Origin: Massalongia carnosa
Taxonomy: Eukaryota
Assembly: GCA_965645245.1 (NCBI GenBank)
Contig: OZ287073.1
Location: forward strand, 1,798,001-1,862,000
DNA length: 64,000 nt
Reading direction: 5' to 3'
Part shown: piece after piece, positions 1 to 64,000 of the stretch
Numbering within the stretch: the first letter of the stretch is position 1
Layout of the letters: each line of letters begins with the position of its first letter
Position numbers and translations under genes: made by a program
Notes under the pieces: model-generated
What the model saw: only the letters and a program-made list of their open reading frames with translations
What the model was told of the DNA's origin: nothing
Databases searched by the model: none

Positions 1-191
1 TAACTGAGAGAATGGGTGGAAAATCCTTTCTAGGCAAGCAATCATCACCTCAATTCCAAGTGTCAATTCCAAGTGTCAATTCCAAGTGTCAATTCCAAGT
101 GTCAATTCCAAGTGTCAATATCAAGTGTCTATCTAAAACGTAAATCATTCTCCAATCACCAAGAGCTTAGATCAATAAATCAAGCTCAATA
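1..191 (+). repeat. Copia-A 5' LTR (partial) with a 13-bp tandem repeat CAATTCCAAGTGT
   Basis: Matches 5006-5183; followed by GTTATGAGCCC. Confidence 0.9.
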
Positions 192-323
192 GTTATGAGC
201 CCGGAAGCACATCCATCGTTTTAGAAGAAAGTACCAACCTGCATTTTGCAACTTGCATCTTACCTTGTAAGTTTACATCATCTTGCATCAAATAACCATC
301 AAGTCATCAAATCAAAAATCAAC

Positions 324-3300
324 ATGAGTACCACGCGAAAGATAGTCCTAGGCAAGCCAGCCGATTGGGACACCTGGTTTTCCTTCGTCCGATCACGGGC
401 CACAAACAGCGGAATTTGGGACCTAGTGAATCCAGAAATCATTACCAAGCCAATAAGCAACCAATCGCCAACGGAACCGGTGTTCATCTTATCAACAGAC
501 TCCGCAACTTTTGACCCAAGAGCCTACGAAGTATACAAGGCACAAACCCACATCTACAAAATTCAGCTAGCCAAGTACGAAAAGCAGCAAAAGGCATTTG
601 CCGACCTTATTACCTTCATTCAAGATACCATCACAGTCCAAAATGCCACCTACATTCAGAAAGAAGAGCCTCACCCATGGAACCAGCTTCGAGCACTGAA
701 AACCCGCTTAGCACCAAGCGACTCAGCACGCTGCATAGAGATCGAGACCAAATATCACAGGTTATGCAAGGGATCAGGCAAGCAGGATATAGAAACGTGG
801 TTAGAAGAATGGCAAACAGTCTACACCGATGGCAAGGCATATGGAGTTGGTGAAATGATGGGAACACGACCTATTCGTGATTTTATAATGGCCGTTCTTC
901 CCACCGAACCTTCATTTGCCAACGCTCATCTGATTACTTTGGACAGCAAGGAAGAGAAAGATTTCCACCCGCTAATTGAGAGCTTTCGTAAATATGTTCG
1001 CCTGCATCAAACGCAAAAAAATAAGAATAATAACACGCATTCAGCTTTTGCAACCGAGAAAAAGAAGGAAGGACAGGGAGCGACATTTAATGGGCAAAAA
1101 ACGCCTCCCAAATGTCTTTGTGGGTCCGTTCATTGGTACAATGACTGTTACTATCTAGTACCAGAGAAGCGGCCCTCAAATTGGACTTCCAGACCCCAAA
1201 TTCAAACGCAGATTGATGAAGCAATGAAAGACCAGCAGTTAAAAGCTAAGGTGGAAAAATCCCTTCAGCGATCAAAGGAAATACAACAATCCAAAGCCAC
1301 TAAAACCACTAATACCAACACCAACACTACTGAGAAGGAGTTAGGCGCTTTTACATCTACTAAAACATCGTCATCATTCTCGGCAGATAGCTACACAATC
1401 AAGAGCTCATGGATATTGGATAACGGGTCTAATATCCATGTGTGCAACAACACCATGAAATCGCGCTACACACAGGAAAGGAAATCAATGGGAGAGTATC
1501 TTACTGCGGGCACCCAACGCCTAGCAATAGAAAGCTATGGTACGGTCAAAATCACCGTATCAACTCCTACCGGACCTCAAAGCATCACACTTCTAAATGT
1601 AGCCTATGTATCCAACTTCATGACCAACCTAGTTTCTCAGGACTTGCTCTATGTGAAAGGCCTTTACTTTGATAATTGGAAGAATCACCTCCATCGGGAA
1701 GGGAAGACGGTTGCTTATGTAAAGCGTTATAACGGCCATTATTTGCTAGAGGACAACACATCATCAGATCAAGCATCAGCTTTCCTAGTGCAACAGAAAC
1801 CAAAGATAGCTATCAATAAAACCGCAACAGCATACGAATGGCATCAGATGCTAGCCCATGCCTCGGATGAATCTATTCAACATCTCGAGTCATCTACTAG
1901 GGGAGTCAAAATATCAAAAGAATCAGAAGGAAAAGTCCCCAAAACCAACGAGTGCGAACCTTGCGCATTATCCAAAGCACATCGCATTGTTTCTCGTTCA
2001 TCAGAAAACGCAGAAACATCAAATGAGCCCTTTTATCGCATCACTTATGATTTAATGCAGCTCAACACCGCGATGAATAAAGATGAATGGGTTTCACACT
2101 TTGCATGCCATGCGACCGATTTCAATATGGTATTTACCCACCCACGCAAAGGGGATGCATCGAAAATATGCAAGGAGGCAATCAATCTTATTGAGACTCG
2201 CTTCAAGGCTAAGGTAGTGTTTATTCGGTCAGATGGAGAACGGTCATTGGGCAATAATTTCAACGACTTGCTTGTTGAAAAGGGCATCACCTATGAATCA
2301 TCAACACCCGACACACCGGAGCAAAACGGCCACTCTGAGAGAAAAGGGGGAATTTTAACCATGAAAGCAAGGGCAATGAGAATTGACGCGGGACTGCCAA
2401 TTTTCCTATGGCCGGAGATCGTGCGCACCGCAGGATATATAGCTAATCGCACACCAATGAAGAAGCACCAATGGAAAACACCTTATGAGCTAGTCATAGG
2501 AAACCCGCCCGATCTCAGCCATCTCCACCACTATGGATGCAAAGCGTACACACTAAACAAGCAGATACCAAAGAAGCAAAAACTTCAAGAACGAGCACAT
2601 ATCGGTCATCTAGTAGGGTATGAAGCCAGAAATATCTTTCGAGTATGGATACCAAGTCAAAGAAAAGTAATTCGTACGAGGGATGTGATGTTTAATGAGA
2701 ACACCTACTATGATGCACACGATATTGACCTACTACAAGCTGTCAACGAACCTATGCTTGAAATTACCTATGAGCTTCATGATCTGGATCCCATCACCCT
2801 TATCACCGAAATAGGATCGGATGATGAAGAGGAGGAAAGTGGAATCGGCATGAGGGAAAACATACAAGGCATGGAAGAAAATATGGAGGAAATAATTCTG
2901 GACAAAAATTCTGGATACGGAAATGCTGCCGAAATTTCATCAGACGACACTTACCTATTAACACCGAGCCCCTCCATTACCAACTCATCAAGCCCAAACC
3001 CATCAATTCATGGTTCAAATCCATCAGAATCAATCACCGCAAAGAGTAACAAGTCTAGAAAGCATCAAGGGATATCAATTCAAGTCTCGATACGGATAAT
3101 ATCTTACCTGAGGGGATGGGAAGAAGTCACAATCGCAATAGACGCTATGAAGCCTATTCAACCGCCTTAGCACAAGCCAAGAATGGCGAGTTGAATTCAT
3201 ATCACGCTGCATTTTCGGCCAATATCATGGCAAGTTCCTACTACATCTCCAATCAAGAGCCTAAAAAGGACTATACTCCGACTCAAAGCACTCGCTTTCA

Positions 3301-4953
3301 TAGAGATAGCTTACCTATTGAACCTGAAAACTATCGTCAAATGCTAAAGCATCCGCATGCAGAGGGCTTCAAATTAGCCATGCAGATGGAAATTCAGGCG
3401 CTTGTTGCAAAGAACACCTGGACCGAGGTCAACATCAATGCAGCAACAATAGCAGGGAAAACACCTATTCCAACCATGTGGGTGTTCAAGTACAAACTCG
3501 ATGAAAAGGGTTATTTAGTCAAATACAAATCAAGACTATGTGCTAGGGGTGATCTTCAACGTACCGAGCAAGATACCTTTGCAGCCACCTTGGCCGCACG
3601 GATTTTTAGAGCGCTAATGGCTATACTAGCCGCATTTGACCTTGAAACACGCCAATACGACGCAGTCAATGCATTTGCAAATAGTCCTATTGATGAACCT
3701 ACCTATTGTAAATTGCCTGAGGGGTGGCCTGGATCAGAAAAAGTCAATATTCTACTACTCCTATTGCGAGCACTATACGGTCTCAAGCAATCACCGGCCC
3801 TATGGTATCAAAAGTCCTAATCGAGATGAATCTTGAACCCGTCCCGGGGGTGGACTGCCTTTTCATTAGTCAAGATACACATATCTTGCTATTCTTCTTC
3901 GTGGATGATATCGTCATATTATATGATCGCCGCTATACCAATCAAGTGGATCAGTTTCAAGCTCTACTATTTCAGAAGTACGAAATGCGATACTTAGGTC
4001 AATTGGAATGGTTTCTAGGAATTCACATCATCAGGGATAGGAATATTCGTCAGCTATGGCTATGCCAAGATTCATACATTGACAAGCTAATAGCCAAGTT
4101 CAACATCAACTTGGACCTCACCAAGCGTTCAACACAATCACCACTACCACTAGAAGAATTAACCAAAAATAATTCTATGGCAACAGCTCAAGAAATTCAC
4201 TCCTATCAACAGCGGGTAGGATCATTGAATTTTGCCGCAGTCATCACTAGGCCCGATGTGGCCCAAGCAGCTTCCAAATTATCGGAATTTCTTACCAACC
4301 CATCCAAACACCATATGGATTGCGTCAACCGTACCCTCAAATATCTAGCCCATACTAAGCATCTAGCAATTGTGTTCAACACACAGGCTACTTATTCACG
4401 AGAGATATTCTTGGCCAGTAGCGATGCATCCTTCGCAGATGATTCAAGCACTAGATATAGCTCTCAAGGCTATGCATTCAAACTATTCAATGGAATGATC
4501 GATTGGAAGGCCTCTAAGTAGCGCACAGTCACAACTAGCTCAACCGAGGCCGAATTGCTAGCCATATCAGCCGCAGGGAAAGAATTGATATGGTGGACTC
4601 GCTTTTTTCAATCAATAAATTTCCACCTCGATCATCCAACTAGTATTCAATGCGATAACCGTCAAACCATTCGAGCCCTAACCACTAACCGCCTTATTAC
4701 CAAGCTTAGGCATGTGGATATTCACAAGCATTGGCTCCGCCAGGAAATATCTAGGGGGAAAATCGGTATAGAATGGGTTTCAACAAATAACATTCTAGCT
4801 GATGGACTAACAAAGTCATTACCCCCCCAACGTCAAAAGCAATTCATCAGGCTATTAGGCCTAGGATATGAGAAAGGAAATTATGAAGATTCCACTGAAG
4901 GAGAAAATCTTCATCAAGTGGATGTGTCAGCCAATTTAGTGGTCAAGCAGTAA
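324..4953 (+). pseudogene. Copia-A gag-pol, broken by frameshifts (~3050, ~3815) and a TAG stop (4519-4521)
   Basis: Motifs WILDNGS (protease), WHQMLAH, RSDGE and TPEQNGHSER (integrase), RALYGLKQS and FVDD (RT), SDASFA and ADGLTK (RNase H), split across ORFs 246-3170, 3116-3820, 3724-4521 and 4555-4953. Confidence 0.92.
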
Positions 4954-5183
4954 GCGATATGTAGCTCGGATACGGTAATCTATTAACCGAATCCCAACAT
5001 TCTAGTAACTGAGAGAATGGGTGGAAAATCCTTTCTAGGCAAGCAATCATCACCTCAATTCCAAGTGTCAATTCCAAGTGTCAATTCCAAGTGTCAATTC
5101 CAAGTGTCAATATCAAGTGTCTATCTAAAACGTAAATCATTCTCCAATCACCAAGAGCTTAGATCAATAAATCAAGCTCAATA
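4925..5183 (+). repeat. Copia-A 3' LTR (5' boundary approximate)
   Basis: Same sequence as the window start except one fewer 13-bp unit; TGTCAG start follows a purine-rich tract. Confidence 0.8.
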
Positions 5184-5667
5184 ATTTGATCTGATTCTCG
5201 TACTTGCTCGCTAGTTAGCTTGCATTTGCGGCCTCGTGTCTCGTTCAAATCGTCGATATTGTGACGTCTTCGTGCAGATGCTTCGGGTTGAATAATTGCA
5301 TAGCCTTGACGCTCTGAAACGCCAAATTCTCTGAAAATATCACGTGGATCGAACGGAATTGCTTTCACCTGTAAATAGTGATAATCGCCCTGAATTTTAG
5401 CTCTAGTAGGTGTATCGTAATGAATTGTGCCACGAGTAGGAGGCATGATGCTTGATGAATAGATGAAAAAATGAGGAATAGGGATGAATTTTGATGTGTT
5501 TTGGTGGGGTATTCTCGCTTGCACGTTGCGTTTTTTTTTGACGACCGCGTGAAAGGCTCATCGATTTTTATGTAGACCTCGTCTAAAGTCCAGGAACCGA
5601 AATTCGGAATCTGAAAAAGGATATTTTTCAGATGTAGATCTGACCGAGGCAACTAATTAGTGCTGAG
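5184..5667 (-). mobile_element. 5' part of a Tc1/mariner element (transposase N-terminal HTH, ATG at 5446) interrupted by Copia-A
   Basis: MPPTRGTIHYDTPTRAKIQG...ETRGRKCKLT resembles a Tc1 paired-like N-terminus; the frame runs into the LTR end; putative terminus next to TA 5668-5669. Confidence 0.65.
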
Positions 5668-5769
5668 TAGGTAGAGAGCTTAGCTGCATACCTCCATGAG
5701 TGACACCGCAAGAGCGGATATATGTAAGACCTATCGATGACTTGGTAGTAATAGCTCGCGTAATGTAAA

Positions 5770-5847
5770 GACTTCTCGAGGAAATCTACTTCTTCATCTT
5801 CACCTGTGACGTCAGCAGATACACACATGTGTATACCGGCATCAAGA
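5770..5847 (+). repeat. ~78-bp fragment of Copia integrase sequence (Copia-D family)
   Basis: Near-identical to the reverse complement of ~28261-28338. Confidence 0.85.
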
Positions 5848-5851
5848 AAAA

Positions 5852-6056
5852 CGGTTCACTCACCAGGCATAGATGTCTTCCGTTCGGCATATGCGTGAAA
5901 AATTCATCGAAGAGTTTTGAAACGCTAGTTCGCCCTGGGTGTTGGGGGTCACCCTGGAAAAGATGCCGTAGGATCTTGCCTTCTAAGCCGAAGCGTGCGC
6001 GACGATGATCTTCAATGCGACTTAACGATCATCTCGCCGATCTCTAGCTAGCTATA
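5852..6056 (-). pseudogene. SRPK/Sky1-like protein kinase pseudogene, exon 2
   Basis: After a TTCAG acceptor it reads V*LARD...VALKII...HPGRTSVSKLFDEF...PNGRHLCLVSEP, with stops and a frameshift. Confidence 0.8.
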
Positions 6057-6128
6057 CTGAAGAATATATTATTTATGCGAGGTCAGAAATGTCCGGATAG
6101 GCGAGAATTTTTTTAGTTTTGAAAAGTA

Positions 6129-7465
6129 CAGTCCCGTGCCAAAAGTCTGCGGCCCAAACCGTAATTTTCGTGATTTCGCGTTTTCAACTCATCAATCCCC
6201 CATCTTCCACCTCATCATTTCACCATGCTTCGTGCTTCTTTGACCCCCATAAGTGGTAATCGGCCTCGTAACACTGAATTGACGCCATATCAACGTGGTA
6301 TGATTGTTGGGGCCCAGGCGTTGGGGCACACACCGACCGAGATTAGGAAGACTCTTAATTTCACTAAATCGACCGTGCAGAGCACAATTCAGAAGCACTC
6401 AATTCGCAACGACGGCGTGTCTAAATCACGTTCTGGACGGCCTGAAGTGCTGTCAGAACGCGATCGACGTTATATCATCAAGCATGCACGAATCAATCCA
6501 CGAATCACTTATACACAAATCAAACTAGAAGTGGGGCTCGGCTGCAGTCGTACGACCATTTATCGGGCACTCAAACTGTATGGTTTAACCAACTGGGTGG
6601 CTAAAAAACGACCTTTATTGACGCCTGAGGTGGCCAAGAAACGATTGGATTGGTGCTTGCTGCGGCGTGAGTGGACTTTTGAGCAGTGGTTAAGAGTTAT
6701 ATGGTCAGATGAGTGCTCGGTGGAAAAGGGGTCAGGAAAACAGCGTCAGTGGGTGTTCAGATTGCCGAAAGAAAAATGGAATAAAGAGATGATATAACCT
6801 GTCCCCAAAGGCAAAGGAGTCAGTGTCATGGTCTGGGCAGCTTTTTGGGGAGATGGCAGGTCAGATCTTTACAAATTGGCTCGTGATTTTGCTGCGAAGA
6901 AGATGGGGTACTCGGCGAACTCATATATGGATTTATTGAACGATAATCTGCTTGGAATTTGGCAACCGGGCCTCATTTTCATGCAGGATAACGCATCTAT
7001 ATATAAGGCTAAAAAGGTGATGGAATGGTTCAATGAGAACGGCATAGAGGTCATCGATTGGCCCCCCTATTCACCTGATTTAAATCCTATCGAGCACGTT
7101 TGGTATGTGCTCAAAAAGCTCGTCTATCAAGTCAACCCGAACATAGATTTGGTGATCGGCAGTGATGAAACTGTTCGTGAGGTACTTTGGAAAGAGTTAG
7201 AAGAAGCCTGGACGTTGATAGATGTGAAAATGATGAGGAGGTTAATAGAGAGCATGAATAGGAGGCTAAAAGCGTGTATAGCGTCGGAAGGATGGTATAC
7301 TAAATATTAAAAATCAATTTTGGGGTAATTCTTGTTTAGTATGTATGTAATCATTATGTAAAGTTTCAAGACATTTCAGCAATCGTGACGTGGTTGATTG
7401 TTGATTGAATAGAATGATTGAAATGTTAGTGGGGTGCGGGGCCGCAGACTTTTGGCCTAGTACTG
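6129..7465 (+). mobile_element. Tc1-like element (Tc1-B), 1337 bp
   Basis: Imperfect TIRs CAGTCCCGTGCCAAAAGTCTGCGGCCC / GGGCCGCAGACTTTTGGCCTAGTACTG flanked by TA at 6127-6128 and 7466-7467. Confidence 0.92.
6225..7310 (+). pseudogene. Tc1-B transposase with one in-frame TAA (6795-6797)
   Basis: GRP HTH, WSDE, QDNA, SPDLNPIE motifs; ORFs at 6225 and 6828 share a frame. Confidence 0.92.
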
Positions 7466-7489
7466 TAAACAACCACCTTTCAATCCATC

Positions 7490-8592
7490 ATGCCACCACC
7501 AAGTAGCTCTAAACAGCCCAAAACTACGCGCAAAGAAGTGCCCGTCATAATCAGAGCTGAAATGTACGGTATGGGCCTCGCCGGCGCCTCCGTTGGTACT
7601 ATACACGAAAAGTTTCCGCAATGGGGTCGTTCCACCATAGGAGTCACTTTGAAGAAGGCTACAACACGCGACGATCACAAATCGGAAGTTCGATCTGGTC
7701 GGCCCAAAATAACCACAGCACGAGAAGATCGTCATTTGATACGAGCAGCGATTAAATCGGGGTCAAAGGGTCGTCGACAGCCTCTGGGGAGTTGCAAGCT
7801 AACATTATACCCGATGTTTCTCGAACCACCATGAAACGACGTCTTCGAGATCAAAACGTTCGCAAATGGCGCGCAGCTAATCGTAAAATGTTAACGGAAG
7901 CTCATATTGCTGATCGGCTGGGCTGGGCACGTTAATATGAGGATGTTTCGGAGGATGATTGGGCTCAAGTGTGTTGGTCTGATGAGATGTCAGTTTGCAA
8001 ACAGGATGGGAGTGAGAACGTGTGGATTTTTCGACTTCCAAATGAGAAATGGGATCAAGAATGCTTCGAACCAGTCAACAATGGATCGAGAGTCACAAAG
8101 ATGTTCTGGGGCTGCTTTGCAGGCAATGGACGGGGTGGTTTGACCTCGTTGGAGCCCGATCCAGATCGTACGGGAAAGAAAGGTATCACAGGGTTGATTA
8201 TACTCGATGCTTATAAAGAACATCTTCCTACCTTGCTCGATGACGATTCGGGCATTGTTTTCATGCAAGATGGAGCTAAAACACACAAACTTCGAGAGAC
8301 AATGGACTGGTTCAAAGAAAAGAGGTACACGGTCATGGATTAGCCGGCCTACTCCCCCGATTTGAACCCCATCGAGATGGTATGGAAGAAAGTGAAGAAC
8401 ATAGTCTTTAGAAGACACCCCGAATTACGCATTCTGTCAGCAAGTGCCCCCAAAATTCAAGAGGCCATTGTTGATACTGTCTTGGAGGCATGGGACTACA
8501 TAACGGAGGCGTTTTTGGAAAGTTTAATGCGGTCAATGCCTCGTCGAGTGCAAGCAGTCCTGAATGCAAATGAAGGTTATACTAAATATTAG
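7490..8592 (+). pseudogene. Tc1-C transposase with a frameshift (~7790) and a TAG stop (8341-8343)
   Basis: RSGRPK, WSDE, QDGA, (W)PAYSPDLNPIE motifs and a GYTKY C-terminus. Confidence 0.9.
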
Positions 8593-8662
8593 TTATATGT
8601 AAACAAATAATCGCATCATTTTACTGAAACGTTGATTTTGTAACAGCAACAATAAATAATTC

Positions 8663-8949
8663 TGAATATTCAACTCCTACTAGTACAGTGAACACCTACT
8701 AGTTCAATGAACATAGCACCTACGACTGCCCAAGAGGGATAGAGCACCTATAGAAACCGTAGATGCCGTGATAGGCTTAGCCTAGAGATTAGATAAGATT
8801 GGATCAGATAATCTTATCACCTCGCTTAGCAGAGGGTGACCAGTTATGGAACAAAGACTGCTGAACAGCACTCTTCATCCTTAACATCACGGTCATACAT
8901 ACCATTTTTATCATAGCCATATAGCCATAGTCATATACCTATTTCAACA
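8663..8949 (+). repeat. Solo LTR (Copia-D-related family)
   Basis: TG...CA ends; 5-bp TSD AATTC (8658-8662 / 8950-8954); similar to 29612-29883 and to the reverse complement of 26566-26818. Confidence 0.85.
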
Positions 8950-9059
8950 AATTCATACTGCTATGAAATTTGTTTAAATTCGCCTATCCGGACACTAACG
9001 ACCTACCATAATAGCTAGCAATAAACACCTAATAGTTGTAAGCAAACGAAGATACGTGC

Positions 9060-9237
9060 CCGTCGAGTAACTACCAAAACATAACTTGTGAACTATTCTG
9101 TATCTGCCTTCCCACAACTCGTCACCGAGATGTGTTGGATGATAACCTCCATCCACATAGCCTTCTAGATTCTCATCATCATCTAGCCAGTGGTATACAT
9201 CATGCGGCTTTTTCGTGGAAGAGCTGTTCATCCGCAT
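9060..9237 (-). pseudogene. SRPK/Sky1-like protein kinase pseudogene, exon 1
   Basis: ENLEGYVDGGYHPTHLGDELWEGRYRIVHKLCFGSYST is the SRPK-type N-lobe signature; start position uncertain. Confidence 0.82.
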
Positions 9238-12200
9238 AGTAAGCAAATAAGACGAACAGCGATTTTTTGAGAAATAAGGCGTGGAGACTGAAGAGACGCC
9301 CACGAATCTGATGTTTTTAATTGAAGCCCTTTTCGACTGTCTCAACATTGAGATGGTGCTGCAACAGTAACGTTCTGGATAGATCGGTTTTAAATCAGGT
9401 CACATCAAGTATATCGGCTGTTCCCACTGTCGCAAGACGGTGCCATGACGAAGCTATAGGCAGCACTTGAGAGGCTCGGCACATGCACAGAGTAACTACT
9501 GAGCCGCTATGTATTCCTGCTGAACGATCATTCAGACTCGTCTCCGCGTGAATCGAATCTTCAGTAAAATAAAGCTTCGCTTTGTGCAACAGACCTAGGC
9601 CGTTCTTTATTACCTAGAGTCCTAAGTACCTCCGAGTAAAGCCCAATGGATGATGTTCTTCAACTCTTGAAGATAAGACTCGAAAATTCCCCGAGACTTC
9701 GAAAATTGTGATGCGACACGCTCTAAGGAACCGAACCAGAACCTATCGCATGCCCGAAAATCGCCCAGTGAGCCACCATCACATTCTCTCTCAGATATGC
9801 CCGTTCAATGGCGAAGAAATTGTCAAAGATCTTTTTACTATTGCAACATGAACTGCTCGTGTTGTGACGTTTTGAAAGTGAATGATGAAAAATGATAACG
9901 TTCCAGGATTAACGTTGATGTACATATCAAAGTTTGGACTTATGCAATCTTGAATTCTTACGAACGCAGCAAGCTTACTCTGCATCTTACAAAGGCGACA
10001 TGATGTCGCACATGAAAGAGATATGTCGTTATTTACAGATTCTAGAAATGCTAGCAAAGCTGGTAAGTGAAAGACACCCATCCCCATAATCAAATACTAA
10101 TCCTATTGAGCGGTTTGGCTCATTGACTCGCGAATTACGTTATGTATTGCTCTCCTCTATCCATGCATCCCGACTTTCGTCATCTGTTCTTCAAACGAAA
10201 ATCAACTCTAGATAAAATATCGCGCAACTTTCGTTATCCTGAACACAAAACCAGCTACCTTCCGCTCTCAACTCTCGGCTAACCGAATTTTGGTGCTCTA
10301 CGTTGGTAGGGCATGGAGGCGGGTCATTCAATGGGTGGCATCAAAAACCCGCCCTGGTAACCCTCAGAAATTATCACGGTTCTCACGCAGCAGCCGTTGC
10401 TATCTGTGAGAAGAAATGCAGAAGTTTAGTTAGCGTGGGATGTGGGCCCCTTTTCATTCTTCGCGTGTCCCATGGAAGTAACTTGAGAACAGAGAAAGCG
10501 TAAGAAAAGCGAACGAGAGGAGACTGGAGGCAGCACACGAGCAAGGCGACCTAGATAGGATTGCAATGATTGACATGAACTTGGAAACACATTTGCTCAA
10601 GTTTGTCTCTTTCTGACACTTTTCCTTTGTTAACGGCATTGAAGTGAAACACGCGAACTTGGGGCATTCGTCGGGTTCGAGGTCGGGACAAGACACGAAG
10701 AGTCGGAAATCTTCATTTTTAATCATAGTACGCTCAATGCAGCTCTTTGTTGGCGTATCTAAGCGAATGGTCAATCAACTGATCATAATGTCCATGAATA
10801 AATGTACGACGAGTCGAGTGGGAAGGAGATATGGATTTGCTCACAGTAGCAGAGCTAGGTCGTCTGCCACTCTTTAATTAAAGGGATGCTACTGCCATTT
10901 TAGAGGAGGAGGCAGAGCGCTCCCACGGTGAGAGTGGAAAAGGCACGTATTGTTATGATTTTTCCAACAACATACAGGTGATAGAAATCGAAAACAATAT
11001 GTTGCAAGGTGAAGATATCTCCGGATGAAAATAGCACGAAAAAGGGAAGCTGTTCCAGAATGGGAGACTTCTGGAGAGGAAATTGATGACGCTTTAGGTA
11101 CCCATCTTGCCAAGATTGTCGCGAAGATCGACTGTGCGTATATGCACTAATAGAGCACTACCTAACTTGGCTTCAAGGAATGGGATCTAGTTTCTTCAAT
11201 CCAGAACAGCACGTTTCGTCCCCTCCTCCCCCCTTTAAGTAACATGAACCACCTCGTAATCGCGTCCGGATTAGGGGTATCGGAGAAACCAACGCAAATG
11301 GCGGAAACATTCGGTCGTCAATTTTTGCTGTATTCCGCAGCGACCCGGCCCTACGACATCATCCAGTTATGTCTGGGACTGATTATTCTTCTGGGAGTAT
11401 GAGGTACTGTACATCAACTCCTCACTCTGGTCATCCACGCCTTGGGTTGTAGCTTTAGACGGATGTAAATGCATGTGAGTACATTCAAGTCATCCGAGTC
11501 GACATCCTAGGTTGCATAACCTCTTCATGTAACTATTGGCCCCAGCTTGATATATATTCTACTCGAGTTCAGCCCCTTTTGCACCAGCGCTAAAACTAAA
11601 AAGATTCGTGAAAAAAGAAAATCTTTGTATAATTGTCTCAAACTTTTAATATTATTAATCCACATAGTTGTAAACGTAACTACTAGTATCTTGAAAATCA
11701 AAATTTTCTTTGTTATCATAATCATTGTCGCAACTGATTTTTGATTTTGTGATTGTTGAACCATCAAGCTAATCGACGATGTCGTTGTCGTTAACAGATC
11801 TCCCTCCGTTAATCGACGAAAACTCGGATTGGATCCTAATCCGGGGCAAAGATTACCATTCATGCCATATCCTTGCCGCCTAAGTCCTCTCTACTACCGC
11901 CAGGCCCTCAAGCGTTCATATGCTTCTGGCACAAATTCGTGAATGGCTTCAAGTTTGAGATCTTCTTTGGGCTCGTGGTCGCTTTTTTAGCAGTAGAGAT
12001 GGAAACAGGCCATGATGGAAGCTGGGATATAACTGGAAGATTTGTAAGATCTGACTGCTAGAACTATGACTGCAATAGGTGGAATTGTAGCACGGGGCAA
12101 TTGATATAACTATTTCGATCAAACGAATCTACGAATGCAAAGGAACTCAGAGAAAAAATTGGCCATCTGACACTACGTAAGGTAAAACTGCAGGTACTTG

Positions 12201-12455
12201 TGCCTGTTCTCTAGCCATTCAAAAGCCTCCATTCTAATCTCGTCGGTCGCCGCTCCCGATGCAAATTTCTGATTCCATGTAGTATTGCCATAGATATGGA
12301 CTTGTCTAGCCTTGGTAGATGCGAGTGCTTTGTCAGCTGGTTTCGGCATTTAACATCAGTTGCTCGTTAAAGACTGGCAAAGAAGTATAACGTGCAAGAA
12401 GCCTCCTTCTTGTTCTATCCGCCGTTCACGTCAAACCTCCCTGCTCATGTTACTT

Positions 12456-13892
12456 TCATCTACTCATTCCCAGCTCATCATTCTTTGCGCTACCTGTTTC
12501 TTCGCTGGATTTTGGGTTCTCAGCTTCATTCTCTTCTTCGTCGCTTGTATCATCTTCATCATCTTCATCATTCTGACCTTTAGCCGTAGCTTTGACTTGA
12601 TCAGAGATGACTGCTAGCAAGATCTCATTGTTTCCATCAGCCGCATTTTCCTTTCTTGCACCCTTCTTGTCCTCCTCGTCCTCCATCACCCTATTCATCA
12701 GATTTTCCCATTCGTGCCCTAACTCTTCTACTAAGCCAAGGAGCATATTCTTGGGTAAAAATCTTCCTGGAGTGCCCCAGTACCACTTCAAAAATTCCCT
12801 TTTCAGAGTTTCGCCTGTACGTTGTTCTCTCCAGGCCTTACGAAGAATCTGAACGCAATAATGAAAAAATACATATCGAGCTCGAGGCCGAAAATCACTT
12901 CGAAACTCAACATTAGTTCCGTCTAGGTCTCTCCATGTTTGATCCGAGCCGGGACGAATCATGAGGTTTATCTCAGAGTAATTATGGTCGATGATGAAGA
13001 TCTTGTACTCCTTCGGCTTGGAAGCGTTCCAAAGTGCTACCTGTTCTCTTGAGGGTAAATCTGGAAGCCGAGGGACAATTGTTAAAAAACCTTTGTCGAA
13101 AATGTCTTCCACCGCCGTGCTTAAAATTAATCCGTTAAGCGGCGAAAATAGTTCGGGAGTGTCTGTAGGACCGAAAATTGCGTCCATGGTATCTTGACCA
13201 TGCATATAGGCAAACAGGTGGGATGCCGATGTAAACCTCGCGTCAAACCAATACTTTACAATAGGACACCAAAAGAACCTCTTTCGAGGATCAGGATCCT
13301 TCGAGTTGTATGCGTCGATCATATTGGTCCTGAACTCGCCTTGAGCGGAGGAGCAGCGTTTCCCCGCACTCGTTGAAGTGATTCCGAGTCCAAGTTTACT
13401 TATCGTGAAAGGTTTGACGAAGCTTCGACGGAGCGACCTACCCTTGTCCGCTTTGTTTCCTTCTCTCTTCAACCTATCAGCTTGTCGTAAACATATCTTT
13501 TCGTCAGCTTGCTGCGCCCGAAGTTCTTCGAGTAGCTCAGCTGCCTTCCTGCTCGAAGCCCATTTCACCTCGTCTTTCCCACCGGTCAAAAACTCATTCA
13601 GGGATATCTTCCTTTTTAACTCGGTGACACCTTGCATATGACGGGCCACCTCTGCTGCACGTGTCCAGAATCTTGCAACGCGAGGGAGGTTAGTGATTGA
13701 TCAGGCTAGGGATTCTAACTGGACAGATTCCTACGGCGTGTCAAAAGAGCCTTGAGGTTTGAGCGCCTTTCTTGCCCTCTTGAGATCATTGTTTGCCTCG
13801 GCCTTCTCCTTCTCGAGATTGTCTAGCTGTCGTTTACTTGAGCTCCGCGTTGGTATCTGGAAGGGCAGGGTGGGCTCATTAGGGGAAGTCAT
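12456..13892 (-). CDS. Fungal HNH-endonuclease domain protein with a charged, probably coiled-coil N-terminus (exons 13892-13735, 13671-12456)
   Basis: WCPI...ASHLF...IFG...ELFSPLNGLIL...FDKG..TIVP HNH_2-like pattern; 63-nt GT-AG intron 13672-13734 with a CTAAC branch keeps the frame. Confidence 0.75.
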
Positions 13893-14113
13893 GACAGAGC
13901 TGTAAAGTGCTGGTAGCGATAGAAACGGAAGTGAACGTGAAACTGAGGTGAAGCTGGATGAGAAAGTTGAGATCAGAATGAAACCGGGGCGAAAGTAGAA
14001 TTGAAGGGAGTATTCAACTGAAGTTAAAGCTGAAGAGGAAGAATGAAAGTTGAAAGTCAAAGTCGAAAAGGAAGTGCGCACCCGGTCACACTAGCCCCGA
14101 AAGAGCGGACATG

Positions 14114-14297
14114 TGTCAATGAACACGTTCAGGCTACCTATAGGGTTAGGGTATCAAGCTGTATGGGCTAATGTGGAATATGGGTGAAAAAGAGTGGTGT
14201 GTATTGATATATGGGAGGTCTAGGCTAGCTAACTGATAATAGGGGTTCGTGGGTCATGTGACCCATGGCGGGTCATGTGACCCCTAATCGCCTGACA
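14114..14297 (-). repeat. Copia-B 3' LTR
   Basis: Inverted TGTCA termini; adjacent PPT GGGGGGGTA on the minus strand. Confidence 0.75.
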
Positions 14298-14395
14298 TAC
14301 CCCCCCAGCTTTGACCAAAGCTGCCATGACCGAAAAACCTATATTAGGTGAAAAATTCCCATGTTTTACCTTGATTTCTAGTGATTTTGGCCGAT

Positions 14396-17300
14396 TCAAT
14401 TTGGGGCCGTATTTCCCTTCTTCTGATTGGCCAATTTCTTCTGATTGTTGACCAGGTCCATGGCATTGACTAGCCCTAATAGCTTGACGAAATGTTGATG
14501 CTTTTGAGGAGGTACGATCTTGGTTAAACCATCTGCGACCATCTGATTGGTCGGCACATAGTCAACACATAATTCCCCCCTTTGCACAGATTGCCTAAGC
14601 CAGCATTGGGCGACGTCTATATGCCTCAATTTAGTGTCAGTTTTTCCCATTTCGGAGGTTAAAATGCGAATTGTCTGTAGGTTATCATTATAGATGACTA
14701 TATCTTGATCAGGGTTAATTTGTAGCTTTTCAAATAGATGTATCCACTATATGAGCTCTTTACCCGCATGAAGCATAGACAATAACTCGGCCTCAGTGGT
14801 TGATGTGGTCACGGTCAGTTGCTTCCTAGCGGCCCAGTCAATCATCCCACCAAATAGCTTGAATGTATAGCCCTCGGAGCGTTTCCTATCTGGGTTATTT
14901 GCATAGGATGCATCAGCCGTTGCCTCAAAAACCTGCTTATTAGCCGGGACCGGTCCATGATTTGCCATAGTAGTGATTTCACCGCCCCCTTTGGCCGAGT
15001 ACTGGATTCCTAGATATTTCGTCCCATATAGATAACGTAGGCAATGGTCTGCAGCCCTGATATGACTAGGTCCCGGGTTGGTCAGATATTCAGCTAATTT
15101 TGAAGCTGATTTTGCTATATCTGGCCGAGTCATAATAGCTGGGTAGCATATTGATCCAACTTTCTTCCTATATAGATGCATTCTGGCCGGATCCACCTCC
15201 CCCTCATATGGCGCCAGTTCTTCATTGAATATGGGCGTTAGAGGTGTTTTAGCCTCCGAATTATCATCTATGTCATATTCCTTGGCTAATTTGTTCATAT
15301 AGGAGTCCTGAATCAAGTGGATCGTCTTTTCTTCTATGTTATGAATGACCCGTACGCCTAGAAAATAGGTTAATGGACTCATGTCCCGTATTTCGATCAT
15401 CTTCATGAAACGTTGCACATATTCCTCGACTTCGGCTTCTTTTTCGGGCCGATAAGCCATTACTATGTCGTCCACATAGAAGAATAGTATGATTCCCTCC
15501 GTATAGAATAGGCATGGTTCGCCTGGCACCTGTTTTAACCCTAGTTCTATGCATTTGCCGATTAGCATTCGTAACCATAGAAGGGGTGATTTTCTTTGGC
15601 CATATAGCGCTTTTTTCACTTTTAGCACCTTCTTTCTAAGCTTAAAACCATCAGGGCAAAAAGCAGTAAATATCTCGTCATTGTGAGCGTTTAGAAAGGC
15701 GTTAATAGCGTCCAACTGCCTCGTTTTCAGCCCGAATGCAGCAACTAATGCCATTAATGCCCTAAACACCTTGAAGGCTAGTGTAGCTGCATAAACATCT
15801 TGAGCACTATCTTGCTGTAGGTCACCTCTAACCACTAGACGTGCTTTGAACTTTGCCAAATAGCCGTCCGAATCAGTCTTCTAGGTGAAACCCTATTTGA
15901 GGGGCAATATTGGCTGTATAGCCTCATCTTGATCAACTATTTCCCTTGTTTCTTTAATGGAAAAGTGCCTCCCATTCAACTTTAGCTGCTTTCATGAACT
16001 CATCTGCATAGGGATGCCTTAATAGAGCTCGCCAATGAGATGGGGGGCCGGGCAAATCATCAGTTCGGAGCTAATTGGTCATTCTCGCCGGTCCCGATCG
16101 ACCCAATGACATCTCGCCAGGAACGCTCCGTTCGCTTTTTTTACAGCAAAAAGAAAAAGAAACATCTCACATCAGCCTACTCTTTACAAAATCCCCACCA
16201 TAAACGCTGTATGAAATTGAGGGAATTTCGACATTTCTTCTGCTGACCAAGCTCCATTTGCAGCGTATCTAGGGTTTGGTTTCCTAGTACGTTTTCCCTC
16301 TATAACGTTTGCCTCATTTATCCCATCGCTCCTTTTTCCTGATGATTGCTCTATTTCCGTCACATTGAGGGGTGTTCGGCCCGTTTGCGGGAGTTGTGGA
16401 GGGTCAATTGTTGATGCCCTCACCTTTTTGGCCCCTCTTTTATCTATGGAGACATTATAGCTGGTATCTGGTTCAGGTGTTTCTATCGGCGTTTCCAGTT
16501 GCATGGGCGTTGATGAGGGACTTATTTTCTCCTGTATTTCGTCCTGACTAGGTGAGTTATCTTCTATGGTCAATTGCTCTATACGCTTATTGACTGATAA
16601 GTCTAGCCATTCTTCTTCCTCACTATCTATCTCCTGAAATGCGGGGCGTGGTTCAACTACATGAAACTCTATAAAGCTCGCTTTTTCAGTCTCCTTTAGC
16701 AATAGCTCCTTATTCGACTTATAGGCGCTATAAAGCTCATCTTCGTTGAATATGACGTCTCTATAACCGCTGACATCTCCCTTTTCTGGATTCCATATCC
16801 TGAGGATATTGGTTGAATCATAGCCAACCAAATAGCCAACAAATGCCCTAGGTTTCAACTTATTGCTTTTGGGAGGAGCATCGGCCCCTTTTAGCAATGG
16901 ATACGCCTTGCAACCAAACACTTTTAGATGGGCCAGCTCGTATCTGACTGATTGGCCCGGATTGGTCAGTTTCTGCAATTTGACCAATGGGGAGTCCCAT
17001 TCTAGAGCTTTATTGGGGGTTCGATTCATCAGATGGGCTGCAGCTAAATAGTACTCCGGATACAGGTCTTCTGGCATTTTTGCATATTCCCTGATGCATC
17101 GAGCTTTTTCAGTTAATAGGGCTCCGAAACGCTCCGAAACGCCATTTTGCTCAGGGGTATTCTTTGCTGACCATGACCATTCTATGCCTTGTTGACTGAT
17201 CCATGCTTCTAGGGCTTTTCCTATTGAGGTTTCTTGTCCCGTGCGAATCGTGGTTACCATTGAATTAATGGAAATGCCAGCCCTATCGCATTGATTGATC

Positions 17301-18227
17301 AAGCTTTTGAAGATAGGCAATAGGGTCTTATCCTTATGATCATTCAATGGATAAACCCATACATATGAAGTAAATTCGTCCGTAAAATGAGCTATACAGC
17401 TCGTTCCATCGAAGCCCTTATCATTAATGGTTAGGTCAAAATGAAGCACCTGATATAGCTTGATGGCACGCCCTGACGGAGCTTTATTGATGAATCTATG
17501 CATTTTGGAGACTGCACACGTTTCGCATTGAATGGTCCTAGGTGCGTTTTCACCACCTACACCTTTTGAAACTGTCACCTCCTCGATCTTCTTAAGCTGG
17601 TCAATCACCTCTGGCCGGCAATGACCGAGCCGAAGATGCCATTTCCATGGAGTTGCTTTTGACGTATTGCGTGGCTGCACTGAGTTAGCAAACCCTATAT
17701 CTATGGATTCAGGGTTATATTCTATGATTGAGAGCCCATAGTGCTCCTTTATTTCACATATTTGTTGCCCTGTCTCCTTAACTATAAGGGTATCAGTGAA
17801 CATATCCCAGAAAAAGCCTCGTTTTTTCAACTTATTGGCCGAAACCAACGTCACTGATGAATCAGGAATATAAGCTGTTCCTTCGAATAATAGCTCCCTT
17901 TTCTGGCCATTCAATAGGCCATTTACCCTCATTGTGCCATGACCATGGATTTTCATCTCCCCGTCGGGAGTGTCCACCCACATGTCTGACGAAGCTGGGG
18001 TTATTTCTCCTATAAACCGTGATTTATCATAGGTCAGAGGGTTATCGCATCCGGAGTCAAATATGACGCTTTTATGCAAGGGGTTATTTGCCCTAGATGT
18101 AACGTTCGCAAACGAGAAGGATTGACAAGGCAATTCAATGTGATTGTCCTGATTATGTTGATCATTCTCTGCTTTTTGGGAGCTCTTTTTGACTGACTCC
18201 TCAGTTATTCCATCTAGTACTCTACTA
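14396..18227 (-). pseudogene. Copia-B pol with several stops and frameshifts
   Basis: ORFs 16184-18247, 14747-15859 and 14396-14650. Confidence 0.9.
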
Positions 18228-20059
18228 CTCATCCAGGGTGCGTACAAGCTAGCAGTTACACTACGTATTAATAATGTTGCTATTACTGACTAAGTGTATT
18301 CAACACCTACAAATCTACCTATTGCGATGACTTCAACTCCAAAAACTCGTCAGCCAATTGCGATACATCATCTTTTCTAGGCTTCATGGTTTTGGCCACC
18401 TTTCTCACTTGAGCCCTAGCCTGTTTGACTGATTTCTCGACTCTTTGCTGAGATTCCAACTCCAACTGAGCCTTTGATTTCTTCGCCACACCCCGAGACC
18501 TTCGCGTTGTTGCAGAGGAAGTAGGGAGGATTTGACTGGCGCGCACGTTTTGGCTAAGACTATAAAGAGATGGAGCCGGCGCTGCCTGAGGTAGGGCTTT
18601 TTGACTATGCTTGGCAAGCACATCGTCAATATCTTCGAGCGAATCCGACGATGCTTCTGATGTAAGAATAATATCATTTTCGTCATCCGAAGGAAGCATA
18701 GGATCCATAGAGCGACCGAGAATGAGCTGAGTGCTTATATACTGCACCTCGTCATCGTCGTCGGAGACGATAGACGCGTTTTCAATTCTCTCCATAACTA
18801 ATTTTTCTCCTAAACCTATTGTACCCAATATTAGCCGACCCGAGCGCAATAACTTTGCAACATCGTGAGTTTTACAATCTGTTTCACCTTCTGTTTCACC
18901 TTCAACCTCATCGTCGCCCCCAGCACGCAATCTATTATATCTAAGCCTCCTCCTTTGTTCAATAGAGTCCCTTCGCCTAGTACGTCGCTGTTCAGTTTCT
19001 CTAGCCTCAGCTGCCGCGCGACCAGTGTAGGCACGTCGACGACTCCCTCCTTTGTTATACATGAGGTTTTCTTTGGGCCAAATTTCGTCGGGGAATGTGG
19101 TGGGGATGAGAGGTCTTACCAGCTCCTTCTTTTGCCATTTCTTATTGAACTTTTCAACGATGTGAGCATGCTCGCGAGCGTACTCCTCCCTTCGATGAGA
19201 ATCTTCTATTGATTGATGCAGGTCAATAGATTGATATGCCACAGAACGTAGCAAATCAAGGCCCCCGCGGCGAAATCTATCCTCACTCAACATGCCTTCT
19301 TCGAGCTCGACCTCATCCTTATCCGCCTCAATCTCTCCCGTTCCTTCGACCTCATCGACGATCTTTTCGACCTCGGGCTCCGAGCCGCGAGCGAAATCGA
19401 AGGTCATTTGCCAAGAGACCACATAAGGTGGGCCATCAAAAAACCAGGGGGGGTGGATGAGGAAAACAGGAATAGGGACCGAGTCGATGATGCAGTTATA
19501 CAACCAGCATTTGCATGGGAGACCGTACCTTAAAGGCAATTCACAATCATAGACACAGCTTCCACCATCAGGGACAATAGAAAGGATTCGTTCAGCTAAT
19601 GATTTGGCGGCATCGAGTTCTCTTGAAACGAGGCCAATGGCATGATGCGTAATTTTCCCAATGAGTAGCGTAAAAGCATTTCTATCGATCAATCTAGGAT
19701 TGCGGATTCACTGTTGATTGCACAAAATCTCCTGATCTAACTGTTTTTTCCGCACCTCATCACATATTTTCTGCACCGATTGTCTTATAGGCAAGGGCAA
19801 ATGGTAAGTGAGGGTGAGGGTGAGGGTGAGGGTATGCTTTATAAGACCGAGTAGGGTAATTATTAGTAGCAATAACACGTCATACGATTTAAACCGAAAA
19901 GAGTTTAATGTGCTGTTGGCAGTTGCATTACTAGCTTGTACGCACCCTGGATAAGCAGTGAAATGGCTATTTACTAGCAAAGATTTACCACAGGGGGGGA
20001 CGGTCGGGGGGGACGGTCGGGGGGGGACGGTCGGGGGGGGACTGTCCCTAAGCACCTCG
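18228..20059 (-). mobile_element. Internally deleted, non-autonomous copy of MULE-A; one TIR truncated
   Basis: 18228-19790 matches 35592-36911 plus 47245-47498; 19790-20059 matches ~49320-49556 including the TIR. Confidence 0.9.
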
Positions 20060-20339
20060 TAAAAGCAAACAGGCAAGCAGACAGGTTATCAGTGGTCGCG
20101 CGTGGCAACTAGGTTAGGTTGGGTATGGTTAGGTTCAGTATGACTAGGTTGGGTTGGCTAGTTTAGGTGGAATATGTATGCATGCGTTAGATTTGACTGA
20201 GTGTTTAGAACGTAAACGTAGTTATTAATGCTTTATCGCAGCATAATCTAGTCAATGAAGTTACATTCCTACTGCTACATTCCTACTGCTACATCCTATA
20301 TATACATTCCTATATATACAATCCTCGTCATTCGCAACA

Positions 20340-22915
20340 ATGAGCAGCTCGCAGATGATAGATTCAGAGATATACGATCTTCAAGTTGTGGGCAAACCCA
20401 CCAGATGCTACACATATGTGGCCGAGAAGAGTGAGGAGTTTATGGAATGGTGGCGAAGTACGAGATGGCATTTTGCTAATGAAGAGAAGAGTAGAAAGGC
20501 GATGAAGAAGATCGATTGGGGATCGACCAAAAGAAAGGCGGCGGAATGGAAAGAGTTTCAGGAAGGCGCCACTGTGGGCGATGGTAATCCCAAAATAATC
20601 TGCTCGCGATGCTCCCTGGTCTTGACTCATCCCTCACTGGGATCCGGAAATAACTGCATGACTAATCACTTAAATTCCGAGTCCTGTAAAAAGACGTCGA
20701 CATTGAAAGGAATGAAGTAAAGGTTGGATATCGTGCCGAAGTATGACTACCACAATGACTACCACATTACGTGCTTTGCTAATCAATATTAGATTGAAGC
20801 AAAAAGACAAGAGGCCTTAACTCTCAACGGGCGTAGACTAAAAAAGGATGATTTCACGCCTCAATTGCTTCGTATGATTGTTGCTCTTGGGCTACCGTTA
20901 CGAAGTGTCGCCAATGTCGAATTGCAAAGAGCGTTCAACTGTCTGCTCGATAATGTACAGTTTCCTTCACCATCGACAATCAAGAATCGCTTGATGACCC
21001 GAAGTCAAGAGATTATTCCGCTTTTGCTCGAGAGGCTACCTAGGGGTAGTTCAAAGGTCTCTCTGGCTTTGGATTGTTGGTCGTCATTGAATCGTCAAGG
21101 TTATCTGGCCATCAATCCTTACTTCATTGACGATAAATAGAATTATCACGAAGTGCTTCATGCCTTCGAACACATTGAAGGCTCACACACGGGAATAAAA
21201 CTTGCTGAAGTATTGAACAGCGTTTTAATTAGACATTCTATTGAAGATCGTGTTTTGGCATTAACCACGGACAGTGCATCTAATAACACAACGATGGTAG
21301 ATGAGTTGCGACGAATGATACGAAGCAATCGAGCCTTGGCACTTCTACACACTGATGCTAATGAGATACAGCGAGTGCCTTGTTTATCGCATGTAATTCA
21401 ACTTGCCGTGAAACAGCTACTTGGGTGTATTCACATTAATCCCAAAAATGCCGATTTCAAAACTAGCTGGGATGATAAGCAAGATAGACGGGATTTCGAA
21501 AACCCGACACCTGGAGTTCCCCTTACGCTAGCTAAGGCAAGATTTATTTTGTGGTAGTCGTTGTGGTAGTCGTTCTAAATTTCGATTAGGTTCGAGCATT
21601 AGCTGTTTACATTAACAGTAGCAATTTACGTAAGGAGAACTTCTACGCTGTTCAACGAGCATTGAATGACGAAGAGAGACGCACTGGAAACTCGGTCAGC
21701 GGTACAGTACTTAAGCTTTTTCAAGATGTAAATACTCGATGGGACTCCACATGTCACATGTTAATTCGAGCGCTCAAGTTGCGACAAGCGCTGAATAGAT
21801 ATCACGATAAACATGAAGCCGAGTATTTGAGATTGCTCGACGTGGAATGGTCACAGATAGAATATCTTATCGATTTAACGAAGCTATTCTGCGTCTTCAC
21901 AAAGATGATTGGTCAATCAAAGCAACCGACCATTCATCAGGTGTTCGAGATCTACAATAAGCTGTTCGATCATCTGGATCAAGCTCGCGCAAGATTATCT
22001 CGTAAGCGAGTATCGTGGAAACGTGCGCTATTGAATGGCATCGAGGCGGCTGCAACGAAATTACGTCAATACTATTCTAAAACTCAGGGGTCATTAGGTT
22101 ATCTATATGGAAAGGCGGCATTGCTATCTCCCAATAAGAAGGACCTAATTTTCAAGGGTCCCAATTGGGATGCGCCCTATGGGGAAAGTCGATGGGAAGA
22201 TCAATATTGGCAATCTGGAAGCGGAATTCGATATCTACGAGAATTCATAAACCTCACAAGTACGCGGGCGTAATGTCGCGGTCATTCGAGACTTGAATAA
22301 TCTGGATCTTCTTCTGAGTACGAATAATGCTACTCCGCTCGCTCTAGATGACGAGTTCAACTGCTATCGTCAGCGAGGTAGGTTAACTGATACAATAAAT
22401 CAGGTCTTTTCTCATTGTGTTCAACTTATTTACAATACACAGCGATGCATGATCGTTCGGGTCCTATTCTACAACAGTGGAAAGATCTCGAGCCGGAATT
22501 TCCACAAATGAGTATGGTTGCCAGGGACATCCTTGCTGTACATGTACCAGCCGCTGGCGTTGGATGTGAGCGCGTTTTTAGCGTTGCGGGAGCCCTTTAC
22601 GATCATCGCAAGAATTTTCATCCGGATACATTCTCCGCGATGATGATGGTTCGTTTCTACGATCAGAAGGAGAATGCAGATGCAAGTTTACACGTAGATT
22701 TGGAAGAAGAAGAAAGCATGAGTCTTGAGGATTTGACTAATGAGATGCAAAGGCGACATGAAGACCTAACACAGGTTTTTCAGAAGGTCTACATTAGTGA
22801 TGAAGAAGACGATAACAATGACGAGGACCAGTTAACGCAGATCGGGTCATCGCAGGTTGAGCAGGTCTCAGCGCGAGATGTAAGCATCGAGTCACTTACT
22901 TTCGTGTCTTCTTGA
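20340..22915 (+). pseudogene. hAT transposase pseudogene (BED finger, DDE core, dimerization domain; introns)
   Basis: CSRC...HL BED finger, LDCWSS, TTDSASNN, PCLSHVIQL, TRWDST, ERVFS; premature stops at 20718 and 21138. Confidence 0.92.
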
Positions 22916-23034
22916 GCTAATTATTCTACAGAAAAGTAAGAAACGAACTTACAATAACAGAAACTCCATTTCCGAGCAACGCGATAGGAATAAGAGGATT
23001 GCAACGCGCACAAGAAGGGGTAGGCTTCCATCAA

Positions 23035-23215
23035 GCGAGGAGGTGAAGGAGGGTATGATAGAGGAGGGTGTGGTGGATGAGGTGGAGGGGGAGGAGGAGG
23101 AAGAGGGTGTAGTGGATGAGGTGGAGGAGGAGGAGGAGGAGGAGGGTGTGGTGGAGGATGAGGTAGAGGAGGGGGGTGGAGAGGGTGGGGGTGACAAGAA
23201 GGTGGAGAGTAAAGG
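23035..23215 (+). repeat. Low-complexity GAG/GGA-rich tract
   Basis: (GAG)n and GGTGTGGTGGA units. Confidence 0.8.
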
Positions 23216-23500
23216 AAGAGATGGCGAGAGACTTTCTTTACGTGGTTTGAATAGGAAGCGATGAATGGGCGACATACTTCGATATTCGATAGAAGATAGC
23301 ATATGAATTTGTGATAGTCTTTATGGTAGTTCGACGTCAACGAAATAAATGTTTTATCTATAATCTACATTTTACTTTGTGATAGTCATTAAAATAAATC
23401 TACAACGATTGAAAATCCTAACTCATGTGATAAATATTGCATTCGTGTTTTGTGGTAGTCATGCTAGTAGTCATCATTTACACTCGCAGATTTTTTCTGT

Positions 23501-26141
23501 GGGTACTGATATATGGACACCCCATCCGCTACCTAGACACACCCTCTCCGGCTACCTAGACACACCCCTTCCGGCTATCTAGACACCCTACACAAAAAAT
23601 TCTAGGGGTAGGGCTGGACCCCTCCCTAAACCTCATTAGGAAGCCATCTTCCTCGATCAGGATAAGTGACGTAAATTCTACATTTCTCATCTCAATATTC
23701 AGTTTCCTGATCCTACATTCTGGATCAATCATGCCTCTATTACCTCCTGCCGACAGGCAGTCTTTCGAAACTCTAGAAGACTGTCTATTCTGCCTGAATC
23801 GACATGCCGGCCCTGAGGGATACGCCGTTGTCCTGCATCGTACCAAGAAATCAAAGCTGGGAATTCGTCGAAAAGCGTGGATCATCTGCGATCGAGGTCG
23901 CAAGGCCAGACCGCAAGGCGAAGAACGATGTCACAGTAGCCGTAAACGAATTGAGTGTCCCTTTTCCTGCATCGCTACCTTCGTGAACGACGTCGCCTGG
24001 CATTTGGAAGTAGTCAAACCGGAACATAATCATGAAGCTAGCTTGAGTGGAGCACATCCCGCGCATCGAAGAATCGCCTTGATTGAGCATAAGGAGGAGA
24101 TTTCTCGTCAATTGACTGTACAAACCAAACCGGCCAACGTGCTGTCGAGTCTTCGTATTGGAGCTCCGACTCCGAATTCGGTCAGATGGGATGAGAATGG
24201 CAAACCTGAAGTCGTCAATCCGATGTTTATCAGTCGAGACATCTACAAATTTCGAGCTCAATTGCGACGAAATGCTTTGGGCTCATTGACTCCGATACAG
24301 AGTCTGATTCAGGAATTTAACAAGGGCGACTGGGTATACGAGTTGCAGACAAATAATGAGAATCAGGTGAGTTTGACAAGGAAAGGACAACTGAAGTTGC
24401 AGACTAATGACGAGAACCAATCAGATCCTCAATCTTTTTTTCAGTAAATGCAGTACTCAGACTCTTTTGAAGGCAAATCCGGAAGTTTTAGTGATGGATT
24501 GCACCTACAAAACCAACAGATTCAAAATGCCTTTGTTGATCATCGGCGGACAGACCGCATTGCATACTACGTTCTATGTCGCCTTCTGCTTCATGCATGA
24601 GGAGACAAATGAGTCTTACATCTGGGCCATGACTCGTTTGAAAGTCTTGTACTCGCAGCTAGAACTTCCTTCTCCAACGACGACAGTCACCGACATGGAT
24701 AGAGGTTTGATGTCGGCAATTGAGCTGATTTTTCCATCTACCAGTCATTTATTGCGTATCTGGCACATCAATAAGAATGTCCTAGCTCATTGCAAGAAAT
24801 CATTCAGTACTGAGGCATGGGAAGTCTTTTACGGACGATGGAAATCACTTATTAAGGCTGATTCCGAGCCGAATTTTGAAGAGCTGTGGGGACAGTTTCG
24901 AATCACATACAACCGTACACATGCTAATTTGGTGAAGTATCTTAATGCCACCTACATTTCTTTTCGTCAGAGATTTGTAAAGTGCTGGACTGACCGAGTG
25001 AGGCATTTCGAGACAACGACTACTTTGCGAGGTGAGGGCGGACATGCTGTATTGAAAAGGCAGCTGGGAACCTCCAATGGTGACTTAAAAGCAGTCGTAG
25101 ATGGCGTCGCCTTGCTACTAACCAATGAGCTTCATAATCACCTCATTGCCATAAATTCGGCTAAGGATCGCTATCCTACCGACTTGCGCAAACCGATTTT
25201 CCAACGTTTGGCGAGTCGGGTCACCCCGTTTGCACTTCGAAAAATTCTTGGTCAGTACAATTTGTTGGTTGATCAACCAACGGCGATCAGGGCCTGCACC
25301 GAGGTCTTTACTACTGTCACCTGCCTGCCCTGTAGTCACAGAATTCAGGAATGACTGTACGATGACGGTGTTTTGTTGTTGGAGGATGGCCATCCTCATT
25401 GGAGGTTGGTTTTGATCAAACATTGTTGAATTCAACTAATTCTAAATCTAGATTTGAAAGAGACCTTCCAGCTGATGATAATGATCCCTTGCTGGCGGTG
25501 CAGGATCCCGCTGTCGTGCGACCTCGCGGACGCCCTCGAGGTTCCGAAAACAGAAGACAACAAGTCTTTGAAGCTTCTACCCTGCGAGAACCTTCCTTAT
25601 TCGAACGGATTGAGGCGGAAATAGCTGATCTACAAGGCGGGGAGGTGGCTCCGGACGTGGAAGCTGTCGTACATCGGGCTGATCCAGCTCCAGGGCGGGG
25701 ACGCGGGCGGGAGGTACGAGCACGAGGACAGGGACAGCGACAGCGACAGGAATTGGGACAGGGACAGGAACAGGGACGGGGAAGAGGGCGGAGACGAGGT
25801 AGGGCATCTCGGGCAAGGGGCGCTGCTACAAATCAAGAAGGGGCGATACCGAATGAGGTTTAGTGGCATGAAATCAGAGTCTGATTCATGAAGATGATGC
25901 CAATCGACTCCATTTCATCAAGGCAATTGCTGTCCATGAGAGATGTGCACATACTTTTCAATTCCAATTTTGAACGTGGGCGAAAATTTTCAGTCGCTTA
26001 TCCTAATGAGGTTTAGGGAGGGGTCCAGCCCTACCCCTAGAATTTTTTGTGTGGGGTGTCTAGATAGCCGGAAGGGGTGTGTCTAGGTAGCCGGAGAGGG
26101 TGTGTCTAGGTAGCGGATGGGGTGTCCATATATCAGTACCC
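23501..26141 (+). mobile_element. Mutator-like element (MULE-B)
   Basis: ~140-bp TIRs starting GGGTACTGATATATGGACACCCC; 9-bp TSD TTTTTCTGT / TTTTTCTCT with one mismatch. Confidence 0.95.
23731..25863 (+). pseudogene. MULE-B transposase; introns ~24367-24424 and ~25405-25451; one TGA at 25352-25354
   Basis: FAR1/WRKY-like C..C..HNH finger, MDCTYKTN, TDMD, WHINKN, EGGH, LPCSH motifs. Confidence 0.9.
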
Positions 26142-28703
26142 TTTTTCTCTTGGGTAACCCAACGATAACCCAACCCAACCCAAAACCCATTGGGTTGGGT
26201 TCTCATTTTAATAACCCAATCCAACCCAACCCATTCCGCGGCGTAGCGGGTGTAGCGTAGCCCTGCGAGCCTTGGCGCACTAGGTAGTATATAATAGCCA
26301 TGTAGACAGATCTCAATAGAACACACCTTCATGCAGTCTTCTCTCCTCCCTACCTGATACACCATTTAACTAAAATTTTTATTACTTTAAACGTCATATT
26401 TTCGTCGAATTTTCATATTTAATTTGCAAAAAAAACTCACCGGGTTTAATGATTTAACCTGGAAACCCGCATAAAAAACCCGAACCCGTCAGGTCGGTTT
26501 CGAGAAGGTTCAACCAGACCCGAAAACCCGATTCAAACTCGACGAGTTTAACTCAATTCGTTACGTGTTGAAATAGGTATATATGACTATCGGGCTATGT
26601 AATAATGACAATGTGTATGACCCTGATGTATAAGATGAAGAGTTGTTATGAAGCAGTCTTCTCCTTTTAAGTGGTTACCCTCTACTAAGCGAAGTGATAA
26701 TAGTTTATCCGAGCCTAGGTTGCTTAAGATACCGCTAAAGGTCTTAAGTAACCGATACGGTTAGACTGGAACTGATCTAATCTAATCTGTTGTGCTGGTC
26801 GAAGTTGAACATCCAACACCCCTCCCTCAAGTTCTATCAGTACTTGTCCGTCAGTTGAGGTCTGTAGGTGGTCGAATCTGTTGCGTGATGACTATCGAGC
26901 TCAGTAGCCGAGTCCATATGTAGTTGTCTGATAAAAGAGAAGAACTTGACGTGGGTAAGCGGCTTTGTCAGCCCGTCCGCTACCATGTGTTCAGTTGGGA
27001 CATATGTCAGGTCTATCCGGCCCTCTGTGACTTCATTTCGAATGAAGTGGTGCTGAATATCGATGTGCTTGGTCCTTGAATGTAAGACGGGATTGTTGGC
27101 CAGTGCTATAGCATTCTGATTATCACCCTTCAGTGCTATAGCGCCTTCCCTTTCAAGTACATTCACTGTCGGAGAAGCATCATCCTGCATCAGACCGAGC
27201 TCAGTCATCAATAAGCGTATCCATATGGTCTCCTTAGCAGCCAAGGTGAGTGCCATATATTCTGCTTCTGTGGATGAGAGTGCGACGGTTTGTTGTCTTG
27301 GTCTTCCCTGTCTCCGGCCCAGTCAGAGTCGGAATAGCCCTGTACAGACATATCTCCTCCACCAAAGGTGATACCTCTATCTTTGGTGGCACTGAGGTAT
27401 TGGAGCCTGTGTTTGGCTGCTTCCATATGTGTTTTGCCTGGGTTTTTGGCATGTCGGCTAACCACTGAGGTTGCAAAGGCTATATCTGGCCGTGTCTCTA
27501 TCATGGCAAACATGATGGACCATACTATGGCTTGATATTGCTTAATGTCTGATTATTGAGGCCTGAGATTCATTTCTGAATAGACTGCCTTCTTTCATAA
27601 GGGTTCTGGCTAATAGAACAAGTGGGTCCTCTGCCTGTCTGTCTTCAGATGTATGGACATGGTCTGGTTCAACTAAAAGCTTTGGCGGAGAGCAGAGACA
27701 ATATGTGCTTCACAAGAATATGTTTTCTGGGTCTACCTCGTCCACGTTTAGGAGTTGAAGTGGGAGGTGAAATGACAACTGGTTCTGATAGGATGTTTGT
27801 ATCGGGTGCCATGATGGCATCATACACTCGTTCTTCTCTATGAACGAGAACATATACAGTAGATCCCAAAACTCTCAGATGATTTTAAAAAGTGGCTTTG
27901 ACTCATAAATTTCAAAGAGGCTCTTTCCAGATAAAGCGTTTGTAGGTCTGACGTTCTTGGTATGAACCATAGCTAGAACTACATCTGTCCATAAATAGTC
28001 CGGAATGCCTCCTTCGATGATGGTACACCTGGTCATGTCCATGATGGTCCTGCCTGTTCTTTCGGACACTCCGTTCTGTTCCTGTGAATGTGGTGCGGAG
28101 GGTTCAAACGTTATCCCTTCCTTCAGAAACCAGTCGTCCGATTTCAGACTTCGGAGTTCGGTGCCATAGTCGGTGCGAAAGATGCTCATTGATTTGCTCT
28201 TTCCTGTCTTGTTCTGAGCCAGGCTATAATATGTTGACAGATGATCGAACCACTCGCTCTTCTTGATGCCGGTATACACATGTGTGTATCTGCTGGAGTC
28301 ACAGGTGAAGGTGAAGAAGTAGATTTCCTCGAGAAGTCACGCCGGTTTGATGGGTCCGGCCAGGTCTGAATGAACCTTTTGAAAGATGCCTGTAGCTCTC
28401 TCCTGAGGTGTTCTGTTGTATATCTTTGTAGCCTTTCCGAGTTCACAGGATGGACAGGATCATACTTGGCTCCGTCGACCAACATGCCCTTGATCTGATT
28501 GAAAGCACCGTCATACTCTGCACAGTATTGACCTACGGTTTCAAAATCTCTCATCCTTTTTGCACTGACCCTCAAGATGACATCCGTGATGCTCATTGGT
28601 GCTACGTCCTGGAATCTAGTCTTCAGGGTTGCCCACATCTCGGCAGCAGTTCTGTTGTTGATGAGGTTGAAATGGCATGGCGCAACTAGTCCGTGTATGA
28701 TTC

Positions 28704-28866
28704 CAAAAGTCAGACTGAAACCTGCTTCTGGGTCAAACAAAGTAAGATGAATGATGATGCAGCAAAAGTCAGACTGAAATCTGCCTCTGGGTCAACGTCA
28801 TCATTTGGATGGTGATGCAGCAAAAGTCAGACTGAAATCTGCCTCTGGGTCAACGTCATCATCTGG
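28704..28866. repeat. Tandem repeat, ~58-bp unit x ~3
   Basis: AAAAGTCAGACTGAAATCTGCCTCTGGGTCAA recurs three times. Confidence 0.85.
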
Positions 28867-28963
28867 TTGTCTTAGAACCTTCGGGCAAGAAGCCTGTCAA
28901 GTGTTCAAGGTCTTTGAAGAGTGCCTCTGATGCATGTAATCTGGCAAAAGGTCTTTTGAGTAT

Positions 28964-29123
28964 TTTGCCTATGAGGCACGTAGGCCAGCAGGACTTTGTA
29001 GTTTGCCTATGGGGCACGTAGGCCAGCAGGACTTTGTAGTTTGCCTATGGGGCACGTAGCCCAGCAGGACTTTGTAGTTTGCCTATGGGGCACGTATGCT
29101 AGCAGGACTTTGTAGTTGCCTAT
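28964..29123. repeat. Tandem repeat, 38-bp unit x ~4
   Basis: TTGCCTATGGGGCACGTAGGCCAGCAGGACTTTGTAGT with period 38. Confidence 0.9.
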
Positions 29124-29611
29124 TGTCAGGGGAGGGCTGGAGAGATACAAGACTCTATCTTGCAGAACGGATATCTAGATATGCTAAAACTAGAAATTGA
29201 GAATAATACACAAGACGTCCGATGAAGAGCTCTAAATACCTGGGAAACCACATAGACTTTATAGCCATGGCTTTCAACTCTCCTATTCTCGACTTGCCCC
29301 ATCTCTGTTCCTATACTAATTTCCTTAACATGATTGCTTTGACCTATCCCACCTTTATCTGTGCTGAAGCACTCTCAGTCATAAGCCTGGATAGTGGAGA
29401 CGTGGAAATTGGATACGGATTGTAGGGATTGATAGTGCGCTGAGGGCGGCAAACGAACGCCTGAGCACGATGGGTGAGGTTTCACAGCAATGGGCCCTGT
29501 TAAATACTAACCCGATCAGGACAAGCGGGAGGGTGCGAAACGATTCCGTGACAGCACCACGCATGGTCGAACCGTTACAATTATAATTTATATGATAAAA
29601 AATTTGATTTT

Positions 29612-29883
29612 TGTTATATCCAATTCCTACCAGCACAATAAATACCTATCAGTTCAATGAACGTAGCACCTACGGCTGGCCTAGATTGACAGATCATCTA
29701 CGGAAACCGTAGATGCCGCATTAGGCTAAGTCCCAAGATAAGATAAGATCACCTCGTTTAAAAGGGGGTGACCAGTAATAAGAAAAGATTGCTGCCTAGC
29801 AACTCTTCATCCTTAACATCACGGTCATACATACCTTTATTATTACATAGCCATATAGCCATAGTCATATACCTATATCAACA
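29612..29883 (+). repeat. Solo LTR (same family as 8663-8949)
   Basis: TG...CA ends; shared blocks such as CTCTTCATCCTTAACATCACGGTCATACATACC; TSD not recognisable. Confidence 0.78.
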
Positions 29884-30120
29884 GTTTGATTGAAATTTTG
29901 CGATGTGAATTGATTTGACGATGATTTCTGGTCTTACTTTTACACATCAGGATGGTTTTTCTTGAAGTATTTGAGAAAATCTACATTATTTGAAGAGAAA
30001 AAATTGCAGAAAGCCTAAGTTGATGATTAAATGTTGCAGTTAACATATGAAACTTTGAATATCGTGAGAAATTACTCAGATGTTAACACCGCCCCTGAGT
30101 TCTATGATACTAATGAGAGA

Positions 30121-31505
30121 TCATTCCATCTTCATCGGCTGCACCCCGAGCCCATTCCGATTTCGATAAAAAACGATATCCTTGCCCAACCCTTCAGCGC
30201 CCTGACTTTCTTCGACCCATTGACACCACCTCGCGCTCGTCCACAAACTTTTCAAGAAGCCAATGGCGCCGTCCTTGGTGTCGGAGCGATAATGCGTGCC
30301 CATGACGGTTTTGATGGCTTCCGTGGCTTCCTCTGCATGGTAGAATGGGATTACCGAGACGTAATGGTGTAGGACGTGGGTTTCAATGATGCCGTGGAAC
30401 AAAGAACGCCCAATGAATCCGAATTCACGGTCAATCGTCGCTGCGGCTCCGGCTGTGAAGTTCCAAGTCTTCGGTCCGTAATGCGGAATGGAGGGATCTG
30501 TGTGTTGCAGATAGGTGATTGCAACTCCATGATGTCAGCTCATCATCATCGGCGAGTAACCCTGTTGCCTCTCTACCGACTCTATTTGGGGGGAAGCCGG
30601 AACGTACCTAGCCAATGGTTGACCCATAAGTAAGGAATGCCATACCACACGAGGAGATTGTACCATCCATAAGCCTGAGCGAGTTGATAGAGCACTATCG
30701 CCGTGAGACCTAACCCCACGTCGCTTAACACAATGTATTTGGCGTCTTTCGCTTCGAAGAGAGGGCTGGCAGGGCTAAAGTGATTCACACCTCCACCGGG
30801 TCCATTCCGTTTCCCAACACCACGGCCTTCAATTTGCCGCTCGTGGTAGTTGTGTCCAGTGTTATTTTGTAGTAGATACAAAGGCCACCCAATGAGTTGA
30901 CGAGCGAACAGTACAAGCGCAGTCATCAAAGGAGCCTCCTCGGTCAACTCTGACAGCTCAGCAACCCGTCTGTGGGCTCGGCTTGCGTAAATTTCACGCG
31001 TCTTGGGGAGAAAGACCATGTCTCGTTCCATATGGCCTGTGCTTTTATGATGCTTGCCGTGAGAGATTTTCCAAGAAAAGTACGGCACGAAAAGGGCCGA
31101 GTGTATCACCCAGCCCGTCGCATCATTCAGAGTCTTAGACGTCGAAAAGGACTGGTGGCCGCACTCGTGTGCAATCACCCAAAGACCTGTCGCGAACAGC
31201 CCTTGAACAAAGCCGTAGATTGTCCATAAAACGAAACGAACCATGACAGAGTGGATATTGTCCGGCGTGGCATAGCGATGAAAGAGATAGAAGGTAGATA
31301 TCAATAACAGAACGTCTCTGGCAACGTAGCCAAAACCACGGAGCGCTGATCTCTCAAAGCAGTGAGCGGGGATGACACTTCTGACCTGCTTCATGGTGAA
31401 ATCCGGGACTTGAAAGTCATTCCCATAAGTGTCCACGAGACTGCCATAGGGTGATTTCATGTCGTTTTTCCTCCTGAGCAAGTGGACTTGTTCATCTACA
31501 ACCAT
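30121..31505 (-). CDS. Delta-12 (oleate) / omega-type fatty acid desaturase, FAD2-like; exons 31505-30608 and 30524-30121; start uncertain
   Basis: Three His boxes HECGH, HGKHH, HVLHH; VPDFT..V..IPAHCFERS; splicing restores HWL-VAITYLQHTDP. Confidence 0.93.
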
Positions 31506-32020
31506 CGTAGATCAAATAATTAGGGGTGGATACTCTGTCCGGAGAAGTGGGGAAGCAGCTTCGTCACTTTTGTCAGACTTGAAAGAGCCAACGATGCTCG
31601 GCGACGAAGCGTACGGGTTGTGTATCACAATCGTAATTCTTTGCAGTAGTATGGAAGAAGGTCAAGAGGGAGTTCGAAGATAACAATCGCCTAAATTCCA
31701 TTTCCACAGCTGCCAGGAAAAATGTTGAATGCAATGGGGCTCGGACATTGCGATTGAATTGCCCCAAAAGTTTGAGTTGGGGGTCGGTTCGGATCAGGGT
31801 GATTGGCTGGTGTAGATGTGGTGTGACTGGGATTCCGTTTGCAGCGAGTGCCGTCCATTCATCAACTAATTGGACTGATCATTGGCCAATCATTATAGAC
31901 ATGTGATAATCGCCTTCGTTGTGCTGGCTGGTGATTGCTTTTGTTGGCTTATCACGAGGTTTCAACCGTTAGACAAAAGCTAGAGATCTAAAATTTTCAA
32001 TACAATATAACCACCGTATC

Positions 32021-32092
32021 GGCCTGCTGGGTCAGAAACCTCTACGTGGTGCAGGCTATCAACACCTCCTCGGAGGTGGCCAATATCTGATC
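32021..32092 (+). ncRNA. HDV-like (delta-like) self-cleaving ribozyme
   Basis: P1 GGCCUGC/GCAGGCU with G1-U wobble; P3 ACC/GGU; L3 UCUACGU; P4 CACCUC/GAGGUG; J4/2 GCCAA; P2 GGUCAGA/UCUGAUC; all in HDV order. Confidence 0.85.
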
Positions 32093-32177
32093 ATCGCCAA
32101 CGCGGAAGTCCACCTCGGTGGCCATTTGAACGATCAACGTCTCTACTGATCATTCGTCACCTCGAAGGCACACATAC

Positions 32178-32323
32178 AAAGCCCATTCATTCGGAATGGC
32201 CACACCCCTCAGGCGCAAGCCTTTCACCTCATCGAAAAAGCCCATTCATTCGGAATGGCCACACCCCTCAGGCGGAAGCCTTTCACCACATCGAAAAAGC
32301 CCATTCATTTAGAATGGCCACAC
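32178..32323 (+). repeat. ~59-bp tandem repeat (~2.5 copies) inside the retroposon
   Basis: AAAGCCCATTCATTCGGAATGGCCACAC recurs three times. Confidence 0.9.
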
Positions 32324-33789
32324 TTACACACCTTCATTTATACGACACCACGATCTGCCCTCGATCACGGCCAGTCTTTCCTCCATTGAATCAAAACGTT
32401 TAAAAAGAGAGAACGTTCGTCGAACGTGTGGAAATACACTGTCTAGTTCATCGAGTCTATAGGATTCCTAGCGCTTGAAGATCTAGGTATATGCACCGCG
32501 TGGTAGAAGGACGGTCTCGTTGCGTTCAACATGGAACAAGGGAGTGGTTTTACCCTGGGGGCCAGGTTTCCACTTCCTGACTGTTGTTTATGTACATAAA
32601 TAGCAGTCACAGCGTCATATCCTTAGGATGCATACGCTTAATGAATTAATAAAATAAAAAAATAACCACCGTATCTACTCCTCCTCGAAATACACGATAT
32701 TGCTCACCTTATTCCATGACAGATAACTAATACACTAGTACCAAGACATTTGGAAAGATAGACCCTCAATACCGATGTACGATACCGTATTGACCCTACG
32801 TTTGATTGGTTCGGGAGCTCTGCATCCCCTCGAAGCGGTGTCAGCCTTCGCATTCTTCATGATTCAGGCTGTCTACTCTCTAGTCTCCACGAGAGGACGA
32901 GAAGCATTTGATAATAATCATCTTGTTGGCATAAAGATTTGAACATTATGTTCAAGTGCTGAGGCTGGCCCGCTACTAGCCTGGTGGCTAAGAGTACCGA
33001 CAATTAATGCTGCATCTTTACACAGTCCTATCACTCAGGCTCAAGCCGTGCGGGATTATCATTGGGACTGTTCGCGCCCACGTCGTACATCCAGAAGGCA
33101 AGGCAATCATCATGCGTGGCTAGTATTTTGAGACTAATGGTTTGGATCAGCTCGAGCGACTAAGATGCAGGGTTCGAACGCGGTATTCAGCCTTACTGAA
33201 AACAAAAGGAGAAAATTGCCGATTTGCATAAGTGTAGGGGCCCCAAATTGGTAACGATTGCCCTTGGGCTTCAGGAGCTGAATAGAGAGCTTCGTTTGCT
33301 GAAACGATGAAGGGTTCTCAATCAACTTGGAGGCTTGACATTGCAGACATGGAGAATGAATTGGCGGTTAGAAGAAAATTTGACTGGCTACCGAGCACGA
33401 TGATTTGTCGTCCCGATGCTAATCGGGGTATATAGCACATTCATTTTATATGCTCGACATTCGTCAGAAAGGGTGGTGTGAATAATGATCATGTGCCACC
33501 TATGCCAGCAGCGCGGCGTGTTATCCTAAGCCCAATGGCCGAGGTGAGTGCCCACCACACATCAAGATGATGTTATCTGGCTTTTGCTCTTCTGGGGACT
33601 GGAATGATGCGCGATGGAGCCTTATCTTGTTCCTTCATATTGCGTTTCTTCTAGAGAGGCATGAACATTAAGCTTTATGCTCTTCACAATTAATCAATAG
33701 TCCTAAGTTTTTTCTATGAAGAATTCCTGCTGTCTAGAAAACGGTTTATTGCCTGGTGAAGAACCTAACGCTTTGTGCAGCGGGCCGCA

Positions 33790-35209
33790 ATGTATATCTC
33801 TCGGTAAGTTTTGACTTGGCCTTTTAGAGTCTAAGCCTGACTAGTTGTATAGGCTCGAAGAAGTTACGGGTTATACAACTCCTTCTCTAAACCAAAGTTC
33901 CAATGTTTCCGTTGAATCCTCTAATCATATCTTCATATCAGGCTGGGTGCACCAGCCAAACACGCGAGGAACTATCGACATTCTATGGAGCTGCTTAATT
34001 ACTATCTTCCTATGCACTTGGACAGCGCTGTGTCTCAATATACCAGCTGAATCGGACTCTCAAATCATATTTCTTGCTCGTAAACTTCGATGGATGGTCC
34101 TGGCTATCGTTGTTCCTGAGTTTTTGTTAGGCTTCGCGGCAGGCCAGTTCGAAAGTGCACATAAAGCCGTTAATGCCTTCAAGGACCTTGGTTTTCCGGA
34201 CTGGACAATGCAACAAGCTTTCTTTGCAGAAATGGGTGGTTTTATGTTGCATCCTAAAGATAGCAGACCATTTCCCGTGAACAATCGTCATATTCAATGG
34301 TTGGTGATGAATGGATTCATGGAAATTCCGCCCATAACAACTAGGAAAATCTGGGACCGAAGCAAAGCAGACCACTTAATCAAAAGTATCGTTTGCGTGC
34401 AAATTTGCTGGCTCATGATCACTGTCATTGCACGGGTTATCCAAAAAATCGCCGTCACGACGCTGGAGCTCGCAACCGTCTCAATCGTTTTCTGCACCAT
34501 CGCCACCTTTTTTTGCTGGCTTCATAAACCCACGGACGTCAGAACACCAATTGATCTTCACATTGCGTCTAGCACGGCCGATATCTTGATTGCAGGGGGT
34601 GATGCAGCAAGCAAGCCTTATCGCATGACCCCCCTAGATTTCGTGGACAATCTCGGTCCATCATATTCTCAAAATTGCATGGCCTTCATTGGAGTTCGCA
34701 GTGGGCCTCTTCAACGACCTCTACCACGATTCACCAACGACAGATTTCCACACGTGCGAGGGCTGCGGCAGGTTTTACTCATAACGATAACACTTCTCAG
34801 TGATGGGATTCACATTTTCGGCTGGAATTTCGAGTTCCCCACTCGTACTGAGCGTATTGTCTGGCGCGTCGCCGGCCTACAAATGTTCATTACTGCAGCC
34901 TTTTGGTGGGGTGCCGAACTCTTCGCTGGGCTGCATCGGGATCGAACGTGGGACTTATTGTGGACCGTGCTAATCCACCGGTCTCGTGTCAAAGATTTGA
35001 AAAGAACGAGAGCGGAGAGACCTCCGCGAGCGCAGCAAACTCCTGAAACCTTTCCGCTACCCTGGGAATGTGGTTTTGGTGTATTGATGTGGGTTTTATA
35101 TCTTGCCGCTCGAGTATATGTGCTCGTGGAAATGTTTGCGGGTTTAAGAACACAGCCAATCAGTGCGTATATCTGTGTAGATTGGTCTAATTTCTTCCCT
35201 CACGTCTAG
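33790..35209 (+). CDS. Fungal multi-pass membrane protein of unknown function (exons 33790-33803, 33853-35209)
   Basis: GW..P.TRGT..ILWSCL.TIFLCTW..L.LN.P, DRSKAD...K...C.Q..W and TTLEL.T motifs; 49-nt GTAAGT..CTGAC..TAG intron keeps the frame. Confidence 0.85.
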
Positions 35210-35681
35210 TCTTGTCCGAACAAACCGAGACCAGGAGAGATCAGCTATCGAGCTAAATTATCCAGTGATGCATGAATCATTTCCATCTCATTAATCAAAG
35301 TTTAATTATGGATAGGTGATCGGCCCAAAGCCATCTTTCGAGAGTAATTGCTCCATTGCAGTAAGCAAGATTTGAACCGTTGATGCTCGACGGTCCCTAA
35401 TGCTGCCGGAAAGCGCATGATTTAGTAAAACGCTATTTGCTCTCCAGGGGGAAATACCCTATCGACATGGTTCTAAGTTATGGAGGCAAATTATGTTGAT
35501 ACAAACTGCCCGAGATGCTTAGGGACAGTCCCCCCCCGACCGTCCCCCCCCCCCTGTGTAAATCTTTGCAAGTGAACAGCCGTTTCACTGCTCATCCAGG
35601 GTGCGTACAAGCTAGCAGTTACACTACGTATTAATAATGTTGTTGTTACTGACTAAGTGTATTCAACACCTACAAATCTAC

Positions 35682-36911
35682 CTATTGCGATGACTTCAAC
35701 TCCAAAAACTCGTCAGCCAATTGCGATACATCATCTTTTCTAGGCTTCATGATTTTAGCCACCTTTCTCATCGCCGATTCCTTTCTCGCTTGAGCCTTAG
35801 CCTATTTGACTGATTTCTCGACTCTTTGCTGAGATTCCAACTCCAACTGAGCCTTTGATTTCTTCGCCACACCTCGAGACCTTCGCGATGTTGCAGAAGA
35901 AGTGGGGAGAATTTGACTGACGCGCACGTTTCGACTAAGACTATAAAGAGATGAAGGCGGCGCTGCCTGAGGTAGGGCTTTTTGACTATGCTTGGCAAGC
36001 ACATCGTCAATATCTTCGAGCGAATCCGACGAGACTTCTGATGTAAGAATAACATCATTATCGTCATTCGAAGGAAGCATAGGACCCATAGAACGACCGA
36101 GAATGGGCTGAGTGCTTATATACTGCACCTCGTCATCGTCGTCGGAGACGATAGGCGCGTTTTCGATTCTCTCCATAACTAAGTTTTCTCCTAAACCTAT
36201 TGTACCCAATATTAGCCGACCCGGGCGCAATAACTTTGCAACATCGTGAGTTTTACCTTCTGTTTCACCTTCAACCTCATCGTCGCCCCCAGCACGTAAT
36301 CTATTATATCTAAGCCTCCTCCCTTGTTCAATAGAGTCCTTTCGCCTAGTACGTCGCTGTTCAGTTTCTCTAGCCTCAGCTGCCTCGCGACTAGTGTAGA
36401 CACGTCGACGACTCCCTCCTTTCTTATACATGAGGTTTTCTTTGGGCCAAATTTCGTCGGGGAATGTGGTGGGGATGAGAGGTCTTACCAGCTCCTTCTT
36501 TTGCCATTTCTTATTGAACTTTTCAACGATGTGAGCATGCTCGCGAGCGAACTCCTCCCTTCGATGGGAATCCTCTATTGATTGATGCAGCTCAATAGAT
36601 TGATATGCCACAGAATGTAGCAAATCAAGGCCCCCGCGGCGAAATCTATCCTCACTCAACACGCCTTCTTCGAGCTCGACCTCATCCTTATCCGCCTCAA
36701 TCTCTCCCGTTCCTTCGACCTCATCGACGATCTTTTCGACCTCGGGCTCCGAGCCGCGAGCGAAATCGAAGGTCATTTGCCAAGAGACCGCATAAGGTGG
36801 GCCATCAAAAAACCTGCGGGGGTGGATGAGGGAAACGGGAATAGGGACCGAGTCGATGATGCATTTATACAACCAGTATTTGCATGGGAGACCGTACCTT
36901 AAAGGCAACTC
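35682..36911 (-). pseudogene. MULE-A transposase, C-terminal part
   Basis: YGLPCK (SWIM-like) region; near-identical to the protein at 18319-19692. Confidence 0.82.
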
Positions 36912-37796
36912 TGTTGAGAATTGAGCCGAGATGTCTGCTTATTAATAAGAGCACTAACCGAATGCGGATCAAGCACTAAGGGTTATTTCGGCCGTGGCAA
37001 CACATCACTAATCATTCGAGATGTCATCCATCTGCCAGCTAAGGGAGGCAAAACGGAATATATTGTTAGCTAGTTCGTGTCAATCTCGTTATATTGCTAC
37101 TAAGTATGTTTGGGCTATTGCTCACAGCCCCCGGCCTCGAGAGGGGGACTCGATAAGGGCCTTGCTGTCTACTAATGTAAGACCCTCTCGCAGGCCTTGG
37201 GCTGTGAACAGACTCCCTCTATCTAAGCGACAGAAGAACTGGAGTGGGTGGGTGGGAAAGAAAACGTTGCAAACAGTGCTATCAAAATGCTATGCTTTTT
37301 GATTGTCTTGAGATGTGAGATGATGAGGGATACCGTCTGGGACCTCCTCTTTATATATCTTCTTCCTATTCTCCTTGTCCTACTCTACCACCCCAGTATG
37401 CCCCATCAACGCGGCCCATAGCAAGGCATACACAAATCCGAAACCTAACTGTCGTCCGAAGGATCGATGCGGTGCTAAGATCTCTATGCCGTGCTGAGAC
37501 ATCCTTATGGTGCTGAGACATCTATGCCGTCCGAGAGATCCATGCGGTGCCGAAATCAAAGCGGGAGCTGTCTCGATTAACGACGCACTAGCTCTCAGCA
37601 TAGCCGAACTAGCTAGTTCGTGTCAATCTCGTTATATTGCTACTAAGTATGTTTGGGCTATTGCTCACAGCCCCCGGCCTCGAGAGGGGGACTCGATAAG
37701 GGCCTTGCTGTCTACTAATGTAAGACCCTCTCGCAGGCCTTGGGCTGTGAACAGACTCCCAATCCCCAACATGGAACGACCCGCTTGCGGTGTTGT

Positions 37797-38852
37797 TCAG
37801 GACCTAGTGACTGGATTGTGAGGTTCCGTGGGTAATGTTTGAAGGCGTTTTGAGGCGTTAAGAAGGTAAGTGGGGTGGGTTTGTATGTAAAGCTTGTATG
37901 CGTCTGACTTCCATCTTCCTAGCATCTGAATCTCGTCTTCGGTGAGTCCTGCCCGTCGCGCTGTTGTTGCCGCACCTCTTCTGAACGAGTGGCCAGAGAA
38001 ATTTCCTATATAGCCCAAGTTCCTTAAGGTGGATTTCATCGCTGTTGTAATGTAGTCTCGAGTGAAGGACTGACCGTTTTTAAAGAGTGGTGCGGCCGGA
38101 GAACTTGGGAATCGCCTATATAAATTTGTAAGAGAAGCTAGTGCACAAGCAACATCGTTGGTAGCCGCAATTGTCAGTGTTATGCCTCGGCGAAAGGGAT
38201 CGGTTTTGGAGACTGGTAGAGAGAGCTGTAGGTGATCTGCTTCGAACCTAATAGATTTTCTGGTGAGGTGCCATTGATCAAAGCTTGGGTCTAGTACATC
38301 TTGCGTTGTGTAAGTAAATTCTCCGGCTCGTAAGAAGCCTGCAAACGCTAAGCAGTACGCCGCATGTAAATTTGCGCCTTTCTCTTTCGTTTGATCAAGA
38401 CGACTTAGCAATTTGATTAAGATCTCTCTAGTAATTGGTAACCTTTCACGTTTCTCGGCTTCACCGTTCTTTCGCTTTATGCCAGTAAGGATGCGATCTA
38501 ACACCGGGTGATGAAATACGTCGAGATTACCGAGGCCCATATCTATCTGGCATGATCTTATGCCCGTCAAGTAGCTCTTAATAGTTTTTGGTTGCAGGCG
38601 TCGTTCACCCAACGCTGCGATCCACGAAGACAGCGTCCGGATGTTGGCTGGAAATGGTGGCGCGTTGAGGTTTACCCTACAGTAAAGAACGTATCCCTTT
38701 CTTGCCGTTGTGTATAAAGATCTTGTCTTAGTGGCCAGGCCCCACCAGAGGTATCGTGCTGCGATTTCGTCTAGAGGTACCTCACTGTACCAAGATGGGG
38801 GTGGATCGCGTCCTATATTGCTGAGGGTAGAGCCTGAAACTGAGGGATTTTG
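37797..38852 (-). CDS. Tyrosine recombinase of the Ngaro element (frame open from 38852; no 5' ATG)
   Basis: Catalytic set FLRAGE, SKTD, HSFRRG, LGRW, YI; N-terminal AARYLWWGLA..T domain upstream of the listed ORF start. Confidence 0.93.
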   Translation of the reverse strand, partial: QNPSVSGSTLSNIGRDPPPSWYSEVPLDEIAARYLWWGLATKTRSLYTTARKGYVLYCRVNLNAPPFPANIRTLSSWIAALGERRLQPKTIKSYLTGIRSCQIDMGLGNLDVFHHPVLDRILTGIKRKNGEAEKRERLPITREILIKLLSRLDQTKEKGANLHAAYCLAFAGFLRAGEFTYTTQDVLDPSFDQWHLTRKSIRFEADHLQLSLPVSKTDPFRRGITLTIAATNDVACALASLTNLYRRFPSSPAAPLFKNGQSFTRDYITTAMKSTLRNLGYIGNFSGHSFRRGAATTARRAGLTEDEIQMLGRWKSDAYKLYIQTHPTYLLNASKRLQTLPTEPHNPVTRS

Positions 38853-40429
38853 TCAGCCAGTTTCTTCAAAAGTCCTCTAGACAAGAGATCAGCAATATAA
38901 TTTTCTTTGGATGATATCCATCGCGCTTCTATCTGGATATCATGTAATGCAGCTAGCATTGTAATTGCCCGCAGGGCATGCATTGCTTGGCCTCGTATAG
39001 AGGTTTTATTCACTCCTTTCGTGACAGCGTAGCTATCACAATAGAGGATTAAATGACTACCCTTGCATATAGGTAGCCACTTTTTCATAGCTTGAAGAAT
39101 TGCTGTCATTTCTTTGACGTTGATATGCTTTGCCCTAAGGCGCGTAGTAAAGCGTGTGCTAAAAGCCTGCCGGGCTGCTTGTATATTATGCAAATTTTGA
39201 TCCTCGCTGAGGATAAAGCCGCCCATACCATATGAGCCGGACGCATCTGTCCATATTCTCATAGTATGTCTAGTACGGTTGAGCAGATGTATGCCATTCC
39301 ATTTAGGTAGGAAATGATGCCACCATAGAAGATCAGCCCTCATGTCCTTGTTAAGATGGATTAGTTTAGAGGTTACGCTTGCCGTAGCATTGAAAAGACG
39401 GCGTAGAAAGGCTCTTCCTGGTTTTACCACTCTGGCTGCAAAGCATAAGAATCCTAGAAGAGAGTCGAGTTCCTTCCTGGGTATGGCTTTTTTATTCAAA
39501 GCTGCCGATACTAGGGTCTTTGCTTTTAGTAACTTTTCGGAAGGCAAGCGTGCTTCCATGAGCGCGGTATCGATTTCAATGCCGAGGAAATCGCAAGTCG
39601 TTCCAGTTCTGTTCTTTTCGAGCTTGATTTTCATGCCAAGATCTTTACAAATGTTGTGGAAAACTTGATCAAACTTTTCAGCATCTGGTCCGGTGCTGAC
39701 TATTATTAAAAAATCATCCAAGTAATGAATAGCGTCTTTCCAACCACAGTTGTACAATATCCAGTTGATACCCTTCGCGAACAGATCAAAAAGGAACGGC
39801 GACGTTCTCAGCCCAAAGGGTAAGTATTTATCCATCCAAAAGGAATCCTGCCACTTGAAACCTAGTAACCACCAATCGCTTTTTGCTACTGGTATGTGGC
39901 GAAAAGCGTCCGCAAAGTCTCTTTTAATAAGAATACACCCTGGCCCGCGTTGCTTAATCAACCTAATGGCTTCGTCGAAGCTGGTATATTCCAGGGAGCC
40001 CCAGTCTTCCGGTATGTGGTTGTTGACTGAGCTACTCTCCGGATACGATAGATGATGGATTCGCCGCCAACCACCGTTAGCCTTTGGTACAAGGCCTAAT
40101 GGGGAACATATAAAGCAAGAAGGAATGTTGTTGACTTTCTCCAACCGATTACTAGCTATTTGTTCTTCGAGGTCATTGGTAAGAACTTCCGGTGCCTCAT
40201 TTGCAGAGGCAAGATTATCGCTAATAATGAGTTGATGTGGTCCTGTATAACCAACTTTGGCACCGTAGGTGATGATATCGATAATTGTTTGTGTGTAAGT
40301 GCGATCCGGGTGATTGGCCAAATGTTTCTCCCAGCCTTCTTTCTTCAATGGGCCCGGTGGGATCTTTGTTAGATTGTCCGTCAAGGTGTATGGAAAGGAC
40401 TCCGCGATGGATAAGAATGGGGCGGTTAG
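38813..40429 (-). CDS. Reverse transcriptase / RNase H of the Ngaro element
   Basis: WRRIHHLS, DFADAF, LPFGL, YLDD, TDASG, NVKE, ADLLSR motifs; frame open back to the gag stop. Confidence 0.95.
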   Translation of the reverse strand, partial: LTAPFLSIAESFPYTLTDNLTKIPPGPLKKEGWEKHLANHPDRTYTQTIIDIITYGAKVGYTGPHQLIISDNLASANEAPEVLTNDLEEQIASNRLEKVNNIPSCFICSPLGLVPKANGGWRRIHHLSYPESSSVNNHIPEDWGSLEYTSFDEAIRLIKQRGPGCILIKRDFADAFRHIPVAKSDWWLLGFKWQDSFWMDKYLPFGLRTSPFLFDLFAKGINWILYNCGWKDAIHYLDDFLIIVSTGPDAEKFDQVFHNICKDLGMKIKLEKNRTGTTCDFLGIEIDTALMEARLPSEKLLKAKTLVSAALNKKAIPRKELDSLLGFLCFAARVVKPGRAFLRRLFNATASVTSKLIHLNKDMRADLLWWHHFLPKWNGIHLLNRTRHTMRIWTDASGSYGMGGFILSEDQNLHNIQAARQAFSTRFTTRLRAKHINVKEMTAILQAMKKWLPICKGSHLILYCDSYAVTKGVNKTSIRGQAMHALRAITMLAALHDIQIEARWISSKENYIADLLSRGLLKKLADKIPQFQALPSAI

Positions 40430-41584
40430 TCATTGCCTTGATGGGAGAGGCATCGAATTTGGGTTAGAGGGTTGATTTTTTCCATTTGTACAGTCCATCG
40501 CCCGATGTTGCTTTCCACATTTCTCACACACATGTTGGAATCTACAATATACGGGACAGTCTTTGCCATAGTTGTATTTCTTACAGATAATCTTTTCGCC
40601 TGAGGTTTTGAAAGCCGTAGAATTATCGTCCGGTTTTGCAAAGTAAGCGGACGGTTTCCGCACAAGATGCCTTTCCAAGGAATGGTCCATTTCTTTCCAT
40701 CCATCCGGGTTGTCAATCCCGCGAAAGGCTCGAGATTTGTGGAAATTCAAATGAAAGATGCGAACCGAGTCCCAGGTGTAGAAGGCGTATAATGATAGAA
40801 GATGGTCCTGATAAGCCATGAAGGCTCTCATCAGGTTTATCTGGAGACCGGGGTGTGCAAAGTGTAGTAGTATCATCCAATATACCCCGAGACATCGTAT
40901 CAAATGAACTATCCCTTTGATATCTTTTAAGGAGCCATCTTCTTCTCTCGTGGCGATTTCCAGACCTTCTCCGAGTTTGACGTATCTAGAGTTGGTTTGA
41001 ACTCCGTCGATGTCGGTACATAGCTTGGTAATGTTGATTGGGTCAAACGTATTCTCGGAGATTTGCTTTATCCATATGGGCTTGATAGTGGGATATTCGT
41101 TCATAAGAGAAACAAAACGAGGATCCATACCTTCTGTATACAATGAGTTTGGTCGATGCGGTGGAAATGATGTCGGAAATAATAGGGAAGGCTGTTGAGC
41201 TGAGGCTACTGGCCCAGGGACCACGTCTCGGGCACGTGCTTGTTGGGTTTCGATATCCCGCCTAAGACTTACTCTTTCTCTTTCCTCGGCTTCCCTGCGG
41301 GACATTTCGCGTTGTGCTCTAAGTTCAATAATGTCATCAGGGGTGCGAGAACGGGTTTCCGGTATAACAGGCCCTTGTGAGGAGGAATTAAACGCTGAAG
41401 ATGGAAGAGGAGAAGGTTGAGGATGGCTTTGAAGGGTTGCCGTGCTGTCTTGTGAGTCGGGTACTTCGACGTCTGGGTTGGAGTTGGCTAGATTTGCCCT
41501 AGCTCTAGTTCTAGTACGGGCTAGAGTGCTGCCTTGTGTGCGGGAGGTAGGCTTGGTGATTCTGTTGGAGATGCGGGTGGCCAT
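40430..41584 (-). CDS. Gag-like protein of the Ngaro element
   Basis: ATG at 41584 (MATRISN); C-terminal CCCH/CCHC fingers CKKYNYGKDCPVYCRFQHVCEKCGKQH. Confidence 0.88.
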   Translation of the reverse strand: MATRISNRITKPTSRTQGSTLARTRTRARANLANSNPDVEVPDSQDSTATLQSHPQPSPLPSSAFNSSSQGPVIPETRSRTPDDIIELRAQREMSRREAEERERVSLRRDIETQQARARDVVPGPVASAQQPSLLFPTSFPPHRPNSLYTEGMDPRFVSLMNEYPTIKPIWIKQISENTFDPINITKLCTDIDGVQTNSRYVKLGEGLEIATREEDGSLKDIKGIVHLIRCLGVYWMILLHFAHPGLQINLMRAFMAYQDHLLSLYAFYTWDSVRIFHLNFHKSRAFRGIDNPDGWKEMDHSLERHLVRKPSAYFAKPDDNSTAFKTSGEKIICKKYNYGKDCPVYCRFQHVCEKCGKQHRAMDCTNGKNQPSNPNSMPLPSRQ

Positions 41585-42333
41585 TTTTGGAGGAGAGGGA
41601 TTTGAATAGAGTAAATTTAAGTGTAGTGGTTGTATAAATTTGAATTGGGTGAAAAGAAAACGTTGCAAACAGTGCTATCAAAATGCTATGCTTTTTGATT
41701 GTCTTGAGATGTGAGATGATGAGGGATACCGTCTGGGACCTCCTCTTTATATATCTTCTTCCTATTCTCCTTGTCCTACTCTACCATCCCAGTATGCCCC
41801 ATCAACGCGGCCCATAGCAAGGCATACACAAATCCGAAACCTAACTGTCGTCCGAAGGATCGATGCGGTGCTAAGATCTCTATGCCGTGCTGAGACATCC
41901 TTATGGTGCTGAGACATCTATGCCGTCCGAGAGATCCATGCGGTGCCGAAATCAAAGCGGGAGCTGTCTCGATTAACGACGCACTAGCTCTCAGCATAGC
42001 CGAACTAGATGGTGAGGCTACCATTGGTTAGATGGTCAGGCTACCATCAATATAGGCATCCATCGTGAGTCACACGGGTGTCTACCAGGCACCTATGGAG
42101 GTGCCTAACAGGCAGCTATGGGAAGCCTACAGCATTACTGCTGTGTGACTGCTATAAAAGCAGGTAGATAGCCCACATAGATAATAACTCTCAATGATAT
42201 GTATGCTTCTTATTTGCCCTACTTCCGTTTCATGATCAATAGCCTGGTGTTTCAACAGGTTATGAGCCCGGTCAGCTATTAGAGAAATAAGAAGCCATTG
42301 ATATTCGACTCCACCCTAATTCGTTTCGTCCCA

Positions 42334-45300
42334 ATGTCTTCATCAGCTGCGTCAACGTCGACCACCCCGCTGGGGTCCGGAAAAGGGCCGGAAGAAGAGT
42401 CGACGAGTGAGAATGTTGATGGCCAGTATAAGGCTGGTGTGGGATTAAAAGGTGAGATTAAGGTGACAAAACTGACACAGGATAACTTTCGTACCTGGAT
42501 GAAGATCATGCGACTTAATCTAATCGGTAAGAAGTTGTGGGGTATCGTCGACGGTAAGACAGCACGCCCCAGCGATTCTAGACCGAATGATCAGACGTCT
42601 TGGGAGTTTGATAATGCAACGGTTATGACCTACATCATGACGTCTGTAGACGACGAGCAGTTGCAGCACATCGTACTCTTGGACACCGCCAAGGAGCAGT
42701 GGGACACGTTGTATCGAATTCATCAGGACATAGGAAAAACACGGCTGGTTCCCCTACTGCGAAGACTGTCAGCGTATCGAGCTGGACCTTCACAGACGGT
42801 GGAACAGATCGCGTCGGAGCTTAGAAAGATAGCTTCAATCACAGGAGAAATCAGACTTGAGGAAAAGCCTTCGGATTTCTTTCTAGCTCGTACCCTTCTA
42901 GACTCGGTGGACGGCAGCGCGTATGCAATGGCCCGAGCCCTGTTGGAAGAGAAAGACGATTTGACCATGTTGATGGTCATCGAAAAGTTCAAAGAAGTTG
43001 AACAGAAGAACAAGGACAATGAGGTAAACATTCACGAAGTTGCTAATAGGGCGTCATCCGATCGAAAGTTCAGTGGAAAATGCTACCATTGCGACAAAGT
43101 GGGGCATATAAAGACCAGCTGTTTCTTATGGTTGAAAACGGATGAGGGCCAGAAGCATCAAAAGGGGAGTGAGAATACTGATCATATGTCGAATAAAACC
43201 CGAGGTAAATCATCGAACGGGGGACGGGGCCGAAAGCCGAAGAAGTCGGAAGAGGCACGACTGACCCGAGAGGATGAAGATGACGCTCGATCCGAAGCCA
43301 GCGATGCTTCAGAGTACGCCAGGATGGCTGTTGAAGACGCTGAAGAATATATTCAGGCCGCCCAATTCGAAGCCCAGGAGGAATATGCCCTGGCCGCGAC
43401 TGCACGAATGGGGGCTGGATCTGAAGCCCAGGCCGCTCGATTTGGCGCGATTGCGCAAACGGGGGCTGGCACTCCATCGAAGGAATGGATTATTGACTCC
43501 GGAGCGAGTCGGCACATGACTCCTGATAGGGGGTTATTCGTCAGCATGATGCTGATTAGGACGACAGTGAGGGTGGCCGATGGTACGGTCATTTTGTCAA
43601 TTGGTAGAGGAGACGTCCTTGTACGGATGAGAAACGGGGAGAAGATACGACTGACTGAAGTGTTATTTGTCCCCGAACTCGATACCAACCTACTGTCGAT
43701 ACGGGCTCTTCAGGCGAAGGGAATTTCCGTCCGCTTCGGCCTGAATGGAGTCGAAATCACCCGCGGTGAGGCCTTATTGGCCACCGGAGTGTTGTCTGGA
43801 TCGTCGTACCTATTGAGGCCAGCCAGAGAGGATGTGGCCCTGATTACTGAGGTAACGAAGGAGAAACACTCACCGAACCCGGCTCGGGATGATTATTTGT
43901 TATGGCATGCGCGAATGGGGCATGTCAGTCTCAAAAGACTAGAGAAACTTCCATCATTGACCACCGGAACGGGTGCGATCAAAGGAGTGGATGCAACCGC
44001 TCATTCTGATAAGTGCGTCACCTGCAAATATACCAAAATGACGAAGGTAATCAGTCGAATGCCGCCATTGAAATCAACGCGACGAGGAGAACGTACGTTT
44101 TCGGACTATTGGGGCCCGTACAAGGTAGCGAATCTTCAAGGATCGCAATATTTCCTGTCATTTGTCGATGATTTTTCTCGTCGATCTGAGGTGTATTTTG
44201 GATCGAGGTTGACCCTGAAAGAAAACTTTCAACGATATAAAGCGAAGTTCGAAGTCGAGACTGGAGAGAAGCTAGGTCTAATTCGTACGGATAACGCAAA
44301 GGAATATCACGCTTTGGAAAAAGACCTTCTGAAAGAAGGCATTCAAATGGAGTTTACAGACCCGTACACCCCTGAGCAAAACGGGGTCGCTGAGCGTCTG
44401 AATCGAACCCTAATGCAGATGGTTAGGGCTATGCAACTATGGGCTGGATTGCCCAGGGAATTTTGGGGGGAGGCCTTGATGGTCGCGAATTATCTTCGGA
44501 ATCGGCTCCCAACCAATACACACGGAGGGAAAATGACTCCATACGAGGCCTGGTACGGCCGAAGACCGGATCTGGGCCACTTACGAACCTATGGATGTTT
44601 GGTTCATGCCCGTATCCCCAGCGAAAGAAGAGACAAAATGGATGTCGTCTCATTTCAGGGAGTATTCGTCGGGTACCACTCATCAAAACAATATCGAATT
44701 TATAACCCCAAAACGAAGAAAATCGGATGGCATTCGAGCCTTGATTTTTTCGAGGACTGGCCTGGGGGACCATTGTTAAACGTTCCTACCGAGTCAGGGA
44801 CATGGGAAATTGACACAATTGACAGCGATTACGAGCCCGACAAGTATCTCGACAATCAACTCATCACCAACGAGGGGGGAGATGAGGTCATTGGTGATAA
44901 CGGCCAAAACAAGAATTTATCAGTAGGGGCTGACCCCACATCTCAAATTGAAAATCCTGAAGAGATTACATCGCCAGTGGGAGCTGATCCCGCCTCTTCA
45001 AATGAAGGAATACCCACGATTGAACTGAATGCTCAGTCAAACACAGGTATCCCTGCAAGTATCGAAGGCAAATCGCCCAGAAAAAGGACTCCTACAACGA
45101 CTGCATTCACCCGATCAAAGAGAGAGAGAAAGCCGTACGACAAATACGCATTCGACAATAATCAAGCTCTTCAAACAAATGACGATCATGATCCCACTTC
45201 GTACAGTGAGGCCGTCAACGGAAAAGACTGGCGAAAATGGAAAATAGCCATCAAAGAAGAACTCGATGCCCTACTGTCAAACGGAACATTTTTGGTGGTA

Positions 45301-46719
45301 AATCAGCCCTCGAATCGAGACCTGATCACGTCCAAATGGGTATTCAAGGTAAAACGTCATGCGAATGGAATGATTGATCGCTACAAAGCACGTCTGGTAG
45401 CCAGAGGATTTAGTCAGAAATACGGAATTGACTATAATGAAACGTTTGCCCCAACCCTGAGATGTGAGACACTCATAATTCTCTTTGGGATAGCCGCCGA
45501 ACTGGATCTGGAAATTCAACAGGCCGATGTATCAAACGCGTACCTTATAGGTGAATTAACAGAGGAAATATACATGGAGATACCTGAAGGACTTGAGGTC
45601 AAAGGACATGAGAAAGCAATTCTTCTAAAAAAGGGATTGTACGGCTTGAAGCAATCAGGGCGAATTTGGAATCAACGTTTCAAAAAATTCGTCATAAGCA
45701 TCGGATTCAACGTTATTCCGGCCGACAATTGTGTCTTTTATCATCCTGTCAGCAAAGTTATTATAGCCATCTATGTGGACGACATTTTGTATTTCGGACA
45801 ACAAAACTCGGATATCAAAGCTGTAAAGATACTTATCAGCGAAGAGTTTAAGGTACGAAACATGGGGGAACCACGCTCAATTCTTGGTATACGCATCACC
45901 AGAGATAGAGCAAAAAGAACAATCACCATGGATCAAACAGCCTACATTGAGAGGTTCCTTCGCGATTATCAGATGGACCAGTGTCGGCCCGTTTCCACCC
46001 CTATTGAGGGACACTTGTCGTCTGCAAACGAAAAAGACGTTCGTACCAATCAGCTGGAATATCAACGACGAATAGGAAGCTTGATGTATGCCATGACTGC
46101 AACCCGTCCTGACTTAGCCTACTGCGTGGGAAAATTAAGTCAGCACAGTCATGATCCAACCGAATCACATCGCAGCGCTCTGGATCGAGTCTTTCGCTAC
46201 CTGAAAGCCACGTCAAAATTGGGATTGATCTTTGACGGTAGCTCCGAAGTAATTGCATTTGCCGACTCCGATTATGCTAATGAAAAAGCTGACCGAAAGT
46301 CAACTCACGGAATGGTAATGAAAATTTTCGGGGGAGCGTGCATCTGGCGAAGTGCCAAACAGCGATCGACGTCATCATCGAGTACCGAAGCCGAATACGT
46401 CTCCATGTGCGAAGCCGGAAAACAGCTCGTTTGGGCCAGCAGATTAATGAGTCAATTGCATCTGCGTCCCAATAAGGCCATTGACTTGAAGGGTGACAAT
46501 CAGGGATGTTTAGCACTTATTAAAAATCCTGAACATCACTCTCGTACAAAACACATTGACGTTCAGTATCACTACATTCGGGAAATCGTCGACGATGGGT
46601 TAATTCGAATTTCCTACGTCCCCACGGCCGAAATGTTAGCTGACATATTCACCAAGCCTTTGCCACAGGCATCATTCGAACGGCTCCGGGCAAGCCTAGG
46701 GGTGAGGATAGTTAGCTAA
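42334..46719 (+). CDS. Intact Copia-C gag-pol polyprotein
   Basis: Single ORF with CCHC knuckle, IDSGAS, WHARMGH, RTDN..E, PEQNGVAER, YVDD and ADIFTK motifs. Confidence 0.97.
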   Translation: MSSSAASTSTTPLGSGKGPEEESTSENVDGQYKAGVGLKGEIKVTKLTQDNFRTWMKIMRLNLIGKKLWGIVDGKTARPSDSRPNDQTSWEFDNATVMTYIMTSVDDEQLQHIVLLDTAKEQWDTLYRIHQDIGKTRLVPLLRRLSAYRAGPSQTVEQIASELRKIASITGEIRLEEKPSDFFLARTLLDSVDGSAYAMARALLEEKDDLTMLMVIEKFKEVEQKNKDNEVNIHEVANRASSDRKFSGKCYHCDKVGHIKTSCFLWLKTDEGQKHQKGSENTDHMSNKTRGKSSNGGRGRKPKKSEEARLTREDEDDARSEASDASEYARMAVEDAEEYIQAAQFEAQEEYALAATARMGAGSEAQAARFGAIAQTGAGTPSKEWIIDSGASRHMTPDRGLFVSMMLIRTTVRVADGTVILSIGRGDVLVRMRNGEKIRLTEVLFVPELDTNLLSIRALQAKGISVRFGLNGVEITRGEALLATGVLSGSSYLLRPAREDVALITEVTKEKHSPNPARDDYLLWHARMGHVSLKRLEKLPSLTTGTGAIKGVDATAHSDKCVTCKYTKMTKVISRMPPLKSTRRGERTFSDYWGPYKVANLQGSQYFLSFVDDFSRRSEVYFGSRLTLKENFQRYKAKFEVETGEKLGLIRTDNAKEYHALEKDLLKEGIQMEFTDPYTPEQNGVAERLNRTLMQMVRAMQLWAGLPREFWGEALMVANYLRNRLPTNTHGGKMTPYEAWYGRRPDLGHLRTYGCLVHARIPSERRDKMDVVSFQGVFVGYHSSKQYRIYNPKTKKIGWHSSLDFFEDWPGGPLLNVPTESGTWEIDTIDSDYEPDKYLDNQLITNEGGDEVIGDNGQNKNLSVGADPTSQIENPEEITSPVGADPASSNEGIPTIELNAQSNTGIPASIEGKSPRKRTPTTTAFTRSKRERKPYDKYAFDNNQALQTNDDHDPTSYSEAVNGKDWRKWKIAIKEELDALLSNGTFLVVNQPSNRDLITSKWVFKVKRHANGMIDRYKARLVARGFSQKYGIDYNETFAPTLRCETLIILFGIAAELDLEIQQADVSNAYLIGELTEEIYMEIPEGLEVKGHEKAILLKKGLYGLKQSGRIWNQRFKKFVISIGFNVIPADNCVFYHPVSKVIIAIYVDDILYFGQQNSDIKAVKILISEEFKVRNMGEPRSILGIRITRDRAKRTITMDQTAYIERFLRDYQMDQCRPVSTPIEGHLSSANEKDVRTNQLEYQRRIGSLMYAMTATRPDLAYCVGKLSQHSHDPTESHRSALDRVFRYLKATSKLGLIFDGSSEVIAFADSDYANEKADRKSTHGMVMKIFGGACIWRSAKQRSTSSSSTEAEYVSMCEAGKQLVWASRLMSQLHLRPNKAIDLKGDNQGCLALIKNPEHHSRTKHIDVQYHYIREIVDDGLIRISYVPTAEMLADIFTKPLPQASFERLRASLGVRIVS

Positions 46720-46837
46720 GGGGTTTGGACGTACATCGGCCGTTTGGCCCATGGCCCAGGGGACAGGCCCCGAGGGCGACACGCGATGGTTGGTACAGCG
46801 AGGGCATGAGGCCATCCAAACAATCTCGGAGTGGGAG

Positions 46838-47244
46838 TGTTGAGAATTGAGCCGAGATGTCTGCTTATTAATAAGAGCACTAACCGAATGCGGATCAAGC
46901 ACTAAGGGTTATTTCGGCCGTGGCAACACATCACTAATCATTCGAGATGTCATCCATCTGCCAGCTAAGGGAGGCAAAACGGAATATATTGATAGATGGT
47001 GAGGCTACCATTGGTTAGATGGTCAGGCTACCATCAATATAGGCATCCATCGTGAGTCACACGGGTGTCTACCAGGCACCTATGGAGGTGCCTAACAGGC
47101 AGCTATGGGAAGCCTACAGCATTACTGCTGTGTGACTGCTATAAAAGCAGGTAGATAGCCCACATAGATAATAACTCTCAATGATATGTATGCTTCTTAT
47201 TTGCCCTACTTCCGTTTCATGATCAATAGCCTGGTGTTTCAACA
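46838..47244 (+). repeat. Copia-C 3' LTR
   Basis: TG...CA; matches the reconstituted 5' LTR. Confidence 0.96.
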
Positions 47245-49237
47245 AACTCACAATCATAAACACAGCTTCCATCATCAGGGACAATAGAAAGGATTCGTTC
47301 GGCTAATGATTTGGCGGCATCGAGTTCTCTTGAAACGAGGCCAATGGCATGATTCGTAATTTTCCCAATGAGTAGCGTAGAAGCATTTCTATCGATCAAT
47401 CTAGGATTGCATATTCGCTGTTGATTGCACAAAATCTCCTGATCTAACTGTTTTTTCCGCACCTCATCACATATTTTCTGCACCGATTGTCTTATAGGAG
47501 TATTTCTATTGGTCACATTTTTAACAATGAATGTAGACCTTCTGAACGCTGTGTGCTGTGTGCGCCTAAATTAGGGAGTTTAGTAGTATATGCATGCACG
47601 AATTGAGTTTCTTGACGTTGATAGAAATTCATGAGATAATCCTGCGAAAGAGGTAGCGTTTGCAGTAGCCCTAACTCGCTTGAAATTTAATTTGATATAT
47701 CACTACTAACCTTTTCTGCGGGATGAAGTTTAAGCAGCAACTTTCTTCATCTCTCACTTTGATTACAGGAGGCTTAGTGGCAGACTGAAGGCTTTGAAAG
47801 GTGATTATATTAATGCTATCTAGAAGGAAGGAAGTTCGAGGGGGTCCTCCCCGAGGACCTTATTGACCAGATTGTTTGCTATAGCAAACACCTTCTTAAC
47901 CACCTTACCGCATTAGGATTCAGGGGGCCGGCCTATTGTAAGGCCGGCCTCCGATAGAGTAAGGCTAGGTGGACCGTCGCTATTGTCAATCCAAAGTCTC
48001 ATTCAACTCATCAATAGCGAGGGATTTTATATAATCCCAAATCAGAGTCTCCAGCTTTTTGCGCACTTCTTAGGGATATTTTCCTGCCTTGATCAGTTGT
48101 TTTTTATTGCCTCGGCCGCATGCCACGTGCACAGCTGCAAAACGCATCTCTTCTCGCCCGCTTTCATCGTTGATTGGTTTAGATTTTCGGCGACCTCTCT
48201 TGCAATGGTCAATGCAGCATCGAGATCAATTGCCGGAGCTTTAGCTTTTCTTTGCATGGCTACAGTCAACCCAGCTGCAAAATCCCCGTGAATCACCCCA
48301 GGCTTGGGGCAATCATCATGAAAAATCAACTCTTTCATACATTCGAAAATAAAAGTGAAACATTCGGCCGATTCGAAGTTATATAGCAATAAGCGACGGG
48401 AAACGAAAGGTCGGTGTTAGTGATTCCAACCAAAACGGATAAAGGCAAGTTCAATTTATTAGTATTGAACGTTGCATCCGTTTCTAATAAAAACCCACCC
48501 ACGAAACGTCGAGCCAGCCTAATTTGCTCTGCATTTCAAAAAAAAAATTGTTCTATCACCCGTCTCTCACGCACATTATTCTTAACAATATATTTTTCCT
48601 TACACCGTACATGAAAGCCCCTGTCTTTCAACGAGCCCAAGGCAAAAAGAAGCTCTTCTTCAGGCGTGTGAGCTCCCTCCGAATGAGCGAGATTATAATA
48701 ATCGCTCCTCGACAGACGGAGTCCTTGGATTCCTAATATTCTCGCTGCTTGGCCATATTGGGTTGACGATGCACGGAGACTCTTCCCTTGATCTAGGGCA
48801 TCTGTTCGATCAGGGTCCCTACTATGATGTTCTCTGAATGCAAAGGGATCAGTGGCCATCTCATGATTGTGCTCGGAGTTAGTGACTATTCGTCTCCATG
48901 CATTGTCTTTGTTTTTTTTGAGACGGAGGCGATAAGGGCACTCATTGAACGAAACTTTGGTATTGGCTCGCACCCGGTCTTCCTCCTCTACTTTTCTAGT
49001 GTTTCTAACTCTTTTGTGGTGGTGTGTGCAGTCTAACACGATTAAATGGTTTTTCTTATCGTGAGTTTCTGTGACCAATGCGAAGCCTTGGGTGAAGGCA
49101 TAGTCTTGAAGACGAGTCTTTGCCTCCTCTCAAGACGAAAATAACTCATTCTCTTGCGGAGGGAGGAGGTGAGGTGGGGGTAGAAGGGCAATGGCATGTT
49201 GCTTCCGTGCATCCAAAGACGTGGGATCGAACTCCAT
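47245..49237 (-). pseudogene. MULE-A transposase, N-terminal and catalytic part (stops, frameshifts, one intron)
   Basis: C..H...CPY...HNH finger, DATFNTN, GDFAAGL, LQLCTWH and TQRSEG motifs. Confidence 0.88.
47760..47988. repeat. Putative solo LTR or other insert within the MULE-A transposase
   Basis: ~230-bp TG...CA segment interrupting the transposase frame; no clear TSD. Confidence 0.4.
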
Positions 49238-49339
49238 CGCGATGAGAAGTAGTAAAATATATAATATGAGGTATAGCATAAGTGGAAGGGGAGATTTAGA
49301 GAGGGCAAAGGGTTAGGACAAGGGCAAGGGCAAATGGTA

Positions 49340-49372
<33 letters not shown>

Positions 49373-49756
49373 ATGCTTTATCAGGCCGAGTAGGATAATT
49401 ATAAGTAGCAATAACAGGTCAGACGATTTAAACCGAAAAGAGTTGGCAGTTGCATTACTAGCTTGTACGCACCCTGCATGAGCAGTGAAATGGCTGTTTA
49501 CTAGCAAAGATTTACACAAGGGGGACGGTCGGGGGGACTGTCCCTAAGCATCTCGGACAGAATGCGCGATTTGGTACTCTGTAGTTTGCCGTAGTTTGAA
49601 GGTGGGGGTTAGAGTGCTCTGATCAAGGTATCGACTTCTCGCTACCCCCTCACTGCCCCTACTCGATACTCTCAGTACCCTTTCCTCATCGTACTCGAGT
49701 TCATATCGTTTCATGTTGTTTATCAGATCAAATGAGTGGTATAATATTTAATCTGC

Positions 49757-51649
49757 TTGTTTAAAATCTCTTCAAACCGCTTACTTCGATCAGGAATACG
49801 AAACGTCGAACTTGATGATTTACCATCGCTATTTGTCTCTCAAGATCACGATGACAATCCTAGTGACTACGACGACCGTGTTACATTAATTGGTAAGAAG
49901 ACTTCGCAAGCGACGCGTATCGGCACTCATCACTGCGCCTATCGCAATGACTCTGAAGGAGCCTGGAACGGGCTTCGGTTATGGTATCTGATACCGCTAC
50001 ACTTTGTGACCTGTTTTGCCTTTGGACTCGTCATCTTTTACGTTGTCAAAGATAGGCATACCGATGTCTCCGATAATGTCGCCCGATCGTCGAACACTTT
50101 AATGACGCAGTCAAATATTATGGGCTTTATATCGATATGGTTGATGATGATTAAACTTATTCTCGTCGCCTGGCTGCAACTATCGGTATGGAGATGTTCA
50201 TATGTTTTGCTGGAGAAAACTGGACTACGACTTCAAGACATGAGCTTCATGGTTTCCTATGGCATCCTTAAAGGCAACCTAATCGCATCCGGCTCAGGAC
50301 AGCCCAAAGCTCGCAGAGCATACTTCTGGATTGTGTCTGCTATACTTTGCTTCTCTTTACCAGCACAATTTGTTGAGCCTCTGGCTTACAGCTCCGTGAG
50401 ATGGGTGCCATTTTATGTGGATGGAGCGGTCCCGCTAGACTTGAAAAACATATATGATGCTAGGCCGGGTTATTCTTGGCAGTGGTACAATATGTTTCCA
50501 AGTTATAGGTCAGGCCTTGTGTTGCGCGCGGCAGGAATGGCGAATATAGTCACTGCAAATAGTGTCAAACATAGTACCTCCATGAATTCTCAAAGAGTTG
50601 TGTCGTCTTGGAGTACTGTACCGATCAACACAACTCTGGCAAATATTACAGTGCCTGTATTCAACATTGAATCCTTTGACTGGGTCATCGATTTGGCTGA
50701 TTTGCCTTCTGGAATCGCAGCCAGTGTTAAAGACGTTGGATTTTTGAACATCAGCACCGGCAACAATCCTATGCAGTTTGATCCTATCGAGGGTAACGCT
50801 GCTTTACTGAAAAACAGACCATGGATAAGTCATGGATCGACATATCCCACCAAAATGCTCTTCTCTGGAGAAAAGTACGTAGCTGTTTTGGTTGAGCGAG
50901 TGATGGGACGAAACTGCTTATCCATTACCTCTACCTTCGGCCAGCTTCCAGTACCCGTTGCATCACTGCTTACAATCTATTACGACAATGACGCGACAAG
51001 CTGTTTCGCATTCGCAAAGCTGATTATCTCCGTGGGTAAAGCACTGTGTACTAAATGTCAAGTGGTGTCGCCAATGATTGTTGAAGGTCAGCCAGACTCC
51101 ATACAAGAGGATTCCCTAGTACAGGAAGTCTTTGACGTGATGCCCGAAGTTATGTACGCGATTGTAGCGTCGACGAATGGCAACACAATTCTAACTAACC
51201 AACTAGAAAACCATACCCGATCTCTCCTCACTGCGGCCTATATAGGAAGTTGGAGTACCTTAACGGACAGCTTTGGCAGAGGCAGCGATGTACCTCCCCT
51301 AACCACACAGGGCACACAACCTGAACTAGTCCTTCGAGCTGCGATCAGCACGTGGAGGATGTGCGTCTTTTTGGGGCTGAACGCCCTGGTCACGCTCTGT
51401 GGCATTGCCTTGATCATCTTGCAATCCCAATGTGAGCGCAAGCCGGTCATGGACCCCGTCCTCGCAGCCATAATGCTCGACTCGAGCGATCTCTTGAAAG
51501 AGGATAGAAACGGACTATGTAACGCCACGAGACTGAGCAAAGCCGACCACGGAATGGGAAAACTTTGGGTTCGGCGCGACCACGACGGGCATTTCTCTCT
51601 ATTTCTCTCTTCACGACGTTCTGCTGCGGGAGGAACTGCTGCAAGTTAA
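49757..51649 (+). CDS. Hypothetical fungal membrane protein (~630 aa; true start uncertain)
   Basis: Long stop-free ORF with several N-terminal and one C-terminal hydrophobic helices. Confidence 0.75.
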   Translation: MFKISSNRLLRSGIRNVELDDLPSLFVSQDHDDNPSDYDDRVTLIGKKTSQATRIGTHHCAYRNDSEGAWNGLRLWYLIPLHFVTCFAFGLVIFYVVKDRHTDVSDNVARSSNTLMTQSNIMGFISIWLMMIKLILVAWLQLSVWRCSYVLLEKTGLRLQDMSFMVSYGILKGNLIASGSGQPKARRAYFWIVSAILCFSLPAQFVEPLAYSSVRWVPFYVDGAVPLDLKNIYDARPGYSWQWYNMFPSYRSGLVLRAAGMANIVTANSVKHSTSMNSQRVVSSWSTVPINTTLANITVPVFNIESFDWVIDLADLPSGIAASVKDVGFLNISTGNNPMQFDPIEGNAALLKNRPWISHGSTYPTKMLFSGEKYVAVLVERVMGRNCLSITSTFGQLPVPVASLLTIYYDNDATSCFAFAKLIISVGKALCTKCQVVSPMIVEGQPDSIQEDSLVQEVFDVMPEVMYAIVASTNGNTILTNQLENHTRSLLTAAYIGSWSTLTDSFGRGSDVPPLTTQGTQPELVLRAAISTWRMCVFLGLNALVTLCGIALIILQSQCERKPVMDPVLAAIMLDSSDLLKEDRNGLCNATRLSKADHGMGKLWVRRDHDGHFSLFLSSRRSAAGGTAAS

Positions 51650-52325
51650 AAGATTGAATAAGGGAAAACGCTTATCGTTTCAGGATTATTCGGATGAAGT
51701 CCCGAGGCGCTTTTAGTTATGCAGAGCGGAACGGAATATTTTCGAGAATAAACTACGTGATACGTTTCGATTAATGTTAAATTTAATTCATAAGTAATTC
51801 GCGAGCTCCATCGTGTCGTCAGAACATCATATAATTACTATCTATGTTTGGGCAACTCCCCCTCGCTGCTGCCATGCTGGCGCTCAGTTTTTCTGAGGGC
51901 CCCGTCTATAATGGCTTTATTATGGCAGCGGTGAGGGGAAAACTCCATCTACTATGCGGCTGAATCAAGAAGTGGGTGGGTAGGCAAAAGACCTTTTGGT
52001 GCTGAACTCCGAATCAATGGTGATGATGAGGAGAAGTGTGCCAAAAGGCCACCTATTTATGCTCTTTTTCTCCCCTTCCTGTCCAACTATTTGGACTCTT
52101 CAACCTTCGGCCTTCGTCGGCTATTCCCGGCCTGCCTCCACTCGGCCCGGCATTACCTTTTGCCCTAATCGTGCTAGACCACTTTCGGAATGCAGAGAGC
52201 ACCCCTTAGTGCTTACCGGCTCAAAGACGCTACCGGCTCAAAGACGCATTTTTCAACACCTCAACATTAAAAAAATCAGACCTTCATGAAAAGACGTCCA
52301 AATAGCTTCATTTCGGGTTTAAAAT

Positions 52326-53307
52326 CTACTGCTCAGTCTGTTCTACTAACAGGCCCTGCCCTAGTAAAAATCGGACGTTGTCTAACTGGGTTGATGAGGC
52401 CTTTTTCCCCTTATTAGCCTCCCTTTGTTCCTTTCGTCTAGCCTTTTCTTCCTCTTTTTTTTGACGAATTGAACATAATTCTCTACATTGACTGACTTTT
52501 ATGACTCCACCCTTTGCAGCTACCTGACCCCCGAGAGCGGCCCGACTTTTACGCGATGTGGTGGCTTTTTGCACTTGCTGAAGGTCCCGCGTAGTCAAAT
52601 CTAGGGTGTTGGCGGAGGTGATGGAGGCCCTAATAAATTTCTGAAAACCGTCCACTGTTTTTTTATCCATCCATCCACCGATCGGCCCGGCCGCGGTCAA
52701 TGCCCTTTGCAATTTGTGACCGAATTTTCTGATTGATTCGGGGCCTCGAGGGGTGCGCTCATGAAATTGAAGAGGTAGGGGGCTCGGGGTGCGGGGTTCA
52801 TTCCTAATTTCCAAGGCTGCAGCTTGCTTCTGACGAATGACGTCGAGTACCATGTTCGGATTGAATGGGACGATGCCGGTGGTCCTGAATGCATGACGAA
52901 TAGTAGATGATTTGAATGTCTTGTTGCGAAATTCCTGGAATGCGGCTAAAAATTCCAATTTTCCAAATTCCGTGTCTCCCATTCGTATCGCATGATCAAT
53001 GGCCTCAGCATGATAGTGTTTGTACGGCTGAAAAACACCTACATCTAACGGCTGAGTCAAATGAGTAGAATGTGCTGGAAGACGAAATAGAACGATCTGA
53101 TTTTCAGTGGCCAGCTTCAAAAACGGAATGGTTGAATGAGACCCAAACCCGTCGATGACTAGAAGTAGCCAAGCTCTACGTCTTTTAGTCCGTGTATGCT
53201 CGATGAAATGACGAAGCCAATCCATGGCTAAATCGTCATTTGAATAGCCGGTCTCGCTGGTCCCAATCAACGTCTCTCCGTCGAGATCGTTGTGTTGACA
53301 CCATTTA
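52326..53307 (-). pseudogene. pogo/Fot1 transposase, 3' part
   Basis: DGFGSH and HLTQPLDVGVF motifs. Confidence 0.92.
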
Positions 53308-54337
53308 TGTAATGGGCTACGAGACCAGTAAGCTTATCACGAGCGACACTGATCTCGAAAGGGGAAATGCTCAGCGTGAGAGGAGGAAGATAGCTACTAC
53401 GTGCTAGTCTCCGAGAGTATATGTGATCCAAAGAACTAATGGATGTGGAAGTGCTTGGACCAAGAGATCTCGTCCGAGACCCAAACGTAGGTTGTTCATA
53501 GAATAAAGACTATTTGCTAACGAATACTACAAGATTCGTTCTGATATTTATCCTACTCACCCCAAGCCTATAGCCTTGGGAGCCTTGGAGCCTTAGGAGC
53601 CTTGCAAGCCTTGGGAGTCTTGCGAGCATTACAGCCTTGCAATCCACATCCGACTTTATCGCATTACATCCAACCATCCCTCAGGATCCATCCACGAACT
53701 CGGCGTTCGCTGGATCATCTAGTCAGCCTCGAGCAGCCTTCTAGACCTTCCCTTGCAAGGTAGAACAATTCTACCCCCGGCTAGATCCCTCACTACATGC
53801 CTCAGGCTATGTAGCTTCATTTCGCCGTCACCACTACCTAGTGATGGAAGGTTACCTCCGACTGAATACCTCGCTACACTGCGGACCTGCCTCTAGACAC
53901 AAGGTCTAGACAACGAGGTCATGTAGGTTCATTCAGCCGACATCACTACCAACGTAGTAATAAAGGTTGAAGCTGAAGTTTACACCGGGGAGCCTAGCTC
54001 AAGCTGCGTCCAGCGAGCCGTGCCTCCTGCTACCTCTCTTGAACCATCAAGAGATCCAGTAGCTCCGAGTAGGCCAGTAGATCCCATATAGAGTTCCTTG
54101 GCGTCTCCACAGGAGTCCGCCTTACACTCCATGGCAATCTACCACCACGGCCTCGACAGGTGTTTGATCTGTAAGTAGTCAAGAACGTGATAACAATAAC
54201 TCCGAAGTTTCGGGGCAAGATGGCAGTGTGTCAGCCTCGACGGCTTATGCGACTTCGTACTACGGCATGGTCCACGCTAGTTAATCCCGCAACCGCCATA
54301 GGCGATCACGTATCCCTCTAACGCCATCCGTATTACA
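53308..54337 (-). repeat. Gypsy 3' LTR
   Basis: Direct repeat of 58715-59744. Confidence 0.97.
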
Positions 54338-54424
54338 ATTGCCTCCCCTCTAGGACGCGAGCTCCGCCGAGCGTGTACTGGATAATAACGACACGTTAGG
54401 TGGGTGGTATGATGTGTATGGCAG

Positions 54425-54660
54425 GCGGTGAAAAACCTCCTTCCTTGTATGATAGCAAGGAGGAAAACCGGCCTCCGAAGTCAATGAAAAACCTCCTAAC
54501 CCAGTGGGAACTGAGGAGGAAAACCGACTTTATCGAAATCGATGAAAAACCCTAAAACCCTGATAAGACAACGGGATAACGTAGGGAAAACCGACTTCTC
54601 AAGATCGATGAAAAACCCTTAAACCCTGATAAGATAACGGGAAAACGAAGGGAAAACCGA
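54425..54660. repeat. Degenerate tandem repeats in the Gypsy 3' UTR
   Basis: GATGAAAAACC...GAAAACCGA units about 60 bp apart. Confidence 0.7.
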
Positions 54661-54704
54661 TCCTAGATTCCATAGCAAGTGGCAGGAAAGAAACCCCGAG
54701 GCTT

Positions 54705-57482
54705 CTACTTCTTCGCCTTCTTGCTCCGAGTGCTGGTAGCTGTTCGGCCGCGTTTCCTCTTGGCTTGAGGCTTAACGGCCGGCTTAGCCATTGGCGGTGC
54801 GGTGTCGATAGGAGGAGAGGTTGCTGTCGGCTTGGTGGGGTTACCCTCATGGTAGGCTTTGACGATCTTCCGTAGGTGTTTGATCGCTGCCGCCGGTTCC
54901 CACGTACTTTCATCCTCTGGATAGCCCTTCCAGGAGACCAGATAGTAGAGGCCTGGTAGGTGGCCAGCTTCTGACTCCTTGGCGTAAACCGCGCTATCCA
55001 AAATGCCTTCAACCTCGTACTCCTCATCGTTACCAGCTTCAAATTCCAGCTGCTCCGCGATCTTCTCGTCCACCCGCCCCTTCCTTGTGGTGTCCTGCTC
55101 CAGCAGTGATACATGAAAGACATCATGGATGCGCCACCGCTTTGGAAGCTCCAGCTTGTAGGCTTGCTTTGATAATGCAAAATCCCATCGGTGTCTTCCC
55201 AGCCATCTTTTCCAAGCTTCTCTGCTCTGATCATCTGAGCTTGGGTATCTTCCTCCTGCAACTCCTGCAACCTCAACCTCATGCCACCAATGCTGACTTT
55301 GTAAGGACCTTCTGAGGTCAAGTCTTGGCGGAGCGTATCCCAAAACTGACGCAGTTGAGGGAAGACGTGCGTTCCACAGATAATGATGTGGTGTGGAGGG
55401 GTGAGATGCTGAGTACTAGTGATACCAGAGATGCTGGCGCTGGTCAGCGAGGACTGCAGTCGGTGAAGGATTCGAGTATTCTCAGCTCGAAGCACTTCCT
55501 CTTCGCCTTGGCTCCTCTGAGGATAGCGAGATAAAGCATCGGCAGCTCCATTAGCCTTGCCTTGACGATAATCGATGCGGAAATTGTAACGAGAGAGTTC
55601 TTGCGCCCAGCGAACCTGGCGGGGGCTTAAACTCTTCGTATCCATAAATCGCCGCAGGTTGTTGTGGTCTGTAAGCACGAGGACTTCATGCTTACAACCT
55701 TCGAGATAATGCCTCCAATTCTTAAAGGCTTCAACGATGGCCAGTAGTTCCCCATCGTGAGTTTCGTAACGAGTTTCTGCAGGAATCATTTTCCGAGAAA
55801 AATACGCTACTGGGTGCCATTGGCCGGTTTCGATATCCAGCTGGCTAAGAACGCCACCTATGGCGTAACCCGAGGCGTCCGTCTCAAGTCGGATGTGGCG
55901 CTCAGGGTCAAAATGTCGGAGGATCGGTGCTTCAGTGAACGCCTGCTTTAATTGGGCAAAGGCTATCTTAGCGGCAGGAGTTAGAAAACAAGATTCTTCC
56001 GCTCCGCGCCTTGCCTTTGGGGATGGCCCAGTGTTGGCTACCAAGTTTGTTTTAAGCATTGAGGTGAGTGGAGCAGCAATCTTGCTGAACCCTCGGATGA
56101 ACCGCCGGTAGAAGTTGGCGAATCCCATAAACACCTGGACGTCTCGTACTGACTTGGGTTCTGGCCAGTTCGTGACAGCTTCAATCCTTTCCTCTTCCAT
56201 ACGAATTCCTTGGCCAGAGACAACGTAGCCTAGGAAGCGAACCTCATCTTGATGAAAACGGCACTTCTTTAGATTGGCAAAGAGTCCGTTTTTTCGGAGA
56301 TTCTCCAAGACCCACTTAACAGCCTCAACATGGCCTTGGCCTACGTCCTCGGTATAGATCAGGATGTCATCTAAGTATACGATGACAAAGACGTCGAGTT
56401 TCTCTGCTAGAATTTTGTTGATATAGCCCTGGAAACTAGCTGGGGCATTGGAAAGGCCGAAGGGCATAACCTGATACTCGAAGTGACCATATCGAGTCCT
56501 GAAGGCTGTCTTCCATTCATCACCCTCTCGAATTCGCATCCGATGATACGCGTTCGTGAGATCTAGCTGCGTAAATCGCTTGGCACGGCCTAGTCGATCA
56601 AGCGACTCTCCAATCAAGGGTAACGGGTACCGATTCTTGATCGTCAGGGTATTGAGTCCTCGATAATCCACACACAGGCGGAGACTACCGTCCTTTTTGC
56701 GGATGAACAGTATAGGAGCACCAGCCGGAGACTGAGAAGGCCTAATAAAACCGCTGGCTAGATTGGTTTCAATGTAGGTTTTCAGTGTCTCTAGTTCCAT
56801 AGGACCTAAGCTGTAGATTGGGCCATAAGGTGGCTGCTTACCATCTACTAGATCGATAGGATGGTCGTTAAAGCCGGTGTGCTCCGGTAGTTCCGCTGCA
56901 GAGTCAGGGGAGAAAACGTCAGAGAAGTCGGAATATTCAACGGGGATATTGGCCTCCTCGCTCACTAGCGAGGCTACTTGGGCCTGGCGAGAGGCGTGGA
57001 TCGGCATGGACGATGGCTTGCTTACGGCCATTACATGCACCACATATGCCTCATCGTCTCCTCCAAGGACCGTCTCCGCGAACTCTTCCTTATCGATGAT
57101 CTCCACACGTCTGGTTGTTGGTAAAGCCTCGGCAGCTGTGTAAGTTCTCCAGGCAAGCTCTCGCTCTGGGAACCGTATATCCACACTTCCCTAGCTTATC
57201 CTCGACCGAGAACCCTGCGATAACCATACCGAAGGTATCCAGGTGAGATCCATCAATCTTCTGCGCCCCAACATCTGTTTCCCTAACACGAAGCCCTAGT
57301 TTCGCGGCATAAGCGGGGTGCATTGCGTTGACCTCGCTGCCGGAATCTATCAAAGCTTCTACCTCGTCTTGATCCTTCCTCAAACGGACCGGATATCGAA
57401 TACAAGGAACCCGCTCAAGATTAGCCTCCTTACTAGTTTCAGTCATAGGCGCGGAGGTTGCCAAGACCGATACTAGTTTTTT
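54705..57482 (-). pseudogene. Gypsy pol: protease (truncated), RT, RNase H and chromodomain; integrase core deleted
   Basis: LIDSGS, LCVDYRGLN, YLDD, ETDAS, ADALSR motifs, then a direct jump to AYKLELP..IHDVFHVSLL and chromodomain EYEVE..YLVSWKGY..STWEP. Confidence 0.93.
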
Positions 57483-58624
57483 GAAGCATCCTTCTTGGGC
57501 TCGCGACAACTACTTGCGTAGTGTCCCTTCTTGTTGCAATTGAAGCAGGTTACTTGGGACACGTCCTTGCTGGTGCCATTGGAAGTGTTGGCACCGGTGG
57601 CCGGAGTCGACTCCGAGCCTTTCCGATCTCGAGCTTGATCAAGACGTCGCTGCCTTTTCTTTTCTCTCCGAGCTTTCTTGTCAGCAATCTCGCTGTTCTC
57701 TGGGCGCGAGGAGTTTAATTGCTTCGGACCCGACGGTTTGGGCTTTTCGCTAGGCTCGTCTCGAGGGTCTCGAGTAGAGGTCTGGGGTTTGGCCACAGTG
57801 GCATGAGCGGGCCGGTTTCCATGTGGACAACGCTGATCCATCTCACGAAGGATCGATTGCGGCTGCAGGCTAGCTTTTGCCTCAGCATCGATCGCTTTTT
57901 CGACCAGCTCCTCCCAACTGTCTAGTTCCCTTCCTCGTTGTTCCATCTGGGCCTTTATCGAAGGCTTGAGGCCTTCACGAAAGAACCGAATAAGGTCCGA
58001 CTCCTCTGGAGCTCCCTCAGCATCAAACTCCAGGAGTATCGATTGCAAATGTTCCAGGTGAGAAGCCCAATCCTGAACTTCTTCTTGTTGGTACTGGGAG
58101 TCCCGCTTGATCCTACTCCAGGTTGCGTCCACAAAAGCCCTAGAGTCTCCAAGATTCTTCCGAAGGAAAGCCTTGAACTCGATCCAAGACAAAGGTCCTA
58201 CCTCTTCGCCTTGGCTTCGACGTTTGTGCTGGTGCCAACGAAAGCTGATCCGGCCACGAAGGAAAGATGCGGCAAAGGGTGTACGGTTAGACCCAGTGGC
58301 GCCGGCGGTGTCAAAGTGGTCTTCGCATTGTTGGCAGAAATGGTAACACTCCATATGGGACTTCCCATAGTAGAGATCCGGGAACCGAGCTTTCAACTGA
58401 CCTTCTCGGGGGCCTTCATGTCGACTGCCTTGTGCCTGGAGGAACGACTCCATGCAGAGCTTTGTGATTCTCTGCAGATCTTCCTCGGTGTATTTGGCAG
58501 GGCCCGTAGCTTCCTCAGTACTTGGTGTCGGCGTATCTTCCGCAGGCCTTGAAGTATCTTCTGCCTGGGGAGATCTTGTTGGACCTTGCCGAACGTTCCT
58601 GCGAGGGCGAGAGCTTGAAGACAT
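57473..58624 (-). CDS. Gypsy Gag; ends at a -1 slippery site A AAA AAC
   Basis: PDLYYG, FREGL and zinc knuckle CFNCNKKGHYASSC. Confidence 0.93.
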   Translation of the reverse strand: MSSSSRPRRNVRQGPTRSPQAEDTSRPAEDTPTPSTEEATGPAKYTEEDLQRITKLCMESFLQAQGSRHEGPREGQLKARFPDLYYGKSHMECYHFCQQCEDHFDTAGATGSNRTPFAASFLRGRISFRWHQHKRRSQGEEVGPLSWIEFKAFLRKNLGDSRAFVDATWSRIKRDSQYQQEEVQDWASHLEHLQSILLEFDAEGAPEESDLIRFFREGLKPSIKAQMEQRGRELDSWEELVEKAIDAEAKASLQPQSILREMDQRCPHGNRPAHATVAKPQTSTRDPRDEPSEKPKPSGPKQLNSSRPENSEIADKKARREKKRQRRLDQARDRKGSESTPATGANTSNGTSKDVSQVTCFNCNKKGHYASSCREPKKDASKN

Positions 58625-58714
58625 CGTTTGCGGAGTTCAAGAACAGATGGCTCCACTAGCTAAGCTTCCTCCAAACGGGCTGGCTGACCCGTAGGGTATG
58701 AGAGCAATTAGAAT

Positions 58715-59744
58715 TGTAATGGGCTACGAGACCAGTAAGCTTATCACGAGCGACACTGATCTCGAAAGGGGAAATGCTCAGCGTGAGAGGAGGAAGATAG
58801 CTACTACGTGCTAGTCTCCGAGAGTATATGTGATCCAAAGAACTAATGGATGTGGAAGTGCTTGGACCAAGAGATCTCGTCCGAGACCCAAACGTAGGTT
58901 GTTCATAGAATAAAGACTATTTGCTAACGAATACTACAAGATTCGTTCTGATATTTATCCTACTCACCCCAAGCCTATAGCCTTGGGAGCCTTGGAGCCT
59001 TAGGAGCCTTGCAAGCCTTGGGAGTCTTGCGAGCATTACAGCCTTGCAATCCACATCCGACTTTATCGCATTACATCCAACCATCCCTCAGGATCCATCC
59101 ACGAACTCGGCGTTCGCTGGATCATCTAGTCAGCCTCGAGCAGCCTTCTAGACCTTCCCTTGCAAGGTAGAACAATTCTACCCCCGGCTAGATCCCTCAC
59201 TACATGCCTCAGGCTATGTAGCTTCATTTCGCCGTCACCACTACCTAGTGATGGAAGGTTACCTCCGACTGAATACCTCGCTACACTGCGGACCTGCCTC
59301 TAGACACAAGGTCTAGACAACGAGGTCATGTAGGTTCATTCAGCCGACATCACTACCAACGTAGTAATAAAGGTTGAAGCTGAAGTTTACACCGGGGAGC
59401 CTAGCTCAAGCTGCGTCCAGCGAGCCGTGCCTCCTGCTACCTCTCTTGAACCATCAAGAGATCCAGTAGCTCCGAGTAGGCCAGTAGATCCCATATAGAG
59501 TTCCTTGGCGTCTCCACAGGAGTCCGCCTTACACTCCATGGCAATCTACCACCACGGCCTCGACAGGTGTTTGATCTGTAAGTAGTCAAGAACGTGATAA
59601 CAATAACTCCGAAGTTTCGGGGCAAGATGGCAGTGTGTCAGCCTCGACGGCTTATGCGACTTCGTACTACGGCATGGTCCACGCTAGTTAATCCCGCAAC
59701 CGCCATAGGCGATCACGTATCCCTCTAACGCCATCCGTATTACA
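58715..59744 (-). repeat. Gypsy 5' LTR
   Basis: Direct repeat of 53308-54337. Confidence 0.97.
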
Positions 59745-60420
59745 ATTTATGAAGAATATGAATACCCGAAAGAATAAGTAATGGTGGAATAACGTCACCG
59801 GCCGAGCTGATACACTCTACAGAAGTAATGTAGTCACGATTATCCGGATCAGTCATACGAAGAGGCTTTCGTGGGTCCAAGGTGATTACTATTTGAGCTC
59901 GTCCGCATCCAATTCGAAAGCCTGTTTCGTCCATATTCCATACATCCAGCTCCGTTATTCCCTTTTCCCTCATCACCCTTTCTAATTTGCTGAAATATTC
60001 AACCATATCGTTAACGTCGTGACTATTTTTTCGATCGACTGCGAGAGGCTTCTGTTTTCGTACATGAAGCTCGGGATTTCGATCAAGAAATCGCTTCAGC
60101 CACTGATAACCAAGAGTACGATTCTCAAAACGAATCAGATAATTTGCAGCCCCCACGATCAATTTGGGTCGCGCACACATGTTGGCCTTGTCCAATCGCT
60201 CGATGTAGTCACGAACAGCTTGTTCTTGCTCATCCGTCAGAGCTTTGTTGGTACTAGGTCGACTGCTTTTGGAGTTGCCTCCATTCCATCGTTTTTGAAC
60301 CGTACGAGGGGCAACGTCAAAAGCTATAGCTGCAGCTCGACAATTAGTATACAAACCATCATGTAACGCGTCAATTGCACTGTCAATTCGATCCTCGATA
60401 GCTGAATATGAATTGACCAT
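59745..60420 (-). pseudogene. pogo/Fot1 transposase, 5' part (ATG at 60420)
   Basis: HTH/CENP-B-like N-terminus and WNMDETGF; joins 53307 in frame as ILHKWCQHND when the Gypsy element is removed. Confidence 0.92.
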
Positions 60421-60672
60421 TGTGTTGTTGATTGTTGACGTGTCGAAGTTGAGGTGTAAAATGTTGAAAATGCGTCTTTGAGCCGGTAGCGTCTTTGAGC
60501 CGGTAAGCACTAACGGGTGCTCTCTGCATTCCGAAAATGGTCTAGCACGATTAGCCGAATTACCTAAAATCTTATTAAAATTAAAATTAAAATTGTTATT
60601 TGAAACGTATGAAAACGAATAATATAAATTTAATTAATTGATTTTAATTGAAAAATTGACATCGCGTCATAC

Positions 60673-61114
60673 TGTAATAGCGCGGCAATAGAGGACTGCG
60701 CTAGCTCCTGGGATGACTCACCCAACAAGACCGGGTGACTGATAATCCGGATGCTTAGTCATGATAAGGCGGATAGCAATACTAAGCCATCAGCAATCAG
60801 CCTTACCAGTTTGTTAGGCAGCAACTGAAGCTATTCAGATAAGCCTCGATCTCATGGGAGGCCTGGGACGCCTAGGAGACCTCAGCTGAAGGCAACAAGG
60901 CTATCTGCTAGACCTCAGCTGAAGGCAACAAGGTTATCTACTAGACCTCAGCTGAAGGCAGCAAGGCTATCTACTAGACCTCAGCTGAAGGCAACAAGGC
61001 AGACAGGTAACCAGACAAGTAGTTAGTAAATAGGACCCCAAGGGGTATATAGAAAGCTCGATTCCCATCTTCAGGGAATCAGCTTTTAGCTTTAGCACCT
61101 ACCAATCTATTAGC
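60673..61114 (+). repeat. Probable LTR (TGTAAT start) interrupted by Copia-E; contains a ~32-bp tandem repeat x4
   Basis: TGTAAT terminus; AGACCTCAGCTGAAGGCAACAAGG repeats at 60877-61000; TATA-like TATATAG. Confidence 0.55.
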
Positions 61115-64000
61115 TGTTGGATGTTAGATGATGAGGCCACCATCAGCATGGGCATCCATCATGAGCCTCGGGAGGTGCCTTGCAAAGTGCCTAAACAAGC
61201 AGAGATTGGAGACAAGGTCTGACCGTCAGGGGGACAAGGTCTGACCGTCAGGGGACAAGGTCTGACCGTCAGGAGGACAAGGTCTGACCGTTAGGGGGAC
61301 AAGGTCTGACCTCCTAGATGTGACTGTTTTGTGACTGCTATATAAAGCAGACAAATAGCCCACATAGATAATCACCTTCAATGACAATCATGCTACTATA
61401 CCTACAAAGTGAATTTATATTTCATAGGTTATGAGCCCGGCTCACTTCTACTACGTTTGAATAAGCCCCTACATTGATTGTCAAACAAACTCACCTCCAC
61501 CTCTTCCACCTACCTCATTCTATATTATATATATATTCCTTTTCATATCCCACTTCAAAATCCAAGCAACCAAAGGGACCCTCTTTTTCCCCCGCTCAGT
61601 AACCCCTACTCCTAAGCACGATGGCCAAAGGGGAGAGTCTATACACATTCCCAAAGCTAATGGGGAGTGGAAACTATAAGAAATGGTCCAGAGACATGGC
61701 CTTCGCCCTGCAGGAGGCGGAACTTTGGAACTACGTGACTGGTGCTCGGAAAATGCCTCGAGAAATCCCCCCTCCACCTCAAAAAGCTGATGAGACACCC
61801 CCGGAGGAAACAGAGGAACAGCTAGAAAAGCGGGACAAACGGGACCTTGAACGCCTAGAGTTCTCGGAGAAACAAAGGAGAGTAGTTGGTAAAATAGGCA
61901 AGATGTGCACAGATGACGTGCAACAGGAATTCTTGTCGATGAGAGACCTAGCCAGTGGGGGCATCTGGGACCCGAAGGACCTTTGGGAACACCTGAAAAC
62001 CCGATACACCCTCAGAAATTGGAGTGCGAAATGGAGCACATTCAACCGGCTGGAGGAGATAAACTATGAAAAATGCAAGACCATCGAGGAGTATGGTAGC
62101 CTAGTCAGGGATATCAAGGCAGAAATCACCGACATGGCCCTGACCGTTGAGCACATTGTAGTGCTCAAACTCCTCAATGGACTCGGCAGTTCATTCAACA
62201 CCTACCTGACCATCCTGAACGAACAAGCTCGGCGGGAGGACAAATTCCCGGCGTTGGATGACTTACTAAAAAACCTGGAGGACGAGGAGGCTCGTATGCG
62301 CCAGGACCCTGTCGCCGTAGCTAACATGCTGAAGGCAAAGGGGAAGAAGCACCCCACCGAACAGGGTAAGACCAAATGCAAATGCTGTGGTTATAATCAC
62401 TCCGGAAAATGCAGGCATAGCAACGCTACATGTAGGAAGTGTAGTAAGATTGGCCATCTGGAACGCGTTTGTGAAAGCAAAGAAGGTAATGAAACCTCAA
62501 ACCCCCAAATAGTTTGTACAATAAGGGAATGTTCCGGGAAAAGAACCCAGGAAACACCGCTTATTTGTATGGCGGGTCTGTGCCGGGGTCCCAAGAATGC
62601 CCACGATCTATTGATCGACTCCGGTGCCACCGCGCACATTATATGCAATAAAGATCTCTTTCAAGAAGGGACCTTTCGGAGCGAAAATAGCTGTTTAGAA
62701 ACAGGTTCCGGAGAGGTGTTATCGACAGAGGGGAAAGGCTCTCTACTCGTATCACTGGACAATGGAAATGGAGGTGTAACGGACCTCATTTTGACCAACG
62801 TCCTTTTCGCCCCCGACCTAAAATTCAACCTCATCAGCACAATACAACTCGGCAAAAAGGGCATATCTACGTACCTGATGGCGGATGACAAGCCCGCTCA
62901 ACTGGTGCATAAAGGAAAGGTGGTTGGACTGGCCAAAACAATAAATAATCAGTATGTTTTGCAGACAACCACTATTAGCCCTACCGAAGCACGGGCCCTC
63001 ACCACCACAAACGGTACAAAGGCCCCTATCCAAACATGGCACGAACGACTCGGCCATCTCAGCTACCCAAACCTCCTAAAATTAAATCATTTAGCCAATG
63101 GAGTCACCATCGAAGGACCCATACCAGAAGAAGTATGCGGCTCATGCATGATGGGAAGACAACAGCGGAAAATAAATCGCACTCCACGAACCCGAGCAAC
63201 AGAATTTCTCGGAATAGTGCATAGCGACTTAGGGGGACCATTTCCACTGACAAGGTTCGGTGAACGTTTTTATGCTACGATGAAAGACGACTTCTCCGGG
63301 GTAGTGTGGATCTACCTGCTGAAAACAAAGGGTCAAACCTTCGAATGTTTTAAGCAGTTCAAGACATGGATAGAAAATCAATCGGGAAAGAAAATAAAGA
63401 GACTCCGAGCTGATGGAGGAGGGGAGTACACCAGTGGTGACTTCCAGGAATTCCTAAAGAGTGAAGGCATCCAGTGGGAGGCCCGGGCACCAAATGTGCC
63501 AGAACAGAATGGGAAGGCCGAAAGGCAAAATTATACCCTCATGGTCCCCACTCGGTCCATGATGAAGGCTAAAAAGCTCCCAAAGTCCCTTTGGGGGGAG
63601 GTCCTGAAGACGGCCGGGTACATCAAGAATAGAAGTCCCGGGGTTGACGAGGTCACTCCATATGAACGCATGAATAATGCGAAACCCTTCCTCGGCCACA
63701 TGAGAACGGTCGGGGCAAGGACATGGGTACATATCCCAAAAGAGAAGCGCAAGAAGCTGGACGATAGGTCCTGGCAGGGGATATTTGTTGGGTATGAAGG
63801 AAACAATCAGTATCGAATTTACGATCCTCTCACTGGAAAAGTCCATGTTTGTCGCGATATCACCGTCGACGAAGGCAATATATATGATTCCAAGGATAAA
63901 AAGGCCTGGGACATAGCCGACATTCCATGGGAGGGAGACGATGATGCTTTGTTTGATGACCCAGATGATTTTGTTGATGAAAACAAAAGTCATAATCCGC
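61115..64000 (+). mobile_element. Ty1/Copia element (Copia-E), running off the window
   Basis: 5' LTR 61115-61426 with GGACAAGGTCTGACC repeats; PBS GGTTATGAGCCC at 61427. Confidence 0.93.
61621..64000 (+). CDS. Copia-E gag-pol (partial; apparently open to the window end, absent from the ORF track)
   Basis: ATG at 61621; LIDSGAT (62611), WHERLGH (~63037) and PEQNGKAER (~63500) all lie in the same frame. Confidence 0.92.
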   Translation, partial: MAKGESLYTFPKLMGSGNYKKWSRDMAFALQEAELWNYVTGARKMPREIPPPPQKADETPPEETEEQLEKRDKRDLERLEFSEKQRRVVGKIGKMCTDDVQQEFLSMRDLASGGIWDPKDLWEHLKTRYTLRNWSAKWSTFNRLEEINYEKCKTIEEYGSLVRDIKAEITDMALTVEHIVVLKLLNGLGSSFNTYLTILNEQARREDKFPALDDLLKNLEDEEARMRQDPVAVANMLKAKGKKHPTEQGKTKCKCCGYNHSGKCRHSNATCRKCSKIGHLERVCESKEGNETSNPQIVCTIRECSGKRTQETPLICMAGLCRGPKNAHDLLIDSGATAHIICNKDLFQEGTFRSENSCLETGSGEVLSTEGKGSLLVSLDNGNGGVTDLILTNVLFAPDLKFNLISTIQLGKKGISTYLMADDKPAQLVHKGKVVGLAKTINNQYVLQTTTISPTEARALTTTNGTKAPIQTWHERLGHLSYPNLLKLNHLANGVTIEGPIPEEVCGSCMMGRQQRKINRTPRTRATEFLGIVHSDLGGPFPLTRFGERFYATMKDDFSGVVWIYLLKTKGQTFECFKQFKTWIENQSGKKIKRLRADGGGEYTSGDFQEFLKSEGIQWEARAPNVPEQNGKAERQNYTLMVPTRSMMKAKKLPKSLWGEVLKTAGYIKNRSPGVDEVTPYERMNNAKPFLGHMRTVGARTWVHIPKEKRKKLDDRSWQGIFVGYEGNNQYRIYDPLTGKVHVCRDITVDEGNIYDSKDKKAWDIADIPWEGDDDALFDDPDDFVDENKSHNP

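Follow-up and report, generated by a model that had tools for sequence, protein, structure and literature searches.

The DNA analysed is a stretch of 64 kb, hereafter the window, and its host is a lichen-forming ascomycete. On the forward strand, a retroposon copy of 641 bp lies between two exact 14-bp duplicates. The features of this insert and of its borders are given below, with the kind of evidence in brackets.

32007-32020, + strand: left TSD copy, 14 bp, ATAACCACCGTATC (exact match)
32021-32661, + strand: non-coding retroposon, 641 bp, the sole copy in the window (family from contigs of four runs and three read-through database ORFs)
32021-32092, + strand: predicted HDV-like ribozyme, the first 72 nt (pair check, sub-threshold Rfam matches, descriptor against shuffles)
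32021-27/32051-57, + strand: P1, 7 bp, including G32021-U32057 (pair check)
32028-29, + strand: J1/2
32030-36/32086-92, + strand: P2, 7 bp, one G-U among them (pair check)
32037, + strand: extra unpaired A between P2 and P3 (pair check)
32038-40/32048-50, + strand: P3, 3 bp (pair check)
32041-47, + strand: L3, UCUACGU
32043 and 32058, + strand: sole possible P1.1 pair, U32043-A32058 (the neighbouring C32042/U32059 is a mismatch)
32058-62, + strand: J1/4
32063-68/32073-78, + strand: P4, 6 bp, a plain hairpin with loop CUCG (pair check)
32079-85, + strand: J4/2, GCCAAUA, containing C32080
32080, + strand: putative C75 equivalent in J4/2 (G-C-C-A-A) (RF00094 alignment, GGCuAA against GGCCAA; sequence check)
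32093-32103, + strand: 11 bases directly 3' of the ribozyme, likewise free of listed variants among copies (first listed variable site, 32104)
32178-32323, + strand: tandem repeat, 59-bp unit, 2.5 units (TRF)
32578-32609, + strand: stable hairpin in the 3' region (self-complementary blastn match and MFE fold of 32440-32661)
32640-32661, + strand: A-rich tail, with AATAAA at 32648-32653 (sequence)
32662-32675, + strand: right TSD copy, 14 bp (exact match)

The initial annotation had described a TSD-flanked insertion with an A-rich tail, and this description holds. The 14-mer ATAACCACCGTATC has exactly two matches in the window, at 32007-32020 and 32662-32675, and none of 100 dinucleotide shuffles contained two matches to it; AATAAA and the tail are both present, and the terminal letters at the 3' end of the insert are ...AATGAATTAATAAAATAAAAAA. 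Upstream of the tail, the hairpin at 32578-32609 is, from its predicted fold, a candidate RT recognition element. Comparison of the window against itself by blastn revealed no second sequence resembling the insert anywhere in the 64 kb, LINEs included.

Neither a long ORF nor tRNA-type A and B boxes had been recognised in the insert, and on both counts our analysis agrees. The longest stop-to-stop frame encodes 130 aa and has no initiating ATG, and no frame of the insert contains a protein remnant. ARAGORN found no tRNA gene in the window, the closest matches to an A box and a B box within the insert have three and two mismatches, respectively (the latter falling within P2 of the predicted ribozyme), and the insert has no match to the Rfam tRNA, 7SL or 5S models. 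Since a Pol III head of any of these kinds is missing, the element is better described as SINE-like than as a strict SINE.

The first 72 nt of the insert contain P1-P4 of an HDV-type nested double pseudoknot in canonical order and with canonical spacing, and every pair was verified; the pair check bore out each helix named earlier, as well as L3, J4/2 and C32080. G1 (32021) is the first base after the TSD and forms a G-U at the base of P1. In the HDV ribozyme the cut-site base pair is G-U and P1.1 consists of two pairs. P1.1 of the insert is, as had been claimed, reduced to the single U-A pair U32043-A32058, because C32042 and U32059 cannot pair; ribozymes with a one-pair P1.1, for example CPEB3, can be active. 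P4 is the variable helix of this ribozyme class. The unpaired A32037 between P2 and P3 was missing from the earlier description. The cut site is predicted to lie directly 5' of G32021, and by analogy with the established HDV mechanism C32080 would play the catalytic role. The nested MFE is -25.3 kcal/mol and the nested part of the fold reaches -24.0 kcal/mol, with P2 contributing a further -7.3. In equilibrium folds of read-through contexts the pair probability of P1 falls to ~0.4 (200 nt) and ~0.1 (340 nt), and cleavage would therefore depend on co-transcriptional folding.

A search with the Rfam HDV models, which had been proposed as a check, gave a divided answer. Both models align full length at the claimed site (32019-32094), with scores below their gathering thresholds: in a search of 801 nt, RF02682 scored 26 bits against a gathering score of 44 (E=0.014) and RF00094 scored 25.1 bits against 50 (E=0.25). 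The RF02682 match at the ribozyme is the top one in the whole-window search, yet its E value there is 1.1, so that Rfam alone is not significant. A purpose-built HDV descriptor had three matches in the real window (32021+, 5493+ and 32269-), whereas 60 shuffles averaged 0.98 per 128 kb; when a rule for L3 was added (U first, CG later), two real matches stood against 0.033 in shuffles. By these shuffle rates, a base fixed in advance would match by chance with a probability of ~1e-5 to 3e-7. The match at 5493(+), with a weak, GU-rich P1, and that at 32269(-), which is inside the tandem repeat and has no L3 of the HDV type, were both judged to be chance.

The family was surveyed in contigs from four public runs (X1, X4, X5 and X6). 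X1 yielded 2123 contigs matching the element (867/733/439/84 across identity classes), and the summed depth of the element there was 323-907 times (median 620) the depth of unique flanks, a ratio that is not a true copy number; 257 contigs matched in X4 and 123 in X5. In X6, one copy on a 7074-nt contig starts at 32021, has the A-rich tail at its end and is flanked by its own 13-bp TSD, TATTCACAATAGA; it is without 32178-32236, in the tandem-repeat region. The number of repeat units differs among copies, with several joints falling within 32178-32323, and there are many other joints indicative of internal deletions. Among the loose 5' ends listed (20 of 202 rows), those of X1 are placed 10 at 32021, 5 at 32020 and 4 at 32017, and the ends listed for the other runs are placed alike (X4, 9 at 32021 and 6 at 32020; X5, 5, 1 and 3 at the three positions; X6, 1 at 32021). 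Consensus agreement of the sequence before G1 is low (0.42-0.59), and the flanks of the copies are therefore unlike. At the other end, copies finish between 32646 and 32665, and one X1 contig has a head-to-tail joint, 32650->32021. In four X5 contigs the match stops at 32092, where the ribozyme ends, and different sequence follows. Among the joints listed, no contig bridges 32020 to 32676 as an empty-site allele would. The element thus belongs to a dispersed, high-copy family of hundreds of copies with unlike flanks. This agrees with the earlier claim of a multi-copy, non-coding, TPRT-type element, which the contigs of the four runs, the unlike flanks and the TSDs of 14 and 13 bp all bear out.

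None of the 39 variable places listed among the copies falls in 32021-32103, where 5.05 would be expected (P=0.0045), a depletion that would vanish (P ~0.5) if the five variant rows beyond these 39 all lay in the ribozyme. Judged by the places listed, no other part of the element varies as little as the ribozyme block, and since none of them falls within the block, they provide no covariation for its helices.

Junctions were also recovered from protein databases. With the 130-aa open frame as query, ten ORFs containing element sequence were found, on at least eight other Mb-scale contigs, and three of the ten span the 5' junction. These three are identical from PAGSETSTWCR on, an NGG codon (for G, R or W) precedes this peptide, and the peptides upstream are unrelated. 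Copies with distinct TSDs and the same G1 start, which had been set beforehand as a test, are thus seen in run contigs and database ORFs. When the 45-aa peptide encoded by the ribozyme served as query in an exhaustive search of representatives, the same three ORFs came back, together with three repetitive, unrelated proteins. In a diverged relative, P0130, the 5' half is conserved as peptide sequence. In its peptide the codon containing U32057 has changed from Leu to Pro, from which we infer that G1-U has become G1-C, a one-sided change that would keep the pair. Its P4 region, likewise read from the peptide, is two codons shorter, and a mini-P4 is possible as a guess from the codons. The body of P0130, used as a query against the protein database, recovered no additional relatives.

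In a metagenome scan the 28-nt core of the ribozyme had no matches. A looser pattern (14 nt + N9 + CAAC) matched at least 119 metagenome loci, of which 118 are protein-coding and a single one, L103, is a ribozyme. The 118 are NHL-repeat-like 'NLYVV...N' coding matches and hence noise; the pattern is poorly suited because it can be read as a common peptide motif. L103 is a tRNA-adjacent HDV-like ribozyme scoring 39.2 against a gathering score of 44. Its L3 and J1/4 letters match those of the insert, although L3 and the CAAC of J1/4 were fixed by the search pattern itself, and the likeness of the two sequences suggests that a core type with these letters is used in nature.

Taken together, we consider it probable, at about 70%, that this is a high-copy, non-coding family of non-LTR retroposons that resembles SINEs in size and in its dependence on other elements, lacks a Pol III head and is headed by a predicted 72-nt HDV-like self-cleaving ribozyme. 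Since the element begins at the first base of the HDV-like fold, it probably trims its own 5' end. We propose that the element is transcribed either inside a longer RNA or from an initiation site a short way 5' of it, and that the ribozyme would fold during transcription and cut 5' of G32021, so that each RNA would start at G1 regardless of the sequence upstream. The 3' end would be set by AAUAAA and the A-rich tail, the letters for which are present. A LINE endonuclease and RT, supplied in trans, could then insert a copy of the RNA at a new site by TPRT, leaving TSDs of 13-14 bp such as those seen at two loci.

The same start could in principle be a coincidence, with an HDV-like fold happening to open a retroposon that is simply 5'-truncated or unremarkable in some other way. 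The window-scale E value of 1.1 would fit this, as would the rate of the loose descriptor (about one match per 128 kb of shuffled sequence) and its two other matches in the real window. However, the match coincides with the very base at which the element begins, with a probability of ~1e-5 or less per position, and the 5' ends of the copies are uniform instead of ragged. Judged by the variable places listed, the block is moreover the part that varies least, and two independent Rfam HDV models are aligned over their full length at one and the same place; we regard chance as a very improbable explanation. Uniform 5' ends could equally arise from an internal promoter starting at G1, and the block 32021-32103 may function as such a promoter, as an element for transcription start or as a structure bound by protein, with G1 marking initiation and the HDV-like fold being vestigial or a look-alike. 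The reduction of P1.1 to one pair, the extra A in J2/3, the sub-threshold Rfam scores and the disfavoured P1 in long-context equilibrium folds are all consistent with this. In addition, L1Tc and NARTc have 77 nt that serve as both promoter and ribozyme (PMC3383444, PMC3185411), which makes a promoter role plausible and means that cleavage need not be excluded by it. Yet in a family of hundreds of copies all four helices are intact, as are the cut-site G-U, the letters of L3 and the C-N-A-A in J4/2, and L103, which likewise scores under the gathering threshold (39.2 against 44), has the same L3 and the AU before CAAC in J1/4. We therefore think it unlikely that the block is a promoter or binding structure with a look-alike fold.

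A further alternative concerns origin and is compatible with the mechanism proposed above: the element may be no independent SINE-like lineage and instead an internally deleted derivative of an autonomous LINE with the same 5' ribozyme and 3' UTR. R2 SIDEs and NARTc are related in this way to R2 and L1Tc (PMC3414825, PMC3185411). The four X5 contigs that leave the element at 32092 hint that the ribozyme heads another kind of element, and internal-deletion joints are many among the copies. On the other hand, no other sequence in the window resembles the element, no frame has a protein remnant, and the body carries a 59-bp tandem repeat; descent from a LINE is a realistic possibility, at somewhat under even odds. 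More doubtful, though conceivable, is that the 72-nt ribozyme is a portable 5' module heading several retroposon families, an autonomous LINE included, in lichen-forming and other ascomycetes. If so, fungi would own high-copy, Pol II read-through retroposons that define their own 5' ends, in the niche of Pol III SINEs, and the published fungal HDV ribozymes, with their 'widely variable gene associations', would largely be heads of such elements (PMC5640933).

Should the predicted ribozyme cut, the family would rank, within the reach of our searches, as the first in fungi shown to define its 5' end through an HDV-like ribozyme, and as an unusually successful one at hundreds of copies. Cleavage would also suggest a function for the HDV-class ribozymes scattered in ascomycete genomes. 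It would further provide a marker for annotating repeats in the genomes of lichen fungi, in which such elements are easily missed because they are without Pol III heads. Structure-function studies would gain a compact natural ribozyme whose P1.1 has a single pair. No publication connecting HDV-class ribozymes with retroposons of fungi turned up in our literature searches. Non-autonomous retroposons headed by a ribozyme have been described before, and the insert family is a new fungal member of this group and no new principle.

The primary paper on RTE, Baggins and R2 LINEs terminated by HDV-like ribozymes is reportedly that of Ruminski 2011. In these metazoan LINEs the ribozyme sets the 5' end of a promoter-less, read-through non-LTR element; they are autonomous and animal, whereas the insert is non-coding and fungal (PMC6765202, a 2019 review, in which HDV-like ribozymes are also said to be used by some non-autonomous SINEs). 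Non-autonomous retroposons with 5' HDV-like ribozymes have been published in trypanosomatids (NARTc, RIME and SIDER; PMC3383444, PMC4035085) and in Drosophila (R2 SIDEs; PMC3414825). NARTc, RIME and SIDER are, like the insert, dispersed non-coding non-LTR retroposons headed by an HDV-like ribozyme of ~77 nt (Pr77/L1TcRz) that cuts at +1 (PMC3185411, PMC3383444, PMC4035085), and they too occur as tandem copies, as in the 32650->32021 joint in X1. They differ in having a kinetoplastid instead of an ascomycete host, and they have no sequence relation to the insert. The R2 SIDEs and R2/R1 hybrid SIDEs combine a 5' HDV-like ribozyme with a LINE 3' end, have no ORF and are mobilised in trans, and the hybrids have 14-bp duplications, the same length as the TSD of the insert (PMC3414825). 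R2 SIDEs are, however, rDNA site-specific, rare and co-transcribed by Pol I (PMC3414825), whereas the insert family is dispersed over varied targets in hundreds of copies.

Small self-cleaving ribozymes at retroposon 5' ends, with TSDs abutting the cut site, are also described for Schistosoma mansoni Sm-alpha (hammerhead) and Perere-3 (twister-variant) and for plant retrozymes, but these ribozymes are of another class, and retrozymes move via circular RNAs and LTR machinery (PMC8501958, PMC4918200). A comparison can also be drawn with the theta ribozymes of phages (PMC10879173). Locus L103 shares the core letters of P3, L3 and J1/4 with the insert; the ribozyme there trims a tRNA 3' end in a phage or bacterial contig and has no link to retroposition. 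Variants of the HDV ribozyme are also known from fungi (Li and Breaker 2017, PMC5640933), with 230 copies in 26 species; the word 'retrotransposon' occurs 0 times in that paper. These variants are from ascomycetes and have an extra nucleotide between P2 and P3, as the insert has in A32037. They typically have a C-G cut-site pair and an E-loop in P4, in contrast to the G-U and the plain 6-bp P4 hairpin of the insert; of the features given for the variant class, the insert shares only the extra nucleotide and so falls outside it (PMC5640933).

The insert has the borders that the initial annotation had claimed. Exactly two copies of the duplicated 14-mer, ATAACCACCGTATC, a perfect match to each other, lie in the 64-kb window, one at 32007-32020 and one at 32662-32675; none of 100 dinucleotide shuffles contained two matches to it. 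Between both copies lie 641 bp (32021-32661) that end in the A-rich tail ...AATGAATTAATAAAATAAAAAA, with AATAAA at 32648, near the 3' end. The insert holds no long ORF initiated by ATG, its longest stop-to-stop frame being 130 aa. Nor were A/B boxes found, again as claimed: the best A-box has three mismatches, the best B-box has two and lies inside helix P2, and ARAGORN identified no tRNA in the window. No further sequence resembling the insert was detected in the 64 kb.

The neighbouring ORF (30582-31505, minus strand) encodes a delta-12 fatty-acid desaturase whose closest named relatives are from lichen-forming fungi, namely Alectoria sarmentosa (80%) and Bacidia gigantensis (76%), followed by Physcia, Polycauliona and Chrysothrix. 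The host is a lichen-forming ascomycete, most likely of the Lecanoromycetes. Nested through the window are elements of the Copia, Gypsy, MULE and pogo types, and the following were delimited:

63-5186, 37257-41952, 42006-47244 and 53308-59014: LTR retrotransposons, two of them Gypsy-type and two Copia-type; in each the paired LTRs agree at 99-100% across the 132-300 nt that were aligned
42298-46719: intact 1473-aa ORF of one Copia
23501-26141: Mutator-like element, 141-bp terminal inverted repeats 99% complementary; between these repeats, ORFs (23731-25354) whose domains are AFT/FAR1 DNA-binding and MULE transposase
18224-19791 with 35587-36549, and 19790-19997 with 49311-49524: repeats of an unclassified element, 93-97% identical
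18319-19692, 35802-36908 and 49757-51649: ORFs of the unclassified element, which gave no Pfam match; it has GGGTGA-type short repeats

The four LTR retrotransposons look like very recent insertions.

Every pair named in the proposed HDV fold was verified by script. The parts, all on the plus strand, and a repeat within the insert are as follows:

P1: G32021-U32057 to C32027-G32051, 7 bp, G-U at the predicted cut site
P2: 32030-36/32086-92, 7 bp, one G-U among them
P3: ACC/GGU
L3: UCUACGU
P4: 6-bp hairpin, loop CUCG
J4/2: GCCAAUA
32178-32323: 59-bp tandem unit, 2.5 repeats, inside the insert

C32080 occupies the place of the catalytic C75 in J4/2, and U32043-A32058 is the sole possible pair in P1.1 since C32042 and U32059 are unable to pair; both agree with the original description, from which an unpaired A (32037) between P2 and P3 was absent. 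With a predicted energy of -24.0 kcal/mol, the nested part of the fold (P1, P3 and P4) falls 1.3 short of the nested MFE, and the P2 duplex contributes a further -7.3 kcal/mol. In equilibrium folding the pair probability of P1 falls to about 0.4 in a 200-nt context and about 0.1 in a 340-nt context, so cleavage would depend on folding during transcription. The same is reported for L1Tc, whose cleavage is attenuated by downstream sequence (PMC3185411).

Whether the fold is more than chance was addressed with covariance models and shuffled sequence. The suggested Rfam search gave a divided answer: nothing in the window matched at gathering thresholds, while two independent HDV models aligned at full length below them. 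Over 801 nt, RF02682 scored 26 bits at 32022-32092 (gathering score 44, E=0.014) and RF00094 scored 25.1 bits at 32019-32094 (gathering score 50, E=0.25), placing its G1 on 32021. When the whole window was searched, RF02682 was the top match among all families, yet with E=1.1; given this and the sub-threshold scores, the ribozyme is not established by Rfam alone. We also wrote a descriptor of our own, distinct from the published one. It asks for a P1 of 7 bp with G1-U, a P3 of 3 bp abutting P1', 6-9 nt in L3, 5 bp or more in P2, a hairpin for P4, and C-N-A-A within J4/2. The window holds three matches (32021+, 5493+ and 32269-), whereas 60 dinucleotide shuffles averaged 0.98 per 128 kb. Requiring L3 to start with U and contain CG left two matches against 0.033 in shuffles. 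At these rates, the expectation for a match at a single base chosen beforehand, here the one that opens the insert, is about 1e-5 to 3e-7. The match at 32269- appears to be chance. That at 5493+ (116 nt; P1 GAUGUGU/GCACGUU; L3 UAUUCUCG; near a Copia LTR) is probably chance too, given a weak P1 rich in GU and the lack of any supporting Rfam model.

The element belongs to a family, surveyed in contigs of four public runs (X1, X4, X5 and X6) with at least 85% likeness to window 31400-33300; it is present in runs labelled lichen metagenome. Matching contigs numbered 2123, 257, 123 and 1, respectively. In X1, unique flanks have a word depth of 846-877 and element bins sum to 278,000-781,000, a ratio of 323-907 (median 620) that we read only as 'hundreds' since summed contig depth is not true copy number. 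In X4 the flanks are missing, single-contig depth is about 25 and element bins sum to 2,700-13,000. The X1 contigs spread over identity classes (867 at 99+, 733 at 95-99, 439 at 90-95 and 84 under 90), indicating that the family holds young and older copies.

Contigs diverging upstream of the element, by position of divergence (among the rows listed, 20 of 202).
X1: 10 at 32021, 5 at 32020, 4 at 32017
X4: 9 at 32021, 6 at 32020
X5: 5 at 32021, 1 at 32020, 3 at 32017
X6: 1 at 32021

Upstream consensus agreement was 0.42-0.59, indicating that the copies' flanks are unlike. The 32020 class fits one flank base matching by chance. In the 32017 class (four X1 and three X5 contigs) the match runs 4 nt upstream of G1, exceeding chance; these copies may be nested in another repeat or reflect a target preference. 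Loose 3' ends at 32646-32665 indicate that tail length varies. The X6 contig (7074 nt) provides the second locus that had been called for, with the same G1 start and its own target-site duplication, the 13 bases TATTCACAATAGA flanking it, once immediately 5' of G1 and once behind the tail. This copy covers 32021-32177 and 32237-32665 with 0 and 10 differences, the missing stretch amounting to one 59-bp unit fewer. The 130-aa frame also matched ten ORFs on other Mb-scale contigs, three of which cross the 5' junction and are identical to the window from PAGSETSTWCR on; the preceding codon is NGG, read as Gly, Arg or Trp (the window has Arg), and the peptides upstream are unrelated. When 1.84 billion representatives were searched exhaustively with the 45-aa peptide that the ribozyme encodes, the same three ORFs were returned and nothing else relevant.

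Many internal-deletion variants were seen (15 of 37 joints listed). In one X1 contig 32650 abuts 32021, so that two copies stand head to tail somewhere in the genome; from such a tandem, ribozyme cutting would free unit-length RNAs. Four X5 contigs follow the element as far as 32092, the last base of the ribozyme, and differ from it thereafter, which hints that a different element, possibly the autonomous partner, may begin with this module too.

The listed variation among copies spares the ribozyme. With at least 10% of depth differing from the window, the best 40 of 45 rows give 39 distinct variable places, all within 32104-32624. Among the rows listed, 32021-32103 contains none (5.05 expected, P=0.0045), and neither does the 72-nt ribozyme (4.4 expected, P=0.0096); this depletion would disappear if all five further, less-supported rows fell in the ribozyme. 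With the ribozyme so conserved, the copies yield no covariation. The only diverged relative, P0130, is a called ORF from another source, on a contig of 7360 nt, and keeps the 5' half of the element at the peptide level. Its Pro in place of the Leu whose codon includes U32057 implies a change from G1-U to G1-C with the pair kept, and its P4 region, as read from the peptide, is shorter by two codons. P4 is the variable helix of HDV-class ribozymes. At the peptide level, these changes are those expected if the block is an HDV-class ribozyme. Just 3' of it, 32105-32135 resembles a partial second P4, J4/2 and P2 3' strand (a CCACC..GGUGG hairpin, then CCAUU and ..GAUCA), also kept in the P0130 peptide.

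A loose pattern run on metagenomes returned at least 119 loci, 118 of them coding noise with an NLYVV...N peptide motif. The other, L103, is:

272-417, minus strand: tRNA (anticodon CAU, 57.7 bits) with an HDV-like ribozyme directly after it

Its P3, L3 and AUCAAC J1/4 are the same as in the window, all letters but AU having been pre-set by the pattern, and RF02682 gives its ribozyme 39.2 bits, again short of the gathering score (44). Published theta ribozymes (PMC10879173) are arranged in the same way. L103 shows that ribozymes of this sort are missed at the Rfam threshold and, judged from sequence, that a putative core whose P1.1 has just one possible U-A pair is found in a second natural context.

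The element combines hallmarks of target-primed reverse transcription with high copy number, an invariant G1 start and a conserved HDV-type architecture. By analogy with R2, RTE, L1Tc and NARTc, it would be transcribed inside longer RNAs and cut co-transcriptionally 5' of G1 by the ribozyme; a LINE protein acting in trans would then copy its RNA, with AAUAAA and the A-tail at the 3' end, into DNA at a nicked target. The initial interpretation is thus partly supported, in its family, G1 start and fold, while cleavage, read-through and a LINE partner are drawn from analogy.

Our searches, with subscription journals mostly outside their coverage, found no literature that connects fungal retroposons (non-LTR, Tad1, SINE or lichen) with HDV-class ribozymes. 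Li and Breaker described 230 HDV-variant ribozymes from 26 fungal species with 'widely variable gene associations', Eurotiomycetes being among the species tabulated; the word 'retrotransposon' is absent from that paper (PMC5640933), and the extra P2/P3 nucleotide is the only feature that the window ribozyme has in common with the variant as described there. Non-autonomous retroposons that carry an HDV-like ribozyme at the 5' end are already documented, for example R2 SIDEs and R2/R1 hybrids, the hybrids having 14-bp duplications (PMC3414825). The present family is a fungal addition to this already documented kind of ribozyme-headed retroposon.
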